NCBI GenBank assembly: GCA_043819795.1
Contig: JBDREN010000083.1
Coordinates: 5,298-69,297 of the forward strand
DNA from: Elusimicrobiota bacterium
Lineage (GTDB): Bacteria; Elusimicrobiota; Elusimicrobia; UBA1565
Length of the DNA: 64,000 nucleotides
Reading direction: 5' to 3'
In this document: positions 1 to 64,000 of the stretch, in pieces
How positions within the stretch are numbered: the stretch's first letter is position 1
How the letters are laid out: the number at the start of each line of letters is the position of its first letter
Program-made: the position numbers and the translations under genes
The notes under the pieces: model-generated
The model's input: the letters and a program-made list of their open reading frames with translations, nothing else
Databases searched by the model: none
Told to the model about the DNA's origin: nothing

Positions 1-714
1 CCCCTTCAGGAAATCCCCGTCTCCCGGACGGGAGCGGTCGAGCGCCGCGTGCTCCGTCTTCATGAGGTCCACCACGAGGCGGGGCGGATCCTTCGCGACG
101 AAGGCGCTGTACGGGACCGGCCGGTCCAGCTTGAGCCGCACCTGGTCGGCGCCGACCTCGACGCCGCGCAGCGAGGCGACCCTCGCGGGCACGGGCGGCA
201 GGGGCGAGAGGATCCCGAGGGCCCGTCTAGCCGGGGAGCTCTCCGAAGCCGGGCCCGACAGCGGCCCCAGAGCGTCCTTCAGGTCGCCGGGGACGTCGGG
301 CACGAGGCGCAGCGACATCTCGGACCCGAGCCAATAAGTCCAATAGCGCGCCTCGGCGCTCAGGTCGAGTACGATCCGCGTCACCGGCACGGGATCGGTC
401 TCGAACTGACCGCTGCGGACGGCGCGGAACGGCGCGCCCCGCCCTTCCCACAAGCGCGGCGCCGCGTCGTGGACGGTATCGAAGAGGTCGACCACAAGGC
501 GCGGCGGGTCGTGGAGGAGGAAGGTCGCGTGCCGCGCGGGGTTGTCCAGCGAGATCTGAATCCCGTCCGAGAAGACCTGCACGCCCTGGAGGACGCTTTC
601 CGCCAGCGCCTGCCGGGGCGGCAGCGCGGACGCGACGACGAACGCGGCCAGCAGAGCCCCGGCGGCCGTGCGGGTGCCGCACCGGCAGACGTCTAGGTTT
701 TTCGGTTTCATCAT
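1..714 (-). CDS. AMIN-domain secreted protein, N-terminal part (gene runs off window start); signal peptide MMKPKNLDVCRCGTRTAAGALLAAFVVASALPPRQALA followed by three AMIN-like repeats (..PPRLVVDLFDT.., ..VTRIVLDLS.., ..PPRLVVDLMKT..); amidase AmiC-type or secretin-type N-terminus
   Basis: Hand translation of minus strand from ATG 714; open to position 1 in frame (no tta/cta/tca at positions =1 mod 3); start abuts OMP stop (TAAATGATG). Not in the supplied ORF track because it is truncated. Confidence 0.6.
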   Translation of the reverse strand, partial: MMKPKNLDVCRCGTRTAAGALLAAFVVASALPPRQALAESVLQGVQVFSDGIQISLDNPARHATFLLHDPPRLVVDLFDTVHDAAPRLWEGRGAPFRAVRSGQFETDPVPVTRIVLDLSAEARYWTYWLGSEMSLRLVPDVPGDLKDALGPLSGPASESSPARRALGILSPLPPVPARVASLRGVEVGADQVRLKLDRPVPYSAFVAKDPPRLVVDLMKTEHAALDRSRPGDGDFLKG

Positions 715-2379
715 TTAGAACATTACCCTCAGGTTGAAGGATGTACGGTCGTCTTTGTAGTTGAACTGGCCGCTGAAGCGCGAATGGCGCTGCCGCCGGC
801 CGTAGGCGATCCCGGTGGACAGCCAGCGCCGGACCGCGTAGTCGGCGCTCAGGGTCCCGCCGTAGAGATCGTCGCGCCGGTTGGCCGACTCCCCGGACAC
901 GGTGGACGACTCCGGGTAGCGGTCGGTCTGGAGGCTCCCGTCGATGGACACCTTCAGCTTGTGGTACGTATGGCTGGCGCCCAGGCTGGCCCCCGTCGCG
1001 ACGTAATAACGGTTGCTGGAGAAGGTCGCCTCGTTGATCCTGCGGAACGCGCCGATCCGCACATTGGTGCGGCTTCCCGGGGCGTAGACCAGCTGGACGG
1101 AGGTCAGCAGATTCCGAACGTCCCTGTCGCCGCCGGCGGGGGCGTAGTCGTAGCGGCGCAGCTGCGCGTCGGCCTGGACTCGCCCCGAGAGCTTCGCCGT
1201 CAGGCGCCCGTCCACCCCCAGCCCGAAGCGGTGGGACTTCGAATGCTTCCGCGCTCCCGCGGAGTAGTGGATGATCTGGCGGCCGTAGGCGGCGAACAGG
1301 CGCGTCTTCGGCTGCAGCCGTATGCCCGCCTCGCCTTCTATCGAAAGCTCGAAGCGGTTGAGGTTAGAGGAAAGAGACGGGTCGAGGTACTTGTGCAGCA
1401 CGTGCAGCCCGGAAAGCTTGTAGACGAAGCGCCGGCTGCGGGCGTGATCGACGCTCACGCCGAGATCGGCCTTCGTGCGCCGCTTCCGGGCGACGAGCTC
1501 GCTGAAGGCCGGGTCCTCCGTGTTGAGATAGGTCTCCCACGCGCGCATCGAGACGCCCCTGCGCCCCTTGTGGGCGAAAGCCACCTTGATGAGCTGATCC
1601 ACGGAGTTGTTGGCCTTCGGCTGCCGGGAGTACGTGGTCAGCTTCGAGTCGTAGACCACGTCCAGGCGGTTGCGCCGGTTGAACGGGACGGCGAAGTCCG
1701 CTCCCAGGTTGTTCTGGGTGATCCAGGAGCTCCTCACTCCTCCGCCGGTGCGAGCCCCGTTCGCCCTGTCGGGCGGGACGAGATAGATGTTCGAGTCGTA
1801 TGTCTGCCTCAGGCCGTAGTACGGATGCACCTCGATGACCAGGCGCAGCTCCGGCTTCTTGAAGCGCGCCATCTTGTCGAAGGCCCTGGCCAGCCCGGCG
1901 AGCGGGTCCCAGGCGGCGGGTGGAGCGGGCTCCTCGGGGAGCGGGGGCCTGAGGGGAGCGGGCAGCTCTCCGGCCTTGGGCCCGGTCAGAGGCACGAACT
2001 GCCCGGCTCCGACACCGACGGCGGCCGCGCCGCGGGGGGTGACCTCGACCTCCCCGGCGTGGACGAGCATATGCCCCTCCCCTTCCGCGATCAGGAACGT
2101 GAACGAGTCGCCCTTGTCCGCGCGGACCAGCGTCTCCTCCACCAGCAGCAGAGCGTCACCCTCGACGATGGACGCGCGCGCGCCGGAAGGCAGAGAATAG
2201 CCGGAAGAACCGGGAGCGAGGCGGACCGGCCGCTTGTCCACCTCCAGGAGCAGCTTGTCCGAAAAACCGATGACCTGCAGCTTCAGGTCCGCCTTCGTTT
2301 GAGCCAAGCAGGTGTTCGCCGCGATGAGAAGGCCGGCAGCCGCTATACAAGCGCGGATACTCCGGTCCCAGTCAATCAT
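715..2379 (-). CDS. outer-membrane beta-barrel protein (554 aa from MIDWDRSIRACIAAAGLLIAANTCLAQT signal peptide; C-terminal ...FNLRVMF aromatic terminus typical of OMPs)
   Basis: ORF 715..2553; internal Met at 2379 followed by signal peptide; alternating beta-strand pattern and C-terminal F. Confidence 0.6.
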   Translation of the reverse strand: MIDWDRSIRACIAAAGLLIAANTCLAQTKADLKLQVIGFSDKLLLEVDKRPVRLAPGSSGYSLPSGARASIVEGDALLLVEETLVRADKGDSFTFLIAEGEGHMLVHAGEVEVTPRGAAAVGVGAGQFVPLTGPKAGELPAPLRPPLPEEPAPPAAWDPLAGLARAFDKMARFKKPELRLVIEVHPYYGLRQTYDSNIYLVPPDRANGARTGGGVRSSWITQNNLGADFAVPFNRRNRLDVVYDSKLTTYSRQPKANNSVDQLIKVAFAHKGRRGVSMRAWETYLNTEDPAFSELVARKRRTKADLGVSVDHARSRRFVYKLSGLHVLHKYLDPSLSSNLNRFELSIEGEAGIRLQPKTRLFAAYGRQIIHYSAGARKHSKSHRFGLGVDGRLTAKLSGRVQADAQLRRYDYAPAGGDRDVRNLLTSVQLVYAPGSRTNVRIGAFRRINEATFSSNRYYVATGASLGASHTYHKLKVSIDGSLQTDRYPESSTVSGESANRRDDLYGGTLSADYAVRRWLSTGIAYGRRQRHSRFSGQFNYKDDRTSFNLRVMF

Positions 2380-2439
2380 CCTGGACGATGGGCGCGCCGC
2401 ATCCGATAGCGATTCCTCCTTACGACGACAATCCGGCAA

Positions 2440-2480
2440 GAAAAACGCCGCGGCGCCCCCCGCGGGGGGGTTTGTCGCGG
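2440..2480 (-). terminator. GC hairpin (CCCCCCCGCGGGGGG / CGCCGCGGCG) followed by TTTTTCTT on minus strand between LysM gene and OMP gene; terminator or attenuator
   Basis: Palindrome plus T-run read on minus strand; sits between a TTGACA-17-TATCCT promoter-like sequence and the AAGGAGG of the OMP leader. Confidence 0.3.
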
Positions 2481-2604
2481 CGTCAATGGTCCTAAAGTCC
2501 TTATAGGACTTTTGGGAACATCGAAGGATAACCGAAATTACGCGATTTGTCAAGACTCTACACGCTCTTTTCGCAAAGTAGCCTTACTGTGGCGGAGCCT
2601 GCCC

Positions 2605-3378
2605 TCACCTCTTGACCACCGGCACCAGCAGCTTCTGGCCCGGCGTCAGCTCCCCTCCGCGCTGGATCCTGTCGTGATTGGCCTGATACAGCTCGATCCA
2701 GCGCTCGGCGCTCCCGTAAAGCTTGGTCGCGATGCTGCGCAGCGTGTCTCCCCGCCGGACCACGTAGATCCGCGCCCGCGACTCCTCGGAGGGAAGGCCC
2801 CCGTCGCGGAGCGTGGCCTCGATGACGTCGAGGCGCTTGCGCGACTCCTCGGCCTCGCGCTTGGCGCGGCGCGCCTCCGCCTGGGCCTCTTCGACCTCCC
2901 TCTTGAGTTTGTCGAGCTCCTCGGACGACGGAGCGGGGACCTCGACAGAATCCCCCGCCTGCCCCGGATCCGGCGCGGCGGCCGCCGGCGCCTCGACCTG
3001 GATCACCTCCGGGGGACGCGAAGCCTTGGCCGCCCAGCCTGTTCCCGGCGGGGCCTCCACCGTCAAGCGGTAAGCCGCCGAGAGCGCCTCTTCGGGGATC
3101 GCGGAATCCTCTCCCAGGGTCGCGATGAAACGCCCCTTCTCGGCCAGAACGTAGCGGGACTCTCTCCAGACCTCCTTGCCACCGGCGAATTCGTTCCAAA
3201 GGCGGAAGTGCAGCAGGAAGGTCCCGTTCTGCGGTTGGCCTCCGGAATCGGTGAGCTCCCCGGAATATCGCAGGGTCGTCCTGCCCGCGGATGCCGGCAG
3301 ACACAGGATCATGACCGCCAGGGCCGCCAAAGCGCACGGACGAACGCCGGATGTGGATGTGTCGCGCGTCGTTCTCAT
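2605..3378 (-). CDS. LysM-domain periplasmic protein with signal peptide and central coiled coil (257 aa)
   Basis: Start MRTTRD at 3378 with GGAGGA SD; ATGA overlap with upstream response-regulator stop; C-terminal LysM motif YVVRRGDTLRSIATKLYG...YQANHDRI...L.PGQKL. Confidence 0.8.
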   Translation of the reverse strand: MRTTRDTSTSGVRPCALAALAVMILCLPASAGRTTLRYSGELTDSGGQPQNGTFLLHFRLWNEFAGGKEVWRESRYVLAEKGRFIATLGEDSAIPEEALSAAYRLTVEAPPGTGWAAKASRPPEVIQVEAPAAAAPDPGQAGDSVEVPAPSSEELDKLKREVEEAQAEARRAKREAEESRKRLDVIEATLRDGGLPSEESRARIYVVRRGDTLRSIATKLYGSAERWIELYQANHDRIQRGGELTPGQKLLVPVVKR

Positions 3379-4625
3379 GGGATCTCCTCCCGTATTCGTT
3401 CTTCGAAGGCCGACAAGGGCCGGACATGGACGGTGCCGGAGCCGTCCCGGCCCATCCATACGTCGTCGCCCCGCAGCGTGAAGCCGGACAGCGGCGCCCC
3501 CCCCTCGTTCAAGAGCGGGAGGCTGTAGACGGCCAGGACGCCCAGCCTGGCGTCGAGCCGGTGCCTGTAGATCATCCGCGTCTCCGAGTCGGCCGACCAG
3601 AAATACGAGCCGTCCTTGAAGATGGAGGAGGGGGCCCTGCCCGGGGCCGGATAGCTCTCGAGCACCGTCAAGCCGGCGTCGATCCCATGCTGATAGAACC
3701 GCCGCTCCGAGGCGTCGCTGGACCACAAGTAGCGACCGTCGAAATAGACCCCGGCGGGGTTCGGTCCCGGGCTCCGATAGGCGCGCACGAGAGAGAAACG
3801 CTCGTCGAGGCGGCGCTTCTGGATCTCGCGCTTCCAGGAGTCGCATACGTAGAGATGCTCGCCCGAAACGGCGATCCCCGTGATATGCGTCTCCGGCAGG
3901 TGAACGGAGCGGACGACCTCGAGGCGGTTGCCCCGGCGCTCGTACTCGTAGACGCTCTGCGTGACCCAGTCGGCGCTCCAGAGCCGGTCCCCGCGCCAGA
4001 CAAGCGCCGTGGCGTTCTCGTGGGGGATGGCGAAATCCCTGCCCGCCTGCCGTCCGTAGAGCGTCCAGAGGATCCAGGCGCAGAACGCTCCCGCGATGAG
4101 CGCGCCCGCCAGCAGCCACGGCCACCCGGACGCTTCGCGCTTCGCCGGCCCGGCGGACCGGCCGCGCGCCGGCAGAGGCGCGGGACGGGCGTCCAGCGGC
4201 GCGATGACCCCGCGGACCTTCTCCGCGAGACGGCGTCCGAGGACTCCCATCCCTTCCGGAGCCTTGCCGCCGGTGAGAACGCGGTCCACGGTCTCCCTCA
4301 GCTCCCGGTTGCTGAAAGGCTTGGCCAGATAGTGGCTCGCGCCCAGCTGCATGACTTCCACGGCCGACTCCACGCTGCCGTAGCCGGTCACCATCACGAC
4401 CGGCGTCGTCCCATCGACCTCCCGAAGCTTGCGCAGGATCTGCACGCCGTCCATCCCCGGCAGGCGCATGTCCAGCAAGACGAGGTCCGCGCCCTCGCGG
4501 GACAAAAACTGCAGCGCGGTGGGGCCGTCCCCGGCCTCGTAGACCTGGTGACCCAGCCGGCTAAGGACGTTCGCGAGCGCCATCCGCATGTCCGCTTCGT
4601 CGTCTACCACCAGGATGCGTGCCAT
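3375..4625 (-). CDS. response regulator with N-terminal REC domain, one TM helix and a C-terminal extracytoplasmic repeat (beta-propeller-like) domain
   Basis: MARILVVDDEADMRMALANVLSRLGHQVYEAGDG..LVLLDMRLPGMDG = CheY-like receiver; TM WPWLLAGALIAGAFCAWILWTLY; 5 repeats with (L/F)(W/Y)xxD(W/S) motifs. Confidence 0.85.
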   Translation of the reverse strand: MARILVVDDEADMRMALANVLSRLGHQVYEAGDGPTALQFLSREGADLVLLDMRLPGMDGVQILRKLREVDGTTPVVMVTGYGSVESAVEVMQLGASHYLAKPFSNRELRETVDRVLTGGKAPEGMGVLGRRLAEKVRGVIAPLDARPAPLPARGRSAGPAKREASGWPWLLAGALIAGAFCAWILWTLYGRQAGRDFAIPHENATALVWRGDRLWSADWVTQSVYEYERRGNRLEVVRSVHLPETHITGIAVSGEHLYVCDSWKREIQKRRLDERFSLVRAYRSPGPNPAGVYFDGRYLWSSDASERRFYQHGIDAGLTVLESYPAPGRAPSSIFKDGSYFWSADSETRMIYRHRLDARLGVLAVYSLPLLNEGGAPLSGFTLRGDDVWMGRDGSGTVHVRPLSAFEERIREEIP

Positions 4626-4626
4626 G

Positions 4627-7600
4627 TCATCCTCTCTTCGCTTCGACCGAAAGCGTCACAGTCGAGGTGCTGCCCGCGTCCTTCTTGCTCCGGAACTCGA
4701 AGGAACCGCCGTGCGCCGCGACGATCCGTTTCGCGATCGCCACGCCCAGCCCCAGGCCGCCGGCCTTCATGGTGTAGAACGGCCGGCCCACATCCTTGAC
4801 GTGCTCCGGCGCCACTCCGGCGCCGGTGTCGGAGACCTCGACGCGGACGGTCCCGCGCGCCGCCTGATAGCGGGCCCTGATCGTCAGAGTGCCTCCCTCC
4901 GGCATCGCCTCGATCGAGTTGAGCAGCAGGTGCAGCAACGCCTCCTTGAGCCGCTCCGAATCGCCGCGAAGCTCCGGGACACCCTCCGCGACATCCGCCA
5001 CGATCCTGATATGCTTCTCGTCGCACTGCCGGGCGACCTCCGCGACGGCCGAGTCGATCCACGCCTCGACCTCGAGCGCCTGCGGCTTCAGGCCCAGGGG
5101 GCGAGTGAAGTCCGTGAGCTGCTCCAGACGCTCCCGCAGGTTCCCGATCGCCCGGAGGATGGCGTCCATGGTCGCGCGCTCCTTGCCGCCGACCCACAAT
5201 CCGGAGAGCCGGTCCTCCGCCAGGCTCTGGATGATGCCCAGCGGGTTGCGGATCTGATGGGCGATCCCGAAGACGAGATCGGTGAGCTCGGTCTCGAAGG
5301 CCACCTGCGGCAGGCGCCCCGTCTCCGCCTCGGGCTTCAGCCCGGAGAGCAGCCGGTCGCGCAGCTGACGGAGCTCCCTCTGCCGCCGCTCGATGTCGAC
5401 CTCCGCCCCGGCAAGCTTGTCCTCGCGCCCCTGGGACTGCCTTTCCCTGGCCGTCATCTCCTCATCGAGCTTCCGGCGACGACGCTCGAGCTCGGCCTCC
5501 TCATTCTTGAGCCGCTCGCGCAGCTTCTTGTCCGTCCCCCGCAAGAGCTCCTCGACTTCCTCGCGGCGCCGCTCGACCTCCGCTTCCTTCTGAGCGGACT
5601 CGTCCATGAGGCGCTTCTCGCCGGACTGCTCGCGCTCCTTGAGCGCCTTATCGCGAGCGTCGAGCTCCGCCTCCCTCTTGTGAAGCTCGGACGACGCGGT
5701 TTCCTGCTGCTTCTGCAGGCGCTCGCCTTGGAGCCGCGCGGTCTGCTCGACCTGGACGGCGCTCTGCTCTTCGAGCTCCTTGCGGCGCTCATCGAACTCA
5801 GCCTCGAGCCTGGTGCGCTCCACCACGAGCCTCTTGCGGTTGGCGGCCAAGAGGGCCGACTCCTTCTCGGCCAGGACGGTCCGCATCTCGCGCTCGAGCT
5901 CCTCGCGACGCCGCGCCTGGTCCTCATCCGCCGCCCTCTGCGACTCGCGCAGCAGACGGCGCTCGTGCTCGAGCTGCGCGTCAAGGTCCCGCTCGTGCGC
6001 CAAACGGCGCTCCTCCCCCTGCTTCTCCAGGAGGTCCTCGCGCTTGCGCAGCTGATCCTCCAGGCTCTCCGCGTGCAGGCGGAACTCCTCCTCCTTCTCC
6101 TTGAGCTGCGCGCGGAGATCGTCCTCTTTGGTCTGCAGATCCCGGTCGTAACGCGCGCGCTCCTCGCGCCGGATGCCGCGACGCGCCTCCTCGACCTTGT
6201 GCAGGAACTCCTTCTGAAGCGCGGCGCGCTCGGCGTCGAGGCCCTCCTCGCGCCTGGCCATCTCATCGCGCAGAGCGACGTGCATCTCCTCGGACGACTT
6301 GCGCAGCTCCGCGCGGTTGCGCTCCTGAGCCTCGCTGACCTCATTGAGCAGCGCCTCCTCCCGCTTCTTCCACGCGCGCTGAAGCTCCTCTTCCCTGCCC
6401 AGATGCTCCCGCTGCAGGGCCGTCTCGCGCTCGCGGAAGTCGCGCTCGAGCTCGGCGCGGCGGGCGTCGAGCCCCGCACGGGCGCGCTCGAGCGCCTCGC
6501 GCTCCGCCGCGACGGACTGCCGCAGGTCGCTGCGCTCCCGCTCCAGCTCGGCCTCGCGTTCCTCGACCGACTCGCGCATGGCCGTCTCCTTGCGCGCGTA
6601 GGCTTCCCGCAGCTCCGTCTCCCGGGCCTTCAGCTTCCGGCGACTCTCCTCGACCTCGACCTCGAGCTCGGCCTTGGCCTTCGCCCAATCCTCCCGCAAC
6701 GCCTCCCGCTGCGCATCGAGATGACCCGAGACCTCCGCCTCGGCCTCCTCGCGCGCGCGCCGCAGCTCGGCCTCCTTCTCGCTGACCGCCTTCTCCAGAG
6801 CCCGCTCCCTCTCGCGGTACTCCCGGGCCACTCCGCTCTTAAACGACTCCAGCTCCCGGGACCGCCGCACCTCCTCGGCCGCGAGCTCGGCGCGCTCCCG
6901 CTCGAGCTCCCCGTGACGCGCCTGGTAGGCGGCCTGCAACTCCTCCTGCCGGTTGCGATACTCGGCCTCCAGGCCGGCCCGGGCCTTTTCGACGTCCCGA
7001 CTTCGCTCCGCCAGCGCGGCGCTCTTGCTCTCGATCTCCCGGACCTGCTCCTGCCGCTCCCGCTCGAAGCGCGCGGCCAGCTCGGTTCTCTGGTCGGCCA
7101 GCTCCTTGCGAAGCTCGGCCTCGCGATGAACGAAGGACTCCTCAAGAGCCTGCTCGCGCTTCCGGAGCGAATCCTCCACACGCTTTTGGGCCGCCCCCAG
7201 CCCCTCGGTCTGGCGTTCGAGCTCGGCCTGACGCGCGCGAACGCCCTGCTCCTGCTTCTGCTGCTCCATGGCCAGAGCATCGCGAAGCTCGGCCTCGCTC
7301 TGCGCGAACGACTCCTCAAGAGCCTGCTCGCGTTTCCGGAGCGAGTCCTCCACGCGCTTGCGGGCCGACTCCAACTCCTCGGTCTTACGTTCGAGCTCGG
7401 CCTGACGCGCGCGAACGGCCTGCTCCAGCGTCTGCTGCTCCGCGGCCAGCGTCTCGCGGTCGCGCTCGAAGCCGGCGCGCAGCTCCCGTTCGCGCAACGC
7501 CGAGGCGGAACGCACCCCCTCCTCCCGCGCCCGGAAGGCGTTCTCGAGCTGCGTCTCGCGCTCACGCAGGCTTTTCTCAACCTGTAATTTGGACGCGTCG

Positions 7601-10600
7601 AGTTCCCGCATCCGCCGCGCCAGCTCCGCCTCGAGGCGCTCGCGCTCAGCGGCGAGCTCCTCCTCTTTCTGCCGGACCGCCGATTCCACCTCGGCCGCGC
7701 GGTCGCCGTGCTCGCTCTCCAGCAGCGACCGCCGGTGCGCGAGCTCTTCTTGGAAAGCCTTGCGCTCCCGCTGCGTCCGGGCGGAAAGCTCCGCGTCCCG
7801 CTTGGCGAACCCCGCGCGCAGCTGTTCCTCCCGCGCCGAGTAGGCGCGCTGCAGATCGGCCTCACCCTCCCGCGCGCGCTCCTCGAGCGCGAGGCGAGCC
7901 TCCTCGAGCGCCTTTTCCTTGCGCGCGAGCTCGTCCTGTCGCTGCTCGGCGGCCTGATCGAGCTGCTTTTCCTTATATATGAGCTCGGCCTGGCGCTCGG
8001 CAAGGACGCGCTCGTGCTCCTCGTACGTCTCCTGAAGCCGCCGGCGCTCCTCGACGAGCGCGGCGCGCAGCTCGCTCTCTCGAGCCGCCAACGCCGAGCG
8101 CGACTCCTCCTTCCGCTTCTCGAACTCGCGCTCGAGCCGCGCCTCGCGTTCCTGCAGCCTCTTTTCCTCGTCCATCCGGGACGTCTCCAGCTCGCGCTTC
8201 TTGCGCCCCGTCTCGTCCTCGATGCGGGTGCGCTCGCGCTCGATGGCCTCCTCCCTCCCGCGCAACACCAGGTCCATCTCACGCTGACGGTCCTCGAACG
8301 CCCGGTGCATCTCGGCGCGCTCGCTCTCCGACTCCACCTTGCGCCGCTCAAGACGCTCCATGGCCTGGGCGCGCTCGTTGTTCGCGGCGTCCTCGCGCTT
8401 CCGGAAGTCCGACTCGAGCTCCGATAGACGCTGCTGGTGGGCCTTCTCCAGATCAGCCTCCTGGGACCGGATCGCCTTCTCCAGCTCGAAACGCAGGCGG
8501 TCCAGCTCACCCTCCCTTCGGTCGTACTCGGCCTCAAGCGCGGCGCGCTGCTTCTCAAGAGCCGCCTCGAGCTTCCGTCGAGACTCGTCCTCCCAGCGGG
8601 CCTCGCGCTCGTTGAGACGCTCCGTGAAGGACCTGAGCTCGGCCGCCAGGCGGTCCTCGGCCTCGCGCTTCGAAAGATCCTGCTTATGCTCCCATTCGGC
8701 CTTCAACTCGGCCTCGAGCTGGAGGAAGTTCTTCTGAAGCGCATCTTCGCGCTCCCGGTAGAGAGCGTCGAGAGCGGCCCGCTCGCGGGACTGATTGTCC
8801 TGCATCTCGGAGACCATCGCCTGCTCGCGCCGACGCAGATCCTCGCCAAGAGACTCGTCCTTGGACTTGTACTCAGCCTCGAGGGCCTGCCTCCGCGAGT
8901 CAAGGTCCTTGACGCGCGACTCCAGCTCGGCGGCCTGCGCCGCCATCGCCTTGCGATGCTCCTCCTGGAAGTGCTGGTACTCCTTCGCGATCTCCCTGCG
9001 CTGATGGTCCAGCCAGGCGTCGTTGCGCTTCTTCATCTCCGCGCGGGACTCCGCGAGGCGGCGCTTGTACTCGCGCTCGAGATTGTCCTGCTGGTTCTTC
9101 AGCTCGGCTTCCCGCTGGGCGATCGCCTCGCGCATCTCGCCTGCGATGCGCTCGGTCTCGTAGCGTATGCGAGCGCGATAGCTCTCGCGCTCCTCGTCGA
9201 CCTTCTGCAGCAGCTCGCTCTCACGCTGGCTCCACCGCTTCTCGAGCTCAGCCTCGCGCTCGAGATAGGACTTATCCAGCCTCGTCTCCTTCTCCCGCAT
9301 CTCCTTTTGGAGCTGCGCCTGCAGCTTCTCCAGCTCCAGCTGCTTGCGCTCGTATTCCTCCTCCAGGACCGCACGTTGCGACTCGAGCTGCGCCGCCCTC
9401 TTGACCTCGAACTCGGCCTCCGACTGGCGGACCTTGCGCTGGATCCCGTCCTCCTGCTCCTTGAGCGAGCGTTTGAGCTTCTCGGCGGACTCCTCCTCCA
9501 GGAGTTGGGCCTTGTGCGCCCGGTCATCCTTCAGCTGCTTCTCGAGGCTCACATAGTTCGAATGCAGGGTCTCCTCGCGGCTCCGGTAAAGCTCGTCGAG
9601 GGACTGACGCTCCCGCGTCAGGACGACCTGCTGCTCCTCGATGAAGCGTCTCTCCCTGAGACGCCACTCGTCGGCGAGCTCCTCCTCCCGCTTCCGGTGG
9701 TAAGCCTGGAGGGCGTCGCGCCGCTTGGCCAGCTCACCCTCCCGCTCGTTCGACTCGGCGTTGAGCGCCTCGAGGTGGGCGCGGGCGTGCTCCTTCTGCT
9801 GCTCCCGTTCGCGGATGGTCATGCGGCGCTGGCGCTCCAGCCACTGCTCCTTCTCCTTCTCGGACTCGGCCAGGGCGTCTCTCTTCCAAGCTTCGAACCG
9901 CACCGCCAGCTGCGAGTCCGCCTCCGCGAGGGCCGCGGCGTGCTGCTCCCGCTCCTTCTGACGCTCGGCCTCGAGCGCCTGCACGGTCTCCGCGAAGCGC
10001 TGCGCCTGCGCCTGGAGGGCTTCCTGCCGCCGCGAGAGGTATTCCCTCTCCTTGCCCGTCCATAGCTCCTGAAGGCCGCGCTCCATCTCGATGTACTTCT
10101 CCTCGCGCTGGGCTTCTCGGCGCTTCTGGGCCTCCTGAATGGAGACGCGCTCCGCCTCGTGCCGGCGCTCGCGCGACTGCAGGTCCTCCCAGAGCGCCCG
10201 CTTCTCCGCATCCAACTTCTCGAACTCTTCGCGGACGCGGCTCAGCTCCAGATCCTTCTCCGAAAGCTGCTTCTCGCGCTCCAGGAGCTCGCTCTGATGC
10301 CCTTCCTTCAGGTTCTTGACCCGAAGCTTCCACTCGGCCTCGCGCCGCTCGTACTCGGCGTCCAGGTGCCTGGCCTGCTGGAGCAGATGCCGGCCCTGCG
10401 CCTCCTTGAGCGCCCGGACCTCCGCGGCGTGAGCGTCCTTGGCTTCGGCCTCCCGGCGATCGTAGCGGTCCTCGAGGTCCCGCTCCAGGCGCGCGTAATC
10501 CTGCTTCATCTTCTCGGACCGGCCGAAGAGATCGGCCTCATCGCGCTGGCGCCGCTGGTCGTGCTCCTCCTTCGTCTTCTCCATCTCCATGCGGGCCGCG

Positions 10601-12225
10601 CGGCGCACCTGCTCCAGCGCGATCTCGTAGCGGCGCACCAGCTCGGCCTCCCGCAGGTGCCACTGCTTATCGAGGTTCTTCTCCTTCTGGATGTACTCCG
10701 AGATCACGGTCTGCTTCCACGTCCGGAACTGCTCCTCGATCGTCTGCTGGGTCCTCTCCAGCTCGGCGACCCGGGCCTGGTAGGCCTCCTCGAGCGTCCG
10801 GTCGCGCTGCTCGAACTGCGACTTCAGGGAAGCCCGCTCGGCCTCGACGGCCTTCTCATGCTCCTCGAGGAGCTCCATCTTGCGGCGCGTCCACTCCTCG
10901 CGCAGCGCGTTCTCCTTCGCCAAGTACTGCTCCTGCATCTCCACGTGCTTGTGCTGGGAGGCCTCCTCGAGCGCCTTCTCGCGCTCTTGCACGCGGTTCT
11001 CGGCCTCCGCCCAGCGGGCGTTGAACTCGGCTTCGAGGGCGGTGCGTTGGCGGTCCCCGTCGCGCTGGACCTCGGCCTCCCGCCGCTCGAGGTCCCGGGA
11101 CCGCGCCTGATACTCCTCCTCGAGGGCCTTGGCGCGCTGTCGCGCCCGCTCGGCGGCTTCCGCCTTTTCCTTCTCGAGCTCGTCCTCGACGCGCTTGAGC
11201 AGCTGCGCCTCCTTACGGATGTGGCTCTGCTGCTGCTGGGTCTCCATCTCGGCGTAACGCGTCTCCACGCTCTTCACACGCTTCTGGAAGTCCTCCTCCA
11301 GCTCCCGACGCCGGCGCTCGAGAAGCCCTTCGATCTCGCGCGAGCGGTCGGCCAGCGCGCGGGCACGCTCCTCGAACTGCTCCTGCACGGCCGTATCCAG
11401 CTTCTCACGCGCATCCTTCGCGCGCTGCCACAAGCCGTTCTCGAGCTCCGCCCAGGCGGCCTGCAGCTCGGCCTCGCGCTTGCCGTACTTCTCCTGCAGG
11501 GCGAGCTCCTTGGACCGGAACTCCCCGAAGAGCTTCTCCTCGCGCTCCTGGAGCTTGAGCTCGCCCTCCTTCGCGGCGGCGGCCAGCACCCGCTGGAACT
11601 CCTCGTTCTTGCGCCTAAGATCGAGTATCTCGCGCTCCTTGAGCTCGAGCTCCGCCTCGCGGTTCTTCAGCGTGTTGAGGATCTCCTCGTCGCGTTTCTG
11701 GCGCAGCCGCTGCACCATATCCTGGTCGCGGTGGAAACGGTTGACGAGCTCGGCCTTCTCGCGCTGGGAGGCCATCAGCTCGGCGTCGCGCTGCTCGAGA
11801 ATGCGCCTGAGCTCCCGCCACTGCTCCTCCTTGGAGCGGTGCGTGCCCTTCCACTGCTGGACCTCTGCCGTCAGGCGGGACAGCTCCTCGTCCATGTGCC
11901 CGCGGTCGCGCTCCACGCGCGTCCGTTCCTCTTCGCGGACCTCGAGACGCACACGGTCGCGCCAGCGCTGCTCCTGATCCCGATGATTCTTGCGCTCCTC
12001 CTCCCAGCCTTTGGACTCGTCCTTCCATGCGGCGACCTGTCTCGTCAACTCCTCCTTCTCCTGCTGGAGCATCTGCTGTCCGTTCTGGGCTTCCTGGAGG
12101 TTCCCCTTGAGGCGCACATTCATATCCTGGAGGTCACGGATCGTGGCCACGGCCCCCCGGATCGCAAGTCGCGCAGCTTCCAGATCGGTTATCTCTCGAT
12201 ATGCCTCTTCATCCCATGGGTTCAT
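4627..12225 (-). CDS. giant (~2530 aa) coiled-coil sensor histidine kinase: ~2250 aa of E/R/K/A/L/Q-rich heptad sequence then HisKA (IAHQIRNPL) + HATPase_c (GTGLGLGVA)
   Basis: Single ORF 4627..12309; real start MNPWDEEAYRE at 12225 supplied by upstream repeat unit (GGGAGGcgaccATGA); no TM segments evident; internal 58-codon tandem duplication. Confidence 0.85.
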   Translation of the reverse strand: MNPWDEEAYREITDLEAARLAIRGAVATIRDLQDMNVRLKGNLQEAQNGQQMLQQEKEELTRQVAAWKDESKGWEEERKNHRDQEQRWRDRVRLEVREEERTRVERDRGHMDEELSRLTAEVQQWKGTHRSKEEQWRELRRILEQRDAELMASQREKAELVNRFHRDQDMVQRLRQKRDEEILNTLKNREAELELKEREILDLRRKNEEFQRVLAAAAKEGELKLQEREEKLFGEFRSKELALQEKYGKREAELQAAWAELENGLWQRAKDAREKLDTAVQEQFEERARALADRSREIEGLLERRRRELEEDFQKRVKSVETRYAEMETQQQQSHIRKEAQLLKRVEDELEKEKAEAAERARQRAKALEEEYQARSRDLERREAEVQRDGDRQRTALEAEFNARWAEAENRVQEREKALEEASQHKHVEMQEQYLAKENALREEWTRRKMELLEEHEKAVEAERASLKSQFEQRDRTLEEAYQARVAELERTQQTIEEQFRTWKQTVISEYIQKEKNLDKQWHLREAELVRRYEIALEQVRRAARMEMEKTKEEHDQRRQRDEADLFGRSEKMKQDYARLERDLEDRYDRREAEAKDAHAAEVRALKEAQGRHLLQQARHLDAEYERREAEWKLRVKNLKEGHQSELLEREKQLSEKDLELSRVREEFEKLDAEKRALWEDLQSRERRHEAERVSIQEAQKRREAQREEKYIEMERGLQELWTGKEREYLSRRQEALQAQAQRFAETVQALEAERQKEREQHAAALAEADSQLAVRFEAWKRDALAESEKEKEQWLERQRRMTIREREQQKEHARAHLEALNAESNEREGELAKRRDALQAYHRKREEELADEWRLRERRFIEEQQVVLTRERQSLDELYRSREETLHSNYVSLEKQLKDDRAHKAQLLEEESAEKLKRSLKEQEDGIQRKVRQSEAEFEVKRAAQLESQRAVLEEEYERKQLELEKLQAQLQKEMREKETRLDKSYLEREAELEKRWSQRESELLQKVDEERESYRARIRYETERIAGEMREAIAQREAELKNQQDNLEREYKRRLAESRAEMKKRNDAWLDHQRREIAKEYQHFQEEHRKAMAAQAAELESRVKDLDSRRQALEAEYKSKDESLGEDLRRREQAMVSEMQDNQSRERAALDALYREREDALQKNFLQLEAELKAEWEHKQDLSKREAEDRLAAELRSFTERLNEREARWEDESRRKLEAALEKQRAALEAEYDRREGELDRLRFELEKAIRSQEADLEKAHQQRLSELESDFRKREDAANNERAQAMERLERRKVESESERAEMHRAFEDRQREMDLVLRGREEAIERERTRIEDETGRKKRELETSRMDEEKRLQEREARLEREFEKRKEESRSALAARESELRAALVEERRRLQETYEEHERVLAERQAELIYKEKQLDQAAEQRQDELARKEKALEEARLALEERAREGEADLQRAYSAREEQLRAGFAKRDAELSARTQRERKAFQEELAHRRSLLESEHGDRAAEVESAVRQKEEELAAERERLEAELARRMRELDASKLQVEKSLRERETQLENAFRAREEGVRSASALRERELRAGFERDRETLAAEQQTLEQAVRARQAELERKTEELESARKRVEDSLRKREQALEESFAQSEAELRDALAMEQQKQEQGVRARQAELERQTEGLGAAQKRVEDSLRKREQALEESFVHREAELRKELADQRTELAARFERERQEQVREIESKSAALAERSRDVEKARAGLEAEYRNRQEELQAAYQARHGELERERAELAAEEVRRSRELESFKSGVAREYRERERALEKAVSEKEAELRRAREEAEAEVSGHLDAQREALREDWAKAKAELEVEVEESRRKLKARETELREAYARKETAMRESVEEREAELERERSDLRQSVAAEREALERARAGLDARRAELERDFRERETALQREHLGREEELQRAWKKREEALLNEVSEAQERNRAELRKSSEEMHVALRDEMARREEGLDAERAALQKEFLHKVEEARRGIRREERARYDRDLQTKEDDLRAQLKEKEEEFRLHAESLEDQLRKREDLLEKQGEERRLAHERDLDAQLEHERRLLRESQRAADEDQARRREELEREMRTVLAEKESALLAANRKRLVVERTRLEAEFDERRKELEEQSAVQVEQTARLQGERLQKQQETASSELHKREAELDARDKALKEREQSGEKRLMDESAQKEAEVERRREEVEELLRGTDKKLRERLKNEEAELERRRRKLDEEMTARERQSQGREDKLAGAEVDIERRQRELRQLRDRLLSGLKPEAETGRLPQVAFETELTDLVFGIAHQIRNPLGIIQSLAEDRLSGLWVGGKERATMDAILRAIGNLRERLEQLTDFTRPLGLKPQALEVEAWIDSAVAEVARQCDEKHIRIVADVAEGVPELRGDSERLKEALLHLLLNSIEAMPEGGTLTIRARYQAARGTVRVEVSDTGAGVAPEHVKDVGRPFYTMKAGGLGLGVAIAKRIVAAHGGSFEFRSKKDAGSTSTVTLSVEAKRG

Positions 12226-12348
12226 GGTCGCCTCCCATGGAGATGGACGCGGCCATCCCCTGCGCGATGCTCGGTCATGGTCGCCTCCCACGGCAGTCGA
12301 CGCGACCATTTCCTGCGCTATGCTCGGTCATAACACTGCCTCCAGGTA
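12222..12348 (-). repeat. two tandem 57-nt copies of SD/start-codon-bearing intergenic repeat (mini-ORFs MTEHSAGNGRVDCRGRRP* and MTEHRAGDGRVHLHGRRP*), with own GGAGG SD, ATGA-coupled to each other and to the giant HK start
   Basis: Reverse complement matches repeat at 50606-50719 and 59231-59397; internal 8-bp inverted repeat ATGGTCGC/GCGACCAT; GGGAGG 6 nt before terminal ATG. Confidence 0.7.
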
Positions 12349-12547
12349 GATACGTCCGCCCCCCACGATGGGGCGATGCCCTATAGCACGAACTCTCTCT
12401 TCAACGTTAGTGTATAGCCGCAACCGGAAAAATCAAGCACTCTCAGCCATTACTTGGCCGAGCCTCGGCGGGTTCCCAGATCCGACTCCTAGCCTAGGGA
12501 AAGGATAACGGGGGGTAATTACAGATTCTTTAACGAAAATCGGGGCC

Positions 12548-12774
12548 TAACAGTCCGTGGCAAAAGTCTTCCGGGGCCTGCGATCGCCTGGATGCGGCCT
12601 GCGCCCGCGTTGCTCCTCGGTCACACCGGGCCCCGGCAGGGGCCCAGTGCCGCACGACCTCAGGAAATGCTTCGGAGCGCTGTCATCCCGTAGAGGGATG
12701 CTACCTCGTCGCGCCTTGGCTCGGCTCGCCCCGGACGATTTCGCCATCCGAAATACTTTTGCCACGGACTGTTA
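12548..12774. mobile_element. MITE-like element: 20-bp perfect terminal inverted repeats TAACAGTCCGTGGCAAAAGT flanking ~187 bp, in intergenic region between two HK genes
   Basis: Left IR 12548-12567, right IR 12755-12774 (exact reverse complement); right IR overlaps stop codon of PAS-HK gene; symmetric spurious ORFs MAKVFR on both strands. Confidence 0.45.
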
Positions 12775-13839
12775 AGGCCGCGATCGAGCGGGGAAGACAA
12801 CGGTGACGGCCGTCCCTCGGCCGGCCTCGCTGTCGAAGGAGATGGTCGCCTCGTGCTCGGCCAGGACGCGCTTGGCGAGATAGAGCCCCAGACCCGTGCC
12901 GTCCTCTTTGGTCGTGAAGAAGGGCGCGCTGACCTTCGCCAACACCTCGGGCGCCATCCCCGCGCCCGAGTCCCCCACGACGAGACGCGCCCCCCCCCGC
13001 TCCGGGACGTCCGTGACGACGCGCAGGCGCCCCCCTTTCGGCATGGCCTCGATCGCGTTGACCAGCAGGTTATGGACCACGGCGCGGACATGCTGCTCGT
13101 CGAGGAGCAGTCTCGGGATGTCGCCGAGCCGCACATCGAGCTCGATCCGCTGCTTCTGGCACATCTTCTCGACGAGACGGACGACGCCGCGCGCCACCTC
13201 GTTGAGCGAGCCCTCGCGCAAGAGAGACTTCCCCACCTTGGCGAAGTCCAGAAGGGCCCGTATCGAAAGCGACCCGTGCCGGGCGTTGCGGAGGATCATC
13301 TCGAGGTTCTCTTTCATCTTGGAGTCGGGGGAGAGGGACTCGAGCCCGAACTCGGCCGTGCTGGCGATGACGTGCAGCGGCGTGCGCATCTCGTGAGCGA
13401 AGGTCGCCGCCATTCGCCCGACAGCGCTGAAGCGCTCCATCCTGACCAACGCCTCCTGGACGGCCTTGTGCTCGGGGGCCGTCTCGAAGTCGGCCACGGG
13501 GGGGCTGATCATGACGAGGAAGGCCTCGGGGCCCTTCCCCAGCGAGCGGACGGTCAAGAACACCCTTTCCGGGCTCCCGTCGCGGCGCGTCATCCGCGCC
13601 TCGTAGTTTTTGAGCACCTTCACGTTGCAGGCCGCCTTGAGCAATCCGACGCATTCCTCCCGCCTCGGGAAGAACTCCGCGAAGTCGCGATCGACAGCCT
13701 CCTCGAGGGGGACGCCAAGGAGCTCGGCGGCTCCGCGGGACCACGTCCGGACCACGCGGGAACCGTCGAGCCCGACGAGCGCATCCTCGGACTCGTCGAA
13801 CATGCAGGCGAAAAGGCGGTCTTTCAACCGTTCTTCCAT
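12772..13839 (-). CDS. PAS-domain sensor histidine kinase (PAS + HisKA FAHEMRTPL + HATPase_c)
   Basis: Motifs FAHEMRTPLHVI, NLLVNAIEAM, GDSGAGM, GTGLGLYLAKR. Confidence 0.85.
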   Translation of the reverse strand: MEERLKDRLFACMFDESEDALVGLDGSRVVRTWSRGAAELLGVPLEEAVDRDFAEFFPRREECVGLLKAACNVKVLKNYEARMTRRDGSPERVFLTVRSLGKGPEAFLVMISPPVADFETAPEHKAVQEALVRMERFSAVGRMAATFAHEMRTPLHVIASTAEFGLESLSPDSKMKENLEMILRNARHGSLSIRALLDFAKVGKSLLREGSLNEVARGVVRLVEKMCQKQRIELDVRLGDIPRLLLDEQHVRAVVHNLLVNAIEAMPKGGRLRVVTDVPERGGARLVVGDSGAGMAPEVLAKVSAPFFTTKEDGTGLGLYLAKRVLAEHEATISFDSEAGRGTAVTVVFPARSRP

Positions 13840-13979
13840 AGCTTTCCAGCGCCCCGGCGACGACCCCGGGACCGCGCTTCGCCGGTCCTGGCGCCGACGA
13901 CGGCAAGTATACCGCCTCCCCCGCGAAAAATCAATGACCGCTTCGCGACGTGACCGCTTCGTGACCGCCGTCGTGGGTC

Positions 13980-14008
13980 TTGCGAGGCTTCGACTTTTAC
14001 TTTACAAT
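13980..14008 (+). promoter_or_regulatory. sigma70-like promoter TTGCGA-17-TACAAT upstream of orphan gene 14029; preceded by three TGACCGC(TTCG) direct repeats (13935-13969)
   Basis: Near-consensus hexamers with 17-nt spacer; AGGAG SD 9 nt before ATG 14029. Confidence 0.45.
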
Positions 14009-14028
14009 TACGGACAGGAGCCCGACGC

Positions 14029-14919
14029 ATGAAGCCCGAGTCACCAACCGCAGCGCAGAAGCCGGCCGAGATCCGCGAGGGCCTGTGGAAGATCAAGCTG
14101 CCCAATCCGAAGTCCTTCTTCAAGATCGGGGTCGGCAAGAAGCACGCCCAGGCGAACTCTCTGTTCCTGGAGATCGACGGCAAGCGCCGCTTCGAGATCG
14201 GAAACGACTGCGACACCTGCCACTTCTGGTTCAAATGCCTGCAGGATCCTAAGATCTTCGCCCAGAAGAAAGTCGTCAACCTCCCGAAGTCCTTATCGGT
14301 GCCGCGCCCCCTCGACGCAAAGCTCATCCGCGAGATCCTCCCGGTGATCGAGCTCATGGACAAGGGGGATCACTACATATTCAACACGAAGCTCCAGCTC
14401 GCCGGACCGTACCGTTCCGACGACGAGTCCTCCTACTTCTACAACAGCGAGTTCATGGAGATATGGGACATCGAGGACCCCGCCTCCGAGGACCTCCTCT
14501 CCGGCTGGGAGCATTACGAGGGCAAGACCCCGCGCGTCTTTCGGCACGACGGTGTGATCGAAAAGCAGTTCGACTTCGTGATCCCTCTCGTCCCCCAACA
14601 ACGTCTCAAGCAGGAGAACATACGCGTCTACCAGCAGATGATCGCGGGCGGGGACCGGCCGCGGGTCCTGCTGCTGGGCATGCTCCACCGCCCCGTCCCC
14701 GGGAGCGTCTCCTCCGGACAGACGAAGAACCTGCATTCGTACTTCGCGGGCTTCGTGCTCGACGGGCACCACAAGCTGGCCGCCTATCAGCGCGCCGGGG
14801 TCCCGGTGAACTCCCTCGTAGTCTTGTCCCAGAAGGCCAGCAAGTACTTCCTGCTCGAGGGCGAATCCGCCCCTCAACGGACGCGCCTCGAGGACCGCCT
14901 GGCCTCGATGGCGACCTGA
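14029..14919 (+). CDS. hypothetical cytoplasmic protein (296 aa), lower GC than surroundings, no recognisable domain
   Basis: ORF with AGGAG SD and strong promoter; codon composition less GC-skewed. Confidence 0.6.
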   Translation: MKPESPTAAQKPAEIREGLWKIKLPNPKSFFKIGVGKKHAQANSLFLEIDGKRRFEIGNDCDTCHFWFKCLQDPKIFAQKKVVNLPKSLSVPRPLDAKLIREILPVIELMDKGDHYIFNTKLQLAGPYRSDDESSYFYNSEFMEIWDIEDPASEDLLSGWEHYEGKTPRVFRHDGVIEKQFDFVIPLVPQQRLKQENIRVYQQMIAGGDRPRVLLLGMLHRPVPGSVSSGQTKNLHSYFAGFVLDGHHKLAAYQRAGVPVNSLVVLSQKASKYFLLEGESAPQRTRLEDRLASMAT

Positions 14920-15167
14920 CCCGCCTCTTACACGAGCCCCTGTGGCGGAGCGTGGATCGTGCTGGGCCCTCCGGCCCTTTCGATCTCGCCACCCGGGACC
15001 AAGCGGCGGTGCCGGCGGCTTGGGTCCGGGCCTCAGCCGCCTCGGCCCACGCGCTCCTCCGAAAACGCTCCCGACGGGGACCCCCGATCCGCCTTAGGCC
15101 CTAAGTCCCGAGAAAGCATGGGCCCCCCGGCACTGGCCTTCTAGGACTTTTCCCCTATCCTATCGGT

Positions 15168-18100
15168 ATGCGGCGGACCAATGGGCCCAGGTGGGTTCTA
15201 CTCGCGGCCTGCGCGTTGAGCCTCCAGGGCGCCGCCCGCGCCGGGACCGGTCCCCGTCCCTCTCCGAAGAGACTCCAGGAAGAGAAGCTGCCCGGCGCCA
15301 TCGTCGCGAGGCTCCCTGTTCCCGCCGCCTTCGCGTCTCCGGGGGCCCCGGCTTCGACGCTCTCCTCTCCGGCGGTCCTGCTCGCGCGGGAGATCGATGA
15401 GCTGTTCGCCGGCCTGAGCAGTGAGACCAACGACGGCACGCGGGCTCTCCGCCAGCCGGCTCCGGAAAAAGCCCCGCCCCGGGGAACCGGCTCCGGACGG
15501 CTTTCGTCGCGATCGTCTCCCGCGGCGGGAACGCGCGAGCCCGCCGAGGTTTTCGCCGCCCTGGACCGACGGCTCTCCGACATCCGCGCCCGGATCATCG
15601 ATACGATCGACGATCCCGAGGAGGTCGCGATCCTCCTGGCCCGCGTCGACCGGATCCGTGGCGTCCTGGCCAAGCTCCGGAGGGCCGGGGAAACGGGCCA
15701 AGCCCGTTCCCTGTCCGGGGCGATGGCCGGACTGGCGCGGGCCCTCGGGCGGGGGACCGATGACGAGAACCTCTCCAGGTTCGAGACCCTGGTCGACCGC
15801 CTGATGCAAGCGCGGTCGCTGCCCCCCGACCGGCTCGGAACGATCTTCGACAACACGCCCGAGTTCCCGGACAGCGATGTTCTCGCCCCCGTCCCGGCGG
15901 AGGGCTTCAAGGCCCGGGCCCCGCGAGCAAGGGCGAGCGGAGCGGGCGTTTCGCAAGCGGCCCTGTTGGACATCGACCGCTACCCACGGCCCCTGACCGG
16001 GATCCGTGTCGACGGCGGCGTCGTTCCGAAGCCGAGAGGGCCGGGAACCTCGGCCAAGGCCGAGCCGGAGTCCGAGGTCGGCCGCCCACAGCGACGAGCG
16101 GTCACCGCTTCGCAGGGGCTTGAGCGCTCGGCTGTCGCGGCGCTCTCGCCCTTCGCGGGACTGAGCCCGAAAGGCCGCCAGGACCTGTTCCGAAAGGACC
16201 GGGCCGCTCTCAGGCGGGAGCTGCTCGCCGTCGGACTCCGGGCGCTCGAGGAGGGCGACGCGGAGCTCGAGCCGTATCGGGAGGATCTGGACGCCGCGGA
16301 CGGAAGGCTCTCCGGGATGCGTAAAGCGCTGCTGGCCCGGCTCGGGTTCGATGCGCCCCCGCACAACGACCAGGAGCGCAGCGGGCGGTTCGCGACTCTC
16401 ACGAAAGAAGCCCCCCATCTGTCTCTCTATTTCGCGCGGCGCGGGATTTACCAGATGCGCATGCGGCAGGCCCACGGCGAGCATGCCGTGCCGCCGGAGA
16501 CGCGCTTCGCACCCTGGGAACTCGGCATCGAGGACGGCAGCGAGAAAGCCGTCGTCTACGCTACGGCCAAGGACGGCGACCGCACGTTCTACGGGCTGCG
16601 CCGGGAGTTCCAGGACGGCTCCTCGCGCTTCGCGGCGACCGACGGAGCGGAGGGGCTGGTCGTCGTGGTGTCCCCCTCCGATAGCCGCGAGATCCGCACG
16701 CGTATCCGTTTCGACGACCAGGGCCGGCCGGATCGCACCCGGACCTCGATCATCGACACGGGGACCGGCAAGAGGATCCGGGAGGAGATCGCCGACATCG
16801 CGCGGGCGCTCACGCGCTTCGTCGATTACGATCAAGCCGGCGACGCGGTGAGGGTCCTGACCCTGGACAGCGGCACCGGCGAGCAGGTGGTGGAGGACCG
16901 CCGGCAGGGCCGCCGCGTCGCGACCGACAAAGACGGAAAGGTCACGATCACGCCGATCCGAGGCGGAGCCCAAGCCTGGCAGCAGCAGGGCCGGCTCGAT
17001 GAGAGCGGCCGCTTCATCCTCGACCGCCTGGTGCGCGAAGACGGCAGCGTCGTCGAGCGCGTCAGCCCGCACGTCCTGAAGATATCGCGAGACGGCAAGG
17101 CGCAGGGCTATGAGATCGTCGTCGACTCCATCTTCCATGGCGCCCGGGGGCCTGAGCGCGAAGCGGAGTCCTCCAGGATCGCCCGCGAGATCATCGCGGC
17201 GCTCGGCTACCAGGACAAAGACGACCGGCGCTCGCGCCCCCTTAGCAACTGGCTCTCCGACACCTGGACGAAGGACGAGCGGACGCGCGGCGTCGCGATG
17301 ACGGTCGATCCGCGCGGAAGGTTCCAGGTCGTCTACAGCTACAAAGACGGGACCAAGCGCATCGAGCGCGCCAAGTACGGCCTTTCGACCTCGTACGGCG
17401 ACGGGAAGCGGGAGCTCGCGCTCGTGACGCTGAGGCCGGTCCATACCGACCGCCAGGGCCGGGCGCGGCTGGACCCCCGGCGCTACCGCGAGTACCTGGC
17501 CGGCGGCGGCTACAACCAGTGGCATTCCACTTTCGAGTTCAAGAAGGCCGGCTGGTTCTCGAACGCGAAGACGATCGAGCACGTCTCCCTCATCCGCTAC
17601 GGCCGGGACGGAAGCCTTCCACGCCTGGGTCCCGGGAGCGGGGGCGAGCGGGACGGAGACTCCGGCAGCGGCCGCTGGACGGAACGCGGCCGGGAGAAGA
17701 AGGACGAATTCGTCAATGAGGTCGGCGGGACATCGACCTTCGGCATCGTGGGGACCGCGATCCATGAGGCGCCGGTGGTCGGGGACGTCCTGCAGGCCGG
17801 CGGAGCGGTCGGAAAGACGCTCTGGACGGGCATCATGGCGGCTCCGCCCACCTTCATCTATGCGGTCACCAAGGACACGGATTACGGCCTCGCCATGTCG
17901 GGAAGCTACGCGAAGAACCCCCTGGTGAACCGTCTGGTGGGAGACCAGGGACACCTCGACCGCATGGACGGCAAGATGTGGGAGGTCGTCCTTATCGAGG
18001 CCCGCGAAAACCGCCGAAAAGACCTCGATCAGATGGGCTACACCGAGGGGAATACGGACCCGGAGGAGCATCAGCGTTTGCTCTCCCAATGGCGCGGAGA

Positions 18101-20408
18101 CCGCTTCGTGTCCCCCGAGGATTGCCTCAAATCACATCCGCGCGGCTATTGCGATCGGTTCCGGTACAGCAGAGAGGAGCTCATGCGCGCGGTGCGCGGC
18201 TACGGCGCCCTGACCTGGGGCGACCGCCTGATCGAATCGGCCGAGGGCAAGAAGGGCGCGGCCTACTGCGCCACGGCCGGCGCGGGGTGGGGGCTCAAGG
18301 TGTTCGAGAACGTGGGCGAGACGCTCTTCAATCCCGTCATCTGGGCCACTTTCGGCGTGGGCAAGGGAGTGCAGGCCATGACGGCCATGCGCGCCGCGGG
18401 CAACAGCTCGCTCGCGGTCTCCGGCGCGCTCTCCACCGCTCGCGTCACGCACGCGCTCTTGAGCACGACGCTCTACAGCACGTGGGTCGTGGGCGGGGTG
18501 GACAACCTCGGCCAGACCGTGGTCGCGCTCCAGGAAGGCGACAGAGAACAGGCATTGAAGAAGTCGGCCGACCTCGGCACCGATCTCTTCTTCGTCTGGA
18601 TGATGGCCCGCGAGTCTCGCAGCCACAAGCTCCGCCAGAAGGCCCGACAGGCGCTCCTAAAGGAGCAAAGGCTGATCACAAAAGAATACAAGGCCGCTTC
18701 CAAAGCGGTCCGCACTAAGTCCGCGCACGCGACGAACGGCAAAGCCCCGGTCAAGAGCGCCGAGAAGGCGCTCCAGTCCAAGGCCGCGCACGCGACGAAC
18801 GGCAAAGCCCCGGTCAAGAGCGCCGAGAAGGCGCTCCAGTCCAAGGCCGCTCACGCGACGAACGGCAAAGCCCCGGTCAAGAGCGCCGAGAAGGCGATCC
18901 GTTCCAAGGCCGCGCACGCGCAGAAGCCCGCGAAGCCGGCCCCCGAGCCAAAAACGGAGGCCGCACGGGGCAAGACGACGGGCAAGGGCGAGACGCGGGC
19001 CACGAGCGGAGCCCCCAAGAAGCCGGCGCCGAGGACGATCAGGGAGCGCATGCACGAGTGGAAGGCCCGCCTGGTGGAGAACAAGCCCAGGGTCATGGAC
19101 TTTCTGAAGAAGCGTATGCCTAAGCTCAAGTCCTCTCAAGCATCCAAGGCCAAAGCGCTCAAGGCGCGCCAGACCGCAAGGCACACCAAGGCGAACCGGG
19201 CGAAGAAGACGGAATCCAAGTCCGGCAAGAATGCGAAGAGGGGAGGCGAGTCGCCGCTCCGGAATCTCGGCGAACGAGTCGTGGCGGTCGCCAAATCCTT
19301 GATCTCGAAGGGCAAGACGACGGGAAGGAAAGCCCGCAACGCCGGCAAGCTCAAGAAGGCCGCTGTCGCGCCCCGCGCAATCCTGAGTCCCGAGCTCAAC
19401 AGGTTCGCCTCCGAGACGGAGCCCGTACCCGCACCGGACCCGGCGGACTCGGACGCGCGATACACCGCCGATGAGGAGCCTGGAGAAGAGGCCGGCGTGG
19501 ATCCCGGGCAGCGCGGAGAAGACGACGGCCGCGCCGCCCGGGATGCCGCGAAGCCCCGGGCCGAGCCCTTGATCGGAGCCGGCCGCGCGGCGGATTCTCC
19601 CGCCGGCGCCCCGGATTCCGGCGGGGATCAGGCGAGCCCAGGCTCAGGCGGCGATTCCGGAAGCGAAGCCGGCGGCGGCGAGACCGGTTCGGGCACGGGA
19701 AGCGGCGCTCTGGGCGGCGGAAGTCTCGCGAGCGGATCGGGGAGCGGAGGCTCGGGCGGCGGCCGCAAGGGTGCGGGGCGGAATCCCCGCGTGCATGGGC
19801 GGGCGGGACAGAAGTTCGACGGTGGACGGACTACCGTCGCTCGCCTGACCCCGACTTCCCCCCGGCCGTTGCCCTCCCTGCAACCGGAGCGGCCCCGAAT
19901 CATGCCGAGAGCCCCCGAGCCCATAGATCCTTACCGCCAAGCGCACGCTTCGCCGGAGCGCCGGTCCGTCCCGCCAGTCGAGGAGAAACCCGCGCCCCGG
20001 GTGTCCAGGAAGAGTTCGCCGCCCGGGTTCAACGCGACGGGCGGGTCGGGCGGGTCTCTAGCGCCCGGCGGCCCGGAGTTCAAACCGCGGGACCCGTTCC
20101 CCGAGGGCAGGAAGGCGGCTCCGCCGGCGACACCTTCCCCGCCCCGAACCGAGGCGCGCAGCGGCGCTCCCGCCGCCGCGGCCGCCTCTCCCGCCGCGCA
20201 CGACGGCTTCTTCGAGATCCCGCGACACCGCCTCCGCCCGGCCGGCCACCTCCCCAACGGCCGCCTTCCCGAACGGGGGCAAGAGAGCCCCTACCGCGCG
20301 CACGCGCTCAGCCTCCTGCTGGAGCTGGCCGGGCTGGGGGCCGCGATCTACCTTTTTAGGCTCTCAAGATTCCCGTTCCTTATCGGCATCGCGCGCAAAC
20401 GTCTCTGA
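15168..20408 (+). CDS. giant secreted/membrane-anchored protein (1746 aa): signal peptide, large unknown domain, 3x21-aa tandem repeats, lysine/alanine-rich histone-H1-like basic region, G/S-rich and P-rich low-complexity region, C-terminal TM anchor
   Basis: Single long ORF; N-terminal MRRTNGPRWVLLAACALSLQGAARA; C-terminal LSLLLELAGLGAAIYLF; contains two in-frame copies of the 45-nt GC palindromic repeat. Confidence 0.7.
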   Translation: MRRTNGPRWVLLAACALSLQGAARAGTGPRPSPKRLQEEKLPGAIVARLPVPAAFASPGAPASTLSSPAVLLAREIDELFAGLSSETNDGTRALRQPAPEKAPPRGTGSGRLSSRSSPAAGTREPAEVFAALDRRLSDIRARIIDTIDDPEEVAILLARVDRIRGVLAKLRRAGETGQARSLSGAMAGLARALGRGTDDENLSRFETLVDRLMQARSLPPDRLGTIFDNTPEFPDSDVLAPVPAEGFKARAPRARASGAGVSQAALLDIDRYPRPLTGIRVDGGVVPKPRGPGTSAKAEPESEVGRPQRRAVTASQGLERSAVAALSPFAGLSPKGRQDLFRKDRAALRRELLAVGLRALEEGDAELEPYREDLDAADGRLSGMRKALLARLGFDAPPHNDQERSGRFATLTKEAPHLSLYFARRGIYQMRMRQAHGEHAVPPETRFAPWELGIEDGSEKAVVYATAKDGDRTFYGLRREFQDGSSRFAATDGAEGLVVVVSPSDSREIRTRIRFDDQGRPDRTRTSIIDTGTGKRIREEIADIARALTRFVDYDQAGDAVRVLTLDSGTGEQVVEDRRQGRRVATDKDGKVTITPIRGGAQAWQQQGRLDESGRFILDRLVREDGSVVERVSPHVLKISRDGKAQGYEIVVDSIFHGARGPEREAESSRIAREIIAALGYQDKDDRRSRPLSNWLSDTWTKDERTRGVAMTVDPRGRFQVVYSYKDGTKRIERAKYGLSTSYGDGKRELALVTLRPVHTDRQGRARLDPRRYREYLAGGGYNQWHSTFEFKKAGWFSNAKTIEHVSLIRYGRDGSLPRLGPGSGGERDGDSGSGRWTERGREKKDEFVNEVGGTSTFGIVGTAIHEAPVVGDVLQAGGAVGKTLWTGIMAAPPTFIYAVTKDTDYGLAMSGSYAKNPLVNRLVGDQGHLDRMDGKMWEVVLIEARENRRKDLDQMGYTEGNTDPEEHQRLLSQWRGDRFVSPEDCLKSHPRGYCDRFRYSREELMRAVRGYGALTWGDRLIESAEGKKGAAYCATAGAGWGLKVFENVGETLFNPVIWATFGVGKGVQAMTAMRAAGNSSLAVSGALSTARVTHALLSTTLYSTWVVGGVDNLGQTVVALQEGDREQALKKSADLGTDLFFVWMMARESRSHKLRQKARQALLKEQRLITKEYKAASKAVRTKSAHATNGKAPVKSAEKALQSKAAHATNGKAPVKSAEKALQSKAAHATNGKAPVKSAEKAIRSKAAHAQKPAKPAPEPKTEAARGKTTGKGETRATSGAPKKPAPRTIRERMHEWKARLVENKPRVMDFLKKRMPKLKSSQASKAKALKARQTARHTKANRAKKTESKSGKNAKRGGESPLRNLGERVVAVAKSLISKGKTTGRKARNAGKLKKAAVAPRAILSPELNRFASETEPVPAPDPADSDARYTADEEPGEEAGVDPGQRGEDDGRAARDAAKPRAEPLIGAGRAADSPAGAPDSGGDQASPGSGGDSGSEAGGGETGSGTGSGALGGGSLASGSGSGGSGGGRKGAGRNPRVHGRAGQKFDGGRTTVARLTPTSPRPLPSLQPERPRIMPRAPEPIDPYRQAHASPERRSVPPVEEKPAPRVSRKSSPPGFNATGGSGGSLAPGGPEFKPRDPFPEGRKAAPPATPSPPRTEARSGAPAAAAASPAAHDGFFEIPRHRLRPAGHLPNGRLPERGQESPYRAHALSLLLELAGLGAAIYLFRLSRFPFLIGIARKRL
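15899..15946 (+). repeat. 45-nt GC-rich palindromic repeat copy, in-frame inside giant secreted protein (EGFKARAPRARASGAG)
   Basis: Match to consensus GGAAGCCTTCAACGCCTGGGCCCCGCGAGCGAGGGCGAGCGGGAC. Confidence 0.6.
17606..17657 (+). repeat. 45-nt GC-rich palindromic repeat copy, in-frame inside giant secreted protein (GSLPRLGPGSGGERDG), flanked by GGACGGA direct repeats
   Basis: ggacggaagccttccacgcctgggtcccgggagcgggggcgagcgggacgga. Confidence 0.6.
18717..18905 (+). repeat. 3 x 63-bp perfect/near-perfect tandem repeats encoding KAAHATNGKAPVKSAEKALQS
   Basis: Units start 18717, 18780, 18843; partial fourth unit. Confidence 0.8.
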
Positions 20409-20450
20409 TGGTTCCGCAATTTGCTACACTCGGCAGGTAAACGCCCTGCC

Positions 20451-21470
20451 ATGAAGTGCCCGAACTGCCAGTTCGACATCAAAGAGTCCGTAGAGACATG
20501 CCCCTTCTGCAGCTTCGTGCTCCCCGTCGACGAGGAAGCGGAGCAGGACAATAAACCGCCCGATCTCCCATCGAGAACCGAGCAGACGGACCCCGCCGCG
20601 CCCAGCCTGATAGACCTGGACGGCGCGGATGTGGACCCCGAGGTCGGCCGGATCCCCAAGCGTCCGGAGGACGCGGCGGGCGCCGCACCGGAGCCGGTCC
20701 AAGCCCCGGAGCCGAAGCCCTCGGCTATGAAGTCAATCCTCACGTTGCTGGTCGCCGCCGCGATAGGCTTCGGCGGCTATCATCTGGGCCTGTTCGACAA
20801 CCTGCTGTCTTTGGCCGGCATCACGAGTGCGGCCCCGCAGCCCGAGGCGCAGACGGCCCGGCCCGGCCCGGACGCCCCCCGGCCCGCGCCGCCCTCTCCC
20901 GCCGCGCTCCCGACCTCATCGCCGGCCTCGGCGGGCGGCCCCATCGAGGAAGAGCCGCATCAGGGTCCGGCGGGCTCGGCGCTCGTCGACCCGCGCATGG
21001 CGGCGCTGCTGCAGGATCAGACCGCAGCGATCCAAGTCGAGCAGCCGCCTCCCCCCGAGCCCGAAGGAGACTGGGTATTCCTGGGGACGGTCTACGACAT
21101 GATCACGCTGAAGCCGATCCGCGACGCGCAGATGTTGTTCTTAAGCGGCAGCGCGCAGACCGACTACGACACGACCACGGATGCCAAGGGCCGCTACCGA
21201 ATCCGCCTGCCGGCGTCGACGCGCGACGACTACCGTTTGATCATCGACCATCCGGACTATCTGGCCGATTACTTCGACGAGAAGAGCCCCAGCTACCGGA
21301 CGGTCTCCCTCGCCGTCCGCCAACAGCTGCGCTCGGCCAAGCCGAAACTGGAGGCGTGGAAGGGCGTCGTGGGCAAGAACGCCCGCCGAGACATCGTCCT
21401 GTTCCCCGAGATCCCGGACCGGAACCTGCCCCCGGGAGAGTCCCACGGCGATTCCTTCCCGGCGCAATGA
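20451..21470 (+). CDS. zinc-ribbon (CPNC..CPFC) - TM - proline-rich linker - carboxypeptidase-regulatory-like domain protein
   Basis: MKCPNCQFDIKESVETCPFCSF; TM ILTLLVAAAIGFGGYHLGLF; C-terminal GTVYD..KPIRDAQ..TDAKGRYRIRLP. Confidence 0.6.
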   Translation: MKCPNCQFDIKESVETCPFCSFVLPVDEEAEQDNKPPDLPSRTEQTDPAAPSLIDLDGADVDPEVGRIPKRPEDAAGAAPEPVQAPEPKPSAMKSILTLLVAAAIGFGGYHLGLFDNLLSLAGITSAAPQPEAQTARPGPDAPRPAPPSPAALPTSSPASAGGPIEEEPHQGPAGSALVDPRMAALLQDQTAAIQVEQPPPPEPEGDWVFLGTVYDMITLKPIRDAQMLFLSGSAQTDYDTTTDAKGRYRIRLPASTRDDYRLIIDHPDYLADYFDEKSPSYRTVSLAVRQQLRSAKPKLEAWKGVVGKNARRDIVLFPEIPDRNLPPGESHGDSFPAQ

Positions 21471-22234
21471 CCGCGATGAATCTCGCGGGCTGCGCCCTGC
21501 TGATGCCGATCCTGCTGGCCGCCGCGCCCCCAGGAGCCGCCGCTCCCGGAATCCTCCCCGCTGAAAGCGCCGAAGCCGGCCCGGGCGAAGAGACTCTCGC
21601 CACCGGACAGTTCGGCAGCGTGCGCCGGCTCCTGGAACGGACATGGAAGATGGCCCGAGAGTGGTCGGAGGACGCCGCTCTCTACTCCGTCCTCGGGAAA
21701 ACGCCGCGTAATTCGGCGCGTTGGGAGCCTGAACAGTGGCAGTTCATCTTCGGAGACTCCAACGGCAAGGACGGCGCGTTCCTGGTTGTCTATGTCGATG
21801 GGGTCCTGCACGGCCGCGAGGGGATCAAGGGACAGGTCAGACTCACCGAGTTCTTCAAAGACGGGCATTTCGTGAATCGGAGTGCCCGGATCGTGGACTG
21901 GACGACGAACGACTACCGGGACTGCCGCCCGGTTTCGCCGAAATTCGCCGACACGCCGGTCCTCGAGGAGAAGATCCGCGACCTCAAGCTCGTCCCCAAC
22001 GAGCTCAGCCAGTTCCGCGTGGCGCTATTGCACCCCAGCAACAACAACTGCGACGGGCTCGGACACTTGAGCCTGTTCCTGCCCGAAAAACCGATCCCGC
22101 GCAAGCTGCTCAAGAGAAGCCTCTGGATCGTCACCGGCTCGAAGGCGACGACTTTCTTCGACGCGCGCACCGGCAAGAAGCTTTGGCGCCGCGCTCGGGA
22201 CCGATCCGGGAACGACCCGGCTCCAACAAAATAG
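21467..22234 (+). CDS. secreted hypothetical protein (signal peptide MTAMNLAGCALLMPILLAAAPPGAAA), start ATGA-overlaps upstream stop
   Basis: In-frame Met at 21467 overlapping TGA of preceding gene. Confidence 0.6.
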   Translation: MTAMNLAGCALLMPILLAAAPPGAAAPGILPAESAEAGPGEETLATGQFGSVRRLLERTWKMAREWSEDAALYSVLGKTPRNSARWEPEQWQFIFGDSNGKDGAFLVVYVDGVLHGREGIKGQVRLTEFFKDGHFVNRSARIVDWTTNDYRDCRPVSPKFADTPVLEEKIRDLKLVPNELSQFRVALLHPSNNNCDGLGHLSLFLPEKPIPRKLLKRSLWIVTGSKATTFFDARTGKKLWRRARDRSGNDPAPTK

Positions 22235-22287
22235 CTGGCGTCATCACGCCGGAATTGTGTATACTTTTATCCCGTTGACGCCGATTT

Positions 22288-22342
22288 AGAAAGCCACCGA
22301 CCCACTCCCCGTACGGCAACTCGCAGGTGGCTTTCTTCTTTT
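22288..22342 (+). terminator. stem (AAAGCCACC/GGTGGCTTT) with T-rich 3' tail TTTCTTCTTTT downstream of gene 21467..22234
   Basis: 9-bp stem, large loop, T-run. Confidence 0.35.
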
Positions 22343-22543
22343 CCCCCAAACCGAAGCGCCCCTACGACCTCATCGGCTTCGACTGCTGCGAAACGCTCAA
22401 TCAATATCGAGTTCGGGCTGGAGCAGGCCGGATACCGCCCCTACCGCCGGATCGTGGCCGCCGGTCCGCCGCCCGCCGCTGAATTTGCTATATAAGGGAA
22501 GCCGGCCGGAGCGGGAGGTACCCGTCACGCCGGAGCTTCACCC

Positions 22544-23572
22544 ATGAGCCCGGATTCGCCGAAGAAAATCCTCGTGATCGTCCTGGACAATCTGGGCGAC
22601 GTCGTCATGGGAAGCTCGCTGTTCGGACCTTTGCGGACGGCGTTCCCGCGAGCCGCCATCGGGATCTGGGTCAAGAAATACGCGGCCGGGGTATTCGACC
22701 TTCAGGGCTCCTCGATACGGGTGCACGCCGCCGACCTTTTCTGGGACAAGTCCCCGGGCCGCGGGAAAGGAGGCTGGAGACCGTTCCTGAGGACCCTGGG
22801 AGAGATCCGGGCGGAAGGCTACGATCTGGCTTTCGTTCTGAACGCCGAATGGAGGCGCTCGCTGGCCTGTCGGTGGGCGGGGATCCGCAACCGGGTGGGC
22901 CACGGGAAGAGGAAAGCCGGGATATTCCTCTCCCGCGCCGTCCCCGCGACGGGCGGGCGCAAGCACGTGGTCGAGGAGCACGCCGAGCTCTTCGCCGCTT
23001 GGACCGGCGCGCGCCTTCCGCTCTCCCGCTTCAAGCCGCAGATCGGCTTGTCCGACGGGCAGAGAAGGCGCGGAGAGGAGTGGGAATCGGGCCTGCGGTG
23101 GTCGGACAAGACCATCGTGGTGCTCCACGCCTTAACGGGCGATCCCGGGAAGGATTGGCCTCTGCGCAAGTGGACCCGGCTCGTCCGGCTCCTGTCCCGA
23201 CGGTCGGATGATTTCCGCTTCGTCGTCCTCAGCTCCCCGAAAGAAGCGAGCGTCCTTAACGGCGTCTTCGAGGCGTTTCCCAAGAGCGCCCTGCGGGTCT
23301 CGGTGGGTTCCGTGTCCGAGATCAAGCCGATCGTCTCCCGGGGCGACATATTCATCGGCGGGGACTCGGGCCCGGGCCATCTGGCCGCCGCGCTGGGGGT
23401 CCCGGTCGTCTCCCTCTTCGGTCCGACCGATCCGGACCGCTACAGGCCGATCGGGGACGCCCCCATCAAGGTCATCCGCCGCGATCCTTTGAGCGAGCTC
23501 TCCGTCGACGAGGTCATTGAGACCGTACTGGCGAGCAAGGCCTCGAATTTCCTAAGCTTCGCTACTCCGTGA
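22544..23572 (+). CDS. glycosyltransferase family 9 (LPS heptosyltransferase-like)
   Basis: KILVIVLDNLGDVVM N-terminal GT9 motif; GGDSGPGHLAAALGVPVVSLFGPTDP C-terminal motif. Confidence 0.8.
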   Translation: MSPDSPKKILVIVLDNLGDVVMGSSLFGPLRTAFPRAAIGIWVKKYAAGVFDLQGSSIRVHAADLFWDKSPGRGKGGWRPFLRTLGEIRAEGYDLAFVLNAEWRRSLACRWAGIRNRVGHGKRKAGIFLSRAVPATGGRKHVVEEHAELFAAWTGARLPLSRFKPQIGLSDGQRRRGEEWESGLRWSDKTIVVLHALTGDPGKDWPLRKWTRLVRLLSRRSDDFRFVVLSSPKEASVLNGVFEAFPKSALRVSVGSVSEIKPIVSRGDIFIGGDSGPGHLAAALGVPVVSLFGPTDPDRYRPIGDAPIKVIRRDPLSELSVDEVIETVLASKASNFLSFATP

Positions 23573-23597
23573 AGCCGGAGGCCAAGCGAGACATCCC

Positions 23598-24293
23598 ATG
23601 AACACACCCGCCGCCAAGCGCGAACTTCGCGATTTCAGGTCCCCCCGAGTGATCCGAGCCCAGAGCAACGTGGTCCGCCTTTGGCACGCTCGTGAAGGGC
23701 GGATCCGCACCTGGCAGGACGCCCGCCGGAGGATCCCGACGGCAAGGGGCCGGCTGCGCGAACTGGCGTCCTCGATCGCCAGGATCAACAGCTACCAGTG
23801 GCACGAGGAGGACAAGGCTCGGGCCACCGGCGTCCGCGATGGCGTGATCGCCCGGATCAAGCGGAACATCGACGCGTCCAACCAGCGCCGGGTGGACGAG
23901 ATCGAGAGGCTGGATTCGTGCCTGGAGACGTCTCTGAAGGAGCTGGGACTCCTTGGTGATCCGCGACTACCCTTGAGCTCCGAGACGCCGGGCAGCATCG
24001 CGGACAGGATATCGATCCTTATCCTCAAGATCTATCACATGAGCGAGCAGCGTCGCAGGAAGGACGCCACTGCCGCCCAGAGGCGGAGGTTTTCCGGCAA
24101 GGTCCGGATATTGAAGGAACAGCTGGCCGATCTCTCATCCTGTCTGGACGCCCTGATGGAGGACATCCTCGGGAAGAGTCGGCGGTTCAAGACCTATTTC
24201 CAGCTCAAGATGTACAACGACCCGGAGACCAACCCTTACATGAGAACCGCCCGGCGAGGTCAGGGCTCGCGCAAGCCGACCGCCCATCGCTGA
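23598..24293 (+). CDS. hypothetical protein conserved next to LPS-core glycosyltransferases (possibly DUF4254-like)
   Basis: ORF with ATG; family assignment from memory only. Confidence 0.55.
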   Translation: MNTPAAKRELRDFRSPRVIRAQSNVVRLWHAREGRIRTWQDARRRIPTARGRLRELASSIARINSYQWHEEDKARATGVRDGVIARIKRNIDASNQRRVDEIERLDSCLETSLKELGLLGDPRLPLSSETPGSIADRISILILKIYHMSEQRRRKDATAAQRRRFSGKVRILKEQLADLSSCLDALMEDILGKSRRFKTYFQLKMYNDPETNPYMRTARRGQGSRKPTAHR

Positions 24294-24305
24294 CGGTACG
24301 GCTCC

Positions 24306-25730
24306 GTGCCGAAGCCGGAACCGACACCGCGGCCGGAGACCCCGCCCATAGCGGGACGGAAGCCTTCAACGCCTGGGCCCCGCGAGCGAGGGCGAGCGGG
24401 ACGGACGCGCCGGCTGCTGGCCTTCGCGTTGCTCGCCGGGGCGTTGGCGCGCTTCGCAACGGCATTCCTCTATTGGGAAGCGCCGCTCAGCCCGGGCGGC
24501 GATGACCTCCAGTACCATGAGCTGGCCTCCGGGATCGCTTCCGGGCGGGGATACCTCCTGCAGGACGAGCCGAGCGCCTACCGCGGCCCTCTCTACCCCC
24601 TCTTTCTGGCGGCGGCCATGCGGGTGACGGCCAGCGACGCGCCCGGCGTCCTCCGGCTCATCCAGGCGATCCTGGGCCTGCTGGCCCTCTGGCTCGTCTA
24701 CCGTCTAGGCGCGGCCATCCATTCCCCCGAGGCGGGCGCCTGGGCGGCGATGCTCATGGCTCTCTATCCGGAGCAAGTCCTGCTCCCGACGTCGCTCTAC
24801 ACCGAATGCTTCTACGCCTTGATCCTGCTCGTCGTGGCGTGGGCGCTCGCATGCTGGCGGCAAGACCCCCGGCCGGCGCGGCTCGCGGGGCTCGGCGCCG
24901 CGATCGGCCTGAGCCTGCTGACGCGTTCGACGCTGGCGGCCTTGCCCGTCCTGCTCGCGGCTTGGCGGCTCGCGGAGCTCCGCGCCGGACGACGGTGGCT
25001 GCGGGAAACCGCCCTTCTCGCCGTGACCGTTCTGCTGCCGCTCACGCCCTGGATCGTCCGCAACTACGCGCGTTTCGGCAGGGTCATCCCCATGGAGACC
25101 GGCGTCGCCGGTCCCGCGTTATGGTACGCCTCCAAGGGCTGGGTCACGGCGCCCTCGGACATGTCCAGCGTGGAGCCGATGAGGACGATGTACCGGAGGC
25201 TTCCGCATACCGAGTGGGACCGCTTCGCGACGCCGCGAGCCCTGCGCAACATGCGGGCCCGCCCGATGGCGTATCTTCTCGGATGCGCGAAGAGGGCTCT
25301 CTACCTTTGGACCACCGCATACACCCCCTACCTGCTCTACTACCACCACCGCCTCTCGGCGTGGATGCAGAGCGGCGGCCGCTGGAGCTGGATCGCCCTG
25401 GGCGACTGGCTCCTTCGGCTCTGCCTGATCCTGCCGGGGGCCTGGGTACTGCTCCGCAGCGCGCGAAAACGCGGCGGAAGCCTTCAGCGCCTGGGCCCCG
25501 CACCGGCCTCCAACGCAAATCCAAAGGGAGGCCGGCACGGCGCCCCTACCGGGGTGGACGCCGCGAGCACGGGCGAGCGGGGGCTTTGGGCGGTGGCCGG
25601 TTTGGTCCTATACTTCCACATCCACGTCTTCGCGACGGTCTTCGTCCGCTACATGGCGCCGGTGACGCCCCTGCTGTGCGTCCTGGCCGGGGCGGGGTGG
25701 GCCGAGTGGCGAGCCTCGCGCCGAGGCTAA
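24306..25730 (+). CDS. GT-C family membrane glycosyltransferase (ArnT/PMT-like, GT83-type); start uncertain (GTG), N- and C-terminal regions each carry a copy of the 45-nt repeat
   Basis: Multiple TM helices, motif LSPGGDDLQYHELASGIASGRGY; repeat copies at 24353-24406 and 25474-25583 in frame. Confidence 0.7.
   Translation: MPKPEPTPRPETPPIAGRKPSTPGPRERGRAGRTRRLLAFALLAGALARFATAFLYWEAPLSPGGDDLQYHELASGIASGRGYLLQDEPSAYRGPLYPLFLAAAMRVTASDAPGVLRLIQAILGLLALWLVYRLGAAIHSPEAGAWAAMLMALYPEQVLLPTSLYTECFYALILLVVAWALACWRQDPRPARLAGLGAAIGLSLLTRSTLAALPVLLAAWRLAELRAGRRWLRETALLAVTVLLPLTPWIVRNYARFGRVIPMETGVAGPALWYASKGWVTAPSDMSSVEPMRTMYRRLPHTEWDRFATPRALRNMRARPMAYLLGCAKRALYLWTTAYTPYLLYYHHRLSAWMQSGGRWSWIALGDWLLRLCLILPGAWVLLRSARKRGGSLQRLGPAPASNANPKGGRHGAPTGVDAASTGERGLWAVAGLVLYFHIHVFATVFVRYMAPVTPLLCVLAGAGWAEWRASRRG
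24353..24406 (+). repeat. 45-nt GC-rich palindromic repeat copy (gggacggaAGCCTTCAACGCCTGGGCCCCGCGAGCGAGGGCGAGCgggacgga), translated as [15 protein letters not shown]
   Basis: Best-conserved exemplar; 8-bp flanking direct repeat GGGACGGA. Confidence 0.65.
25474..25583 (+). repeat. 45-nt repeat copy split by a ~62-nt nested hairpin insertion (CCGGCCTCC..GGAGGCCGG)
   Basis: 5' half ggaagccttcagcgcctgggccccgca and 3' half cgcgagcacgggcgagcggggg separated by insertion. Confidence 0.5.
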
Positions 25731-26563
25731 TAATAGACGCTTCGCGTGTCGGGCTGACGCTCCGATACGCCCCGGCGCCAGAGAAGGACGCCCGCGACCA
25801 GCAGTCCCGCCGACGAAAACCACTGGGAGGGAGAAAGGGCCGGCCACAAGAAAACGCCGCGGTCGTCGCCGCGAAAGAACTCGATAACGAAGCGCATCAA
25901 TGAATACAAGAATATGTAGCCGAGGAACGACGTGCCGTGGGTGAAACGCTTGCGCTCGATGTTCGGCAGCACGTAGTAGAGGAGAAAGAGCAGCAAAGCC
26001 AGCTCCCCCGCAGCCTCGTAGAGCTGGGTCGGATGAAGCGGCACCCCCATCAGCCCTTCGGACACGCTGCAGCCGGGATGGCTGAACGTCACGCCCCACG
26101 GCAGCGCCGTCGGCCGTCCGTGACAGCAACCCTGAGCGAAGCATCCGAGCCTGCCGAAAACATGCCCCATGGGAAGCGCGACGATCAGATAGTCGGCCAG
26201 GGGTAGGTACCGCCGCTTCTCCCGGCGTCCGCGGTTGAACACCCGCTGGAACGCCCAGCCGGCCAGCATCGCCCCGCCCAAGGAGGTCCAGAACACCCAG
26301 CCGATCTTCCAGCTCGACAGCATCTCCCGGGGCTCGGCGAGAAAGTCGCGCCATTCGACGACGAGGAACCCGATCTTCCCCCCCGCCAACCCCCCGAGAA
26401 CGAGGCTGTAGATCAGGGCCCAGAACTGGCCGGGGGTCTCTCCCGGAGCCTTTCCCCGAGGCCGCTCGACCCAGAGCCAGAGGATCCCCAGAGCGGCGCC
26501 GAAGACGACGAGCAGGCCGTAGAGCTCGAGGCGAAAAGGACCGGCGGTGAAGAAAGGCAGCAT
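25727..26563 (-). CDS. lgt: prolipoprotein diacylglyceryl transferase
   Basis: Motifs GRLGCFAQGCCHG, HPTQLYE; convergent 4-nt overlap with GT-C gene. Confidence 0.85.
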   Translation of the reverse strand: MLPFFTAGPFRLELYGLLVVFGAALGILWLWVERPRGKAPGETPGQFWALIYSLVLGGLAGGKIGFLVVEWRDFLAEPREMLSSWKIGWVFWTSLGGAMLAGWAFQRVFNRGRREKRRYLPLADYLIVALPMGHVFGRLGCFAQGCCHGRPTALPWGVTFSHPGCSVSEGLMGVPLHPTQLYEAAGELALLLFLLYYVLPNIERKRFTHGTSFLGYIFLYSLMRFVIEFFRGDDRGVFLWPALSPSQWFSSAGLLVAGVLLWRRGVSERQPDTRSVYY

Positions 26564-26576
26564 AAAACGAGACGCG

Positions 26577-27116
26577 TCAGTCCATCATGCGCAGGACCCC
26601 CAGCTTGGGCTGGGGAATCAGAGACTTGCTGAGGGAGCTGACCCCCTGCTGCATGAACATGGCGACGATGAGGATCACTGCCCCCATGATGAGCGCGACG
26701 CCCGTATTGCCCCTGCCGATCTCGACCTCCTCGTCGAGGTCGCGGGTCAGCACCTGGAAGAGCTTCAGCGCGATCTGGACGCACCCGACCGAGAGCAGGA
26801 AGCCCAAGACCAGGTGGCCGAGAGCGTAAGCGGCCAGCGCGAGCACTCCGTGCTCGGCCCCTCCGCGCCCCATGACGCCGACGGTGATGATGCTGACGAC
26901 GGGATAGATCGATTGGCGCATGATCAGCGCGGCGCCGGCCATCAGCGAGGCCATCAGCACCGAGACGGCGACGTTCCCCTTCCGGATCTCGGCCTCGGCG
27001 TCGAAGGCCGTGTTGAACCGGACGAAACTCTTGTAGCTCCAGAATACGATGAAGACCGACAGGACGATCGAGAGACCGAATTCCGCCAGACTAATCAAAA
27101 GACGCGTCCAGAACAT
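26577..27116 (-). CDS. DUF350-type membrane protein (two repeats ..AEIRKGNVAVSVL.. / ..VEIGRGNTGVALI..)
   Basis: Start MFWTRLL with GGGAGG SD; supplied ORF start is a GC-rich artefact extension. Confidence 0.7.
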   Translation of the reverse strand: MFWTRLLISLAEFGLSIVLSVFIVFWSYKSFVRFNTAFDAEAEIRKGNVAVSVLMASLMAGAALIMRQSIYPVVSIITVGVMGRGGAEHGVLALAAYALGHLVLGFLLSVGCVQIALKLFQVLTRDLDEEVEIGRGNTGVALIMGAVILIVAMFMQQGVSSLSKSLIPQPKLGVLRMMD

Positions 27117-27130
27117 CGAACCTCCCGTGT

Positions 27131-28222
27131 CTAAAGGTCGAGCGGCTGGATCCCGAACGAGTTGCCCGCCTCGAGATAGGCCCTCGTCGTGTCCCCGACC
27201 CGGCCCGGCGGCAGCCAAGCCGGACCCGCCGATTCGATCATCACGAAGGGGAACCCCTCGTGCTCGATGAATACGTCTCCGCTGCGCGGCACGCGCTGGA
27301 CGGCCATCAGGTAATGCCCGGGGATGGACAGTCCCACCATGCGCAGATTGGGCCAGCTCATGAGGATGCTCGCCAGGACCGCGGTCTTCGTGTCGCAGTC
27401 GCCCTGCCCGAGGGCCAGGGCCTTGGGCGGCGGCAGCATGCCCGCGATGACGCGGGAGCCTTCGCTCCTCCCGGGGACCTCGTAGCGCATGGCGGTCTGC
27501 ACCATGGCGGACGCCGCCCCCACGAGGTCCTCGGCGTCGTACCCGCGGCGACGCGAGAGGTCCGCGAAGCTCAAGGCCACGGGCCGCACCCGTTTCCAGT
27601 TGCGCCGCACCATGGCCGGGATATCCACCTCGAGGATGCCCTTTCCCTTCAAGCGGAAACCGGAGCGATCGAAGACCTCCAGCCGCCGCCGGCGGTACTC
27701 GCGGGCGAGGTCGGCGATCGTCCGATCCAGCTCCTGCTCGATCCGCGCGTTCTGGGCCTTGAGCCTCTCCATCTTGCGGGCGAGCTCCGCCCGGGTCTTG
27801 GCCGTCACCTTTCCGCTGACGTATCTCCCCTTGGCGGCGGCGATCGCGCTCTCCTGCGACCTTTTGTACCAAGCGTCGAGATCATCGAGCTCGTCCTGGC
27901 TGTAGCCGAACTCGCGGACCGAATCGGAGACCGTCCCGGAGTCCAGGCTCGCCTTGACCGACAGGACGTCCCCGTTGAAGTTCTTGAAACCGAACTCGAG
28001 GGAATAGCCATCCGGACCCTGGAGGATCCGGCGGTACGGGGGCGTCCTTTGGCGCGCGTCGCCGGAACCCATCGGCTCGAAGGGCCCGAAGCGGCGGGGC
28101 TCGAGCCGCTCGGCCGCGTGCGCTCCTCCCTGGTGGATCACCCAGGTAAAGCCCGCCAGATAGAGATATACCGACAGGGCCGAGAGGGCCCACCAACGCC
28201 CGCCGCGGGCTAGGCCGAGCAT
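27131..28222 (-). CDS. membrane-anchored protein with possible transglutaminase-like Cys-His fold (GQGDCDTKTAVLASIL...GLSIPGHY)
   Basis: N-terminal TM, coiled-coil segment, C-terminal C...H motif; weak assignment. Confidence 0.5.
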   Translation of the reverse strand: MLGLARGGRWWALSALSVYLYLAGFTWVIHQGGAHAAERLEPRRFGPFEPMGSGDARQRTPPYRRILQGPDGYSLEFGFKNFNGDVLSVKASLDSGTVSDSVREFGYSQDELDDLDAWYKRSQESAIAAAKGRYVSGKVTAKTRAELARKMERLKAQNARIEQELDRTIADLAREYRRRRLEVFDRSGFRLKGKGILEVDIPAMVRRNWKRVRPVALSFADLSRRRGYDAEDLVGAASAMVQTAMRYEVPGRSEGSRVIAGMLPPPKALALGQGDCDTKTAVLASILMSWPNLRMVGLSIPGHYLMAVQRVPRSGDVFIEHEGFPFVMIESAGPAWLPPGRVGDTTRAYLEAGNSFGIQPLDL

Positions 28223-28432
28223 GTCCGGATTGTATTCGCATTGGGAGCCCCTGGCAAGGGGTAGAACGCGAGGGTAGAACGCGAGGATGGGGATTCGCGA
28301 CGCGAATCTTCAGCCTTGCGCGACCTCACCGGTCCTTTAAGTCGGGCGCAAAGCGCCCGACGTCTCAAGTATCTTTGCGGAGCTAGGCGGCGATCGCGTA
28401 GAAATTCCGGTTCAGGACCTGGCTCATGCCGG

Positions 28433-29623
28433 TCAGTAGATCCATCCGGGAGCGGTGCGTCGCTTCTCCGGGACCCGGCGTCGGGGACGCCGCGCAGGCT
28501 CGAGGGTGCGAGGGACCTCCTCCTCGATATCCTCGAGCTCCTCCCTCTCGGGCATGCTCTCGATGAAGGGACGCCGCCGGGACTCCCGCTGCCGCGCCGA
28601 GACCCAACCGAACCGGTAGGTGAATCCGATGCGGTGGGTGTCGCTGAAGGTCTCCGTCATCCCCCAGGCGTAGTCGATGCCGATACCCCGCCAGGAAGCC
28701 CCGAATCCTATGGTCAGCCCCACCACGTCGCGGTTGAGCCGGTAGCCGAGCCGGAGCGCGTGCTGCTGGAGCACGGAGTACTCCATGCCGAGATTCACGT
28801 ACCACTGCCGCTCGAAGGTGAGGTACTCCCCGTCTGCGGCGAGCAGCAAGGCCCTGCTCTCTCCCAGCGTCACCGCGCCCGGGAGGGCCGGCCTGTAGGC
28901 GAACCCGCCGCGCACGGTCAGCGGCAGGGGATCGCCCTCCTCGATGAACCGCATATCGCTGCCCAGGTTCAGGACGGAGGCCCCCGCGGTGACGCCCACG
29001 TCGGGAACGTCGAGGAAATAGCCGATGTCGCTGGCGAAAGCGGTGGCCGAGTACGTCTGCGCCAAAGTCGACCGGACGAGCTTGCCGCTGACACCCAGGA
29101 AATGGTGCAGGCCGACGGGGCCGCGCTTGGTGTCGATATCGAAGCGCCCGAGACGCTCGGAGTAGCCCACGGAGAGGACCAGATCCCCCCCGGCGCTGAG
29201 GGACTCCGATCCCAGGAAAGAGCCGTCGGAAGCCGTCCGGTTGACCTCGATGGAGCCGTGCTGCGCGAAGAGCAGGCTCGCTCCCAGCGAGGCGTATCCG
29301 GAGCCGATGATCCCGGGCAGCGCAAGCGGAGTGCCGGCCGAGATATGCTCGATGGTCTGGTCCTCGATGCCCTTGAGGTACATGAAGCTGACCTCGCTGT
29401 GGTCGAGGTTGCTCAAGCCCGCGGGGTTGTAGAAGAGGGCCGACGCGTCCGAGGCGACGCCCGTGAACGCCCCGCCCATTCCCACCGCCCGCGCGCCCAC
29501 CGGCAGCTGCAGCACCGGCGCGGCCGTCACCCCGGGGTTCTCCGCTGCGAAGCACGGCGCCCCCGCGGCGGCTCCCGCCGCCCAGGCCGCCGCGAAAAGA
29601 ACCGTCGGCCGCATTCTCAGCAT
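28433..29623 (-). CDS. PorV/PorQ-like (UPF0164-type) outer-membrane beta-barrel protein
   Basis: Signal peptide; hallmark N-terminal motif GARAVGMGGAFTGVASDASALFYNPAGL; beta-barrel periodicity. Confidence 0.6.
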   Translation of the reverse strand: MLRMRPTVLFAAAWAAGAAAGAPCFAAENPGVTAAPVLQLPVGARAVGMGGAFTGVASDASALFYNPAGLSNLDHSEVSFMYLKGIEDQTIEHISAGTPLALPGIIGSGYASLGASLLFAQHGSIEVNRTASDGSFLGSESLSAGGDLVLSVGYSERLGRFDIDTKRGPVGLHHFLGVSGKLVRSTLAQTYSATAFASDIGYFLDVPDVGVTAGASVLNLGSDMRFIEEGDPLPLTVRGGFAYRPALPGAVTLGESRALLLAADGEYLTFERQWYVNLGMEYSVLQQHALRLGYRLNRDVVGLTIGFGASWRGIGIDYAWGMTETFSDTHRIGFTYRFGWVSARQRESRRRPFIESMPEREELEDIEEEVPRTLEPARRPRRRVPEKRRTAPGWIY

Positions 29624-29636
29624 CGCGTTCAGGCGT

Positions 29637-32600
29637 CTACTTGACGACGATCACCTTCTTCGTCTCCCGGATACCCGGAGCCTCCAGGTTCAGCAGATAG
29701 ATGCCGCTCGCCACGCGGCTGCCCAGCCGGTTCGCCCCGGACCAGTCGACCGAGCCCTTCCCGGCCGGCTTGAACTCGTCGATGAGCGTCAGCACGTGCC
29801 GTCCCGTGCGCGTGAACAGGCGCAGGCGCACGTGGCCCGCGCTCTGGATCTCGTAGCGGATGGTCGTGAACTCGCCCCGACTCGGATTGAAGACGTTGTT
29901 GAACGGCGTCAGCGCCGTCCTGTCGGCCGTCAGGTTGATCGCCGGCGAGAACCCGAGAGACTGCACGTGTCCGAGCGGGTTCCCCCCGAAGACCTCGAGG
30001 TGGACCGTCCCGACGGCCCGGAAGCGCTCGTTGAAGCCCGAAGCGAGCGCCAACGTCCCGCTGACCCTCCCGAGCCCGTTGCTCGAGGAGACGAACGTCA
30101 AGAAGGGAGAGGCTCCGTCGGTCGCCGTCCCCGGCAACACCCGGAGCGCATGGTCGCGCAGTCGCGCATGATGGAACATGTAGTTCTGCGACGTCACGAA
30201 GGTGGCCACGCGGACCTCGAAGCTTATGACGTCGTTGTCGAACGACGCCGCGACGATGCTCGACGCGACCGGGCCGGCCCGGCTGTACTCGGCCTCCAGC
30301 CCGTAGAACTCGGTGGAGTTGTTGTTCGTGACCAGAGCGTACTCGTCCCCCTCCGGCGCCGAGACCACGAGGAAGTACTGATCGGAGCGGGGGCTGACGT
30401 ACTCGAGCACGACCTTCCGGCTGCTCGTCCGGCAGCCCGTGTCGGGACAATAGCCCCCGAGCGTCGGATTGATATCGATCACGGGCCCGGCCTTCCGCAC
30501 GATCTCGTAGCGCGAGTCGATGAGCGACATCGAGTAGGCGCGGTAGGTCCCCGGAAAGCCCGGGTCCTGGGGGAGCGTCAGCGTGAGCCGGATGAGCCCC
30601 TCGGCGGCTCCGAAGGCGTAATAATCCAGATCGGCCGCCGGATAGATGCGGGCGCTGATGACCGGCGCGGTCGTGATGTCCGTCGCGGACTGGATCCCGT
30701 TGTTCGGCTCGTAGACGTCCTCGTCCGGCGGGTTGAGCACGATGTTGTGCAGCGCGAAGGCGTTCACGATGTCGCCGCCGCGGAGGTTGTCCCCCCCGCA
30801 GGCCGCCACGAGGGCCGCGGCGCGCTTATCGACCTCCAGCATCGCCTCCAGGAAATCCTCAAAACTGTCCGGAAAGAAGAACAGCGCCTGGAACACGAGC
30901 CCGTCGGCGCAGGCCTGGCCGTTGGCCGCGCCCAGCTGGGTCATGAGCTGTCCGCGCAGCCCCCACACAGCCTGGCTGATCATGCGGCTGTCGTCGTGGA
31001 TCGCGCCGGTCCAGTGGGCCGGGAAGATCACACAGGCCGTCTCAGACGGGCAGTCCAGCTCGCGCAGGGCTCCCTCGCTCTGGAACCCGACGTTGGCGTA
31101 CGTTCCTATGGCGCTGTTCCCCAGCGAGCTCGCGGCGAAGTAGTCGGCGAGGGCCTCCGAGATCGCTCCGAACTGGCCGAAGTTGATGATCGGATAGATC
31201 TGGTCCACGACGAAGTGGACGTACTCGTGTCGCACCACGCTCGCGTCCAGCGCCAGGCTGTTGCCGACGTCCCCGAACATGAGGTTCTCGTGCAGCGGGT
31301 CGTAGAAAGCGTTGGAAAGCCCCGGCCCCGCTCGAGCCATGACGGGCACCGGCTTGTCGATATCGGCGCCATCCGCGCTGTTCGGCCCGTCGGCGAAATA
31401 GTCGTGCATCCTATTGATGTGGTAGAAGAGGTTTATCTCGTCTTCGGTCCCGTCGAAAGTGCGGGCCGTGGTCCACGTGAAGGTCGCCGTCGCGTTGTCG
31501 CTGGAGCCGGGGCTGTTCGTCAGATAAAGGTAGCTGGAGTGGCTGATGTCGAAGCCGTTGCGCGTGCCGCTCTCGTTGGACTTCAGCCGCAGGCGCAGCT
31601 GCGTGCCCGCCACGGCCGCGCCGTTGAACGGGCCCCGATTGCCCAGGTAGCCGGCCACCGGGTAGCCGTCGGCGTCCAGGATGGCGACTTGGTCGTCGTC
31701 GGTGATTTCGAGATCACCCGCGAAAAACTCGATGCCTCCCACGTCGAAAGAGCTGAATACCGGCAGGAGCTTCACGGCTCCGGGGGCATCCTGCGGCGTC
31801 GCGTTGATCGTCGAGATGAGGACGGCGTCGTTCGAGTAGGGGTGCGGCGAGGACAGCGGCGTGGAGAAGGTCTTCCATTTCCCCCCGCCGTTGTCGTAGT
31901 GGGCGTTGGGGACGTTGAAGTTGGCCACATGGACGTACGGTCCCTGAAGGGAGGTGAAGATCTTCCCCGCGGTCTGGCTGCAGAAGAACCCGTTCGCGTC
32001 GGTCAGGGCGAAGGTGCTCGAATCGACCACGTAGACGCGCTGGTTCTTGAACGGCCGGACGGACAACGGCGAGGTGCCCGCGTCTATGTCGTAAACGTTC
32101 CCGGTCACGGTCCCCGAGCTCGCGCACGCGGCCTGGAACCGGAGGTCGTTGTAGCGCAAGAGGATCTCGCCCGAGCCCGCGTCCACGTAGTAGATCCAGC
32201 CGCCGCCGCGGCCCGAAACGCGGAACCTCCACGCCAGACGCACGGCATCGGAGCCGCGCAGAGGGAAGAACACCAGACGCCCTCCCCGAGGCCGCGGCGC
32301 CGCGCCGCCCAGGTCCGCCGCGGCGCGCAGCGCGGCCGCGGCCTCGTCGAGGCGAGGCACGGGGGATTCCCGGACGCCCGGGCGGTAGCTCGACTGGAGG
32401 CTCAGGATGGCGCCGGCCTCGTCGAGGTGCACCTTGACCCGCGAGAACTCGACGGGGACTCCCTCGACCACCTGCTCGAACAGAAGGTGATGGATCCCGC
32501 CCGCGGTGCGCCCCAGCTCCAGGCGAAGCTCGTCGGCGCGCAGACCCAGCTCCGGGCCGTATTCCCGCAGGAAGGCCACCGCCACCTCGCGCGCCTCCAC

Positions 32601-32927
32601 TCGGGCCCGCGGCGTCCCCCCGGGACCGACGCCCTTCGGACCGAAGCGCAGGCTGTGACGCCCCCGGCGGGCGCCGTTGAAGCGCCGTACCGCGGCGCGC
32701 GCCCGCCGAGACCTCCCCACCGCGCGCGTGCGGGGCGGCTCGGGCCGGTCCAGGCCGAAGCGTCCGGCGTCGTCGCGATGATGCGGCTCCGGACGCACGG
32801 CGAACGCGGCGCGGGCGCCGCCCGCCATGAGCAGCGCGGCCAACGCCCCGGAAGTCATCAACACACGGGCCCCGCGAGCCGGGGCTCGCGGGGAGACCGC
32901 CGGAGGCCTGGATACCCGGCGCATCAC
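29637..32927 (-). CDS. secreted zinc metalloprotease (fungalysin/thermolysin-like, HEYVHFV) with C-terminal T9SS-type sorting domain (ends KKVIVVK)
   Basis: HExxH motif VRHEYVHFV; propeptide-like N-terminus; C-terminal ~80 aa matches Por secretion CTD pattern (FNPSRGEFTTIRYEI...GIYLLNLEAPG...KKVIVVK). Alternative start 32858. Confidence 0.75.
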   Translation of the reverse strand: MMRRVSRPPAVSPRAPARGARVLMTSGALAALLMAGGARAAFAVRPEPHHRDDAGRFGLDRPEPPRTRAVGRSRRARAAVRRFNGARRGRHSLRFGPKGVGPGGTPRARVEAREVAVAFLREYGPELGLRADELRLELGRTAGGIHHLLFEQVVEGVPVEFSRVKVHLDEAGAILSLQSSYRPGVRESPVPRLDEAAAALRAAADLGGAAPRPRGGRLVFFPLRGSDAVRLAWRFRVSGRGGGWIYYVDAGSGEILLRYNDLRFQAACASSGTVTGNVYDIDAGTSPLSVRPFKNQRVYVVDSSTFALTDANGFFCSQTAGKIFTSLQGPYVHVANFNVPNAHYDNGGGKWKTFSTPLSSPHPYSNDAVLISTINATPQDAPGAVKLLPVFSSFDVGGIEFFAGDLEITDDDQVAILDADGYPVAGYLGNRGPFNGAAVAGTQLRLRLKSNESGTRNGFDISHSSYLYLTNSPGSSDNATATFTWTTARTFDGTEDEINLFYHINRMHDYFADGPNSADGADIDKPVPVMARAGPGLSNAFYDPLHENLMFGDVGNSLALDASVVRHEYVHFVVDQIYPIINFGQFGAISEALADYFAASSLGNSAIGTYANVGFQSEGALRELDCPSETACVIFPAHWTGAIHDDSRMISQAVWGLRGQLMTQLGAANGQACADGLVFQALFFFPDSFEDFLEAMLEVDKRAAALVAACGGDNLRGGDIVNAFALHNIVLNPPDEDVYEPNNGIQSATDITTAPVISARIYPAADLDYYAFGAAEGLIRLTLTLPQDPGFPGTYRAYSMSLIDSRYEIVRKAGPVIDINPTLGGYCPDTGCRTSSRKVVLEYVSPRSDQYFLVVSAPEGDEYALVTNNNSTEFYGLEAEYSRAGPVASSIVAASFDNDVISFEVRVATFVTSQNYMFHHARLRDHALRVLPGTATDGASPFLTFVSSSNGLGRVSGTLALASGFNERFRAVGTVHLEVFGGNPLGHVQSLGFSPAINLTADRTALTPFNNVFNPSRGEFTTIRYEIQSAGHVRLRLFTRTGRHVLTLIDEFKPAGKGSVDWSGANRLGSRVASGIYLLNLEAPGIRETKKVIVVK

Positions 32928-34039
32928 TTCTTCCTGGACCCCCCCGCCCGCTGCAGGAGGTTCACAAGGGCCGCGGCCGCCCGCACCCGCACGCGCATCT
33001 CGCGGTCATCGAGCGCGCTCTCGAGCTCCTCGATCGCCGCGTCCCCCCCGACCGTCTCGAGCACCTCGACGGCGAGCACGCGGGTGTCGACGTCATGCTG
33101 ATAGAGGGCACGCCGGGCGGCGGAAAGGTCCACCTTCTCGCCCGCGCGCGCCAGGCCGGCGATCGCGAGAAGCTCGATGAAGACGTTCGCGGAGGTCCGC
33201 CGCGCCTTCTCCAGATGCTGCACGGCGCCTCCGGCCCCGAGACGCCCCATCGCCGCCACGGCCTTCGAACGCACGAGCTCGTTCTGATCCTCGGCGCCGG
33301 CGGACAGCTCCTCGATGCCCAGGACGCTGCCGGACTCGCCCAGCGCCTCCATCGCGGCCGCGCGGACCTGGTGGCTCGGGTCCTTGGCCAGCGCCTTGAG
33401 ATACCGGACCGCCTCCGGCGCCGCCGAGACCGACGCGACCTCTCCTAGAGCGCGCGCGGCCTTCACCCGGATCTGGGTATTGTCGCTGCCGACGGCATCC
33501 ATGATACTGCCCATCTCCCGGTCGCTTCCGAGCCTCGCCAGCGCGACCGCGGCCGCGTCCCGCACCGCTCCGTCCCGGTCGGAAAGCGCGCCCTCCAAGA
33601 CCTTCACCGACGACGGCTCGGCCATGCGCCCCAGCGCCCGCGAGGCGACGACGCGGACCTTGTTGCGGGCGATGTAGCGCAACTCCTGAACCGCGCTGAG
33701 GGACGCGCCCTCCTCGGGGGGGTCCGGAGCCGCCTCGACGATCTTCTCCACCTCGACCACGCCGCTCTTGTCCCCCAGCTGATACAGGCTCCCCGCGGCC
33801 GCGATCCGCACGTTGGCGTTCCGGTCCTTCAAGGCGCGCTTGAGGACCCGCGCGGAGGCCCGGTTGCCGATCGGCCCCCATTGCTCGGCGGCCAGCACCC
33901 GGATATCGGAATCATCGTTCAGCATCGCCGAATAGAGGATCTCGAGGGCCTTCGCCCCGAGGGCGGCCTTCGGGTCCTTCCCGCCCGCGGGCCCGGCCAG
34001 CGGCGCGCGGGGAAGAGCCCCGACAAGGACGCCCACCAT
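32924..34039 (-). CDS. HEAT/PBS-lyase-type repeat protein with N-terminal hydrophobic segment; start uncertain (alternative ATG 34186)
   Basis: Repeated ..VR..AA.ALG.. HEAT-like units; stop abuts protease start. Confidence 0.55.
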   Translation of the reverse strand: MVGVLVGALPRAPLAGPAGGKDPKAALGAKALEILYSAMLNDDSDIRVLAAEQWGPIGNRASARVLKRALKDRNANVRIAAAGSLYQLGDKSGVVEVEKIVEAAPDPPEEGASLSAVQELRYIARNKVRVVASRALGRMAEPSSVKVLEGALSDRDGAVRDAAAVALARLGSDREMGSIMDAVGSDNTQIRVKAARALGEVASVSAAPEAVRYLKALAKDPSHQVRAAAMEALGESGSVLGIEELSAGAEDQNELVRSKAVAAMGRLGAGGAVQHLEKARRTSANVFIELLAIAGLARAGEKVDLSAARRALYQHDVDTRVLAVEVLETVGGDAAIEELESALDDREMRVRVRAAAALVNLLQRAGGSRKK

Positions 34040-34196
34040 AAAGGTTACGACGACGCATTTAGGAAAAGATTGCGCGGATGTTGCCGGAAGATGAACAACC
34101 GGGGCCCGGCGGCCGGCCTCCCGGACCGGGGCCTCGCGGCGCGGGAGCTTTTTGGCGGGGCGCCGATGCGGGATAGGGGTGAGCATGGCCAAGAAG

Positions 34197-34268
34197 TGCG
34201 CCCGGCAGGAATCGAACCTGCACCAGCGGTTCCGAAGACCGCTACTCTATCCGTTGAGCTACGGGCGC
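34197..34268 (-). tRNA. tRNA-Arg (anticodon TCG), 72 nt
   Basis: Hand-folded cloverleaf: acceptor GCGCCCG/CGGGCGC, D-stem GCTC/GAGT, anticodon stem GCGGT/ACCGC, loop CTTCGGA, T-stem GCAGG/CCTGC, T-loop TTCGATT. Confidence 0.9.
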
Positions 34269-34364
34269 CAGCCCTAAGTTTAAGAGGCCTCCGTCATACT
34301 GTCAATACCAAGAAAAACCCGCGGCCGCGGCGAGCCGGCGAACTTCCCCGCGCCGTCGATAATT

Positions 34365-34373
34365 TGCTAGAAT
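34365..34373 (+). promoter_or_regulatory. extended -10 element TGcTAGAAT upstream of yebC
   Basis: 30 nt upstream of ATG 34403; GGAGGGG SD follows. Confidence 0.3.
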
Positions 34374-34402
34374 ATCTCAACATTATTTCGGAGGGGCGAG
34401 AA

Positions 34403-35155
34403 ATGTCCGGGCATTCGAAATGGGCCAGCATCAAGCACAAAAAAGCGGTCGTGGACGCCAAGAAAGGCAAGGTGTGGACCAAACTCGTGCGCGAAATAAC
34501 GATCGCCGCCAAGCTCGGGGGCGGCAACCCGGACAATAACCCCCGCCTGCGCAAGGCCATCGACGACGGCCGCGCCTCGAACATGCCCGCCGACAACGTC
34601 AAGCGCGCGATCCAGAAAGGGACGGGGGAGCTCCCGGGCGCCCTCTACGAGGAGCTGACGTTCGAAGGGTACGCCCCGGGCGGCGTCGCGGTCTATTGCG
34701 AGGGCAGCACCGATAATCGCAACCGGACCACCAACCAAGTCCGCAAGATATACGAGGACAACGGCGGGAACATGGGCAGCACCGGCTGCGTCTCCTTCCT
34801 GTTCGAGCGCAAGGGCTACCTGAGGGTCAAGAAGGAGCGGACCTCCGAGGAAGCGCTCATGGACATGGTCCTGGAGCTCGGCGCCGACGACCTCAAGGCG
34901 GATAGCGCCGACGATTTCGAGGTGCTCACCGCCCCGGAAAGCTTCGAGAAAGTCCGCGACGGCCTCAAGGAGAAAGGAATCCCGTTCGAGTCGGCGGAGA
35001 TCACGATGATGCCGAAGACCACGGTCGTCCTCGACGAGGCCAAAGCCGCCAAGAACCTGAAGCTGATCGAGGCCCTCGAGGAACACGACGACATCTCGCA
35101 CGTCTACGCGAACTTCGACATCCCCGACGAGATTTTTGCCGCCCTTGAGAAATAA
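34403..35155 (+). CDS. yebC: YebC/PmpR family transcriptional regulator
   Basis: MSGHSKWASIKHKKAVVDAKKGKVWTKL... canonical family N-terminus. Confidence 0.9.
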   Translation: MSGHSKWASIKHKKAVVDAKKGKVWTKLVREITIAAKLGGGNPDNNPRLRKAIDDGRASNMPADNVKRAIQKGTGELPGALYEELTFEGYAPGGVAVYCEGSTDNRNRTTNQVRKIYEDNGGNMGSTGCVSFLFERKGYLRVKKERTSEEALMDMVLELGADDLKADSADDFEVLTAPESFEKVRDGLKEKGIPFESAEITMMPKTTVVLDEAKAAKNLKLIEALEEHDDISHVYANFDIPDEIFAALEK

Positions 35156-35245
35156 CCGGCCTGGACAAGGCGACCCCGGCGTGAACCGCGTCCTGGGGGC
35201 GGTCCCCCCGGCGGCGGAGCCGCGTCAATGAAGAAAGACCCCGGA

Positions 35246-35767
35246 ATGGACCGTGTTCTTGGAGTCGACCCCGGGCTCTCCGAGACGGGCTGGGCGGTGC
35301 TGGAAGGGCCGGGGAGCCGGCAGGCCCGTCTGGTCGCAAGCGGCTGCATCCGCACCTCGCCCCGGACCCCCCTGCCGCTGCGCCTGCGGGAGATCCACGG
35401 AGAGGTCGCCCGCCTCCTGCGGGCGCACCGGCCCGGCCACATGGCGGTCGAAGAGATGTTCTTCCTCAAGGCCGCGCACACGATCCGCGCGACGCTGCAG
35501 GCCCGCGGCGTGGTCCTGCTCGCGGCCTCCCAGTCCGGCACGCCCGTCACGGAGTACAACCCGCGCCAGGTGAAGATATCGCTCACCGGCTCCGGCAACG
35601 CGGCGAAACCCCAGATGCAGCGCATGGTCCAGGCGGCGCTTGGCCTGGCCGACAGGCTGACACCCGACGACGTGGCCGACGCGGCCGCGATCGCCCTGTG
35701 CCAACTGCGCTCGAGCCGCCTGAAGAGCCTCGTCGTCCTCGACCGCGTCGGCGGGAGGAAGGCATGA
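35246..35767 (+). CDS. ruvC: crossover junction endodeoxyribonuclease RuvC
   Basis: [19 protein letters not shown]...; alternative upstream ATG 35228. Confidence 0.85.
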
Positions 35768-36384
35768 TCGCCAGCCTCCGCGGGACCATCCTCGAGAACG
35801 ACGCCGGTCACGTGATCATCGAGTCCAACGGAGTCGGCTACGAGCTCGTCGTCAACCCTTCCACGGCCGCGCGGCTGCCCGGCGAGTCCCACGAGGCCGT
35901 GCTTTACGTGTCCGAGTCGTTCGGCATGTACGGGGGAGGCACGACGCTGTACGGATTCGCGAGCCGCGAGGACAAGCAGATGTTCCTCTGCTTCAAGGAC
36001 CTCCCCTCCACCGGAGCCAAGAAGGCCCTCGATCATCTCGAGAAGGCCTCCCGCTCGCTGCCCGATTTCCGCCGCGCGATCATCGACGGGGACGCGCGCA
36101 TCCTGACCGCCATGTTCGGCTTCACGCGCAAGACGGCCGAAAGGCTGATCAGCGGCCTCAAGGACAAGCTCGGCGCCGTATCGGTCGCGGCGGGAGGCGG
36201 GCGCATCCGGCACGACGCCGGCCGGGCGACCGCCGGCCCCTTGTCCCAAGCGCTGGAGGCGCTCTCCGCGCTCGGGTACCGCCCCGCCGAGACCCGCTCG
36301 GCGCTCGATGCCGTCCGGCACGACCTGGAGGGACGCGAGGCGGCCGTGGAAGAGATCGTCCGCATGGCCCTGCGCAAGCTTTGA
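35764..36384 (+). CDS. ruvA: Holliday junction DNA helicase RuvA
   Basis: [11 protein letters not shown]...GVGYEL; ATGA overlap with ruvC. Confidence 0.9.
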
Positions 36385-36386
36385 TC

Positions 36387-37415
36387 ATGAGCGAAGCCGG
36401 GGATTCCATCACCACCAACGAAGCGCTCAAGGAAGATGAGCGCTTCGACCGGGCTTTGCGCCCGAAGACCCTGGACGAGTTCATCGGCCAGGAAAAGCTT
36501 AAGGACAACCTCCGGGTATTCATCGAGGCCGCGCGAAACCGCCGGGAACCCCTGGATCATTCCCTCTTTTACTCCCCGCCGGGCCTGGGCAAGACGACGC
36601 TCGCCTCGATCCTGGCCCGCGAGATGGGCGTCAACCTGCGCACGACCTCGGGCCCCATCCTCGAGCGCGTCGGCGACCTGGCGGCCATCCTGACGGACCT
36701 GAGCGAGGGCGACGTCCTGTTCATCGACGAGATCCACCGGCTGAGCAGGCTCGTCGAGGAAGCGCTCTATCCGGTGATGGAGGACTCCACCTTCTACATC
36801 TCGACAGGCAAGGGGCCGATGGCGGCGACCGTCAAGCTGGCGATCCCGGGGTTCACCCTCGTGGGCGCCACGACGCGCGCCGGACTCCTGACGGGGCCGC
36901 TCCGCAACCGCTTCGGCATCGTCGGGCACCTGGGATTCTACGACGAGGCGGACCTCCGCCGGATCGTCAAGCGCTCGGCCGGTCTCCTCGGGGTAGAGAC
37001 GAAGCCGGCCGGCGCGGCGGAGATCGCGCGACGCAGCCGCGGCACGCCCCGTATAGCCAACCGCCTCTTGCGCCGGGTGCGGGATTTCGCCGAGGTCAAG
37101 GCCGACGGGACCATCACCGAATCCGTCGCCAAGGGAGCGCTCGAGGCGCTCGAGGTCGACGGGCTCGGGCTAGACCACATGGACCGGAAGTTCCTGCGCG
37201 CCCTCATCGAGAAGTTCTCGGGCGGGCCGGTCGGCATCGACACCCTGGCTATGGCCGTGTCGGAGGAGGTGGACACGATCACCGAGGTCCTCGAGCCCTA
37301 CCTGATCCAGGCGGGCCTTCTCCAGCATACCCCCCGCGGGCGCATGGCGACCCGCTTGGGCTTCGAGCACATGGGCGTCAAGCCCCCTCCCAAGCGCGGC
37401 GAGCTTTTCCCATGA
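36387..37415 (+). CDS. ruvB: Holliday junction DNA helicase RuvB
   Basis: Walker [12 protein letters not shown]; alternative TTG start 36381 overlapping ruvA stop. Confidence 0.9.
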
Positions 37416-38773
37416 GCCGCGGCGTCCTGCTCGCGGCGTCGTGCGCCTTGGCCGCCGTGGCCGCCGCGGCGCCCCTATCGGGGAGCCGCCCGGAGGGCCC
37501 GCCGGCACGCTCACGCGCTTTTGTGGCAAGCGCGGTACTGCACACTCCGGCGCCGGAAACACCCTCGGCACCGGCCGGTCCCGGCGTCGTTCCGGGGCCG
37601 GGTCCTGTGCCGGGCTCGCCGCCGCGCGCGGCCGCGGCGGAGTCCCTCACCCCCGCGAGCCCGTCGGAACCGATCATCGCGGTGGGCATCGCCCACAGGG
37701 TCCCGAAGATCACGGTGCGTCCGGAGGGCCGATTCTCGGTCATAGACGAGACGACCGGCGAGATGAAGCGGCTCGAGCGCGGACGCGCCTACACGGTCGA
37801 AGCCGACGAGGGAGAGCGCCTCATCCTGGGGCCCTTCCTCTTCTTCGGCCCGACGCGGCTCCTGCCCGGCCGGCCCGAGGAGTATGTCCTGATCGGGGAG
37901 CGCAAGTACCGCGGGAATCTGGTTTTCCGCCCGAATAAAGACGAGACGATCACCGTCATCGATGAGTTGGGCCTCGAAGAATACCTCTACGGGGTCCTGC
38001 CGACGGAGATGAGTCCCGAATGGCCGCTCGAGGCTCTCAAGGCCCAGGCCGTCGTCGCGCGCACCTTCGCGCTCAACAACCTCGGCAAGTACTCTTCCTC
38101 GGGCTACGACCTGACCGACGACTCCCGCAGCCAGATCTACACCGGGATCACGATCGAATCCGTCCGGGTCCGGCGAGCGGTGAAGGAGACGGCCGGCCAA
38201 GTGATCTATTGGCGCGGGAAACGCCTCCCGGTCCACTTTCATTCCTGCTGCGGAGGCCGCACGACCGATCCGGCCTCGGTCTGGGGCCCGTTGCGGACCG
38301 CCGACGCCGGAGAGCGGGGCGCGGCCGAGAGCCCGCGCCCCCTGCGCGGCGTGCGCGATCGCTACTGCCAGGACACGCCGCACTACGGCTGGACGGCGTA
38401 CTTCAGGAAAGACGACATGCTCCGGGCGCTCCAGCGCGGCGGCCACAACGTGGCCACCCTCACGGCGATCAAGCCCGGGCGCCGGACCTCTTCGGGCTAC
38501 CTCCGGTACCTCCGCCTCAAGCTCGACGGCGCCTGGAGACGCGTGGCGGCCAACGACCTGAGGATGTGGCTCGGCCCCGCCGAGCTAAAGAGCACGCGGA
38601 TACGACGGGTGACCCGCCGGCGCAAGGGCTTCGAGTTCGCCGGGCGCGGCTACGGGCACGGCGTCGGCCTGTGCCAGTGGGGAGCCCGCGTCCAGGCCGA
38701 GCGAGGCGGCGGATACCGCGATATCCTGGGATTCTATTTCCCCGGAGCGGAAATCGGCCCGCGGGAGCGCTAG
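37412..38773 (+). CDS. SpoIID/LytB-domain protein (amidase enhancer-like)
   Basis: Signal peptide, proline-rich linker, SpoIID motifs [39 protein letters not shown]. Confidence 0.75.
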
Positions 38774-38774
38774 C

Positions 38775-38825
38775 CACGGAAACCTTCAACGAGCGGACCC
38801 CGCGAGCGAAGGCCGGCGAGACGGA
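38775..38825 (+). repeat. 45-nt GC palindromic repeat, divergent copy 1 of tandem pair in spoIID-queA spacer
   Basis: cacggaaaccttcaacgagcggaccccgcgagcgaaggccggcgagacgga. Confidence 0.5.
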
Positions 38826-38829
38826 GGCC

Positions 38830-38888
38830 GGGACGGAAGCCTTCAACGCCTGGGTCCCGCGAGCAAGGGCCAGCGAAGCGCGGTCCCG
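38830..38888 (+). repeat. 45-nt GC palindromic repeat, copy 2 of tandem pair
   Basis: gggacggaagccttcaacgcctgggtcccgcgagcaagggccagcgaagcg. Confidence 0.6.
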
Positions 38889-38890
38889 GT

Positions 38891-39960
38891 ATGGGGAATC
38901 CGTTCCCGGGGCGAGCGGTTTTCGCCTCGAAGACTACGAATTCGCCTATCCCCGATCACTCATCGCCACGGCTCCCGCGACCCCGCGCGACGCGGCGCGC
39001 ATGCTGGTGCTCGACCGGACGACGGGCCGGATCGAGCATCGCCGCTTCCTCGACCTGCCCCAATACCTGCGGCCCGGGGACTGCCTCGTCCTCAATCGCA
39101 GCAAGGTCCTCCCCGCCCGCCTGGTAGGGCGCAAACCGACCGGCGGCAAGGTCGAGCTCAACCTCGTCCGCCGGCTCGCGCCGGACCGCTGGACCGCGCT
39201 CTCGGCGAACCTCAAGCCCGGCGTCGAGGTGCTCTTCCCCGGCGGGATCCGCGCCTCCGTCGAGAGCCTCGACCCCGAAGGCGAGTGGATACTCAGGTTC
39301 TCGGTCGGGGAGGTGGAGCTCCTCATGCTCCGCCACGGTCACGCGCCGCTTCCCCCCTATATCCAGAAGCGGCGCAAGCGGCTGCCGCCGGCCGCGGTCG
39401 AGGACCGGGACCGCTACCAGACCGTCTATGCCCGCGAGGAAGGCTCGGTCGCGGCGCCGACGGCCGGCCTGCACTTCACTCCCGAGCTGCTCGAAGCGCT
39501 GCGGCGGCAGGGCGTGCGCGTCGCGGAGGTGGTGCTCCATGTGGGCCGCGGCACGTTCCGGCCGGTCACCGCCCGCGACATCCGGGCTCATCGCATGCTG
39601 CCCGAGAGGTTCTACATCCCGGACGGGACGGCCGCCGCGCTCCGAGAGGCCCGCCGCGACGGAGGCCGCGTCATCGCGGTCGGAACGAGCAGCGTCCGCA
39701 CCCTGGAGACGATAGCCCGCCGCGGAGGCGGGGCCAACGGGGCGCACTCCCCCATCGAGGAGACCGAGCTCTTCATCCTGCCCGGCCACCGCTTCCTTTC
39801 CGTCGACGCCTTGATCACCAACTTCCATCAGCCGGCCTCCACGCCCCTTCTGCTGACATCCTCCTTCGCCGGACGCGAGCGTCTGCTCGAAGCCTACCAC
39901 GCGGCCATCGCCCGGGAGTACCGCCTCTTCTCCTACGGCGACTCGATGCTCATCGTTTGA
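38891..39960 (+). CDS. queA: S-adenosylmethionine:tRNA ribosyltransferase-isomerase QueA; N-terminus unresolved (conserved frame has no in-frame start after spoIID stop; ATG 38891 is in the -1 frame, possible 1-nt indel in G-run 38905-38912)
   Basis: GFRLEDYEFAYPRSLIA..LVLNRSKVLPARL..GRKPTGGKVE aligns with E. coli QueA from residue ~4. Confidence 0.75.
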
Positions 39961-39967
39961 GGCTCCC

Positions 39968-41131
39968 ATGAGCGGACAGCCCGCCTTCGAGGTGACCGCC
40001 AAGGACCGCGCCAGCCGGGCGCGGACCGGGACGCTCCGCACGGAGCATGGCCGCGTCGAAACGCCGGTGTTCATGCCGGTCGCGACGCAGGGATCCGTGA
40101 AGGCCCTCAGCTCCCAGGACCTTTCGGATCTCGGCATCCATGCGATCCTCTCCAACGCCTACCACCTCGCCTTGCGCCCCGGCGCCGACGTGATCGAGGC
40201 GGCGGGGGGCCTCAACGCCTTCATGGACTATCCGGGGACGATCCTGACCGACTCGGGCGGCTACCAGATATTCAGCCTGGCGGACCTCAGACGCCTCAGC
40301 GACGACGGCGTGACCTTCCAGTCGCATATCGACGGCTCGCTCCATACGCTGACGCCGGAGGGCGTGATCGGCCTGCAGGCCCGGCTCGGCTCCGACATCT
40401 GGACCTCGCTCGACGAGTGCCCCGCGTATCCCTGCACCGAGGCGGAGGCCCGCCGCGCGCTCGAGCGAACGATGCGCTGGACCGAACGTTCCCATCGCGC
40501 GTTCACGCAAGAGAACGGCAAAAAGGCCCTGTTCTTTCCCGTCATCCAAGGCTCGGTCTACCCCGAGCTGCGCCGCCGCGCATGCGAGCACCTGCTGGAG
40601 ATCCGGCCCGACGGGGTCAGCCTCGGCGGATTCTCCGTCGGCGAGCCCAAGGAGAAGACGTGGGAGGCCCTGGAAAGGACCGTGGAGCGCCTCCCGGACG
40701 GCATGCCCCGCTACCTGATGGGGATGGGCGCGCCCGACGATCTGTGGGAGGCGGTCCGTCTCGGCGTGGACATGCTGGACTGCGTCTGGCCGACGCGCAC
40801 CGCGCGCAACGGGGTCGTCATGACGGCGGCCGGGCGCTTGAACATCAAGAACGCGCCGATGCGCAAGGACTTTTCCCCCCTCGATAAGGAGTGCGACTGC
40901 GCGACCTGCGGCCGCTACAGCCGGGCGTACCTGTCCCACCTCTTCCGCGCGCGCGAGCTCTCGGCCTACCGGCTGCTGAGCGTCCACAACCTGCACTTCA
41001 GCCTGCGGATCATGCGGAGGATCCGCGCGGCCATCCGCGAGGGCAGGTTCCTCGAGGAGCGAAAGCTGTTCCTGGAGCGGTATAGGGGAGATGCGCGCGT
41101 CCCTCCCCCGCGGGGAGGGACGCGGAAGTAG
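39968..41131 (+). CDS. tgt: queuine tRNA-ribosyltransferase
   Basis: TPVFMPV, DSGGYQ, zinc site CDCATCGRYSRAYLSHL. Confidence 0.9.
   Translation: MSGQPAFEVTAKDRASRARTGTLRTEHGRVETPVFMPVATQGSVKALSSQDLSDLGIHAILSNAYHLALRPGADVIEAAGGLNAFMDYPGTILTDSGGYQIFSLADLRRLSDDGVTFQSHIDGSLHTLTPEGVIGLQARLGSDIWTSLDECPAYPCTEAEARRALERTMRWTERSHRAFTQENGKKALFFPVIQGSVYPELRRRACEHLLEIRPDGVSLGGFSVGEPKEKTWEALERTVERLPDGMPRYLMGMGAPDDLWEAVRLGVDMLDCVWPTRTARNGVVMTAAGRLNIKNAPMRKDFSPLDKECDCATCGRYSRAYLSHLFRARELSAYRLLSVHNLHFSLRIMRRIRAAIREGRFLEERKLFLERYRGDARVPPPRGGTRK
41095..41125 (+). terminator. perfect 13-bp-stem hairpin CGCGTCCCTCCCC-cgc-GGGGAGGGACGCG inside last codons of tgt, followed by second G/C hairpin at 41140-41165; candidate terminator/attenuator
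   Basis: Exact palindrome read directly. Confidence 0.35.
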
Positions 41132-41268
41132 GAGGGGGACAGATGCCGTGTCGCCCCCCCCCGCAGGGGGGCCGCATACTCCAGCGCTTGAGGGGCTGAC
41201 GCGTTATTTAGTAGGATTATCCGACTTTATCTGCATAAGTCCGCAAGTTCCGCGCACAGGAGCAGAAC

Positions 41269-41580
41269 ATGAACGGGGCATCGCCGTCTCCTCTCGCCGG
41301 GTTCATCCCGATCCTCTTCATCATCGGGATCTTCTACTTCCTCGTCATCCGCCCCCAGCAGAAGCAGATGAAGGAACAGCGCAGGATGCTGGAGCTCTTA
41401 AAGAAGGGAGACCGCATCCTGACCGGCGGCGGCGTCTACGGCACGATCGTCTCCCTCCGGGGCCCGGACCTCGAGCTCAAGATCGCCGACAACGTCAAAG
41501 TGCTCGTCACTCGCTCGTCGGTCAGCAAGCTGGCGAACCACCCGGAACTGGCTTCGGACGGCGGCCCCAAGGACGGATAA
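41269..41580 (+). CDS. yajC: preprotein translocase subunit YajC
   Basis: PILFIIGIFYFLVIRPQQKQMKEQ...; AGGAG SD. Confidence 0.85.
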   Translation: MNGASPSPLAGFIPILFIIGIFYFLVIRPQQKQMKEQRRMLELLKKGDRILTGGGVYGTIVSLRGPDLELKIADNVKVLVTRSSVSKLANHPELASDGGPKDG

Positions 41581-41626
41581 GAGGCCTGCGCGGATCCATC
41601 GCGGGGCCCGGAAACAGGCTGACAAC

Positions 41627-43075
41627 ATGACGAAACTGCAGATGAAATGGGCGGGAGTCGGCGTGCTGATCGCGCTGGCCCTGCTGTTGCTCTATCCCAC
41701 GGTCGACTGGTACACCAAGGAGGCCGGCCAGCGCCAGCGCCTGGAGGCCAGCCGCATGCGCCCGAAACGGCTGCTCAACCTCGGCCTCGACCTCAAGGGC
41801 GGGACCCACCTGCTCATGCAGCTCGACATCGAGCGCCTGCCGCCCGACGCCGATGTCTTGGACGCGCTGAGCCGGGCCATCGAGATCATCCGCAACCGGG
41901 TGGACCAGCTCGGCGTCGCCGAGCCCCTGATCGCCCGTCAGGGCGAGCGCTGGATCGTCGTCCAACTGCCCGGGATCCGGAACTCGCGCCTGGCCAAGGA
42001 GGTGATCGGCCAGACGGCGATGCTCGAGTTCCGCATGGTGGATTCCTCCGAAGCGGCTCAGGAGGCGTCCCAGAAGATGTACGAGCTCGGCGAACCGTTC
42101 CTCAAAGACGACAACGGGCAGTACGTCAAGATGGACGACGGCAAGTTCGCTATCTCGACCGCCGCCGCCGCCCTGCTTCCCAAGGGCGACTGGATCTTCC
42201 CGGCTCGTGAGGGTGGGTACTACATCGTCCGCGACACCGTGCCGGTGACCGGGGCCCAGCTGGACTCGGCCCGCGTCGAGACCGGCAACAACGGGCTTCC
42301 GATCGTGGCGTTCAAGTTCAAACCCGAAGGCGGAAAGATCTTCGGCGATCTCACGTCGGCCAACGTCGGCAAGAACCTGGCCGTCGTGCTGGACGGGCTG
42401 GTCCAGTCCGCCCCGGTCATCCGCAGCGCCATCCGCGGCGGCAGCGGGATCATCGAGGGGAACTTCCAGATGGAGGAGGCGCGCAAGCTGGCCATCGTCC
42501 TGCGGGCCGGCGCGCTGCCGGCGCCGCTGCGGATCATCGAGGAGAGGACCGTGGGCGCGACGCTCGGCGAGGACTCGATCCGCAAGGGCCTGCGGGCCTG
42601 TCTCGTCGGCGGGCTGCTCGTGCTCCTTTTTATTGCCGTCTACTACAAGATGGCCGGCGTATTCGCCGACGCCGCGATGATCCTCAACCTCTTGTTCGTC
42701 CTGGCGATGATGTCCTATTTCGGGGCGACTTTGACGCTGCCCGGCATCGCCGGCATCGTGCTGGTCGTGGGCATGGCCATCGACGCGAACGTACTCATCT
42801 TCGAGCGCATCCGCGAAGAACTGCAACTGGGCAAACCCACGCGCATCGCCGTGGACACCGGCTACGACAAGGCCTTCTCGGCGATCCTGGACGCGAACGT
42901 GACGACGCTGGTGGCGGCGCTCTTCCTGTTCCAGTTCGGGACCGGGCCGATCAAGGGATTCGCCCTGACCCTGACGCTCGGCATCCTCTGCAGCATGTTC
43001 ACGGCGATCGTCGTGACCCGGCTCATGTTCCAGGCGTACCTCTCGGCCGGCCCGGTGGATCGGCTGAGCATCTGA
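41627..43075 (+). CDS. secD: protein translocase subunit SecD
   Basis: Conserved SecD periplasmic and TM regions. Confidence 0.9.
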   Translation: MTKLQMKWAGVGVLIALALLLLYPTVDWYTKEAGQRQRLEASRMRPKRLLNLGLDLKGGTHLLMQLDIERLPPDADVLDALSRAIEIIRNRVDQLGVAEPLIARQGERWIVVQLPGIRNSRLAKEVIGQTAMLEFRMVDSSEAAQEASQKMYELGEPFLKDDNGQYVKMDDGKFAISTAAAALLPKGDWIFPAREGGYYIVRDTVPVTGAQLDSARVETGNNGLPIVAFKFKPEGGKIFGDLTSANVGKNLAVVLDGLVQSAPVIRSAIRGGSGIIEGNFQMEEARKLAIVLRAGALPAPLRIIEERTVGATLGEDSIRKGLRACLVGGLLVLLFIAVYYKMAGVFADAAMILNLLFVLAMMSYFGATLTLPGIAGIVLVVGMAIDANVLIFERIREELQLGKPTRIAVDTGYDKAFSAILDANVTTLVAALFLFQFGTGPIKGFALTLTLGILCSMFTAIVVTRLMFQAYLSAGPVDRLSI

Positions 43076-43108
43076 ATCTCATGAACGACAACACTTAACG
43101 AGACCCGC

Positions 43109-44089
43109 ATGAAAATATTCAAAAAGACCCCGACGATCGAATTCGTCGACAAACGCGCCCTCTACTTCGCCTTCTCCGGCGTCCTCCTGGCCGCGAGCCT
43201 CGCCCTGATCGTCACGCGGGGACTCAACTTCGGGATCGACTTCACCGGCGGCAGCCTCGTCCAGATCACCTTCGAGCAGCCTGTCGAGCTGGCCGAGCTG
43301 CGGGAGATGACGACGCGGGCCGGCTATCCCGACGCCATCCCACAGCACTTCAGCGGCACGGACTCATTCGCGATCCGCGTCAAGTCCCAGGGCGGCGCCG
43401 ATGAGTCGGCGGACACCGCCGAGAAGTTCCTCGGCGCCCTCGAGAAGGCCGATCCCGGGCGGCCCTTCACCGTGGACCAGAAGGAGTTCGTCGGCCCCAC
43501 CGTGGGGCGCCATCTCTACAAGCAGGCGCTCTTCGCGGTCGTCTTCTCGCTTTTGGGCATCGTCGGCTACGTGGCGTTCCGCTTCTCCAACCCCCTTTGG
43601 GGCTTCGCGGGCGTGTTCGCGCTGGCGCATGACGTCCTCGCCACCCTCGGCCTCTTCGCGGCCCTGCAGTTGGAGGTGGACCTCGTCCTCGTGGCCGCCG
43701 TCCTGACGATCGCCGGCTACTCTATCAACGACTCGATCGTCGTATTCGACCGCCTGCGCGAGAAGATGCGCGTCATGCGCCGCGAGAGCTTCGACACGGT
43801 CGCCAACACCAGCATCAACGAGACCCTGTCCCGGACGCTGATCACGTCCATGACGACGCTGTTCACGGTCGTCGTGCTGCAGCTCCTCGGCGGGACCGTC
43901 ATCCACGATTTCGCCGTGACGCTCACGTTCGGCATCGTCGTGGGGACATACTCCAGCATCGCGATCGCCGTCCCGGTCGTCTGCCAGTGGGAGGCCTCGC
44001 GAACCCGGAGAGTCGAGAAGGGCCGGACCGCGGCCGCTCCGGAGGCGACTCCCGAGAGCGCCCGCGGCGCCCGCCGCCGCAGGAGGTAG
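43109..44089 (+). CDS. secF: protein translocase subunit SecF
   Basis: NFGIDFTGGS..., C-terminal TM bundle. Confidence 0.9.
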   Translation: MKIFKKTPTIEFVDKRALYFAFSGVLLAASLALIVTRGLNFGIDFTGGSLVQITFEQPVELAELREMTTRAGYPDAIPQHFSGTDSFAIRVKSQGGADESADTAEKFLGALEKADPGRPFTVDQKEFVGPTVGRHLYKQALFAVVFSLLGIVGYVAFRFSNPLWGFAGVFALAHDVLATLGLFAALQLEVDLVLVAAVLTIAGYSINDSIVVFDRLREKMRVMRRESFDTVANTSINETLSRTLITSMTTLFTVVVLQLLGGTVIHDFAVTLTFGIVVGTYSSIAIAVPVVCQWEASRTRRVEKGRTAAAPEATPESARGARRRRR

Positions 44090-44092
44090 CCG

Positions 44093-44692
44093 ATGAGGAA
44101 GATCCGCGAATTCAACCTCCGTCTCCCGTTCAAGGAGATCCGGCGCCGCGCCCGGCAGGCGGCCGACCTGAACGCCATGGGCCTCGATGACCCGAAGCTG
44201 CAGCTGCTCATCGAGGTCGTCCAGCGCCGCCTGCGGCCGGCCGTGATCTTCGCCTCCTTCGGCCCCGAATCCCGCGAGACGGCCGCCCTCGCCCCGATAC
44301 CCGGTCTCGCCCACACGCTGGGGCTGGCGACCCTCGGCCCCGACATCGCGCCCCTGATCGCCGAAACACGGACCGAGAACGAGCAGCGCGGCGGCCTCCT
44401 CGAGCTGGTCGCCGCGGTCGCCCTGGAGCGCGCCGTCCAGTTCGTCACCGGGCTGCTCCGAGACGAGGTGGAGTCCGAGCGGTGCGAGCTCAGCCCGATC
44501 CAGCATCTCGACGAGGCGGAGGCCGTCTCGGCCGTGCTCGAACGCCTCGGGGGCGGGAAGATCGGCCTCAAGCTCGAGGCCGGACGCCTCTCCCCCGAGC
44601 ATTCGACGGCATTCTGCCTCAGCTGGATCGCCAGGAAGGGCCGCCGGAGAAAGTCCAAGACCAGGGCTTCGTCGGGAAGCCGCGACAGATAG
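44093..44692 (+). CDS. hypothetical protein (possibly methionine-synthase-activation-domain-like); C-terminal basic tail may be spurious
   Basis: AGGAGG SD; no firm family recognised. Confidence 0.45.
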   Translation: MRKIREFNLRLPFKEIRRRARQAADLNAMGLDDPKLQLLIEVVQRRLRPAVIFASFGPESRETAALAPIPGLAHTLGLATLGPDIAPLIAETRTENEQRGGLLELVAAVALERAVQFVTGLLRDEVESERCELSPIQHLDEAEAVSAVLERLGGGKIGLKLEAGRLSPEHSTAFCLSWIARKGRRRKSKTRASSGSRDR

Positions 44693-44697
44693 CGTTG

Positions 44698-45330
44698 GAC
44701 GTCCTGCGCGCCGCGGCCCCCTATCTCGCCTACGGCTTCGCCACGATAGTCGGGGGGACCTCCAGGATCCGCTGGGAAGGCGCCGAACACCTGCGCGCCG
44801 TCAAGAAGGGGGGCAAGGGCTTCATTTACGCCTTCTGGCACCAGCGGCAGATACTGTTCACCTACACCCACCGGAGCCAAGGCGCCCACGTGATGGTCAG
44901 CCGCAGCCGCGACGGAGAGATCATCGCCCGGACCATGCGCCTTTCGGGGATCGGAGCCGTCCGCGGCTCTTCGTCCCGGGGAGCGTCCGCGGCCACGCGG
45001 GAGATGCTGGATCTGCTCGCCCGCGGCCGGCCCATCGGGATCACTCCCGACGGGCCCCGCGGGCCCGCGCGCACCGTCAAGACGGGCGTGTTGTACCTCG
45101 CGCTCAAATCCGGCTGCCCCATCCTCCCGATCACCAATGCCGTGAGCCGCCGCATCGTATTCCGCAAGGCATGGGACGATTGCCATCTGCCTCTCCCGTT
45201 AAGCACGGCATGCGTGGCGCACGGCGCCCCCATGAGGGTCCGAGCCGGCGACGATATCCAAAGGAAGGCAGCCGAGCTCAAGGAAACCCTCGACCGGATC
45301 ACCGCGGAAGCGGACCGGCTCGTCTCGTGA
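44698..45330 (+). CDS. DUF374-type lysophospholipid-acyltransferase-like protein (commonly paired with Kdo transferase); TTG start inferred
   Basis: AFWHQRQILFTYTH...VMVSRSRDGEIIAR...ITPDGPRGP. Confidence 0.55.
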   Translation, partial: DVLRAAAPYLAYGFATIVGGTSRIRWEGAEHLRAVKKGGKGFIYAFWHQRQILFTYTHRSQGAHVMVSRSRDGEIIARTMRLSGIGAVRGSSSRGASAATREMLDLLARGRPIGITPDGPRGPARTVKTGVLYLALKSGCPILPITNAVSRRIVFRKAWDDCHLPLPLSTACVAHGAPMRVRAGDDIQRKAAELKETLDRITAEADRLVS

Positions 45331-45337
45331 ACGGACC

Positions 45338-46642
45338 ATGAGCCTGCTGCTCTACCAGATCGTATTCCCGCTGATCGGGCTCATGATCCTCGCGAGGATG
45401 CTGCTGGCGGGCAGAGGCGGCGCCATCAGGGAAGGGGCTCCGGACATCCGCCAGCGCCTCGGCCTGCTCTCGCCCGAGGAGCGGGCCCGCCTGGGCGACG
45501 GCCCCGTCGCGTGGTTCCACGCCGCCTCCGTCGGAGAGGTCCGGGCCGCGGCCCCCCTCCTGCGGATGCTCGCCGCGGCCGCGGACCGTCCCCGCATACT
45601 CGTGACGACGTCGACCGTCTCCGGGCGCGAGCACGCCCGGAAGCTCCCGGAGGTGGACCTCGCGGTCCTGGCGCCGATGGACTTTTTCCCCGCGGTGTCC
45701 GCCTTCCTGCGCCGCGCGCGGCCGCGCTCGCTCGTCCTCATCGAGACGGAGCTCTGGCCGATGACGCTGTGGGCCGCGCGCCGTCGCGGCATCCGCCTCG
45801 GCATCGCCAACGGACGCATCACGGAGCGGGCGTTCTCCCGCTACCGATGGATACGGGGCATCATGGCCCGCCTGCTCTCCGGTTTCGAGCGCGCCGCCGT
45901 GCAGACCGGCGCGGACGCCGAGCGCTACAAGGCCCTGGGATTGCCGCCGGCGGCGACGAAGCGGACCGGAAACTTGAAATACGACCAGCAGCTTCCCTCC
46001 GAAGAGGCCGTCGCCAAAGCCCGAGAGCGGCTCGCGGGCCTCGGCTGGGCCGAGGACCCGTGCTGGGTCGCCGGCAGCACGCGCCGCGGCGAGGAGGCCA
46101 TCGTGCTCGAGGCGCACAAGAAGGCCGTTCGCGAGATCCCCCGCCTGCGCCTCATCCTCGCCCCGCGGCATCCCGAACGCAGCCAGGAGGTCGAGAGCCT
46201 GCTGCGCGCCGGAGGCCTGCGCTGCGTGCGTTGGTCGCAGCTGCTCCCCTTCCAGGCGGACCCGGAATGCATCCTCATCGACGCCCTGGGCGTCCTCGGA
46301 TCCCTGTATCCGGTGGGGCGGGCGGCCTTCGTCGGCGGCACGCTGGTCCCGGTGGGCGGCCACAACCTGCTCGAGCCGGCCCTCGCGGGCGTCCCGGTCC
46401 TCTTCGGGCCCCACACCGCGTCCGTCCGAAAGGTCGCCCAGGAACTGGAGCGGTCCGGCGGCGGCCGGGTGGCCCAAGACGCCGCGGGGCTCGCGACGGC
46501 CCTCACGGACCTGCTCTTGAACGAGTCGGACCGCCGCGTCGCGGGAACGCGGGCCCGGCGGGCGGCCATGCGCTTCAGCGGGGCCACGGAGCGGACTTTC
46601 GAGCACCTCCGTCCCCTCCTCCTGCCGGAGAAAATGGTATAA
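45338..46642 (+). CDS. waaA: 3-deoxy-D-manno-octulosonic acid (Kdo) transferase
   Basis: WFHAASVGE motif, GT30 C-terminal domain. Confidence 0.85.
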   Translation: MSLLLYQIVFPLIGLMILARMLLAGRGGAIREGAPDIRQRLGLLSPEERARLGDGPVAWFHAASVGEVRAAAPLLRMLAAAADRPRILVTTSTVSGREHARKLPEVDLAVLAPMDFFPAVSAFLRRARPRSLVLIETELWPMTLWAARRRGIRLGIANGRITERAFSRYRWIRGIMARLLSGFERAAVQTGADAERYKALGLPPAATKRTGNLKYDQQLPSEEAVAKARERLAGLGWAEDPCWVAGSTRRGEEAIVLEAHKKAVREIPRLRLILAPRHPERSQEVESLLRAGGLRCVRWSQLLPFQADPECILIDALGVLGSLYPVGRAAFVGGTLVPVGGHNLLEPALAGVPVLFGPHTASVRKVAQELERSGGGRVAQDAAGLATALTDLLLNESDRRVAGTRARRAAMRFSGATERTFEHLRPLLLPEKMV

Positions 46643-46709
46643 TTCATCAGGTTTCTCCGTACGCGCGCCCGTACGCGAGCGTAGCGGCGGGGAATCTCGG
46701 CAGAAATCG

Positions 46710-48356
46710 ATGGCACGCCGCATCCTGGTCCTGCGTCTTTCCTCGCTGGGAGACGTGGTCCTTACCGCTCCGGTATACAAGAACCTCAAGGCGCACTGGC
46801 CGGAGGCACGCGTCTGCGTCCTCGTCAAGCCGCAGTTCGCTCCCGTCCTCGAGAACAACCCCTGCATCGACGAGGTTCTTCCGTATCGCGGCCTGCTGAA
46901 GACCCTGCGCGAGATCCGCCGCCGGGGATTCACCCATCTGCTCGACCTGCACGCCACGTGGCGCACTTTCTGGATCCGCCATCTGAGCGGCATCGCGAAC
47001 GTCTCGGTCTACCGCAAGAACGCGCTGGCCCGACGGCTCTACGTCCTTTTCCGCCGCTCCTCTCCCGTCCTCTTCAAGCACTCGCTCGACCGCTACCTCG
47101 AGAGCCTCGCGGCGTGGGGCGTCCCCGTCCGCCACCGCGACCTGGCCCTCGGCGATTACGGGAGCGTCCATGCGGGCAACGGAGCGCGCCCGAAGCCCGA
47201 CGCACAGCCCGAGACGCCCGGGGAAACGACTGAACGGCAAGAAAGAACACCCCCAGAAACAGAAACACGGACCCCCCGATCCCTCGCGCCCCCCCGCGGG
47301 GGGGGCGCGTATCGTGTCCTCATCGTGCAGACTTCGTTCCTCGGCGACGCCCTGTTGACGCTGCCCTTGGCGCGCCGCGTGGCCGAGATCATCGGCGGGT
47401 GCCGCATCAGCGTCCTGACCCGGCCCGAGACGGTCTCCGTCTTCCAGCGATCCCCCTGGATCGACGAGGTCATCGAAGACGACAAGCGCGGCGCCAGCGC
47501 GAGCGCGGCCGGACTGCTGAGGCTTGCGAGAGACCTGCGCGGGCGCGGGTTCGATCTGGCCCTCGTCGCCCACCGGAGCTTCCGCAGCGCGCTCCTGGCG
47601 TGGCTCGCCGGCATCCCCCACCGCATCGGCTTCACCTCCAGCGCGGGCTCGTTCCTTTTTCACCAGAAGGTGTTCTTCCCCTGGGGCATGCCGGATCTGG
47701 AGCGCAACCTCGCGCTGCTCCTTCCGCTCAAACCGGACCTGCGCGCCGACCGAGAGGATTCCCTCTACCTCGCCTCCGCGAAAAACTCTCGGGCCATCGC
47801 CGCCCGTCTGGCCGAGAGCGGCATCGGCCCCGGAGACCGGCTCGTCGGCATCCACCCCGGCTCGGTATGGCCGACGAAACGGTGGCTGCCCGAGCGCTAC
47901 GCTCTCCTCGTCAATCGTCTGGTCAGGGAGGCCGGCGTCCGCGTCGTCATCGTGGGGGGCCCCGGAGACCGTGAGCTCGCCGGGCGCATCGCCCGAGCGG
48001 CGGACGTCGCGGCCCTCGACTGGACCGGAAAGACGACGCTGCCCGAGCTGCTCGAGCTGGCCGGACGCCTGAGCCTGCTCGTGACCAACGACTCCGGTCC
48101 GATGCATATCACGGCCGCCCACGGCGTTGCGACCCTCGCGATCTTCGGACCGACGACCCGCGAGCTCGGGTTCTTCCCGTACGGGGAAGGGCACCGCGTC
48201 CTGGAGGCCGACCTCGCGTGCCGCCCCTGCGGCCTGCACGGCAGCCGCGCCTGCCCCGAGGGGCATTTCCTCTGCATGGGCCTGATCAGCGTGGACGAAG
48301 CCTATCGCAACGCCGTCGAGCTCCTCGAAGGCGTCGCGGCGAAAGAACCGGCATGA
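46710..48356 (+). CDS. GT9 heptosyltransferase-like protein with duplicated N-terminal domain (aa 1-170 = extra N-domain; 190-548 = complete GT9), joined by T/E/P-rich linker
   Basis: RILVLRLSSLGDVVLTAPVYK and RVLIVQTSFLGDALLTLPLAR both match GT9 N-domain start; single C-domain GPTTRELGFFP. Confidence 0.75.
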   Translation: MARRILVLRLSSLGDVVLTAPVYKNLKAHWPEARVCVLVKPQFAPVLENNPCIDEVLPYRGLLKTLREIRRRGFTHLLDLHATWRTFWIRHLSGIANVSVYRKNALARRLYVLFRRSSPVLFKHSLDRYLESLAAWGVPVRHRDLALGDYGSVHAGNGARPKPDAQPETPGETTERQERTPPETETRTPRSLAPPRGGGAYRVLIVQTSFLGDALLTLPLARRVAEIIGGCRISVLTRPETVSVFQRSPWIDEVIEDDKRGASASAAGLLRLARDLRGRGFDLALVAHRSFRSALLAWLAGIPHRIGFTSSAGSFLFHQKVFFPWGMPDLERNLALLLPLKPDLRADREDSLYLASAKNSRAIAARLAESGIGPGDRLVGIHPGSVWPTKRWLPERYALLVNRLVREAGVRVVIVGGPGDRELAGRIARAADVAALDWTGKTTLPELLELAGRLSLLVTNDSGPMHITAAHGVATLAIFGPTTRELGFFPYGEGHRVLEADLACRPCGLHGSRACPEGHFLCMGLISVDEAYRNAVELLEGVAAKEPA

Positions 48357-49495
48357 GGATCCTGCACATCATCGACGAACCCTACGATAGCGGGATCGTG
48401 CAGTACGCGCTCAAGGCCGCCGAGGGCCTGATGCGGCGGGGCCACGCCTGCCGCGTCTGGGGCCTGAAGGGATGCTATCCGCTTCTGGAAGCGCGGCGTC
48501 GCGGCATAGGGGCCGACGGCTACTCGCACCCCTGGCTGAACCTGGCGGTCCTGCGCCGGTCGCTCCGCATCCAGGGGCTGGACCTCGTCGTCGCGCATAC
48601 GGGCTCCGCCCACACGCTGGCCGTCGCGGCGGCCGCCTGGCACCGGGGCCCCGGGACGCGCCGGAGCTCCGCCGCCTCGTCCTCGGCGAGCGGACCGGTC
48701 CCGGCGGACGGAGGCGGAGGCTACCTCCCCGTCGTACGCACGCGCGGTGACGCCCGGCCGCAGAGCAGGCGTCCCGGTGGGCGCCTGCTCTGGAGCCGGA
48801 CATCCGGGTTCGTGGCGGCCAACCGCCGCATCCTCGATGAGCACTCCCGGCTCTACGGACGCCCGGACCTGCACGCGGCCGTCGTGTACGAGGGGCGCGA
48901 GGATCCCGGCCCGCCACGCCCGCCGGCGCGGGGCGCGCCGACCGTCGGCATCGTGGCCCGGCTCGACCCCGTCAAGGGCCACCGCTGCTTTCTCGAGGCG
49001 GCAGCCCGCGTCCTCAGGGAGTGCCCCGACGCGCGGTTCCTCGTCGTCGGGCGCCAGGAGAACGTGCGCGCGGCGGACCTGCTCGGCCACGCCCGGCGCC
49101 TCGGGCTCGCGGACCGCCTGGACCTGACCGGACACGTCCCCGACGCGCTCGAATTCATGCGGCGCTGCCACGTGGGGGTCGTGGCCTCGACCGGCTCCGA
49201 AGCCGTCTCTCGCTCCGCCGTCGAGTGGATGGCGGTGGGGAGGCCGCTGGTCGCGACGAAGGTCGGCTGCCTTCCCGAATACGTGATCGAAGGCGAGACC
49301 GGCTTTCTCGTGCCGCCGGGGGACGCGCCGGCGCTGGCGCGCGCGACCGGCCGTCTGGTGCGCGACGCGTTCCTGCGCGAGCGCATGGGACAGGCCGGGC
49401 GCCGGCGCTACGAGTCCCGCTTCACGCTGGAGCGATTCCTGGATGAGACGGAGCGCCTCTATGGCGAAACGATTCACGCTGTTCCATCTCGATAG
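48353..49495 (+). CDS. glycosyltransferase family 4 (with low-complexity insertion in N-domain)
   Basis: ATGA overlap with upstream stop; C-terminal E..G.PLVATKVGCLPEYV GT4 motif. Confidence 0.75.
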   Translation: MRILHIIDEPYDSGIVQYALKAAEGLMRRGHACRVWGLKGCYPLLEARRRGIGADGYSHPWLNLAVLRRSLRIQGLDLVVAHTGSAHTLAVAAAAWHRGPGTRRSSAASSSASGPVPADGGGGYLPVVRTRGDARPQSRRPGGRLLWSRTSGFVAANRRILDEHSRLYGRPDLHAAVVYEGREDPGPPRPPARGAPTVGIVARLDPVKGHRCFLEAAARVLRECPDARFLVVGRQENVRAADLLGHARRLGLADRLDLTGHVPDALEFMRRCHVGVVASTGSEAVSRSAVEWMAVGRPLVATKVGCLPEYVIEGETGFLVPPGDAPALARATGRLVRDAFLRERMGQAGRRRYESRFTLERFLDETERLYGETIHAVPSR

Positions 49496-50609
49496 CGAAC
49501 GCGGCTTCCGCGGCGGCGAGCGCCAGCTCCTGTATCTGGCCGCTCATCTGCGCGCCCGGGGTCACGAGAACGTCGTGGTCTGCCGGGGACGCGAGGCCCT
49601 CGAGGCCGAGGCCCGCCGCCAGCGCTTCCGAACGATGCGCCTACCCTTCCTCGGCGAATGGGACCCGGTCTCCGCGTGGCGGCTCCGGAGGGCGTCCCGG
49701 TCGGCGCGGCACGCCCCCGTGCTCCACGCCCACACCGCTCACGCCGCCGCCCTCGCCTACCTGGCGTCGCGCTTCGGAGGTCCCCCGTGGGTGGCGCACC
49801 GCCGCGTCGACTTCCACCTCAACGGCTCGCTCAGCCGCCGTCTCAAATACGACACCGCGCCCCGCGTGATCGCCGTCTCCGAGAGCATCCGCCGCATCCT
49901 GGTCGCCGACGGAATGGAGGGCTCGCGCATCACGGTCGTCCCGGACTGCATTCCTCTCACTGACGATGAGGCGCGCCTCGCGGGTCTCGACGCCGGTCCG
50001 ATGCGCCGGGCCACCCGCTCGGAAACCGCCGCCATACGCCGTCCCCTCGCCGAGAACCTGGGCCTTCCCGAGACCGGGCCCTGGATCGGCAACCTGGCGG
50101 CCCACGTTCCGCACAAGGACCAGGCGACCCTGATACGAAGCCTGCCTTCTGTGCTGAAGGCGCTGCCGAAAGCGCGCCTGCTGCTCGTGGGCGACGGCCC
50201 TCTCCGGACGGAGCTCGAGGCGCTGGCTCGGTCGCTGGGCGTCGAATCGGCCGTCCGCTTCGCCGGCCACCAGAGCGATCCGGCGCCGTGGCTGAGCTGC
50301 CTCGACGTCTACGTCCAGTCGTCCTGGGGAGAGGGGATGGGATCGGTGCTTCTCGAGGCGATGGCCTGCGGCGTCCCGATCGTCGCGACGACGGCGGGAG
50401 GGATACCCGAGGTGATCGAGCACGGGCGCAGCGGGCTCCTCGTGCCCCCGCGCGATCCGGAGCGAATGGCGGGTGCGATCGTCGACTCCTTGCTCGATCC
50501 CGAAAGCGCCCGGCGCAGGGCGGACGCGGCGGCCGAGGATCTGAAGTCTTTCGGCCTCAGCCGCGTCGGTGACCGCATGATCGCGCTCTATCGCGAGGTG
50601 ACGGAGTGA
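49461..50609 (+). CDS. glycosyltransferase family 4
   Basis: GEGMGSVLLEAMACGVPIVATTAGGIPEVI. Confidence 0.75.
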   Translation: MAKRFTLFHLDSERGFRGGERQLLYLAAHLRARGHENVVVCRGREALEAEARRQRFRTMRLPFLGEWDPVSAWRLRRASRSARHAPVLHAHTAHAAALAYLASRFGGPPWVAHRRVDFHLNGSLSRRLKYDTAPRVIAVSESIRRILVADGMEGSRITVVPDCIPLTDDEARLAGLDAGPMRRATRSETAAIRRPLAENLGLPETGPWIGNLAAHVPHKDQATLIRSLPSVLKALPKARLLLVGDGPLRTELEALARSLGVESAVRFAGHQSDPAPWLSCLDVYVQSSWGEGMGSVLLEAMACGVPIVATTAGGIPEVIEHGRSGLLVPPRDPERMAGAIVDSLLDPESARRRADAAAEDLKSFGLSRVGDRMIALYREVTE

Positions 50610-50719
50610 CCGAGCATAGCGCGGTTTCGGCTGCGTGCCTCAGCCATTCCCTCGCGTTTGGCCGCAAACGCTTCGGTCACAGGAATGGTCGCGTCGATCG
50701 CCGCGGGAGGCGACCATGA
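50606..50719 (+). repeat. 114-nt long form of SD/start-bearing intergenic repeat: mini-ORF GTG..TGA (37 codons) whose GTG overlaps upstream GT4 stop (GTGA) and whose TGA overlaps downstream GT2 ATG (ATGA)
   Basis: Near-identical to 59231-59344; internal hairpins GCGTTTG-gccg-CAAACGC and ATGGTCGC..GCGACCAT; GGGAGG 6 nt before ATG 50716. Confidence 0.7.
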
Positions 50720-51519
50720 AGCCGAAGCTGAGCGTCATCGTCATCGCCCGCGACGAGGAGCGAGACCTGCCGGCCTGCCTCGAGAGCGTGCGGGGCCTCG
50801 ACGCCGAGATCATCGTCCTGGACAGCGGCTCGACCGACCGCACGCGCGAGATCGCCCGCCGGTTCACGCCCCATGTCTTCCAGCAGCCCTTCCGGGACTT
50901 CGGCTCCCAGAAACAGTCGGCCTTGGAACGCGCCTCGGGCGAATGGGTCCTCTCTATCGACGCCGACGAACGCCTGAGCGGCGAGCTGCGCCTGGAGATC
51001 GCCCGCCTGATCGAGTCCCCCCCGGGCGGCGTCTCCGGCTACGACATCCCTTTCGAGGTCCACTTCATGGGCCGCCGCCTCCGGTTCGGCGGCCTGGGCC
51101 GGGAGCGGCACCTGCGCCTGTTCCGGCGCGGGGCCGGGGTCTTCACCGGAAACCACCTTCACGAGGGCGTCTCCGTCACGGGGGCGACGGCGCGCGCGGG
51201 CGCGCCGATCCGGCACATCCCCTACCGGGACCTCGACGACTATCTGGGGAAGCTGCGCGTCTACACGACCCGGGCCGCCCGCAAGAGATTCGACCAGGGG
51301 CGGAGGTTCCACCCGCTCCACCACCTGCTGCCGCTTTGGGAGTTCTTCCTGCGCGTCGTGGTGAGGCTCGGGATGCTGGACGGGACCCCCGGCCTGCTTT
51401 GGGCGGGGCTCTCTTCGTTCCATACGTGGATCAAATACGTGAAGCTGCGCGAGATCGCGGAGGAGCCCGGAAGCCTTCCACGCCTGGGTCCCGCGAGCAA
51501 GGGCGAGAGGAAGCGGTGA
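50716..51519 (+). CDS. glycosyltransferase family 2; C-terminal 15 aa encoded by a copy of the 45-nt repeat (51468-51514)
   Basis: SVIVIARDEERDLPACLESV...DADE; C-terminus PGSLPRLGPASKGERKR. Confidence 0.8.
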   Translation: MKPKLSVIVIARDEERDLPACLESVRGLDAEIIVLDSGSTDRTREIARRFTPHVFQQPFRDFGSQKQSALERASGEWVLSIDADERLSGELRLEIARLIESPPGGVSGYDIPFEVHFMGRRLRFGGLGRERHLRLFRRGAGVFTGNHLHEGVSVTGATARAGAPIRHIPYRDLDDYLGKLRVYTTRAARKRFDQGRRFHPLHHLLPLWEFFLRVVVRLGMLDGTPGLLWAGLSSFHTWIKYVKLREIAEEPGSLPRLGPASKGERKR

Positions 51520-52334
51520 CCGGCCTTTATCTGGTGGCCGGCGGCATCGGAGCCATCTCGGCGGCGGCGGTCTCGGCCCGCTGGAACTGGTGGCGGCCGC
51601 GCGCGCACGGCCTTCCGGTGCTGATGTACCATAGGATCGGAGACCCCCCCGCGGGCAGCCGGCTGAAGAAGCTCTGGGTCCGCCTCGCGGATTTCCGCTG
51701 GCAGATGGAGCACCTGCTTCGCGACGGCTACACGCCGCTGCTCTTCTCCGAGCTGGAGGCCCTGGAGGCCGGGAAGAGCCCGAAGCCGCCCCGGCCGGTC
51801 ATCATCACCTTCGACGACGGCACGGCCGACAACTACGAGCTCGCCTTTCCGGCGCTGCGGGAGCTCGACGTCAAGGCGAACATCTTCCTGGTCTGCGACG
51901 CGGTCGGCGGACACAACTCCTGGGAGGACCCGGCCGTGGGCCCTTGGCAGCGGATGCTGAGCTGGGGACGGGTCCTGGAGATGCAGGAGTCGGGACTCGT
52001 CGAGTTCGGCTCCCATACCATGAGCCACCGCGACCTGGCGCGGCTGCCTGTGGAGGAAGCCCGCTGGGAGGTCCGTGAATCGAAAAAGCGGCTGGAGGAC
52101 CGGCTCGGCCGGCCGGTGACGGCGTTCGCTTATCCCTACGGCTCCGGCGCCCGCGTCCCGGAGCTGCGCGCCGCGGTCCGCGAGGCCGGCTATCGCTACG
52201 ACTACGGGATCCGGCAGGGGATATCCCCATGGCCCGACGGCCGGGATGAGGCCGCCAAACGCCTGCTGATCCGCGGCGACGATCTCCGGATCGACTTCCG
52301 CCTCAACCTGACCCGCGGGAGGGCACGCCTCTGA
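51516..52334 (+). CDS. polysaccharide deacetylase (NodB-homology) family protein with N-terminal TM; GTG start overlapping GT2 stop (GTGA)
   Basis: VIITFDDGTADNYELAFPAL, SHTMSHRDL, FAYPYG motifs. Confidence 0.75.
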   Translation: MTGLYLVAGGIGAISAAAVSARWNWWRPRAHGLPVLMYHRIGDPPAGSRLKKLWVRLADFRWQMEHLLRDGYTPLLFSELEALEAGKSPKPPRPVIITFDDGTADNYELAFPALRELDVKANIFLVCDAVGGHNSWEDPAVGPWQRMLSWGRVLEMQESGLVEFGSHTMSHRDLARLPVEEARWEVRESKKRLEDRLGRPVTAFAYPYGSGARVPELRAAVREAGYRYDYGIRQGISPWPDGRDEAAKRLLIRGDDLRIDFRLNLTRGRARL

Positions 52335-53413
52335 TGCATCCTCCCCGCAGGATACTCGTCATCATGCTTCGCCGCATCGGCGACGTGATCCTCACGACCC
52401 CCGCGGTCCGCGCCCTGCGCCGGCTTTATCCCGACGCCGTCATCGACTTCCTCGTCGAGCCCCCCGCGCACGAGCTGCTGGCCGGCGATCCGGACATCTC
52501 GAACGTCCTCGTCTACGGAGGCGCGGATCTTCCGTTAAGGAGAGGGCTTCCTCGCACGCTGCGTGCGCTTTGGGATTACGTATACTGGCCGTGGCGCGTA
52601 TTCCGCTCGCGATACGACTGGGTCATCGATTTCATGGGCAATCCCCGCACCGCGGTGCTGACGTTCCTGAGCCGGGCCGGGGTCCGGGCCGGGCCGGGGC
52701 GCGTCTCGCACCGATGGGCGTACACTCATCGGCTCCGGCAGCCCTCCGAAGCGTGCTACGGCGCCCTCGAGAAGATCCGCATGCTGCGCTCGCTCGGGCT
52801 CGACCCGGACGAGTCGGACGCCCTTCCGCGCCTGAGCCCGGACCCGAGTTCCGAGGAGTTCGCGCGCGCCACGCTCAACCGCCTGCCGGAACCCGCGGGG
52901 CCGCTGATCGGCGTCGTCCCCGCCTCCCGCCGCGTCACCCGCCGGTGGCCGGCCGAATCCTTCGCGCGGCTCGGCCGGATGCTGCGCGACCGGCACGGGG
53001 CGAGCCTGCTGGTATTCTGGGGGCCCGGCGAGCGGGAGCTCGCGCGCAGGGTCCGCGACGGGATCGGCGAGGGGGCGCACCTTTCCCCGGAGACGAAGAG
53101 CCTGCGGGAGCTCGCCGCGCTCGTCGGACGTTGCCGGTTGGTGGTGACGAACTGCAACGGCCCCAAGCACATCGCGGTCGGCCGCGGCGTGCCCACGCTC
53201 ACGATCCACGGATCCAGCGACCCCGTGTCCTGGACGCCCATGGGCGATGTCCGCCATCGCGCGTCCCGGCTCGACCTGCTCCACTGCATCGGCTGCAGGC
53301 GCAACCGCTGCCCGTATTCGCTTGAATGCATGACGGAGCTGACGGCCGAGCAGGTCTGCACGACCGCCGAGAATCTCCTGAGATTGACCGGCAACGGAAG
53401 GCTGCCCGGATGA
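52334..53413 (+). CDS. glycosyltransferase family 9 (heptosyltransferase-like)
   Basis: RILVIMLRRIGDVILTTPAVRAL; NCNGPKHIAVGRGVPTLTIHG. Confidence 0.8.
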   Translation: MHPPRRILVIMLRRIGDVILTTPAVRALRRLYPDAVIDFLVEPPAHELLAGDPDISNVLVYGGADLPLRRGLPRTLRALWDYVYWPWRVFRSRYDWVIDFMGNPRTAVLTFLSRAGVRAGPGRVSHRWAYTHRLRQPSEACYGALEKIRMLRSLGLDPDESDALPRLSPDPSSEEFARATLNRLPEPAGPLIGVVPASRRVTRRWPAESFARLGRMLRDRHGASLLVFWGPGERELARRVRDGIGEGAHLSPETKSLRELAALVGRCRLVVTNCNGPKHIAVGRGVPTLTIHGSSDPVSWTPMGDVRHRASRLDLLHCIGCRRNRCPYSLECMTELTAEQVCTTAENLLRLTGNGRLPG

Positions 53414-54558
53414 GGCCCGAGGCGCTCCGCAATCGGATCCAGGCCCACGCCGCGGGAAGGCTATTGCTCGGCGCGCTCGCGCTCCTCTACGGCGCGGCGG
53501 TCCTGCTGCGCAACATCCTGTACTGGCTCCGCCTGCTTCCGAGCAGGAAGCTGCCGGTCAGGACGGTCTGCGTCGGCAACCTGACGACCGGCGGGACCGG
53601 GAAGACGAGCGCCGTGCTCCTGGCGGCGCAGACGCTGCACAAGAAACAGGTGAGTACGGCCATCCTCAGCCGGGGCTACGGCCGCCGGCGCAAGGCGCGC
53701 GACGTCCAGGTCCTGCTCAACACGCAAAGCGCGCGCTGGGAGGAGACCGGGGACGAGCCCTGGATGATGCACCGCGCCCTGAAGGGCACCGCCATCCCGA
53801 TCCTCATCTCGTCGGACCGCTGTCGCGCCGGCGACACGGCCCTGACCTACTACAAGCCGCAGGTGCTCCTGCTCGACGACGGCTTCCAGCACCGCAAGCT
53901 GCGGCGGGACCTCGACATCGTCCTCATCAACGCCATCAACCCCTTCGGGGGAGGCAAGCTGCTGCCGGCCGGGAACCTGCGCGAACCCCTGCGCGCCCTG
54001 CGGCGCGCCGGGCTGGCCGTCATCACCCACGCGGATCAGGTCCCGTCGCGGCGTCTCGCCGAGATCCGCGAGACGATCAATGGGTACAATCCCAAGCTCC
54101 CGGTGCTCGAGGCGATCCACCGCGCCGACTTCCTTCTCGACCTGAAGCGCGACCGCAGACGGCGGCTCTCCCACATCAAGAAGAAGGCGGTGGCCTGTTT
54201 CTCCGGGATCGGGGACCCCCGCCCCTTCGAGGAACAGCTGCGCCGTATCGGGTCCCGCCTGATCCAGACATGGCGCTATCCCGACCACCACCCGTACACC
54301 CTCGACGAGCTTCGCTCGATCGAGAGCCTCCGCCGCGGGCTCCCGGTCCTCACCACGTTCAAGGACTTCCCCCGGCTGCCGCCCGGCTGGCAGGAGATCC
54401 TGCGCGGAGAGGTCCTGGCGCTGGGCATACGCATGGAGATCACGAAGGGGCGGCCCTTGTGGGAGGAGGCCCTCTGGCCCCCCCCCGCGAGCGCGAAGCG
54501 CCCGCAAGATCACAAGCCCGCTAGCGAAAAAGGCCGGGAAAAGGATAAGACATCATGA
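53410..54558 (+). CDS. lpxK: tetraacyldisaccharide 4'-kinase
   Basis: VGNLTTGGTGKT P-loop; ATGA overlap. Confidence 0.85.
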   Translation: MRPEALRNRIQAHAAGRLLLGALALLYGAAVLLRNILYWLRLLPSRKLPVRTVCVGNLTTGGTGKTSAVLLAAQTLHKKQVSTAILSRGYGRRRKARDVQVLLNTQSARWEETGDEPWMMHRALKGTAIPILISSDRCRAGDTALTYYKPQVLLLDDGFQHRKLRRDLDIVLINAINPFGGGKLLPAGNLREPLRALRRAGLAVITHADQVPSRRLAEIRETINGYNPKLPVLEAIHRADFLLDLKRDRRRRLSHIKKKAVACFSGIGDPRPFEEQLRRIGSRLIQTWRYPDHHPYTLDELRSIESLRRGLPVLTTFKDFPRLPPGWQEILRGEVLALGIRMEITKGRPLWEEALWPPPASAKRPQDHKPASEKGREKDKTS

Positions 54559-55169
54559 GACCCAGATCACCCCGAAAGCCGTCCCCCCGTACCGGGGCCG
54601 CGCCCCGCTCGCCCGTGGTATTCCTGGACCGCGACGGCACAATCATCCACGACCGGCCGGGGTTCTACCTCAAGCGGCCGGAGCAGTTGCGCCTCTACGC
54701 CAGCACCCCGCCGGCGCTGCGACTGCTTCGCGACGCCGGTTACCGCCTCGTCGTGCTCTCCAATCAGAGCGGCATCGGCCGCGGCTTCCTCGACCACGCG
54801 ACGCTGGCGCGCATCCATCGCCGGTTGCTGAGCGCGTTGCGCCGCCGCGGAGCGGACCTCGACGCGATCTACTTCTGCCCGCACCATCCCGCCGACGGGT
54901 GCCGCTGCCGCAAGCCCTCGCCGGTGCTGGCCCGACGGGCCCTCCGGGAGAACCACATCACGCTCAGGGGTTCCGTCGTCGTCGGCGACAAGAAGGCGGA
55001 CATCGACCTGGCGCGCGCGATCGGCATCCCGTCGGTGCTGCTCAAGACCGGCCACGGCCGGGAGCAGCGCGCCATGTTCGGGCGAAGACTGAGGCCGACC
55101 CACGTGGCGCGCGACATCCTAGGCGCCGCTCGATGGATATTGAAGTCCGTGCCGAGGCCCCCGCGGTGA
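54555..55169 (+). CDS. gmhB: D-glycero-D-manno-heptose 1,7-bisphosphate phosphatase
   Basis: FLDRDGTI, HAD motifs, zinc site CRCRKP; ATGA overlap. Confidence 0.85.
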   Translation: MRPRSPRKPSPRTGAAPRSPVVFLDRDGTIIHDRPGFYLKRPEQLRLYASTPPALRLLRDAGYRLVVLSNQSGIGRGFLDHATLARIHRRLLSALRRRGADLDAIYFCPHHPADGCRCRKPSPVLARRALRENHITLRGSVVVGDKKADIDLARAIGIPSVLLKTGHGREQRAMFGRRLRPTHVARDILGAARWILKSVPRPPR

Positions 55170-55197
55170 CGCCCCGCATTCGAACGGTCCGCCCGCG

Positions 55198-56037
55198 ATG
55201 AGGCTTGGCTGGCTGGGACTGGCTCTGCTGATCCCCTCGGCGGCCGGGGCCGAGCCCTCATTGCCCCACGGCGAGCCGGTGCGGATCACGAGCGACACGG
55301 TCCCGTCCCCATACGCCCTCATCGCCGGCACCCTGCCCTACTCGTCGGAGTACGCCCAGGTCCCCTGGTTCCCCGAGTCCCTCGAGTTCGAGGTCAAATG
55401 GGGCGTGTTCTCCATGGGGTTCGCGACCATGGAGTCCAAGAGGATCGTGGATTTCGGGGGCCAGCCCGCCTTCGAGATCGTGTCCACGGCGAGATCGAAC
55501 CGGTTCGCGGACAGCTTCTACCAGGTCCGCGACATCAACGAATCCTGGATCCGAGCACGCGACCTGAGCTCTCTGGGATACTCGAAGAAGCTGCGCGAAG
55601 GGAAGTTCTTCCGCGACGAGTGGGTCCTCTTCGACTACGGCCGCAAGAGCTTCCTGTCCAAGCGCGTCAACCGCGACGGCAGCTTCAGCCATAGCGCGGG
55701 GGACATACCCGGCACGGTCCAGGACATCCTTTCGAGCATGTACTATATCCGCCCCCGCCGCCTCGAAGTGGGCGATGAGATCACGCTGGACGTCAACACG
55801 AAGGAGAACTGGCCGCTGGTGATCAAGGTCCTGCGCAAGGCCACGGTCCAGGTCCCGGCCGGACGCTTCCGGACTGTCGTCGTCGAGCCGTTCCTCCGGA
55901 AGGAGGGCATCTTCATCCAGAAGGGCAAGAGGATGCGCGTCTGGGTCACCGACGACGAGCGCCACATCCCGGTCCTCCTGAAGGTGGAGATCGTCTTCGG
56001 CCACATCTCCGCTTATCTCACCAAGATCGACCGCTGA
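55198..56037 (+). CDS. DUF3108-like secreted protein (frequent in LPS clusters)
   Basis: Signal peptide; family call from memory of architecture. Confidence 0.55.
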   Translation: MRLGWLGLALLIPSAAGAEPSLPHGEPVRITSDTVPSPYALIAGTLPYSSEYAQVPWFPESLEFEVKWGVFSMGFATMESKRIVDFGGQPAFEIVSTARSNRFADSFYQVRDINESWIRARDLSSLGYSKKLREGKFFRDEWVLFDYGRKSFLSKRVNRDGSFSHSAGDIPGTVQDILSSMYYIRPRRLEVGDEITLDVNTKENWPLVIKVLRKATVQVPAGRFRTVVVEPFLRKEGIFIQKGKRMRVWVTDDERHIPVLLKVEIVFGHISAYLTKIDR

Positions 56038-58094
56038 TGCCGCCCGCGGCCCTCCGGCGCCTGAAAGAGCCGGCGATCGTGCTCCTGATCCTGGCGGCGG
56101 CGATCGCCGTCGTCTACGCCGTCGTCCTGGGAGCGCCCGTCGTATACGACGACGACGTCCTGGTCCGGGGGAACCCGGCGTTCCTCCTCCCGCCGGCGGA
56201 GTTCTGGAGCCGCCTTTGGTCGCTCGACTATTTCGCGTTCACGCAGGAGCGCTCTTACCAGCCGCTCGTGACGCTGCTGCACTACCCGCTCTTCCGGCTG
56301 CCCTGGGCGTACCGGAGCCTGGGACTGGCTCTGCACGCGGCCAACGGCCTGCTCGTCTACGCGATCGGCCGCCGGCTCGCGTTCGGCTCCGGCCAAGCGC
56401 TGGCCGCGGCGCTCCTGTTCGCGCTGTTCCCGGCGTCCACTGAGGCCCTCAACATCTCGTCGTTCAAGGGCCACCCGCTCGCGCTCGCGTTCTCCCTGAG
56501 CACGCTGCTCGCCTGGATGCGAACCGGCGAACGGCCTTCGGCCCCGGCCCCGCTCGCCCCCGCTCGCGGGGCCCAGAAATTGAAGGCTTCCGCCCCGCTT
56601 CTCCTCGCCCATCTTTCGCTCGTCTTCGCCCTGCTGTCCAAAGAGACCGGGCTCATCGCCCCGGCGCTCGTCGTCGTCCACGCGCTGTGCTATCTGCGCG
56701 GGCGGCCGCGGGCGGCTCTCTGGCGCGCTTCGGGCCTGCTGGCGCTCAGCGCCCTCTATCTTTGGTTCCGCTTCGGGCTGCTCCCGCCGCCCCCTTCCCT
56801 GGCGCCCGGGGAACGTGCCGTCGCGACGCTCTGGCTCCCCTGGGAGTCCTTCGGCTGGTACTTAAAGACCCTGATCGCGCCGCTGCCCCTCTGCCTGGAG
56901 CATTCCCTGGACCACGGGCCCTCGGCGACGGCCCGTGCCGGGGCCGCCTTCCGCATGCTCTTGCCCGCGCTCTACGCCTTGCTGCTGTGGCGCTGGCGGC
57001 GCCGGTCCGACAGGCTCTTTTTGCTGCTCTGGATACTCGCCGCCACGCTCCCCTTCCTGCACCTGATCCCGTTCTCCAACTACAGCCCGGTCGCCGACCG
57101 CTACCTCTACGCGGCCTCGGCCGGTCTCTCGCTTCTGGCGGTCCGCGGTCTCTGGGACACGCGCATGAGGGCCGCCCTCCTGGCCGTCGCGCTCGCCTGG
57201 GGCGCGCTTTCCATCGCCCGCAACGCCCTGTATAGGGACACCCGCGCCCTCTACGAGCAGACCGCCGCGTGCGCTCCCGGCAACCCGCGCGCGCACGCCC
57301 TGCTGGCGGGCTGGCACTACAGCGCGGGGCGCGATTATCCCGCGGCGCTCGAGGGCTTCCGCCGGGCCTTCGCCTTGGCCCCGGAGCTCTTGTCCCACTT
57401 CCGCGACCCGGGACTCGTGCATGCGCAGCGCCCCTCGTATATCCTCGGGCTGATCCATCACCGGATGGGCGACGAAGACCGGGCCGCCGAGCTGCTCGAG
57501 CGGGCGCTGGGAGCCGAAAGCCGGCCCCTCGCCCGCGCCGCCCTCCATGAGAAGCTGGGCGACGTCCACGGGGCGCGGGGGGACCTCTCCCGGGCGCTGG
57601 CCGAATACCGGGCCGCGCGCGCCATCCTGCCGCACTGGGGATTGCCGTACCTCAAAGAGGGCCTCGCGCTCCAGACGAGCCAGCCCGCGCGTGCTCTGGC
57701 TCTCATGGAGCGCTCCCGCGCCCTGACCCCGGACCACGACGAGCCCCACCGCCGCCTGCAGGCCAGGATCGACCGGCTGCTCGGGGACGCCTATCTGGCG
57801 CAAGGGATGCCCGAGAGGGCCGTTCGCGCCTGGGAGTCGGCCGAAGCCAAGGTCCCGGGCCGACTGGACCTCCTGCTCCACCTAGCCGACACCTACCGGA
57901 GCATCGGGGATCGATCGGCTTCCGCTTCGGCCTACCGCCGCGCCCTGGCCGCGGCGGACCGGACCCTCGCCCGGCTTCGCCGGCTTCCGGAGGCCGGCGC
58001 CGGCACGGCTGAGTCGGAGAGGCTCATCTCCTCCGTGCGCCGGCAGGCGCGGAAGGCGGAGGCGGCGCTCCGAGAGCTCGAATCGGCCCCCTGA
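56037..58094 (+). CDS. TMTC/PMT_2-like GT-C membrane glycosyltransferase with C-terminal TPR repeats; carries in-frame inverted copy of 45-nt repeat (56546-56596)
   Basis: N-terminal VVYDDDVLVRGNP motif, ~10 TM helices, TPR-like C-terminal half. Confidence 0.65.
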   Translation: MPPAALRRLKEPAIVLLILAAAIAVVYAVVLGAPVVYDDDVLVRGNPAFLLPPAEFWSRLWSLDYFAFTQERSYQPLVTLLHYPLFRLPWAYRSLGLALHAANGLLVYAIGRRLAFGSGQALAAALLFALFPASTEALNISSFKGHPLALAFSLSTLLAWMRTGERPSAPAPLAPARGAQKLKASAPLLLAHLSLVFALLSKETGLIAPALVVVHALCYLRGRPRAALWRASGLLALSALYLWFRFGLLPPPPSLAPGERAVATLWLPWESFGWYLKTLIAPLPLCLEHSLDHGPSATARAGAAFRMLLPALYALLLWRWRRRSDRLFLLLWILAATLPFLHLIPFSNYSPVADRYLYAASAGLSLLAVRGLWDTRMRAALLAVALAWGALSIARNALYRDTRALYEQTAACAPGNPRAHALLAGWHYSAGRDYPAALEGFRRAFALAPELLSHFRDPGLVHAQRPSYILGLIHHRMGDEDRAAELLERALGAESRPLARAALHEKLGDVHGARGDLSRALAEYRAARAILPHWGLPYLKEGLALQTSQPARALALMERSRALTPDHDEPHRRLQARIDRLLGDAYLAQGMPERAVRAWESAEAKVPGRLDLLLHLADTYRSIGDRSASASAYRRALAAADRTLARLRRLPEAGAGTAESERLISSVRRQARKAEAALRELESAP
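56546..56596 (-). repeat. 45-nt GC palindromic repeat copy (inverted orientation), in-frame within TMTC-like gene ([17 protein letters not shown])
   Basis: ccgctcgcccccgctcgcggggcccagaaattgaaggcttccg. Confidence 0.6.
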
Positions 58095-58127
58095 TGATTC
58101 CTATTTGATATAATTTTGCTGGAAAAC

Positions 58128-59234
58128 ACGATGAAACCCTCCCGCCCGTCGCTCAAACGCCTGCTTTCCATCCTGGCGCGATTCCGCCGGAGACGAGTGC
58201 TCGTTCTCGGCGATCTGATGCTCGACCATTTCGTTCGGGGACGCGTGAACCGCCTCTCGCCCGAGGCGCCGGTGCCGGTCGTCGCCGTCGACGAGGAGAC
58301 CCATATGCCGGGAGGGGCCGGCAACGTCTGCAGCAACCTTAGCGCCCTCGGCGCGGCCGTCTCGGTGTTCGGCGTGCTCGGCGACGACGCGGCCGGCGGC
58401 CAGCTGATCCGGGACCTCCAGGCCAGAGGCGTGGACACCGGAGGCGTCGTGCTCGACGCCTTGCGCGTGACGACGCAGAAGTGCCGCATCGTCGCGGAGC
58501 ACCAGCAGGTGGTCCGGTTCGACCGGGAGACCCCTCGCGTGCTCTCCGCGCAGACGCAGTCGAAGCTCCTCCGGAAGCTGAGCGAGGCGATGAGCGGGGC
58601 CGACGCGGTGGTGGTTTCCGATTACGGAAAAGGCGTCGTCACGGCGAACGCCGTGCGTAAGGCGCTGCGGGCGGCGCACCGCGCCCGGCTGCCGGTCGTC
58701 GTCGACCCGAAGGTGGAGCACTTCCGCCGCTATAAGGGAGTCGACTGCATCACGCCGAACCTCCAGGAGGCGTGGGGCGGCATGGGACTGCACCCCTCCC
58801 AGGACGAGGCCGCCATCCACCGGCTCGGCCGCCGCATCCTGGCGGCCCTCCGCGTGCGCTCCGTGCTGATTACCCGGGCGGAGAAGGGCATGACCCTCTT
58901 CGCGGCGAACGATCCGGGGCCGATCTTGCCGTCGCGCACGCGCGGGGCGGAAGCCCTCGACACCCGGGCCCCGCGAGCAAGGGCGCGCGGGGCGGGCAAG
59001 ATCGTCGTCGACCACATCCCGACCCAAGCCAAGGAGGTCTACGACGTGACCGGAGCCGGGGACACCGTCGTCAGCGTGCTGTCTCTGGCGCTCGCCTCAG
59101 GCGCCCGCCTCTATGAGGCGGCCGTTCTGGCGAACCTGGCGGCGAGCATCGTCGTGGGCAAGCTAGGGACCGCCACCATCTCCGCCGACGAGATCAAGCG
59201 GGCGGTCCGCGAATCCGGCCGGAGGCGCTCGTGA
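58128..59234 (+). CDS. hldA: D-glycero-beta-D-manno-heptose-7-phosphate kinase (RfaE/HldE domain I type, stand-alone) with in-frame 45-nt repeat insertion (58945-58995)
   Basis: RVLVLGDLMLD, PGGAGNV, DPK, VTGAGDTV ribokinase-family motifs. Confidence 0.85.
   Translation, partial: TMKPSRPSLKRLLSILARFRRRRVLVLGDLMLDHFVRGRVNRLSPEAPVPVVAVDEETHMPGGAGNVCSNLSALGAAVSVFGVLGDDAAGGQLIRDLQARGVDTGGVVLDALRVTTQKCRIVAEHQQVVRFDRETPRVLSAQTQSKLLRKLSEAMSGADAVVVSDYGKGVVTANAVRKALRAAHRARLPVVVDPKVEHFRRYKGVDCITPNLQEAWGGMGLHPSQDEAAIHRLGRRILAALRVRSVLITRAEKGMTLFAANDPGPILPSRTRGAEALDTRAPRARARGAGKIVVDHIPTQAKEVYDVTGAGDTVVSVLSLALASGARLYEAAVLANLAASIVVGKLGTATISADEIKRAVRESGRRRS
58945..58995 (+). repeat. 45-nt GC palindromic repeat copy inserted in-frame into heptose kinase (EALDTRAPRARARGAG)
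   Basis: ggcggaagccctcgacacccgggccccgcgagcaagggcgcgcggggcggg. Confidence 0.6.
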
Positions 59235-59397
59235 CCGAGCATAGCGTGGTTTCGGCTGCGTGCCTCAACCATTCCCTCGCGTTTGGCCGCAAACGCTTCG
59301 GTCACAGCAATGGTCGCGTCGATCGCCGTGGGAGGCGACCATGACCGAGCATAGCGCAGGAAATGGTCGCGTCGATCGCCGTGGGAGGCGACCATGA
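59231..59397 (+). repeat. long (114 nt) + short (57 nt) tandem units of SD/start-bearing repeat between hldA and kdsB; GTGA overlap with hldA stop, ATGA between units, ATGA into kdsB
   Basis: Direct comparison with 50606-50719 (4 substitutions) and 12222-12335. Confidence 0.7.
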
Positions 59398-60164
59398 TCC
59401 TAAGGCGCAGCCGCTCGAGAACGCTCGTCGTGATCCCGGCGCGTCACGCCTCGACGCGCCTGCCCGGCAAGGTGCTCAAGCCCCTCGGCGGCATCCCGGT
59501 GGTCGAGTGGGTGCGGCGGTCCGCGATCCGGGCCGACCGCGGACCCGTCGTCGTCGCGACCGACCACCCGGACGTCCTGCACGCCGTCGAGCGTTTCGGC
59601 GGCTCGGCGGTACTCACCTCGGAGCGCTGCTCCTCCGGGACCGATCGCGTCGCCGAGGCGCTGCGGATCGTCGAGGCCGCCCGCGGGCTCCGCTTCCGCG
59701 CCGTCATCAATCTGCAGGGCGACGAGCCGTTCATCCGTCCGGCCACGATCCGCAGGGTCGCGGCCCTGATCGAGAAAGGGGCGGACATCTCGACCGCGGT
59801 CGTCCCGCTCTCCTCGCGGCGCGCGGCCGCCGATCCGAACGTCGTCAAAGCGGCCGTCGCGGCCGACGGACGCTGCCTCTATTTCTCCCGCTCGGCCATC
59901 CCCTTCGCCAACGGCGTGGACCGCCGCCTTTCCTTCCGCCATATCGGCATATACGGCTTCACTCGCGAGGCGCTACGGCGCTTCGTGCGCCTGCGCCCTT
60001 CGCCTCTCGAGCGCGCCGAGCGCCTCGAGCAGCTGCGCGCCCTCGAGGACGGCATGACGATCGTAGCCGCGCGCGTCGCCGATCCCGGCATCGCGATCGA
60101 CACCCCGGCCGATCTTGCGCGCGCGCGCCGGCGATGCCGAGGCAGGACCAAGACACATGGCTAA
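59394..60164 (+). CDS. kdsB: 3-deoxy-manno-octulosonate cytidylyltransferase
   Basis: [17 protein letters not shown]..., LQGDEP. Confidence 0.9.
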
Positions 60165-61785
60165 GTTCATCTTCGTCACCGGCGGCGTCGTCAGCTCCCT
60201 AGGGAAGGGCATCAGCGCGGCCTCGCTGGCCAAGCTCCTGCAGGCCCGGGGCATCAAGGTCACCTGCCTAAAATGCGACCCCTACATAAACGTGGACCCC
60301 GGGACCATGAACCCCTATCAGCACGGGGAGGTCTTCGTGACCGAGGACGGCGCCGAGACCGACCTCGACCTGGGCCATTACGAGCGCTTCCTCAACACCG
60401 ACCTGCACCACACGAACAATTTCACGGCCGGGCAGGTCTACGAGACCGTGATCGCCAAGGAGCGCGCCGGGGAGTTCCTGGGGAACACCGTCCAGGTCAT
60501 CCCGCACATCACCGACGAGATCAAGCATCGCTACCGCCTCGTGGCCAAAGGCCGGGACGTCGTCATCATCGAGGTCGGCGGGACGGTGGGCGACATCGAG
60601 AGCCTCCCCTTCCTGGAGGCGGCGCGGCAGCTCGGCCTCGAAGCCGGGAAAGACAACGTCCTCTACATCCATGTGACGCTTCTGCCGTTCTTGCGCGCCT
60701 CCGAGGAGGTCAAGACGAAGCCGACGCAGCATTCGGTCGGCAAGCTGCGCGAGATCGGCATCAACCCCGACATCATCATCTGCCGGGGCGAAAAGCCCCT
60801 CGCCCCGGAGCTGAAGGCCAAGATCGCGATGTTCTGCAGCGTCCACAAGGATGCCGTCATCGAGGCCCCCGACGTCTCGACGATCTACGAGGTCCCTCTC
60901 GTCTTCCGCCGGCAGGGGCTCGACGAGCAGGTGCTGATGCTGCTGCGGCAGCGCGCCCACACGAAGGATCTCGAGGATTGGAAGAAGCTGGTCGACCGGA
61001 TCAAGAAGCCCGGGGAGGAGGTGCGCATCGCGCTCGCGGGCAAGTACACCGAGATCAAAGACGCCTACAAGTCGGTCCATGAGGCCATCGTTCACGGAGG
61101 CATCGCCAACGACGCCCGGGTGCGCATCCACTACGTCGACACCACCTCCCGGGATCTCGAGGAGACCCTGAAGGATCTCGACGGGGTCCTCGTTCCCGGA
61201 GGCTTCGGCGACCGCGGCATCGACGGCAAGCTGCGCGCGATCCAAATCGCGCGGGAGCGGGAGATCCCGTTCCTCGGGCTCTGTCTCGGGATGCAGCTGG
61301 CCGTCGTCGAGTTCGCCCGGAACGTCCTCAAGCTGGCCGGCGCCAACTCGACCGAATTCGATCCCAAGACGCCCTACCCGGTCATCGACCTGCTCCCCGA
61401 GCAAAAGAACGTCAAAGAGAAGGGCGGGACGATGCGCCTGGGAGCCTACGAGTGCAGCATCAGGAAAGGAAGCTTGGCCCACAAAGCCTACCGGACCGGC
61501 ATGGTCTCGGAGCGCCACCGCCACCGCTTCGAGTTCAATAACAAGTTCCGGAAGCTCGTCGAGGACTCCGGTCTGCTCGTCACCGGGATCTTCGCCTCCA
61601 AGAACCTCGCCGAGATCGTCGAGATGCGCGGGCACCCCTGGTTCCTGGCGTCGCAGTTCCATCCGGAGTTCAAGTCGCGGCCCGAGGAACCCCACCCCCT
61701 ATTCGCCGACTTCGTCGCCGCGGCGCTCGCTCGCTCGCGCGCTCGGCGCCGCCCCGCGCGGAAGGCCCCCCATGCGAAAAGGTAG
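60157..61785 (+). CDS. pyrG: CTP synthase
   Basis: [19 protein letters not shown]..., GATase domain GLCLGMQ, HPEF. Confidence 0.95.
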
Positions 61786-62689
61786 CCCCGCTCGCCCCCG
61801 CTCGCGGGGCCCGGGTGTTGAAGGCTTCCGCCCTGCCCGCGGCGTGCGCATCGGAGCCTTCTCCGTCGGCAACGAACTCCCGCTCTTCTTCATCGCCGGC
61901 GCCTGCGTGCTGGAGTCCAGCGAGCTCCTCTACCGGGTGGGGCGCGCCCTGAAGACCGCTTTCGCCCGCGCCGGAGTCCCCTGGGTGCTGAAATGCAGCT
62001 TCGACAAGGCGAACCGGTCCTCCCTGCGCGGGTTCCGGGGCCCGGGCATGTCGCGGGCGCTCGAGGTATTCGCCCGGGCCAAGAGGGACCTCGGCGTGCC
62101 GTTTCTGACCGATATCCACCAGCCCTCGCAGGCCGAACAGGTGGCGAAGGTCGCCGACATCATCCAGGTCCCGGCGTTCCTCTGCCGGCAGACGGACCTC
62201 CTGGTGGCCGCCGGCAAGACGGGGAAGGCGGTCAACATCAAGAAAGGGCAGTTCCTCTCCCCCTGGGACATGACCAACGCCGTCGAGAAGGTCGCCTCCA
62301 CGGGGAACCGGAAGATCCTGCTCACAGAGCGCGGCACCTCGTTCGGTTACGCCAATCTCGTCGTGGATATGCGCTCGCTCGAGATCATGGGGCGGACAGG
62401 CTGTCCCGTGGTATTCGACGCGACGCACTCCTGCCAGCTTCCCGGCTCGATGGGGACCGCGACCGGCGGGCAACGCCGCTACGCGTGGCTTCTCGCCCGG
62501 GCCGCGGCGGCCGCGGGGGTCGCGGGCATATTCCTGGAGGCCCATCCGGACCCCGCCCGAGCGAAGTCCGACGGGCCGAACTCGCTTTGTCTAAGCGACG
62601 TGCCGGCGTTCGTGCGCAGCGTCACGCCCATAGACCGCCTCGTAAAGACCGGGGCGGCCCGACGCGCGAGGAGGGGCGTCCACCCATGA
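61772..62689 (+). CDS. kdsA: 2-dehydro-3-deoxyphosphooctonate aldolase (Kdo8P synthase); first 24 codons are an inverted 45-nt repeat copy, GTG 61844 may be true start
   Basis: [14 protein letters not shown]...[11 protein letters not shown]...[10 protein letters not shown]. Confidence 0.85.
61786..61836 (-). repeat. 45-nt GC palindromic repeat copy (inverted) at pyrG/kdsA junction
   Basis: ccccgctcgcccccgctcgcggggcccgggtgttgaaggcttccgcc. Confidence 0.6.
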
Positions 62690-62931
62690 AATGCCCGAAT
62701 TGCACTCAGGAGAACAAGGAGAACGCGAAGGCATGCAAGAAATGCGGCCGGGACCTGACTGCCCCCCCCGCGTGGTTCCCGGACTGGAGGTGGCACGCCA
62801 GGACGCTGGCCATCATCTACGCATGCCTCATCGTATTCTACTTCGCGACCTCGTTCGCCCTCAAGCAGCTTCCCGAGCCCTACAACATCCGCAAGATCCC
62901 GGCCGAGTTGACCCCCTGGCTGAAGCGGTGA
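62686..62931 (+). CDS. small zinc-ribbon membrane protein (81 aa), paralogous N-terminus to gene 20451
   Basis: [21 protein letters not shown] + TM LAIIYACLIVFYFATSFAL; ATGA overlap with kdsA stop. Confidence 0.6.
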   Translation: MKCPNCTQENKENAKACKKCGRDLTAPPAWFPDWRWHARTLAIIYACLIVFYFATSFALKQLPEPYNIRKIPAELTPWLKR

Positions 62932-63419
62932 AGGCCCTCGTAGTGCTGCTCGCATTGTGCGTGACGTCCTGCGCGCGCAGTTCCTCGGGGCCTCCCGAGC
63001 AAGCCCGTCAGGTCATGGAGGACTTCACAATGACGCAGACGGTCGCCGGGACGAGGCTGTGGCAGCTGGGCGCTCCGGAAGCCCGCATCACGCTCGAGGG
63101 GGAGGCCCGCCTCGATAGCCCGGAGATCCTCTTCTACCGCCACGGCGAGCATGTGACGACGGCCCGCGCCCGGGAGGCGTCCGTCGACGGGGAGACGAAA
63201 GACGTTTCGCTGAAGGAGAACGTCGTCATCACCGCTCACGGAGAGCGGACCACGCTCTACACCTCGCGCCTCGACTATTCCTCCCGCGACCAACGCTTTC
63301 GCACCAAGGCGGCCGTCACCGTGGAGCGTCCCGGAGCGCGCGTCCGGGGACGCGGCCTCGAAGCCGACGCCGCCCTCACGGACATTACCGTCTACCATCA
63401 GGAGACCGTCCTCCGGTGA
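62928..63419 (+). CDS. lptC: LPS export protein LptC-like (lipobox VTSC)
   Basis: GTGA overlap start; OstA-like beta-jellyroll pattern, position before lptA. Confidence 0.65.
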   Translation: MKALVVLLALCVTSCARSSSGPPEQARQVMEDFTMTQTVAGTRLWQLGAPEARITLEGEARLDSPEILFYRHGEHVTTARAREASVDGETKDVSLKENVVITAHGERTTLYTSRLDYSSRDQRFRTKAAVTVERPGARVRGRGLEADAALTDITVYHQETVLR

Positions 63420-64000
63420 TCAGGATACTCGCCGCCCTCCAGGCCCTTCTGCCGGCGACGGCGCTCCTGGCCGCCGAGCCGCCCGGGGCCGTCGTGGATG
63501 AGTCTTTGATCGGCACCGTCGTGCGAAGCGAGCGATGGAACGTGCGCCGCACCTCCGGCACGGTAGAAGAGCTGAGCGGCAACGTCGTCTATGAGTACGA
63601 GGACCGCATGGCGCGCGCCGAATGGGCGCGATACGATCACGAGAGCGGCGTCCTCGAGGCCAAGACTGACATCCGGGGCCGCCAGAGGCTCCGGGACGGG
63701 ACGACGGCCGCCCTGGAAGGCCAGCTCATGACCTTCGACCGGCGCAACGGGAAGGGGACGCTCCGCGGCGAAAGCGAGGCCGACCCCATCCGCTTCTCGC
63801 TGACCCCTCCGGACGGCGACGGGACCGCGCGCGGGAGCGCGCGCCGCCTGGTCTTCGACGCCTCGAAGGAGACGGTCTCCCTCGAGGGCGACATCCGCCT
63901 CGCCGCGCCCCGCGGCGACGCGCGGGCCGAAGACGCCCTCTTCGAGCGCAGGGCGCGCTCGCTGACGCTGAGCGGACGCCGCCCGGTATTGACCGCCCGC
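63416..64000 (+). CDS. lptA: LPS transport periplasmic protein LptA (OstA-like), 5' partial gene continues past window end
   Basis: Signal peptide ILAALQALLPATALLAAEP; OstA-like repeats; GTGA overlap with lptC. Confidence 0.65.
   Translation, partial: MIRILAALQALLPATALLAAEPPGAVVDESLIGTVVRSERWNVRRTSGTVEELSGNVVYEYEDRMARAEWARYDHESGVLEAKTDIRGRQRLRDGTTAALEGQLMTFDRRNGKGTLRGESEADPIRFSLTPPDGDGTARGSARRLVFDASKETVSLEGDIRLAAPRGDARAEDALFERRARSLTLSGRRPVLTAR

What the first reader, a model, noticed from the sequence alone, without database searches (positions are those of the whole stretch)
1..13839. Candidate envelope-spanning signalling module: PAS-HK / giant coiled-coil HK / TM-anchored RR / LysM / OMP barrel / AMIN protein
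Six co-directional minus-strand genes have tight junctions (TGA-C-ATG, ATGA, TAAATG). They combine two sensor kinases with peptidoglycan-binding (LysM, AMIN) and outer-membrane components. This combination is not a described two-component architecture. It could couple cell-wall or septal state to signalling, or form a structural trans-envelope assembly.
Basis: inference. Interest (0 to 1): 0.75.

Follow-up and report, generated by a model that had tools for sequence, protein, structure and literature searches.

The report
Envelope-spanning coiled-coil kinase module, Elusimicrobiota
An uncultivated Elusimicrobiota bacterium has a conserved, undescribed gene set in which a giant rod-like cytoplasmic kinase is paired with a membrane-anchored response regulator whose output domain sits in the periplasm, next to cell-wall-binding proteins and an outer-membrane pore, which suggests signalling or mechanical coupling from the inside of the cell outwards.

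Summary
All six genes and their domains are real. Two junctions are not tight: 462-546 nt after the PAS kinase and 222 nt before the outer-membrane protein (OMP).

Giant kinase, response regulator (RR), LysM protein and OMP keep their order in all three type A relatives read. RR and OMP homologues also have matching longest-contig lengths in about ten more cases. Kinase-RR adjacency holds in six Elusimicrobiota lineages. The PAS kinase is conserved in two of three close relatives. The AMIN protein is an orphan but shares an 85-residue domain with the LysM protein.

- The RR is receiver + one TM helix + periplasmic five-bladed propeller (glutaminyl-cyclase-like fold).
- The kinase is about 2,300 proline-free coiled-coil residues with no sensor domain.
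- In paralogues the same N-terminal motif and coiled coil are fused directly to the same TM-propeller. Here a kinase-receiver pair replaces that covalent link.
- The OMP is an 18-stranded AlgE-like barrel. A barrel-only homologue sits in a Wza/Wzz/Wzy polysaccharide-export locus, and a full-length one near other polysaccharide genes.

Best reading: a lineage-specific trans-envelope module with inside-out phospho-control of an outer-membrane export or attachment site. No curated family or paper describes it. Function is inferred.

The parts
12772..13839 (-). PAS histidine kinase (355 aa), soluble. Probably a separate transcription unit.
   Evidence: Pfam PAS/HisKA/HATPase_c. No TM window. Orthologues lie upstream of the giant gene in L085 (64% id) and L001 (56% id), but not in L084. 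A sigma-70-like site lies at 13934-13906.
12543..12779 (.). 237-bp element bounded by 32-nt inverted repeats (20 nt perfect). It overlaps the PAS-HK stop codon. It could be MITE-like or a large terminator hairpin.
   Evidence: the repeat finder I1. The pattern occurs only twice in the window, against 0 expected. It is absent from the shorter L085 intergenic region.
12222..12331 (-). 53-nt tandem duplication. It creates two 18-codon uORFs, each with a GGGAGG Shine-Dalgarno site and each ending in an ATGA overlap with the next start. The second overlaps the giant gene's start.
   Evidence: TRF. Sequence read directly.
4627..12225 (-). Giant cytoplasmic histidine kinase (about 2,532 aa from the likely start; the ORF extends to 12309). 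It has a conserved 40-residue N-terminal motif, then about 2,300 proline-free coiled-coil residues (hydrophobic period 3.63), then DHp (AHQIRNPL) and the catalytic domain.
   Evidence: The N-terminal motif is homologous to that of the fused cc-TM-propeller family (hhalign probability 98.1, E 1e-13).
3375..4625 (-). Bitopic response regulator (416 aa): receiver 1-117, helix 128-140, disordered linker, TM helix 169-193, periplasmic five-bladed beta-propeller 196-411.
2605..3378 (-). Periplasmic peptidoglycan-binding protein (257 aa): signal peptide, 85-aa 'domain X', Pro-rich linker, about 50-aa coiled coil, C-terminal LysM.
   Evidence: Orthologues lie directly after the RR in L085, L001 and L084. 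Domain X is aligned.
2448..2553 (-). Sigma-70-like site (TTGACA-17-TATCCT) followed by a GC hairpin and a T-run, inside the 222-nt LysM/OMP gap. This gap is absent in relatives, where the junction is -4 to +47 nt.
   Evidence: No Rfam hit.
715..2379 (-). Outer-membrane protein (554 aa): signal peptide, periplasmic beta-sandwich 34-130, linker, helix 159-172, 18-stranded barrel 183-553.
1..714 (-). First 238 residues of a 379-aa AMIN protein: signal peptide and two AMIN domains. The C-terminal domain X lies outside the window.
   Evidence: Pfam AMIN. Full protein P0121, with no other homologue. Domain X is 43.5% identical over 85 aa to the LysM protein, E 1e-16.

Best explanation
The locus encodes an Elusimicrobiota-specific module that spans the cell envelope.

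**Core pair.**
- One partner is a soluble, presumably dimeric, histidine kinase. In place of a sensor domain it has an uninterrupted coiled-coil rod of about 2,300 residues. If extended, the rod would be roughly 340 nm long. It is capped by a conserved 40-residue N-terminal motif.
- The other partner is its adjacent cognate response regulator. This is a bitopic inner-membrane protein with a cytoplasmic receiver and a periplasmic five-bladed propeller as its only output.
- In paralogues the same motif and rod are fused covalently to the same TM-propeller. Rod and anchor therefore work as one unit. In this variant the covalent joint has been replaced by a kinase-receiver pair, so the joint, or the state of the anchor, is set by phosphorylation.

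**Periplasmic and outer-membrane side.**
- The propeller faces peptidoglycan-bound proteins: domain X-coiled coil-LysM, and AMIN-AMIN-domain X.
- It also faces an 18-stranded AlgE-like outer-membrane barrel that carries a periplasmic beta-sandwich.

**Most likely working.** Phosphotransfer from the rod kinase to the receiver changes the propeller's contacts across the membrane. This inside-out signal would position or gate an outer-membrane export or attachment site, probably for a surface polysaccharide.

**Shown.** Gene content, domain folds, topology by model, conserved synteny, and the fusion/fission relationship.

**Inferred.** Phosphotransfer, physical contacts, direction of signalling, and the cargo.
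For: **The two-component pair is intact.**
- Domains and catalytic motifs are present in the HK: H, N, G1, F and G2 boxes.
- Receiver residues D8, D9, D52 and K102 are invariant in 25 homologues, and T80 is at least 90% conserved.
- The HK gene lies immediately upstream of the RR gene in the window (TGA-C-ATG) and in L085, L001, L084, L083, L086, L087 and L088.

**The HK has no sensor of its own.**
- Coiled-coil length ranges from none (217-244 aa HKs in L087 and L003) to more than 4,222 aa in L088.
- The H-box is of the AHQIRNP type in the HKs whose sequences were read: window, L087, and L088 (AHQVRNP).

**Fusion/fission evidence.**
- An exhaustive HMMER search with the TM-propeller finds many 500-1,200-aa proteins built as N-motif + coiled coil + TM + propeller.
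- Their N-termini match those of the giant-HK family (hhalign probability 98.1, E 1e-13).
- One such protein (P0172) comes from the same genome as the L085 module.

**Conservation of the periplasmic and outer-membrane partners.**
- LysM follows the RR, and the OMP follows LysM, in all three type A relatives read.
- About ten further RR/OMP homologue pairs have matching longest-contig lengths, which suggests they share a contig.
- In type B loci an OM barrel, a coiled coil and LysM are one protein, encoded just upstream of the HK.
- In L090 and L092 full-length OMP homologues sit next to fused cc-TM-propeller genes, with no HK or REC present.
- AMIN and LysM proteins share domain X.

**Link to polysaccharide export.**
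- The OMP model is an 18-stranded barrel closest to AlgE.
- The barrel-only homologue P0153 lies in a Wza/Wzz/Wzy_C/GT locus.
- P0172 follows Wza-Wzc.
- L092 carries Bac_transf and GT2 genes.
- 18-stranded AlgE-like barrels are established partners of short OPX proteins (PMC9601211, PMC9603273).
Against: - There is no experimental or co-folding evidence for any contact or for phosphotransfer.
- In this window the LysM/OMP junction is interrupted by 222 nt with promoter- and terminator-like sites.
- The AMIN gene is unique to this genome.
- The type A barrel is not detectably homologous to the PorV-like barrel fused to LysM in type B loci (hhalign probability 0.4). The 'barrel next to LysM' theme is therefore analogy, not shared descent.
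- No Wza, Wzc or Wzy gene lies in the 64-kb window. The polysaccharide link rests on paralogous loci.
- A receiver cannot obviously transmit a conformational change through a 30-residue disordered linker (residues 141-166, pLDDT below 50).
- The direction of signalling could be the reverse.
Confidence: 0.45

Rival explanations
1. Outside-in sensing with a split sensor. The propeller is the periplasmic ligand- or cell-wall-state sensor. Its state controls whether the tethered receiver can accept or drain phosphate from a sensor-less kinase. The real output would be elsewhere, for example another RR such as the NtrC-type protein seen in L001, or the rod itself.
For: - The HK family has no sensor domain in any form. 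The shortest members are DHp + CA only.
- The propeller is the only periplasmic domain in the HK-RR pair.
- L001 has an NtrC-type RR and a sigma-54 promoter in front of the giant operon.
Against: - The fused paralogues have neither kinase nor receiver, yet keep the rod, TM and propeller. The ancestral role of the propeller therefore does not require phosphorelay.
- No second RR is present in the window.
Confidence: 0.2
2. A surface-protein anchoring module of the type IX (type-B CTD / PorP-SprF) kind. The barrel and LysM would hold a secreted adhesin at the surface, and the two-component pair would regulate it, in analogy to PorXY.
For: - Type B relatives encode fn3/FlgD_ig/CHU_C proteins and PorV/PorP-like barrels fused to coiled coil-LysM directly upstream of the HK-RR pair.
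- A 2,161-aa protein of the length called at the edge of L086 (P0166) carries propeller-like repeats.
Against: - In the window no CHU_C or T9SS-type cargo was found among the 26 window proteins scanned with Pfam.
- The OMP is BBP2_2/AlgE-like, not PorV-like.
- All PorV and PorP hits in relatives are below the curated cut-offs.
- T9SS core genes were not looked for.
Confidence: 0.1
3. A cell-division or cell-wall remodelling landmark. AMIN and LysM would target septal or polar peptidoglycan. The rod and anchor would act like PodJ, HubP or FimV, recruiting factors to a pole or septum.
For: - AMIN and LysM domains are present.
- The overall inventory (periplasmic PG binding + TM + large cytoplasmic scaffold) resembles these landmark proteins (own knowledge).
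- In L083 the module lies 4 kb from ftsA-ftsZ.
Against: - There is no sequence relationship to those proteins.
- The AMIN gene is not conserved.
- The ftsAZ proximity was seen in L083 only (L004 and L005 were not checked beyond the HK and RR genes).
- This reading does not explain the recurring AlgE-like barrel or the Wza/Wzc neighbours.
Confidence: 0.12
4. There is no integrated module. A two-component pair merely sits next to unrelated envelope genes, and the neighbourhood is preserved only because the compared genomes are related.
For: - There are two large intergenic gaps with promoter-like sites.
- Comparisons are confined to one phylum.
- The type A relatives also share downstream genes such as Dus and a PilT-like ATPase.
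Against: - Association of the propeller anchor with an OM barrel and/or LysM recurs in three different gene orders and three different domain fusions.
- RR identity falls to about 40% across these loci.
- The flanking genes differ between them.
Confidence: 0.08

Closest known systems
LapD, Alg44 and PelD inside-out receptors
   Same: A cytoplasmic signal-binding domain is joined through the inner membrane to a periplasmic output that controls a surface or secretion process (PMC3032553 for LapD; Alg44 and PelD from own knowledge).
   Different: The input here is a phospho-accepting receiver fed by a dedicated kinase, not a c-di-GMP-binding domain. The periplasmic domain is a five-bladed propeller. 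There is no sequence relationship.
Composite OPX/beta-barrel polysaccharide translocon (EpsX/WzpX with EpsY/WzaX; AlgE)
   Same: The window's OMP is an 18-stranded barrel with AlgE as its closest solved structure. A barrel-only homologue lies beside a short Poly_export-SLBB protein, Wzz and Wzy_C, as described in PMC9601211 and PMC9603273.
   Different: The window OMP carries an extra N-terminal periplasmic beta-sandwich. It has no OPX, PCP or polymerase gene nearby. It is instead linked to LysM, the RR and the HK.
PodJ, HubP/FimV and TipN polar landmark proteins
   Same: They combine a periplasmic peptidoglycan-binding part, a membrane anchor and a large coiled-coil or repeat-rich cytoplasmic scaffold. 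PodJ recruits a histidine kinase (own knowledge).
   Different: Those are single polypeptides. Here the parts lie on three to five proteins, the scaffold itself is the kinase, and no homology was detected.
Myxococcus AglZ and FrzS (receiver + long coiled coil) in the Agl-Glt trans-envelope machinery
   Same: A receiver domain is combined with a long cytoplasmic coiled coil and associated with an envelope-spanning complex that includes OM barrels (own knowledge).
   Different: In AglZ and FrzS the receiver and the coil are in one soluble protein with no kinase domain and no TM-propeller.
PorXY with PorP/SprF and type-B CTD cargo (type IX secretion)
   Same: A two-component pair is encoded with an OM barrel and CTD-bearing surface proteins in the type B relatives.
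   Different: PorX is soluble and has a PglZ output. The window's barrel is not PorV/PorP-like. No CTD cargo was found in the window.

Membership tests
Two-component system (HisKA kinase + CheY-like receiver) | Kinase with a phospho-accepting His in DHp and N/G1/F/G2 ATP-binding boxes | tested here: met
   HATPase_c at 1.6e-21. AtoS/ZraS-like match over residues 2342-2558. AHQIRNPL, LLNSIEAM, DTGAGV and GGLGLG were read in the sequence.
Two-component system (HisKA kinase + CheY-like receiver) | Receiver with acidic pocket, phospho-acceptor Asp, and conserved Thr and Lys | tested here: met
   Response_reg at 7.8e-31. D8, D9, D52 and K102 are invariant, and T80 is at least 90% conserved, in 25 homologues.
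Two-component system (HisKA kinase + CheY-like receiver) | Cognate pair encoded together | tested here: met
   There is a 1-nt spacer in the window. Adjacency holds in seven other loci from six lineages.
Two-component system (HisKA kinase + CheY-like receiver) | Phosphotransfer from kinase to receiver | not testable with these tools
   This needs in-vitro phosphotransfer profiling.
Composite OPX/beta-barrel polysaccharide export translocon | 18-stranded AlgE-like OM barrel | tested here: met
Composite OPX/beta-barrel polysaccharide export translocon | Adjacent short OPX (Poly_export + SLBB) and PCP/Wzy genes | tested here: not met
   None was found in the window by Pfam scans of 26 ORFs or by tblastn with Wza and Wzc. 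They are present only at paralogous loci L089 and L091.
Type IX secretion type-B cargo / PorP-SprF module | CHU_C (type-B CTD) cargo gene next to a PorP/SprF/PorV-family barrel | tested here: not met
   The window OMP is BBP2_2, with no profile match to the PorV-like barrels. No CHU_C was found in the window proteins scanned. The feature is seen only in type B relatives, below curated cut-offs.
Type IX secretion type-B cargo / PorP-SprF module | Core PorK/L/M/N and Sov translocon in the genome | not tested
   Only a 64-kb window was available.
Plant/bacterial-type glutaminyl cyclase | Five-bladed propeller fold | tested here: met
Plant/bacterial-type glutaminyl cyclase | Sequence-family membership and catalytic residues | tested here: not met
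   No Glu_cyclase_2 hit even at E = 5. Only weak SGL/NHL hits. Identity to the structures is 14%. Catalytic residues were not mapped.
PilQ secretin / AmiC amidase (usual carriers of AMIN) | Secretin or amidase_3 domain after the AMIN domains | tested here: not met
   The full protein P0121 is 379 aa, with AMIN domains and domain X only.
FimV/HubP/PodJ landmark proteins | Homology to, or the single-chain architecture of, PG-binding + TM + scaffold | tested here: not met
   No Pfam or NCBIfam hit to these families. The parts are on separate proteins.

The most novel reading that the evidence does not exclude
The kinase-receiver pair is used as a phospho-switchable mechanical joint. A cell-scale cytoplasmic coiled-coil rod (2,300 to more than 4,000 residues) docks reversibly, through DHp-receiver binding, onto a trans-envelope anchor made of TM-propeller, a PG-bound coiled-coil/LysM layer and an OM barrel. 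This would be a regulated cytoskeleton-to-outer-membrane linkage, and a use of two-component proteins as structural connectors rather than only as information carriers.
Probability: 0.2. Interest if true: 0.9.

Novelty: new variant of a known kind. Interest (0 to 1): 0.7.

Why it matters
Response regulators are almost always cytoplasmic effectors. A conserved family whose only output is a periplasmic propeller would be a clear case of phosphorylation-driven inside-out signalling across the inner membrane.

The fusion/fission relationship is rare comparative evidence for how a signalling pair can be inserted into a structural protein. On one side the rod is joined directly to the anchor. On the other, rod-kinase and receiver-anchor are separate proteins.

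The kinase family has coiled coils ranging from zero to more than 4,000 residues. That makes it a natural length series for testing how coiled coils control kinase activity.

The module also gives a first handle on envelope organisation and possibly surface-polymer export in Elusimicrobiota, a phylum with almost no experimental cell biology.

Tried and rejected
- **Genome-contig scan with the RR alignment.** The tool chose receiver-domain peptides, so 77 of 80 loci were generic response regulators. Only L003-L005 were useful.
- **Source contig.** It could not be fetched because P0001 is not in the position index. The DNA beyond the window start was therefore not seen, and the AMIN protein was recovered only as P0121.
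- **Rfam on 1-15000.** No hits, so the leader hairpins are not known RNA families.
- **Pfam at E up to 5.** Nothing useful for domain X, the OMP N-domain or the N-terminal motif.
- **PDB profile searches for domain X and the N-motif.** Only chance-level hits.
- **Type A barrel versus type B PorV-like barrel.** hhalign found no relationship. A strict Rosetta-stone argument for OMP-LysM was dropped.
- **Sigma-54 promoter upstream of the giant gene.** None in the window or L085. A good one is present only in L001.
- **OMP N-domain versus the 235-aa protein upstream of the short barrel in L089.** Only 26% identity over 77 aa, E 0.002. This is treated as a hint, not a finding.
- **AFDB fold search.** Unavailable.
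- **AMIN protein as PilQ or AmiC.** Considered and rejected.
- **Giant protein as SMC/Rad50-like.** Considered and rejected. It has no ATPase heads, only coiled-coil noise hits.

Full report
**What is in the sequence.**
The window is 68% G+C and comes from an Elusimicrobiota metagenome-assembled genome. The RR, OMP and AMIN proteins have 100%-identical entries from a 72,290-bp NCBI contig.

- a soluble PAS-HisKA-HATPase kinase (12772-13839);
- a 2,560-codon ORF (4627-12309) whose only recognisable part is a HisKA/HATPase kinase core at residues 2342-2558;
- a 416-aa protein with an N-terminal receiver (3375-4625);
- a 257-aa secreted protein ending in LysM (2605-3378);
- a 554-aa BBP2_2/EpsL-like outer-membrane protein (715-2379);
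- an AMIN protein cut by the window edge (1-714).

Two other junctions are not tight.
- After the PAS kinase there are 462 nt. This stretch holds a 237-bp element bounded by 32-nt inverted repeats and a 53-nt tandem duplication that creates two 18-codon uORFs.
- Between LysM and the OMP there are 222 nt, with a 10/12 sigma-70-like site followed by a GC hairpin and a T-run.

Homologues of the giant protein all start at MNPWDEE. Its true start is therefore probably 12225, directly overlapping the stop of the second uORF.

**The individual proteins.**

*Giant kinase.* It has no hydrophobic segment and no proline between residues 31 and 2326. Its composition is 20% Glu, 15% Arg, 12% Ala and 11% Leu. 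Large hydrophobic residues recur every 3.63 residues (29/8), with sequence autocorrelation at lags of 11, 18, 29 and 58. A 58-residue unit has recently duplicated. This is an amphipathic coiled-coil rod with hendecad-type rather than heptad periodicity. If fully extended it would be about 340 nm long (inference).

*AMIN protein.* The full protein (P0121) is 379 aa and has no homologue in 5.8 billion clusters. Its last 85 residues are 43.5% identical (E 1e-16) to the N-terminal domain of the LysM protein. This 'domain X' has no Pfam or PDB relative.

**Conservation.**
More than 100 full-length RR homologues were listed (35-69% identity), and every one that carries a source name is Elusimicrobia. 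Three gene arrangements emerged.

- *Type A* (window, L085, L001, L084; RR 55-64% identical). The order is giant HK (1,776-2,859 aa), RR, domain X-coiled coil-LysM, BBP2_2 OMP. Junctions in the relatives are overlapping or short. The OMP family has only 38 members.
- *Type B* (L083, L004, L005, L086, L087, L003; RR about 40-46%). Here a single protein carries a PorV/PorP-like barrel, a coiled coil and LysM, encoded just upstream. In L083, L086 and L087 that gene is preceded by fn3/FlgD_ig/CHU_C proteins. The RR follows the kinase. The kinase may be split into two roughly 1,100-aa coiled-coil proteins, or reduced to a bare 217-244-aa DHp-CA. In L088 the kinase exceeds 4,222 aa.
- *Type C* (L090, L092). 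A full-length OMP homologue lies next to proteins built as coiled coil + TM + propeller. There is no kinase, no receiver and no LysM.

**The key comparative result.**
An exhaustive HMMER search with the TM-propeller alone found 3,529 relatives. Besides the roughly 400-aa receiver forms, many are 500-1,200 aa with the propeller at the extreme C-terminus. In these a single TM segment is preceded by 260-900 residues of charged, proline-poor coiled coil, and many begin with NLDTARMTLRWALERIRxLE. That N-terminal motif is homologous to the N-terminus of the giant-kinase family (hhalign probability 98.1, E 1e-13).

The same head and rod are therefore joined to the same anchor in one of two ways. One is a peptide bond. 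In the window's variant, the other is a kinase domain on the rod and a receiver on the anchor. Both forms coexist in one genome, GWA2_69_24. This is the strongest evidence that the rod-kinase and the membrane RR act as one unit. It also suggests the two-component pair was inserted at the joint.

**What it may act on.**
The recurring partner of the anchor is an outer-membrane barrel, with or without a peptidoglycan-binding coiled-coil protein.
- The window's barrel family is tied to polysaccharide export by fold (AlgE).
- The barrel-only homologue P0153 sits beside an epimerase, a short Poly_export-SLBB protein, Wzz, Wzy_C and a glycosyltransferase.
- The fused paralogue P0172 sits directly after Wza-Wzc.
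- Bac_transf and GT2 genes lie in L092.
- 18-stranded AlgE-like barrels are established partners of short OPX proteins in Wzx/Wzy pathways (PMC9601211, PMC9603273).

The window itself has no Wza, Wzc or Wzy. Its other glycosyltransferases belong to an LPS-core cluster. The type B loci point instead to CTD-bearing surface proteins. The cargo is therefore inferred, not shown.

**Mechanism proposed.**
The rod-kinase dimer autophosphorylates and transfers phosphate to D52 of the membrane-tethered receiver. This changes oligomerisation or orientation of the TM-propeller. In turn it changes the propeller's contacts with the PG-bound domain X proteins and with the OMP's periplasmic domain. The result would be to position or gate an outer-membrane export or attachment site.

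- Shown: intact catalytic motifs, adjacency, topology by model, the fusion/fission relationship, and recurrent association with barrels.
- Inferred: every contact, the direction of signalling, and the cargo.

The PAS kinase is probably a separate transcriptional input. In L001 it is followed by an NtrC-type RR, and a 10/12 sigma-54 promoter precedes the giant gene. Neither is present in the window.

**Comparison with known systems, and novelty.**
The module works like the inside-out receptors LapD, Alg44 and PelD. It resembles PodJ, HubP and FimV in its inventory of parts. It fails the defining features of each family tested, as set out in the membership table. Pfam, NCBIfam, Rfam and PDB sequence searches, and five literature searches, returned no description of the RR family, the giant kinase or the module.

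I rate it a new variant of a known kind: a two-component system with an unprecedented architecture and context. Interest is high for signalling and envelope biology, tempered by the complete lack of experimental data and by the uncertainty over cargo and signalling direction.

Noticed in passing
window 12222-12331 (minus strand): A 53-nt tandem duplication makes two near-identical 18-codon uORFs (MTEHSAGNGRVDCRGRRP, MTEHRAGDGRVHLHGRRP). Each has its own GGGAGG Shine-Dalgarno site, and each stop overlaps the next ATG. The second is coupled to the giant gene's likely start. It is absent in L085.
   Followed up: partly
window 12543-12779: A 237-bp element is bounded by 32-nt inverted repeats (20 nt perfect) and overlaps the PAS-HK stop codon. 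It is a single copy in the window. It could be a MITE-like insertion or a very long terminator hairpin.
   Followed up: partly
window about 12358-12374 and L085 1373-1390: An 18-nt block identical in window and L085 (about GCCCCATCGTGGGGGGC), able to form a small hairpin, is conserved in the 5' leader of the giant gene between two genomes whose intergenic regions are otherwise diverged.
   Followed up: no
window 2448-2553 (minus strand): A strong sigma-70-like site (TTGACA-17-TATCCT) is followed about 60 nt later by a GC hairpin and a T-run, and only then by the OMP start. This is a promoter-terminator-gene order that suggests a leader or attenuator. There is no Rfam match.
   Followed up: partly
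window 7096-7443: A recent 174-nt (58-codon) tandem duplication, 86% identical, lies inside the coiled-coil region. It shows how the rod changes length. Homologues range from 0 to more than 4,200 residues of coil.
   Followed up: partly
window 28433-29623 (-) and 29637-32927 (-): A PorV/UPF0164-like outer-membrane protein is encoded directly after a 1,096-aa protein with an FTP (peptidase propeptide) motif. This may be a cargo-plus-barrel pair like those in type B loci.
   Followed up: no
window 15168-20408 (+): A 1,746-aa protein has a signal peptide, three tandem copies of KAAHATNGKAPVKSAEKA and a C-terminal hydrophobic tail. It has no Pfam hit. It lies just beyond the PAS-HK, on the opposite strand.
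   Followed up: no
window 22544-25730 and 45338-54558: LPS-core and lipid A genes are present: three GT9 heptosyltransferases, Kdo transferase, LpxK, GT4 and a PMT_2/ArnT-like protein. Lgt, SecD, SecF and Tgt are also present. This confirms a diderm, LPS-bearing organism.
   Followed up: partly
L001 2418-2693: A near-consensus sigma-54 promoter (TGGCAATAAAATTGCA) lies upstream of the giant gene, next to an NtrC-family RR and the PAS-HK orthologue. This circuit is missing from the window.
   Followed up: partly
proteins P0166, P0173, P0211, P0255; a 2,161-aa gene at L086 1-624 has the same length as P0166: Very large proteins (2,161-6,267 aa) carry 10-22 stretches related to the RR propeller blades. 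A gene with the same product length as P0166 is called at the edge of the type B locus L086 (identity not checked), upstream of CHU_C proteins.
   Followed up: no

What the first reader, a model, noticed from the sequence alone, without database searches (positions are those of the whole stretch)
3375..4625. Response regulator with REC - TM - extracytoplasmic beta-propeller-like topology
The N-terminal CheY-like receiver is cytoplasmic (no signal peptide). A single TM helix and a ~250-aa repeat domain with five (L/F)W..D(W/S)-type blades follow. This is an inside-out layout for an RR, in which phosphorylation would control a periplasmic module. The gene is translationally coupled (ATGA) to the downstream LysM gene and sits 1 nt after the giant HK.
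Basis: partly seen in the sequence, partly recalled or inferred. Interest (0 to 1): 0.7.

Follow-up and report, generated by a model that had tools for sequence, protein, structure and literature searches.

The report
Membrane response regulator with periplasmic propeller
This gene encodes a two-component response regulator whose phosphorylatable receiver lies in the cytoplasm while its only other domain, a five-bladed beta-propeller, is predicted to sit outside the inner membrane; no regulator built this way turned up in the literature searched, and it is conserved across the uncultivated phylum Elusimicrobiota together with a giant coiled-coil kinase and a cell-wall-binding protein.

Summary

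The family is essentially restricted to Elusimicrobiota. A matching histidine kinase lies directly upstream in 35 of 35 evaluable loci, and a protein ending in a LysM domain is in the operon in 25 of 26.

Paralogues fuse the same TM-propeller directly to a long cytoplasmic coiled coil. That coiled coil carries the same N-terminal head motif as the giant kinase here, so coiled coil and propeller form one trans-membrane unit. In this locus the link between them is a phosphotransfer step.

The most likely mechanism is inferred, not shown: phosphorylation-driven receiver dimerisation clusters the periplasmic propellers and changes their engagement with the LysM/peptidoglycan/outer-membrane partners. 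Outside-in sensing and a pure anchoring role remain open. It is a new variant of a known kind.

The parts
3375..4625 (-). Response-regulator gene (416 aa): REC - linker - TM - five-bladed propeller
   Evidence: ORF and translation. More than 100 full-length homologues at 34-69% identity, all those named being Elusimicrobiota. AF2 model with mean pLDDT 89.6.
4272..4625 (-). Receiver (REC) domain, residues 1-118. D8/D9, D52 (phospho-acceptor), T80, Y99 and K102 are intact.
4122..4271 (-). Flexible linker, residues 119-168 (Pro/Ala/Arg/Gly-rich)
   Evidence: pLDDT 42-58. Length from REC end to TM is 16-67 aa (median 44) across the family, and mean column conservation is 0.37 against 0.69 for REC.
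4053..4121 (-). Single transmembrane helix, residues 169-191
   Evidence: KD19 of 2.05, the only strongly hydrophobic segment. Conserved in position but not in sequence in 65/65. Modelled as helix 169-191 with pLDDT about 90.
3393..4040 (-). Five-bladed beta-propeller, residues 196-411 (YWTD/NHL-like blades), predicted periplasmic and seated 4-5 residues after the TM helix
4627..12309 (-). Cognate soluble histidine kinase (2560 aa as listed; probable true start is the ATG at 12225). It has an N-terminal head motif, an approximately 2290-aa proline-free coiled coil, and C-terminal HisKA + HATPase_c (about 4645..5280).
   Evidence: HATPase_c 1.4e-22 and HisKA 1.6e-3. No TM (max KD19 1.16) and no Pro between res 31 and 2326. 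An HK of this type is directly upstream of the RR in 35/35 evaluable loci.
11980..12225 (-). Conserved N-terminal head motif of the coiled-coil kinase (ITDLEAARLAIRGAVATIRDLQ...)
   Evidence: Aligns with the N-termini of the other giant HKs and of the HK-less coiled-coil-TM-propeller fusions P0133, P0143 and P0146. The head HMM hits these ORFs at 1e-12 to 1e-40.
2605..3378 (-). Secreted protein (257 aa): signal peptide, small N-domain, Pro/Ala linker, coiled coil, C-terminal LysM. Its start overlaps the RR stop (ATGA).
   Evidence: LysM PF01476 at 1.1e-6; sequence. A protein ending in LysM is present in 25 of 26 loci with enough flanking sequence.
715..2382 (-). Outer-membrane beta-barrel (BBP2_2 / EpsL-like). 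The likely start is ATG 2382, not TTG 2553.
   Evidence: PF10082 at 1.1e-9 and TIGR03014 EpsL at 7.4e-17, the latter below its cut-off. Conserved after the LysM gene in 12 loci of this clade. Promoter-like and terminator-like sites lie in the spacer.
1..714 (-). Protein with two AMIN domains, cut by the window edge; it starts immediately after the barrel stop.
   Evidence: AMIN PF11741 at 3e-14. Homologues lie downstream of the barrel in L010-L013 and L016.
12772..13839 (-). Second, small PAS histidine kinase upstream of the giant kinase
   Evidence: PAS + HisKA + HATPase_c. Conserved at this position in at least 10 related loci. There is no other REC in the 64-kb window.

Best explanation
This is a genuine, phosphorylatable response regulator anchored in the inner membrane with N-in/C-out topology. 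Its only output domain is a non-catalytic five-bladed YWTD/NHL-type beta-propeller seated on the periplasmic face of the membrane. It is the dedicated partner of the soluble kinase encoded 1 nt upstream, which carries a proline-free coiled-coil stalk of about 2290 aa. Together they belong to an Elusimicrobiota-specific envelope module. That module also contains a secreted coiled-coil/LysM peptidoglycan-binding protein and, in this clade, an outer-membrane barrel and an AMIN protein.

Proposed mechanism (inferred): the kinase phosphorylates D52. As in other receivers, phosphorylation promotes REC dimerisation or oligomerisation. Because the REC-TM linker is flexible, the signal crosses the membrane by proximity, by clustering or re-pairing of the TM-propellers, and not by a piston or rotation. 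Clustering changes the avidity of the propellers for their periplasmic partner, most likely the LysM protein, peptidoglycan or the outer-membrane barrel. This would be inside-out signalling.

In paralogues the same coiled coil is covalently joined to the same TM-propeller. The phosphotransfer step therefore stands where a peptide bond stands elsewhere, which makes a trans-envelope link switchable.
For: Shown by tool results:
- The REC domain has every catalytic residue conserved.
- There is one TM helix in 65/65 homologues.
- The five-bladed propeller model has high confidence, and its fold matches are 3mbr, 3nok and 3qqz.
- Residues invariant across the 65 full-length homologues in the propeller are only the repeated structural D/W/L positions (D219, W220, D262, L300, W301, D304), with no invariant Glu, His or Lys. 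There is no Glu_cyclase_2 or other Pfam hit above threshold.
- Signal-anchored stand-alone propellers exist.
- Coiled-coil-TM-propeller fusions carry the same head motif as this kinase, and they occur as paralogues in the same genomes as the RR version.
- The HK is adjacent in 35/35 evaluable loci and the LysM protein is in the operon in 25/26.
- The genes are tightly spaced: a 1-nt gap, an ATGA overlap and a 0-nt gap.
- The kinase has no TM and no recognisable sensor domain.

From established knowledge: phosphorylation-driven dimerisation through the alpha4-beta5-alpha5 face is the common activation mode of receivers, and LapD shows that bacteria use inside-out signalling to control periplasmic partners (PMC3032553).
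Against: No experiment or co-folding links the propeller to the LysM protein, the barrel or peptidoglycan; the partner is inferred from gene linkage only. Topology rests on hydropathy and homologue architecture, not on a dedicated predictor. The positive-inside bias is weak (mean K+R 2.7 on the N-side against 2.0 on the C-side). The direction of information flow is not determined by any result. Some clades have a minimal 218-258-aa kinase without the coiled coil, so the coiled coil is not essential to the RR's function. The neighbourhoods of the fused paralogues are not conserved, so they give no functional clue.
Confidence: 0.42

Rival explanations
1. Outside-in co-sensor. The periplasmic propeller is the sensory domain, as in PknD (kinase-TM-NHL propeller) or in ToxR-like regulators with the same N-in/one-TM/C-out layout. 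Ligand or partner binding changes REC pairing, and so changes how REC accepts phosphate from, sequesters or feeds back on the otherwise sensor-less soluble kinase(s).
For: Neither the giant kinase nor the minimal 218-258-aa kinases have a TM segment, and neither the giant kinase's catalytic C-terminal 400 aa nor its N-terminal 300 aa gave any sensor-domain hit; the minimal kinases were sized and matched with the in-house kinase HMM only. The propeller is therefore the only extracytoplasmic domain in the phospho-pathway. Propellers are common periplasmic sensor domains of two-component proteins (own knowledge: Reg_prop in hybrid two-component systems, PknD NHL propeller). Two kinases converge on one receiver in this window.
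Against: No downstream cytoplasmic effector for REC~P is encoded in the operon, and there is no other REC or DNA-binding regulator in the window. The fusions that replace HK+REC by a plain coiled coil have no signalling output, which fits a structural link better than a sensor. The flexible linker transmits conformational signals poorly in this direction too.
Confidence: 0.25
2. Regulated anchor or landmark. The TM-propeller is a fixed envelope anchor, positioned by peptidoglycan or LysM contacts, and REC is simply the docking site that recruits or releases the giant coiled-coil kinase at that site. Nothing changes in the periplasm.
For: Covalent coiled-coil-TM-propeller paralogues exist. The linkers are flexible in both versions. 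The propeller shows structural-repeat conservation only.
Against: HK-RR complexes are normally transient and catalytic, not stable tethers (established knowledge). All phosphorylation residues are strictly conserved, so chemistry and not mere docking is under selection. Clades with minimal kinases lack any coiled coil to anchor.
Confidence: 0.2
3. Phospho-regulated periplasmic enzyme. The propeller is a divergent type-I (plant/bacterial) glutaminyl cyclase or another propeller hydrolase.
For: The best whole-domain structural matches are the Xanthomonas, Myxococcus, Zymomonas and papaya glutaminyl cyclases.
Against: Identity in the structural alignment is 11-16%. There is no hit to PF05096 even at E <= 10. 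The profile search of PDB sequences finds YWTD and Vgb-lyase repeats, not cyclases. No invariant Glu, His, Lys or Asn lies outside the repeated structural motif in 65 homologues.
Confidence: 0.04
4. Not membrane-spanning. The hydrophobic helix is a peripheral or oligomerisation helix, and the propeller is a cytoplasmic protein-binding output domain.
For: No dedicated topology predictor could be run, and the positive-inside bias is weak.
Against: The segment is 23 residues long, charge-free, with KD 2.05, and is conserved in position but not in sequence, which is typical of a TM anchor. Homologous propellers occur directly behind short N-terminal signal-anchors. The operon partners are all envelope proteins: LysM, an outer-membrane barrel and AMIN.
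Confidence: 0.06

Closest known systems
LapD (c-di-GMP inside-out receptor, Pseudomonas; PMC3032553)
   Same: A cytoplasmic signal-receiving module is joined through the inner membrane to a periplasmic output domain that captures a periplasmic partner. This is the concept of inside-out signalling in bacteria.
   Different: LapD senses c-di-GMP with degenerate GGDEF/EAL domains, has two TM helices plus a HAMP relay, and has a different periplasmic fold. Here the input is His-Asp phosphotransfer, there is one TM helix, the linker is disordered, and the output is a propeller. There is no homology.
PknD of Mycobacterium tuberculosis and ToxR-like membrane regulators (own knowledge)
   Same: The topology is identical: an N-terminal cytoplasmic signalling domain, one TM helix and a C-terminal extracytoplasmic domain. 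In PknD that domain is an NHL beta-propeller of the same broad repeat class.
   Different: The cytoplasmic domain is a Ser/Thr kinase in PknD, or a DNA-binding winged helix in ToxR, and the signal flows outside-in. PknD's propeller has six blades. Neither carries a receiver domain.
Type-I (plant/bacterial) glutaminyl cyclases: 3mbr, 3nok, 3nol, 2iwa
   Different: Identity is 11-16%, there is no PF05096 match, and no conserved candidate catalytic residues were found. The cyclases are soluble or secreted enzymes and are not fused to REC.
E. coli YjiK C-terminal domain (PF06977, 'SdiA-regulated'; 3qqz)
   Different: There is no sequence relationship (hhalign probability 0.1%). Its function is unknown and it has no two-component link.
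YWTD / LDL-receptor class B and NHL propeller repeats; virginiamycin B lyase
   Same: Blade-level sequence similarity, with the motif hydrophobic-W-x-x-D in strand 2. The profile hits LRP2 at 1.7e-13, LRP6 at 1e-8 and Vgb lyase at 1.2e-8. Giant repeat proteins with PF24684 hits appear in the phmmer search.
   Different: Those propellers have six or seven blades, and this one closes with five. No Pfam repeat model reaches its threshold.
Membrane-anchored archaeal RR output domain MetOD3 (PMC5847659)
   Same: It is a response regulator whose output region is membrane-anchored, and it is rare and lineage-specific.
   Different: It is a different, tiny family in methanogens. The paper describes no extracytoplasmic propeller, no conserved envelope operon and no giant kinase.

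Membership tests
Two-component response regulators (REC, PF00072) | Receiver-domain profile match above the curated threshold | tested here: met
Two-component response regulators (REC, PF00072) | Phospho-acceptor Asp, acidic pair, conserved Thr/Ser, aromatic switch and Lys | tested here: met
   D52, Y99, K102 and P103 are invariant in 65/65. D8 and D9 are Asp in all 64 sequences that cover those columns (the 65th is N-terminally truncated). Position 80 is Thr in 64 and Ser in 1.
Two-component response regulators (REC, PF00072) | Cognate histidine kinase with DHp and CA domains | tested here: met
   HisKA and HATPase_c are present in the upstream gene. A homologous kinase is directly upstream in 35 of 35 loci with upstream sequence.
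Two-component response regulators (REC, PF00072) | Actual phosphotransfer from kinase to D52 | not testable with these tools
   This needs an in vitro phosphotransfer assay.
Classical RR classes (OmpR, NarL, NtrC, CheY, enzymatic outputs) | Cytoplasmic DNA-binding, enzymatic or protein-binding output, or a stand-alone receiver | tested here: not met
   No Pfam or NCBIfam output-domain match was found. NCBIfam hits cover residues 1-123 only. The rest is a linker, a TM helix and the propeller.
Type-I glutaminyl cyclase (PF05096) | Five-bladed propeller fold | tested here: met
Type-I glutaminyl cyclase (PF05096) | Sequence-profile membership | tested here: not met
   There is no PF05096 hit at E <= 10 for the isolated domain. 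No cyclase appears among 44 PDB sequences matched by the family profile at E <= 10.
Type-I glutaminyl cyclase (PF05096) | Conserved catalytic Glu and substrate-binding residues | tested here: inconclusive
   No residue-level structural alignment was available. Indirectly, the propeller has no invariant Glu, Lys, Asn or His in 65 homologues.
YWTD / NHL-type propeller repeats | Blade sequence motif detectable by profile | tested here: met
   LRP2 1.7e-13, LRP4 2.5e-10, LRP6 1e-8, Vgb lyase 1.2e-8. SGL and NHL Pfam hits are sub-threshold.
YWTD / NHL-type propeller repeats | Six-bladed closure | tested here: not met
   There are five blades of four strands plus one N-terminal closing strand.
YjiK / SdiA-regulated (PF06977) | Sequence-profile membership | tested here: not met
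LapD-type inside-out receptors | c-di-GMP-binding EAL/GGDEF module, HAMP domain, LapG-binding periplasmic domain | tested here: not met
   None of these domains was found. The resemblance is conceptual only.

The most novel reading that the evidence does not exclude
The locus encodes a switchable trans-envelope tether. A cytoplasmic coiled-coil filament, estimated at about 340 nm, with a conserved head is coupled through a His-Asp phosphotransfer step, which stands where paralogues have a peptide bond, to a periplasmic propeller. That propeller docks onto a peptidoglycan-bound LysM/coiled-coil protein and an outer-membrane barrel. Phosphorylation would then mechanically or spatially couple a cytoskeleton-like element to the cell wall and outer membrane, for example for cell shape, division-site or pole marking, or positioning of surface proteins. 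This would be a use of two-component signalling with no known precedent.
Probability: 0.2. Interest if true: 0.85.

Novelty: new variant of a known kind. Interest (0 to 1): 0.68.

Why it matters
Response regulators are taught as cytoplasmic switches. Their catalogued outputs bind DNA, RNA or proteins, or catalyse reactions, inside the cell. A conserved family whose only output domain lies beyond the inner membrane would extend His-Asp signalling to direct control of, or by, the periplasm.

The natural series of architectures makes the question experimentally tractable:
- propeller alone;
- coiled coil-TM-propeller;
- kinase plus REC-TM-propeller.

It also flags an unannotated five-bladed propeller domain family with 3,635 hits at E <= 0.001 in the representative library, many of them matching at blade level only. 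Alongside it are an extraordinary class of giant coiled-coil kinases and a phylum-specific envelope module in Elusimicrobiota, a lineage with almost no experimental cell biology.

Tried and rejected
1. A single-sequence AlphaFold run gave a poor model (pLDDT 51). It was superseded by the alignment-based model.
2. The idea that the propeller is a glutaminyl cyclase was rejected on sequence and conservation grounds, despite the top fold match.
3. Membership of YjiK/PF06977 was rejected.
4. A link to polysaccharide export was considered. One fused paralogue (P0133) follows Wza-like and Wzc-like genes, and the window barrel resembles EpsL below threshold. Four other paralogue loci show unrelated neighbours, so this was not pursued.
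5. A link to type-9-secretion-like sorting was considered. Some clades have CHU_C/FlgD_ig-type C-terminal domains and weak PorP/SprF or TraF_2 matches in the longer LysM proteins. All these matches are sub-threshold, and none occurs in this window, so the idea is kept only as a lead.
6. A profile search with the kinase head motif returned only short fragments without names and was uninformative.
7. A 'pseudo-receiver' in the covalent fusion P0188 is only weakly supported (hhalign E 0.025; not aligned).
8. The window protein is not on record in the contig index, so neighbourhoods were taken from homologues.
9. The afdb50 fold library was unavailable.
10. The genome scan with the diverse alignment A2 failed for lack of a conserved stretch and was repeated with A3.
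11. Literature searches for membrane-anchored or transmembrane response regulators, and for REC plus propeller, found no description of this architecture. Galperin's 2006 and 2010 censuses could not be read, so an earlier passing mention cannot be excluded.
Full report
**1. The observation**

The minus-strand ORF 3375..4625 encodes 416 aa with strong coding signal (GC3 0.89). The upstream kinase ends with TGA at 4629..4627 and the regulator starts with ATG at 4625, a gap of 1 nt. The regulator's TGA (3377..3375) overlaps the ATG (3378..3376) of the next gene as ATGA.

- Residues 4-113 match the receiver-domain model at 7.8e-31.
- There is one hydrophobic segment, about residues 168-190. It is charge-free, with a 19-residue Kyte-Doolittle mean of 2.05 against 1.12 for the next-best peak.
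- The C-terminal part contains five repeats with a hydrophobic-W-x-x-D core at residues 215, 258, 300, 342 and 389. Blade-to-blade similarity exceeds residue shuffles by z = 17.9.

The repeat domain is about 216 aa, not about 250.

**2. Structure**

A single-sequence AlphaFold2 run was poor (pLDDT 51). With an alignment of 65 homologues (A1) the model has mean pLDDT 89.6. It shows:

- a canonical (beta-alpha)5 receiver (res 1-118, pLDDT above 90);
- a low-confidence linker (res 119-168, pLDDT 42-58);
- a helix at 169-191;
- beginning four residues later, 21 strands arranged as five four-stranded blades plus an N-terminal closing strand (res 196-411, pLDDT 97-98).

At sequence level the domain has no Pfam family; only sub-threshold SGL and NHL hits appear. 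A family profile instead finds YWTD (LDL-receptor class B) propellers and virginiamycin B lyase among solved structures (LRP2 1.7e-13, LRP6 1e-8, Vgb lyase 1.2e-8). There is no relation to YjiK (hhalign probability 0.1%).

The domain is thus a five-bladed closure built from YWTD/NHL-like blades. Its invariant residues across the 65 full-length homologues (D219, W220, D262, L300, W301, D304) are the repeated structural positions. No Glu, His, Lys or Asn is invariant, which argues for a binding scaffold and against a cyclase or hydrolase.

**3. Topology**

No dedicated predictor was available, so the argument is indirect but has three independent legs.

- The receiver has every residue needed for phosphorylation, and its kinase has no TM segment (max KD 1.16). 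The N-terminus must therefore be cytoplasmic, and with one TM helix the C-terminus is outside.
- Stand-alone homologues of the propeller begin with short, positively charged N-tails followed by one hydrophobic helix. These are classical signal-anchors (for example P0123, P0244, P0256).
- Other homologues carry 400-900 aa of cytoplasmic coiled coil before the same TM-propeller (P0133, P0143, P0145, P0146).

The positive-inside bias is only weak (K+R 2.7 against 2.0). The operon partners are all envelope proteins (below).

**4. Family and context**

More than 100 full-length homologues (34-69% identity) were found. Every one that carries an organism name is Elusimicrobiota, and Pfam annotates only the receiver in them.

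A scan of one genome per species found 47 loci: 38 in MAGs labelled Elusimicrobia or Elusimicrobiota, one in an unclassified bacterial MAG, one in Firestonebacteria, and weak matches, mostly covering only part of the domain, elsewhere.

In-house HMMs were run over 37 non-redundant loci with REC and propeller in one ORF.

- A kinase of the same DHp/CA type lies directly upstream in 35 of 35 loci that have upstream sequence.
- Kinase size ranges from a minimal 218 aa to more than 3160 aa.
- A protein ending in coiled coil plus LysM is in the operon in 25 loci. Of the other 12, 11 lack 5' sequence, so it is present in 25 of 26 evaluable loci.
- In the window's clade (12 loci) the order is kinase, regulator, LysM protein, BBP2_2/EpsL-like outer-membrane barrel. 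In five of these loci and in the window a double-AMIN protein follows.
- In other clades a longer LysM protein precedes the kinase.
- A small PAS kinase upstream of the giant kinase is also conserved. The window contains no second receiver, so two kinases may feed one regulator.

**5. The kinase and the 'Rosetta stone'**

The window kinase (4627..12309; probable true start 12225) has these features:

- a HisKA/HATPase_c core at its C-terminus;
- no TM segment;
- no proline between residues 31 and 2326;
- a composition of 21% Glu, 16% Arg, 12% Ala and 10% Leu.

This amounts to an uninterrupted coiled-coil-type helix of about 2290 residues. Assuming about 0.15 nm rise per residue (my estimate, not a tool result), that is roughly 340 nm.

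Its N-terminus carries a conserved head motif (ITDLEAARLAIRGAVATIRDLQ). The same motif heads the other giant kinases and also the kinase-less, receiver-less coiled-coil-TM-propeller proteins (HMM hits 1e-12 to 1e-40). Both versions co-occur as paralogues in single genomes:

- GWA2_69_24: P0004 and P0133, both with locus-tag prefix A2X36;
- LacPavin MAG_67_8: L022 and L045;
- binchicken_co248_100: L019 and L047.

The coiled coil and the TM-propeller therefore work as one unit across the membrane. In this locus the covalent bond is replaced by a kinase-to-receiver step.

**6. Mechanism**

Shown: the parts, their order, their conservation and their linkage. Inferred: everything about function.

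The REC-TM linker is disordered, 16-67 aa long and poorly conserved, so helix-piston or rotation coupling is unlikely. The best-supported model is phosphorylation-driven receiver dimerisation or oligomerisation that clusters the propellers at the outer face of the inner membrane. This would alter their engagement with a periplasmic partner, for which the tightly linked LysM protein, peptidoglycan, the barrel and the AMIN protein are the candidates. That is inside-out signalling in the sense of LapD (PMC3032553).

I give this model about 0.42. The rivals are:

- outside-in sensing by the propeller, with PknD/ToxR-like logic (0.25);
- a static anchor that docks the giant kinase (0.20);
- a cytoplasmic, non-spanning arrangement (0.06);
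- a cyclase-like enzyme (0.04).

**7. Comparison and novelty**

The regulator passes every testable criterion for a response regulator but fits none of the output classes. Literature searches found no description of a receiver-TM-extracytoplasmic-domain regulator. The nearest mention is a rare 'membrane-anchored' archaeal output domain, MetOD3 (PMC5847659). Two census papers could not be read, so an earlier passing mention cannot be excluded.

I classify it as a new variant of a known kind: two-component signalling with an unprecedented output location and an unannotated propeller family. Interest is about 0.68. The architecture is robust and surprising for the field, and the natural fusion series offers clear experiments. 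Function remains inferential, and the host phylum is hard to work with.

Noticed in passing
window 4627..12309 (-): The giant histidine kinase has an approximately 2290-residue stretch with no proline and no TM segment (E 21%, R 16%, A 12%, L 10%). Its true start is probably the ATG at 12225 (MNPWDEE..., as in homologues), not 12309. Homologous kinases range from 218 aa to more than 3160 aa, and in L005 the coiled coil is split into two genes.
   Followed up: partly
window 12772..13839 (-): A second, small PAS-HisKA-HATPase kinase is conserved just upstream of the giant kinase in at least 10 related loci. No second receiver domain exists anywhere in the 64-kb window, so two kinases may converge on one regulator.
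   Followed up: partly
window 14029..14919 (+): A 296-aa cytoplasmic protein with no Pfam match is divergently transcribed from the operon. It is conserved next to the operon in 8 other loci (phmmer 1e-50 to 1e-150).
   Followed up: partly
window 15168..20408 (+): A 1746-aa ORF has good coding signal (GC3 0.85) and no Pfam hit at E <= 0.001.
   Followed up: no
window 2383..2604 (-): The spacer between the LysM gene and the barrel gene holds a sigma-70-like site (TTGACA-17-TATCCT, 2553..2525) and a GC hairpin with a T-run (2465..2448). The listed TTG start at 2553 is therefore unlikely, and ATG 2382 (MIDWDRS..., followed by a signal peptide) is the probable barrel start. The barrel may be separately transcribed or attenuated.
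   Followed up: partly
window 1..714 (-): A protein with two AMIN domains (peptidoglycan- or septum-targeting modules) starts immediately after the barrel stop and is cut by the window edge. Homologues of 229-364 aa (ORF-frame lengths) follow the barrel in L010-L013 and L016.
   Followed up: partly
L003 8001..11450 (P0133); also L045, L033, L008: Paralogues join the head motif, the coiled coil, the TM helix and the propeller in one polypeptide with no kinase or receiver. P0133 comes from the same genome as the RR-type P0004 and follows Wza-like and Wzc-like genes, but other such paralogues have unrelated neighbours.
   Followed up: yes
L030, L034, L038 (upstream of the minimal kinase): In clades with a minimal 218-258-aa kinase, the operon begins with surface-type proteins ending in a shared C-terminal motif (...GVYIYQVQA..NGTVVVAR; CHU_C/FlgD_ig-like in L005 and L006). 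A 480-530-aa LysM protein follows, whose N-terminal part gives weak matches to outer-membrane barrel families (TraF_2, FadL, PorP/SprF).
   Followed up: partly
window 22544..26563: An envelope-biogenesis cluster lies downstream: heptosyltransferase (Glyco_transf_9), DUF4254, a PMT_2-type glycosyltransferase and prolipoprotein diacylglyceryl transferase (Lgt). This fits a diderm, LPS-bearing host.
   Followed up: no

Follow-up and report, generated by a model that had tools for sequence, protein, structure and literature searches.

Gene organization of the locus

The window (the whole stretch analyzed, 64,000 nucleotides of an Elusimicrobiota genome) carries on its minus strand a giant open reading frame (ORF) resembling a histidine kinase (HK), flanked by genes for a response regulator, envelope proteins, and a second kinase. 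The features are as follows.

715–2553 (−): BBP2_2 outer-membrane beta-barrel-like protein, 612 aa
2605–3378 (−): secreted LysM protein, 257 aa (LysM E-value 1.1e-6), ATGA overlap with the response regulator stop
3375–4625 (−): cognate response regulator of 416 aa with REC, a TM helix, and a five-bladed beta-propeller in the periplasm; 1 nt from the HK stop
4627–12225 (−): giant HK-like ORF, 2,532 aa plus stop codon
4630–5082 (−): CA/HATPase_c domain, residues 2382–2532, in which the N, G1, and G2 motifs are preserved
5101–5301 (−): DHp domain, residues 2309–2375
5302–5343 (−): Pro/Gly linker GLKPEAETGRLPQV between rod and kinase core, residues 2295–2308
5344–11625 (−): hendecad-based helical rod, residues 201–2294
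7096–7443 (−): sole internal duplication of recent date, two copies of 174 nt (58 aa) at 87% identity
11626–12225 (−): conserved head plus heptad-like segment, residues 1–200
12222–12331 (−): 5' leader of the giant gene, a 53-nt tandem repeat in 2.1 copies
12772–13839 (−): canonical PAS-HisKA-HATPase_c kinase encoded upstream (355 aa; H-box HEMRTP)

From N- to C-terminus, the giant protein consists of a head within a ~200-aa heptad-like segment, a rod of ~2,100 residues, a flexible Pro/Gly linker, and a DHp plus CA module. It is soluble and cytoplasmic and lacks a TM helix (Kyte-Doolittle means over 19 residues peak at 1.16), and its gene is probably co-transcribed with that of the REC-TM-propeller protein. 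The initial annotation had described a giant, TM-less, nearly all-helical protein with a DHp/HATPase_c module at its C-terminus, and this description stands. The sequence it reported to be dominated by E, R, K, A, L, and Q is so by count: residues 1–2280 contain E 21.5%, R 16.1%, A 12.2%, L 10.6%, Q 7.4%, and K 6.5%. The longest Pro-free stretch spans 2,294 residues; given 6.0% Pro in the 21 other ORFs of the window, the probability of such a run is ln P = −142.

The HK start is the last ATG of the 53-nt tandem repeat, so a start codon donated by a repeat element, as previously proposed, is upheld. Each leader copy terminates in GGGAGG-CGACC-ATGA, and the copies form two 18-codon uORFs that are coupled to the HK start by ATGA overlaps. 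An in-frame ATG at 12309 would lengthen the ORF; the ATG at 12225 is favored by homologue N-termini (MNPWDE / MSAWDD ... ITDLE) and by a GGGAGG 5 nt upstream.

We give almost no credence to the idea that the ORF is chimeric or repeat-expanded through faulty assembly or annotation. Its biased composition would fit such an error, as would the many gene calls of the family in metagenome-assembled genomes (MAGs) that are fragments with out-of-frame tails at the end. Against it, independent MAGs hold collinear orthologues of 2,058–2,548 aa with the same neighbors, and in-frame GC3 is 0.89. The concern about collapsed repeats is answered at the level of sequence: beyond the one 174-nt pair, which lies in the indel-prone C-terminal half of the rod, near-identical DNA repeats were not found in the ORF, and its remaining 'repeats' are compositional matches of 60–80%. 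Judged in this way, the giant ORF is real and not an assembly artefact.

A conserved head followed by a hendecad rod

The conserved head comprises ~40–60 aa and carries the motif ITDLEAARLAIRGAVATIRDLQDMNVRLKG at residues 12–41 (nt 12103–12192); invariant columns in alignment A3 are A18, R19, L20, A21, R23, G24, A25, L32, Q33, K40, and G41. The head profile finds only 80 representatives in 1.84 billion proteins. Against PDB sequences it returned coiled-coil noise only (FtsB, E-value 0.003; ApoA-IV, E-value 0.08), and a Pfam match to DivIVA was not found in residues 1–330.

Rod periodicity was assessed by Fourier and register analysis, with a tropomyosin sequence as control. The rod had been termed heptad-like, a label that applies only to the first ~200 aa: periods of 3.46–3.57 are confined to residues 1–200 (power 0.78 at 3.5), and residues 200–2290 have a hydrophobic period of 3.60–3.72 (11/3). 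Power in this region is 0.24 at 3.5 vs 0.92 at 3.67, compared with 0.79 and 0.24, respectively, for the tropomyosin control, and 80 of the 101 rod windows exceed the 95% shuffled null. The rod lacks the 3.5 periodicity of heptad coiled coils and behaves as a hendecad, with a period near 3.67 and core positions held over many repeats. In a register with 4-4-3 spacings, the L/Y/F/W/H position is 74% hydrophobic, the L/V/I position 62%, and a weak third position 33%, giving a narrow seam (a/(e)/h) whose phase is constant across about 430 aa. Ala makes up 5–8% at the two main core positions vs 12% overall, and per-register conservation is only modestly higher in core than in surface positions.

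The rod is highly charged (49% of residues, net charge −72) and contains only 20% large hydrophobics. Opposite charges are enriched at i+3/i+4 (z 3.5–6.1) and like charges depleted (z −4 to −8). The salt-bridging charge pairs typical of ER/K single alpha-helix (SAH) domains are thus present together with a hydrophobic seam. A spectrin-like ~106-aa or other regular bundle-length periodicity was sought in the rod and not found, Pfam identified no SMC or ABC domains in the protein, and the modelled helices reach 279 residues, unlike folded coiled coils of the spectrin-like type, with their three-helix repeat, or of the SMC-like type, with an antiparallel arm, a hinge, and split ATPase heads. The AlphaFold2 monomer, in which rod confidence is only 50–75 with a shallow alignment, contains rod helices of 279, 178, and 85 residues and breaks at residues 2013–2022 and 2201–2209. 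At ~0.15 nm per residue and assuming full extension, the rod would measure ~340 nm, in agreement with the earlier estimate of several hundred nm, beyond any characterized HK.

A kinase-type core behind a flexible linker

The C-terminal core is AtoS/ZraS-like (ZraS PDB 9jfj, E-value 1.3e-31 over residues ~2314–2529) and has the structural hallmarks of a class I (HisKA-type) HK, namely a DHp hairpin with His and a Bergerat-fold CA domain. AlphaFold2 models two DHp helices and an alpha/beta CA domain at pLDDT 80–95. The HATPase_c domain recognized at the outset is confirmed by Pfam (E-value 1.6e-21), and N704, D734, G736, G738, G760, and G762 are invariant in alignment A6. Pfam HisKA reached 20.5 bits vs a cut-off of 26.9 with the isolated C-terminus only, and was missed on the whole protein.

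The H-box, VFGIAHQIRNPL, contains the phospho-acceptor His2323 (nt 5257–5259), followed by Gln2324 at H+1 (nt 5254–5256) and Asn2327 at H+4 (HQIRN). It had been called canonical, a term that its H+1 Gln, in place of Asp/Glu, does not allow. In HisKA proteins the acidic H+1 is the general base and is reported to be strictly conserved, and Thr/Asn at H+4 is the phosphatase residue (PMC8292422); we adopt the roles of both positions from the literature (PMC8292422, PMC7005713). The giant protein thus departs from canonical HisKA autokinases at H+1, and as a sequence motif its Asn2327 is that of a phosphatase-competent protein. H-Q-x-x-N/T is invariant in 23/23 family members with a recognizable H-box, unlike the syntenic PAS kinases, which carry HE/HD. 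Because the H+1 Gln is invariant and the H+4 Asn and ATP-lid motifs are kept, the motifs suggest that the DHp/CA module is biased toward phosphatase activity on, or docking to, the REC rather than strong autokinase activity. The Gln at H+1 might leave some autokinase activity.

The linker contains G2295, P2298, G2303, and P2306. AlphaFold2 predicts no helix at residues 2295–2305, with pLDDT <50 at 2297–2305. Every rod-bearing homologue has a Pro/Gly counterpart, and bare-core kinases begin immediately past it. The coiled coil is consequently not continuous into the kinase, contrary to what had been proposed, as the linker interrupts the helix ahead of the DHp; the signal path of canonical sensor HKs, a continuous helix from an input module into DHp alpha-1, is absent.

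Relatives and the membrane partner

The giant protein belongs to a rare, previously undescribed Elusimicrobia family; a literature search did not find a description of it. The full-length query, compared with up to 8,000 word-sharing candidates, retrieved mostly unrelated PAS/GAF kinases, and profiles of the head only and of the response regulator only were far more informative. Orthologues from independent Elusimicrobia MAGs are collinear with the window protein. That of L005 has 2,548 aa and is 54% identical over 2,486 aligned residues with 8 gaps; others have 2,058 aa (L006) and 2,265 aa (L009). Over the first 1,000 aa the alignment of three species is gapless, and the absence of indels there among close relatives implies that length is locally constrained. 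Indels between orthologues were compared with multiples of 7 or 11, a comparison in which nearly any long gap fits 7a+11b and the alignment is uncertain.

Across the family, length varies widely. Kinase-bearing members that share the head are between 826 and 4,482 aa long, and rods range from absent to about 4,200–4,250 residues; since length is not conserved, the rod is not the 'ruler' first envisaged. Some orthologous cassettes with the same response regulator contain a bare core of 218–220 aa and no rod, which, together with the linker modelled as disordered before the DHp, speaks against the rod as a canonical 'sensor region'. Head-rod and kinase are also separable: L018, L019, L023, and L033 encode the head-rod on its own, in a gene that overlaps one for a rod-HK, and the window protein is collinear with the two products taken together. 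At L013, the head-rod is fused directly to a TM-propeller, without kinase or REC, and two contigs encode a head protein that stands alone (P0018). Split and fused relatives alike link the head-rod to the propeller.

The REC-TM-propeller partner adjoins the HK in all family loci. Its REC is a receiver by Pfam (E-value 7.8e-31), with D8, D9, D52, T80, and K102 invariant in alignment A1. A TM segment lies at residue 171 (Kyte-Doolittle mean 2.05), and the propeller is modelled at pLDDT 95, with glutaminyl cyclases as top PDB matches (TM-score 0.73–0.77). The LysM protein, whose N-terminus is signal-like and hydrophobic, is encoded also at L004, L005, L006, and L009, and the BBP2_2 barrel is syntenic in L004, L005, and L006 (45–50% identity). 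PorP/SprF-like barrels upstream of the gene at the P0001-3 loci are not homologous to the window barrel.

In both L005 and L009, the PAS kinase is the immediate upstream neighbor of the giant gene. It is also upstream in L006, with an extra REC protein between the two genes, and identity across L005/L006/L009 is 39–55%. At P0001-3 and the inspected bare-core loci no adjacent canonical kinase was seen; in L003 and L012, a small HK is encoded at a distance of a few kb.

Models for the rod and its core

The best explanation, to which we assign a probability of about 0.45, is that the rod is a segmented coiled coil serving as scaffold or tether for a kinase-impaired core directed at the membrane REC-propeller, with output in the envelope. 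Since the DHp dimerizes, a parallel coiled coil of two strands is the most likely form of the rod; it would have almost no twist, a small number of breaks dividing it into segments, and a length of several hundred nm. The rod would position the DHp/CA module, and hence the membrane REC-propeller, relative to the putative target of the head. Because the helix is interrupted before the DHp and the core is rod-less in orthologous systems, the rod should relay no conformational signal, and the bare 218-aa core found with the same response regulator in relatives points to the rod as a scaffold or tether rather than a sensor of the canonical kind. The DHp/CA module would act as phosphatase or docking partner of the partner REC, and in the clade of the window protein phosphate would probably be supplied by the canonical PAS kinase next to it. 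The location of the propeller in the periplasm and the neighboring LysM and outer-membrane barrel proteins suggest an output in the envelope. Counting against this model, the main core positions carry bulky aromatic/Leu residues, in contrast to the Ala-rich cores of the dimeric hendecads FilP and Scy (PMC9858780), so a simple two-stranded hendecad fits less well. Also against it are the low AlphaFold2 confidence in the rod, the modest conservation contrast between core and surface, the autokinase activity that the H+1 Gln might leave, and the loci at which no adjacent canonical kinase was seen.

This same bulky aromatic core is better suited to higher-order packing (PMC9858780), as if the rods folded back into antiparallel hairpins or bundles, or polymerized laterally in the manner of intermediate filaments, the protein then being mainly a filament subunit with a kinase-type module. 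The modelled breaks, the kinase-less head-rod paralogues, and the precedent of Scy and FilP also accord with this reading, which we nonetheless regard as rather unlikely given a phase constant over ~430 aa, no ~106-aa or other bundle-length period, and a net charge of −72. That each chain instead forms an ER/K-type SAH spacer and no coiled coil, the two rods of a dimer splaying as flexible arms, would suit the charge content and pairing, the scarcity of large hydrophobics, and the long isolated helices of the AlphaFold2 model. It is made distinctly unlikely by the seam itself, whose 3.6–3.7 period is phase-coherent over hundreds of residues and whose main positions are 62–74% hydrophobic. Eleven-residue amphipathic periodicity is also a feature of apolipoproteins, alpha-synuclein, and perilipins, and with a membrane-anchored partner and a weak ApoA-IV match of the head plus proximal rod profile (residues 1–~390), the repeats could bind lipid and coat the inner membrane. 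Yet the ApoA-IV match is not significant, the hydrophobic face occupies a narrow 2–3 of 11 positions, and the negative rod would be unfavorable on anionic bacterial membranes, so that we hold this to be very improbable.

An active sensor HK, in which the whole rod is a mechanosensor or ruler and a signal runs along a continuous coiled coil to the DHp, would account for the great length of the rod, its indel-free first 1,000 residues, and the intact ATP-binding motifs. This too is improbable: the linker breaks the helix in all homologues, orthologous cassettes dispense with the rod, length varies between 826 and 4,482 aa among proteins with one and the same head, and Gln stands in place of the general base at H+1. 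A more speculative proposal, for which the odds are low, is a cell-scale cytoskeletal head-rod tether of very small Elusimicrobia whose kinase-impaired end docks on the REC reversibly under phospho-control by the PAS kinase, thereby linking a cytoplasmic filament mechanically to the envelope, where the propeller would lie next to LysM and outer-membrane partners. At ~340 nm, the rod would be about as long as cells able to pass sub-0.2-µm filters are wide. If true, this proposal would describe a new bacterial coupling of cytoskeleton to envelope, and the head-rod/TM-propeller fusion at L013 would be its unregulated version.

Comparison with known systems

The family would hold the longest helical rods on any two-component protein, and at up to ~4,250 residues few predicted bacterial rods of the coiled-coil type would match them in length. 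Its members provide a naturally dissected series with a single conserved partner (rod-less; split head-rod plus rod-kinase; fused head-rod-kinase; and rod-membrane-partner fusion), which makes the combination of scaffold and phosphotransfer module testable. An invariant Gln at H+1 points to a predicted class of HK-like proteins whose primary activity would not be that of an autokinase and that pipelines annotate simply as 'histidine kinase'.

ER/K SAH domains, found for example in myosin VI/X, lack a periodic hydrophobic seam and are typically shorter than 200 residues. The giant rod shares their very high E/R/K content and enrichment of opposite charges from i to i+4, and differs in having a periodic seam. 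Scy and FilP of Streptomyces are hendecad coiled-coil cytoskeletal proteins with a DivIVA-like head and Ala-rich cores, the rod of Scy exceeding 1,000 residues (PMC9858780). Like these bacterial, cytoplasmic proteins, the giant protein begins with a short, conserved head containing heptads and continues as a very long, nearly all-hendecad rod that grows by internal expansion. Sequence homology to them was not found, however, and neither the DivIVA-like motif nor the Ala-rich hendecad cores of the FilP/Scy family are present; the rod is at least 2x longer and far more charged, with an aromatic/Leu/Val core, and it ends in DHp/CA, whereas Scy and FilP have no enzymatic domain.

With the class I cores of ZraS, AtoS, and NtrB (9jfj; NF007688, NF008468), the giant protein shares DHp and HATPase_c domains and the His, N, G1, and G2 motifs. 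It differs in having Gln for Glu at H+1, in lacking TM, periplasmic sensor, HAMP, and PAS regions, and in attaching its core to the preceding helix via a flexible Pro/Gly linker. DrBphP, the bacteriophytochrome of Deinococcus radiodurans, is a HisKA-type phosphatase with His at H+1 and Glu at H+4 (PMC8292422). Both have a HisKA-like DHp/CA without an acidic H+1; in DrBphP autokinase activity is absent or impaired and activity directed at the response regulator remains, and for the giant protein phosphatase activity is only inferred. DrBphP bears a photosensory module on a continuous helix, unlike the giant protein, which has Gln at H+1, Asn at H+4, and no sensor domain.

The partner propeller resembles bacterial and plant glutaminyl cyclases (3mbr, 3nol, 3nok, 2iwa) at the level of fold, with five blades and ~230 residues. 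Identity is only 12–16%, and unlike these enzymes the partner propeller is TM-anchored to a cytoplasmic receiver. We found this REC-TM-periplasmic-propeller architecture to be undescribed, and it implies inside-out signaling by a response regulator, which would be unusual.

The giant gene and its leader

The minus strand of the window (G+C about 68%) carries a single unbroken ORF ending at 4627, with in-frame ATG starts at 12309 and 12225. Translation of the giant gene probably begins at 12225, because GGGAGG lies 5 nt before this ATG and the N-termini of homologues (MSAWDD..., MDPLEN... and MNPWDE..., then ITDLE-ARLALRGA) begin at the same place. The resulting protein has 2,532 aa. Residues 4–2297, a run of 2,294, are free of proline, which makes up 6.0% of 21 other window ORFs (ln P about -142), and residues 1–2280 are rich in E (21.5%), R (16.1%), A (12.2%), L (10.6%), Q (7.4%) and K (6.5%). 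The initial annotation described the protein as lacking a transmembrane (TM) helix, and we found no TM segment; the top 19-residue Kyte-Doolittle mean, 1.16, falls in the G2 box.

An ORF of this size could be an assembly artefact of internal repeats, and the sequence bears the gene out. The only near-identical DNA repeat inside it is one recent 174-nt tandem pair (87% identity, 7096–7443); the remaining repeat 'families' are compositional matches at 60–80%. In-frame GC3 is 0.89. Collinear orthologues with the same neighbours occur in independent Elusimicrobia metagenome-assembled genomes (MAGs), at loci L005 (2,548 aa; 54% identity over 2,486 aligned positions, with 8 gaps), L006 (2,058 aa) and L009 (2,265 aa). 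Residues 1–1,000 align without gaps among the window, L005 and L006 proteins, and indels between orthologues are restricted to the C-terminal half of the rod. At the sequence level the ORF is thus not an artefact, an explanation we consider extremely improbable.

The start codon had been attributed to a repeat element, and this appears to be correct: the final ATG of the array at 12222–12331 is apparently the start at 12225. The array belongs to a dispersed intergenic repeat ending in a Shine-Dalgarno sequence and a start codon, present at

12222–12331 (-), before the giant gene
50600–50719 (+), probably supplying the start of an ORF from 50716
59232–59397 (+), apparently supplying the start of an ORF at 59394–60164

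The 15-mer GGGAGGCGACCATGA occurs 5 times (0.02 expected). The repeat takes a short 53-nt form and a long form of about 113 nt with a hairpin-like insert (GTGACCGAGC...GCTTCGGTCAC). Two short-form copies precede the giant gene (12225–12331, minus strand), each an 18-codon upstream ORF (MTEHSAGNGRVDCRGRRP, MTEHRAGDGRVHLHGRRP) whose TGA overlaps the next ATG (ATGA), so that uORF1, uORF2 and the giant gene follow in successive frames. This chain may provide translational coupling or a leader peptide.

A hendecad rod

The rod had been called heptad-like, a description that fits only residues 1–200, where the best period in 77-residue windows is 3.46–3.57; over residues ~200–2290 it is 3.60–3.72, and the signal lies above the 95th percentile of shuffles in 80 of 101 windows. 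Taken globally, large hydrophobic residues give a spectral peak at 3.66–3.68, and autocorrelation peaks at lags 11, 22, 7 and 18, with lags 3, 14 and 21 flat or negative. Spectral power of the rod is 0.24 at 3.5 and 0.92 at 3.67, the opposite of a tropomyosin control (0.79 and 0.24). When residues 205–630 are written in 11-residue rows, one position is 74% L/Y/F/W/H, another 62% L/V/I and a weaker third 33%, spaced 4-4-3 as in the a/e/h pattern of hendecads (11-residue repeats). An AlphaFold2 model of residues 1733–2532 (16-row alignment, mean pLDDT 69) contains helices of 279, 178 and 85 residues with short breaks at 2013–2022 and 2201–2209.

Several readings of the rod must be weighed. It is 49% charged, with opposite charges enriched at i+3/i+4 (z 3.5–6.1) and like charges depleted (z -4 to -8), a pattern characteristic of ER/K single alpha-helices. 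A single-helix spacer would account for this pairing and leave the seam unexplained, and seems rather unlikely; because seam and pairing occur together, the rod is best read from its sequence as a hybrid in which a self-stabilised helix carries a narrow hydrophobic seam parallel to its axis. A folded or polymeric filament we also regard as unlikely, if somewhat less so. The phase of the seam is constant over ~430 residues, and again within blocks of 200–240 residues, which argues for long continuous helices and against short helices in repeated bundles; the rod also lacks a ~106-residue periodicity. A lipid-binding amphipathic repeat appears very improbable.

A tethered kinase-type core

With the whole protein as query, Pfam returns only HATPase_c (residues 2421–2527, E 1.6e-21); this half of the predicted HisKA/HATPase_c pair holds, and HisKA stays sub-threshold even with the isolated C-terminus. 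The last ~220 residues match AtoS, ZraS and NtrB-type cores in NCBIfam and PDB sequence searches (ZraS 9jfj, E 1.3e-31). Rod and core are separated by a linker:

residues 2295–2308: GLKPEAETGRLPQV, with two Pro and two Gly

In the AlphaFold2 model there is no helix at 2295–2305 and pLDDT falls below 50 at 2297–2305; the DHp helices (2306–2341 and 2347–2374) and a confident CA domain follow. An equivalent P/G/S-rich stretch, ending 12–16 residues before the phospho-His, occurs in every rod-bearing homologue. At four Elusimicrobia loci (L014–L017) the same response regulator is partnered by a kinase that consists of nothing but a 218–220-aa core, beginning just past the linker point (MNDRDFEKLVFGMAHQIRNP), where similarity to ZraS likewise begins. 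Together these features indicate a rod appended by a flexible tether to a self-sufficient core, rather than a signalling helix continuous with the DHp. A true rod sensor or ruler, the reading first put forward, is improbable.

The H-box, AHQIRNP, is not the canonical one that had been claimed: H+1, the residue after the phospho-acceptor His2323, is Gln rather than acidic, both here and in each of the 23 family members whose H-box is recognisable. The adjoining PAS kinase has HEMRTP. The acidic H+1 of HisKA kinases serves as general base in autophosphorylation and has been reported to be strictly conserved; its mutation inactivates the kinase, DrBphP is a natural H+1 variant working as a phosphatase, and Thr/Asn at H+4 controls phosphatase activity (PMC8292422, PMC7005713). 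Asn at H+4 is kept in the giant protein, as are the N, G1 and G2 boxes, and we infer a DHp/CA module biased to a phosphatase or docking role.

Response regulator and envelope neighbours

Genes of the window-clade cluster

12772–13839: PAS-HisKA kinase
4627–12225 (-): giant gene
3375–4625 (-): response regulator, starting one nt past the giant gene's stop
2605–3378: secreted LysM protein, coupled to the regulator gene through ATGA
715–2553: BBP2_2 barrel

In the regulator, a receiver (REC) that has its five signature residues intact is joined by a TM helix to a C-terminal domain of 230 aa. The model of this domain is a five-bladed beta-propeller (pLDDT 95), and the nearest structures in the PDB are glutaminyl cyclases of bacteria and plants (TM-score 0.73–0.77, 12–16% identity). 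Upstream genes in other branches encode an fn3 protein with a T9SS-type C-terminal domain and a PorP/SprF-like barrel carrying LysM; these neighbours all point to the cell envelope.

The close relative L006 has an additional 462-aa protein (1615–3003) encoded between its PAS kinase and giant genes, with a receiver domain that shares 43% identity with the receiver of the cognate regulator. Two further window ORFs have no Pfam match: a 296-aa ORF with high GC3, divergent from the PAS kinase (14029–14919, +), and a 1,746-aa ORF (15168–20408, +) with a signal-like N-terminus, three tandem AHATNGKAPVKSAEKA(L/I)(Q/R)SKA repeats and a long low-complexity C-terminal region, rich in Gly, Ser and Pro, with a hydrophobic segment at its end.

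A plastic, modular family

The propeller as query retrieved 29 genomic loci, almost all in Elusimicrobia/Elusimicrobiota MAGs, and ~70 protein clusters. At the loci inspected, the gene upstream of the regulator encodes an HQ-type kinase (Gln at H+1) of very different lengths.

Lengths of kinase-side proteins

218–220 aa: L014–L017
~420 aa: L029 (adjacent ORF, H-box not recognisable)
~880–930 aa: L019, L022
1,484 aa: P0007
1,725 aa: P0001
2,058–2,548 aa: window clade
>3,164 aa: L012
3,956 aa: P0003
4,138 aa: P0002

A profile of the N-terminal head matched only 80 proteins among 1.84 billion representatives, the complete kinase-bearing ones including proteins of 826, 935, 3,751 and 4,482 aa; homologues of conserved length, proposed as a check on the initial annotation, are thus not what the same-head members offer. 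From this spread, length in the family is highly plastic. Long members have internal repeats of ~160/320 residues and the window protein has lags of 58 and 276 residues, so rods grow by duplication. In source databases the relatives go under the names 'signal transduction histidine kinase' or 'hypothetical protein'. Family entries (P0016–P0021 and many head-profile matches) are mostly fragments, several with Pro/Gly-rich tails that look out of frame, suggesting that frameshifts or contig ends often interrupt the giant genes in MAGs, so that family size and lengths would be underestimated.

The modules also occur apart. At four loci, a kinase-less head-rod protein of 1,183–1,285 aa is encoded by a gene that overlaps a rod and HQ kinase gene by 16–17 nt, and the regulator gene follows.

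Kinase-less head-rod genes

L018: 2987–6844
L019: 3049–6828
L023: 3552–7103
L033: 681–4253

These head-rod proteins end ...KLKLWKKE, and the second, coiled-coil kinase gene, whose start their stop overlaps, lies in another frame. Since four assemblies share the arrangement, the split is probably genuine and not the product of a frameshift error. The N-terminus of the window protein matches the head-rod proteins and its C-terminus the rod-HQ kinases, so it corresponds to a fusion of the two. In MAG FW305_bin.15 (L013, 8108–10654) a natural single-chain fusion joins the head motif and a ~570-aa Ala/Glu/Arg helical rod, via a poly-Pro linker, to a TM helix and propeller; kinase and REC are absent. 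A stand-alone paralogue (P0018, 399 aa; head plus short rod) is found on two independent contigs (L034, 10001–11200; L035, 2059–3258), on both adjoining a YtxH-family gene, with neither kinase nor propeller regulator adjacent. Read as gene arrangements, these cases link the head-rod physically with the propeller protein of the membrane and suggest that the DHp/CA-REC pair sits between them as a regulatable coupling.

Proposed mechanism and known systems

Building on the observed anatomy, periodicity, linker, motif states, family series and synteny, we propose, with a probability of roughly 45%, that the protein serves as a scaffold or tether, a rod with a distal binding head that holds a kinase-impaired, phosphatase- or docking-competent DHp/CA module. 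This module would act on the REC of the membrane-spanning propeller protein, with the neighbouring PAS kinase as probable phosphodonor; oligomeric state, catalytic bias, partner choice and output are putative elements of the scheme. Since the DHp is dimeric, the rod would most likely pair in parallel as a two-stranded hendecad coiled coil with almost no twist.

We found no description of such proteins in the literature. Hendecads have near-zero supercoil, and Scy is a hendecad rod of >1,000 residues with Ala-rich cores (PMC9858780). The core positions of the window rod, in contrast, are not Ala-rich, so one should not take a simple two-stranded state for granted; the giant protein is a two-component module combined with a hendecad rod.
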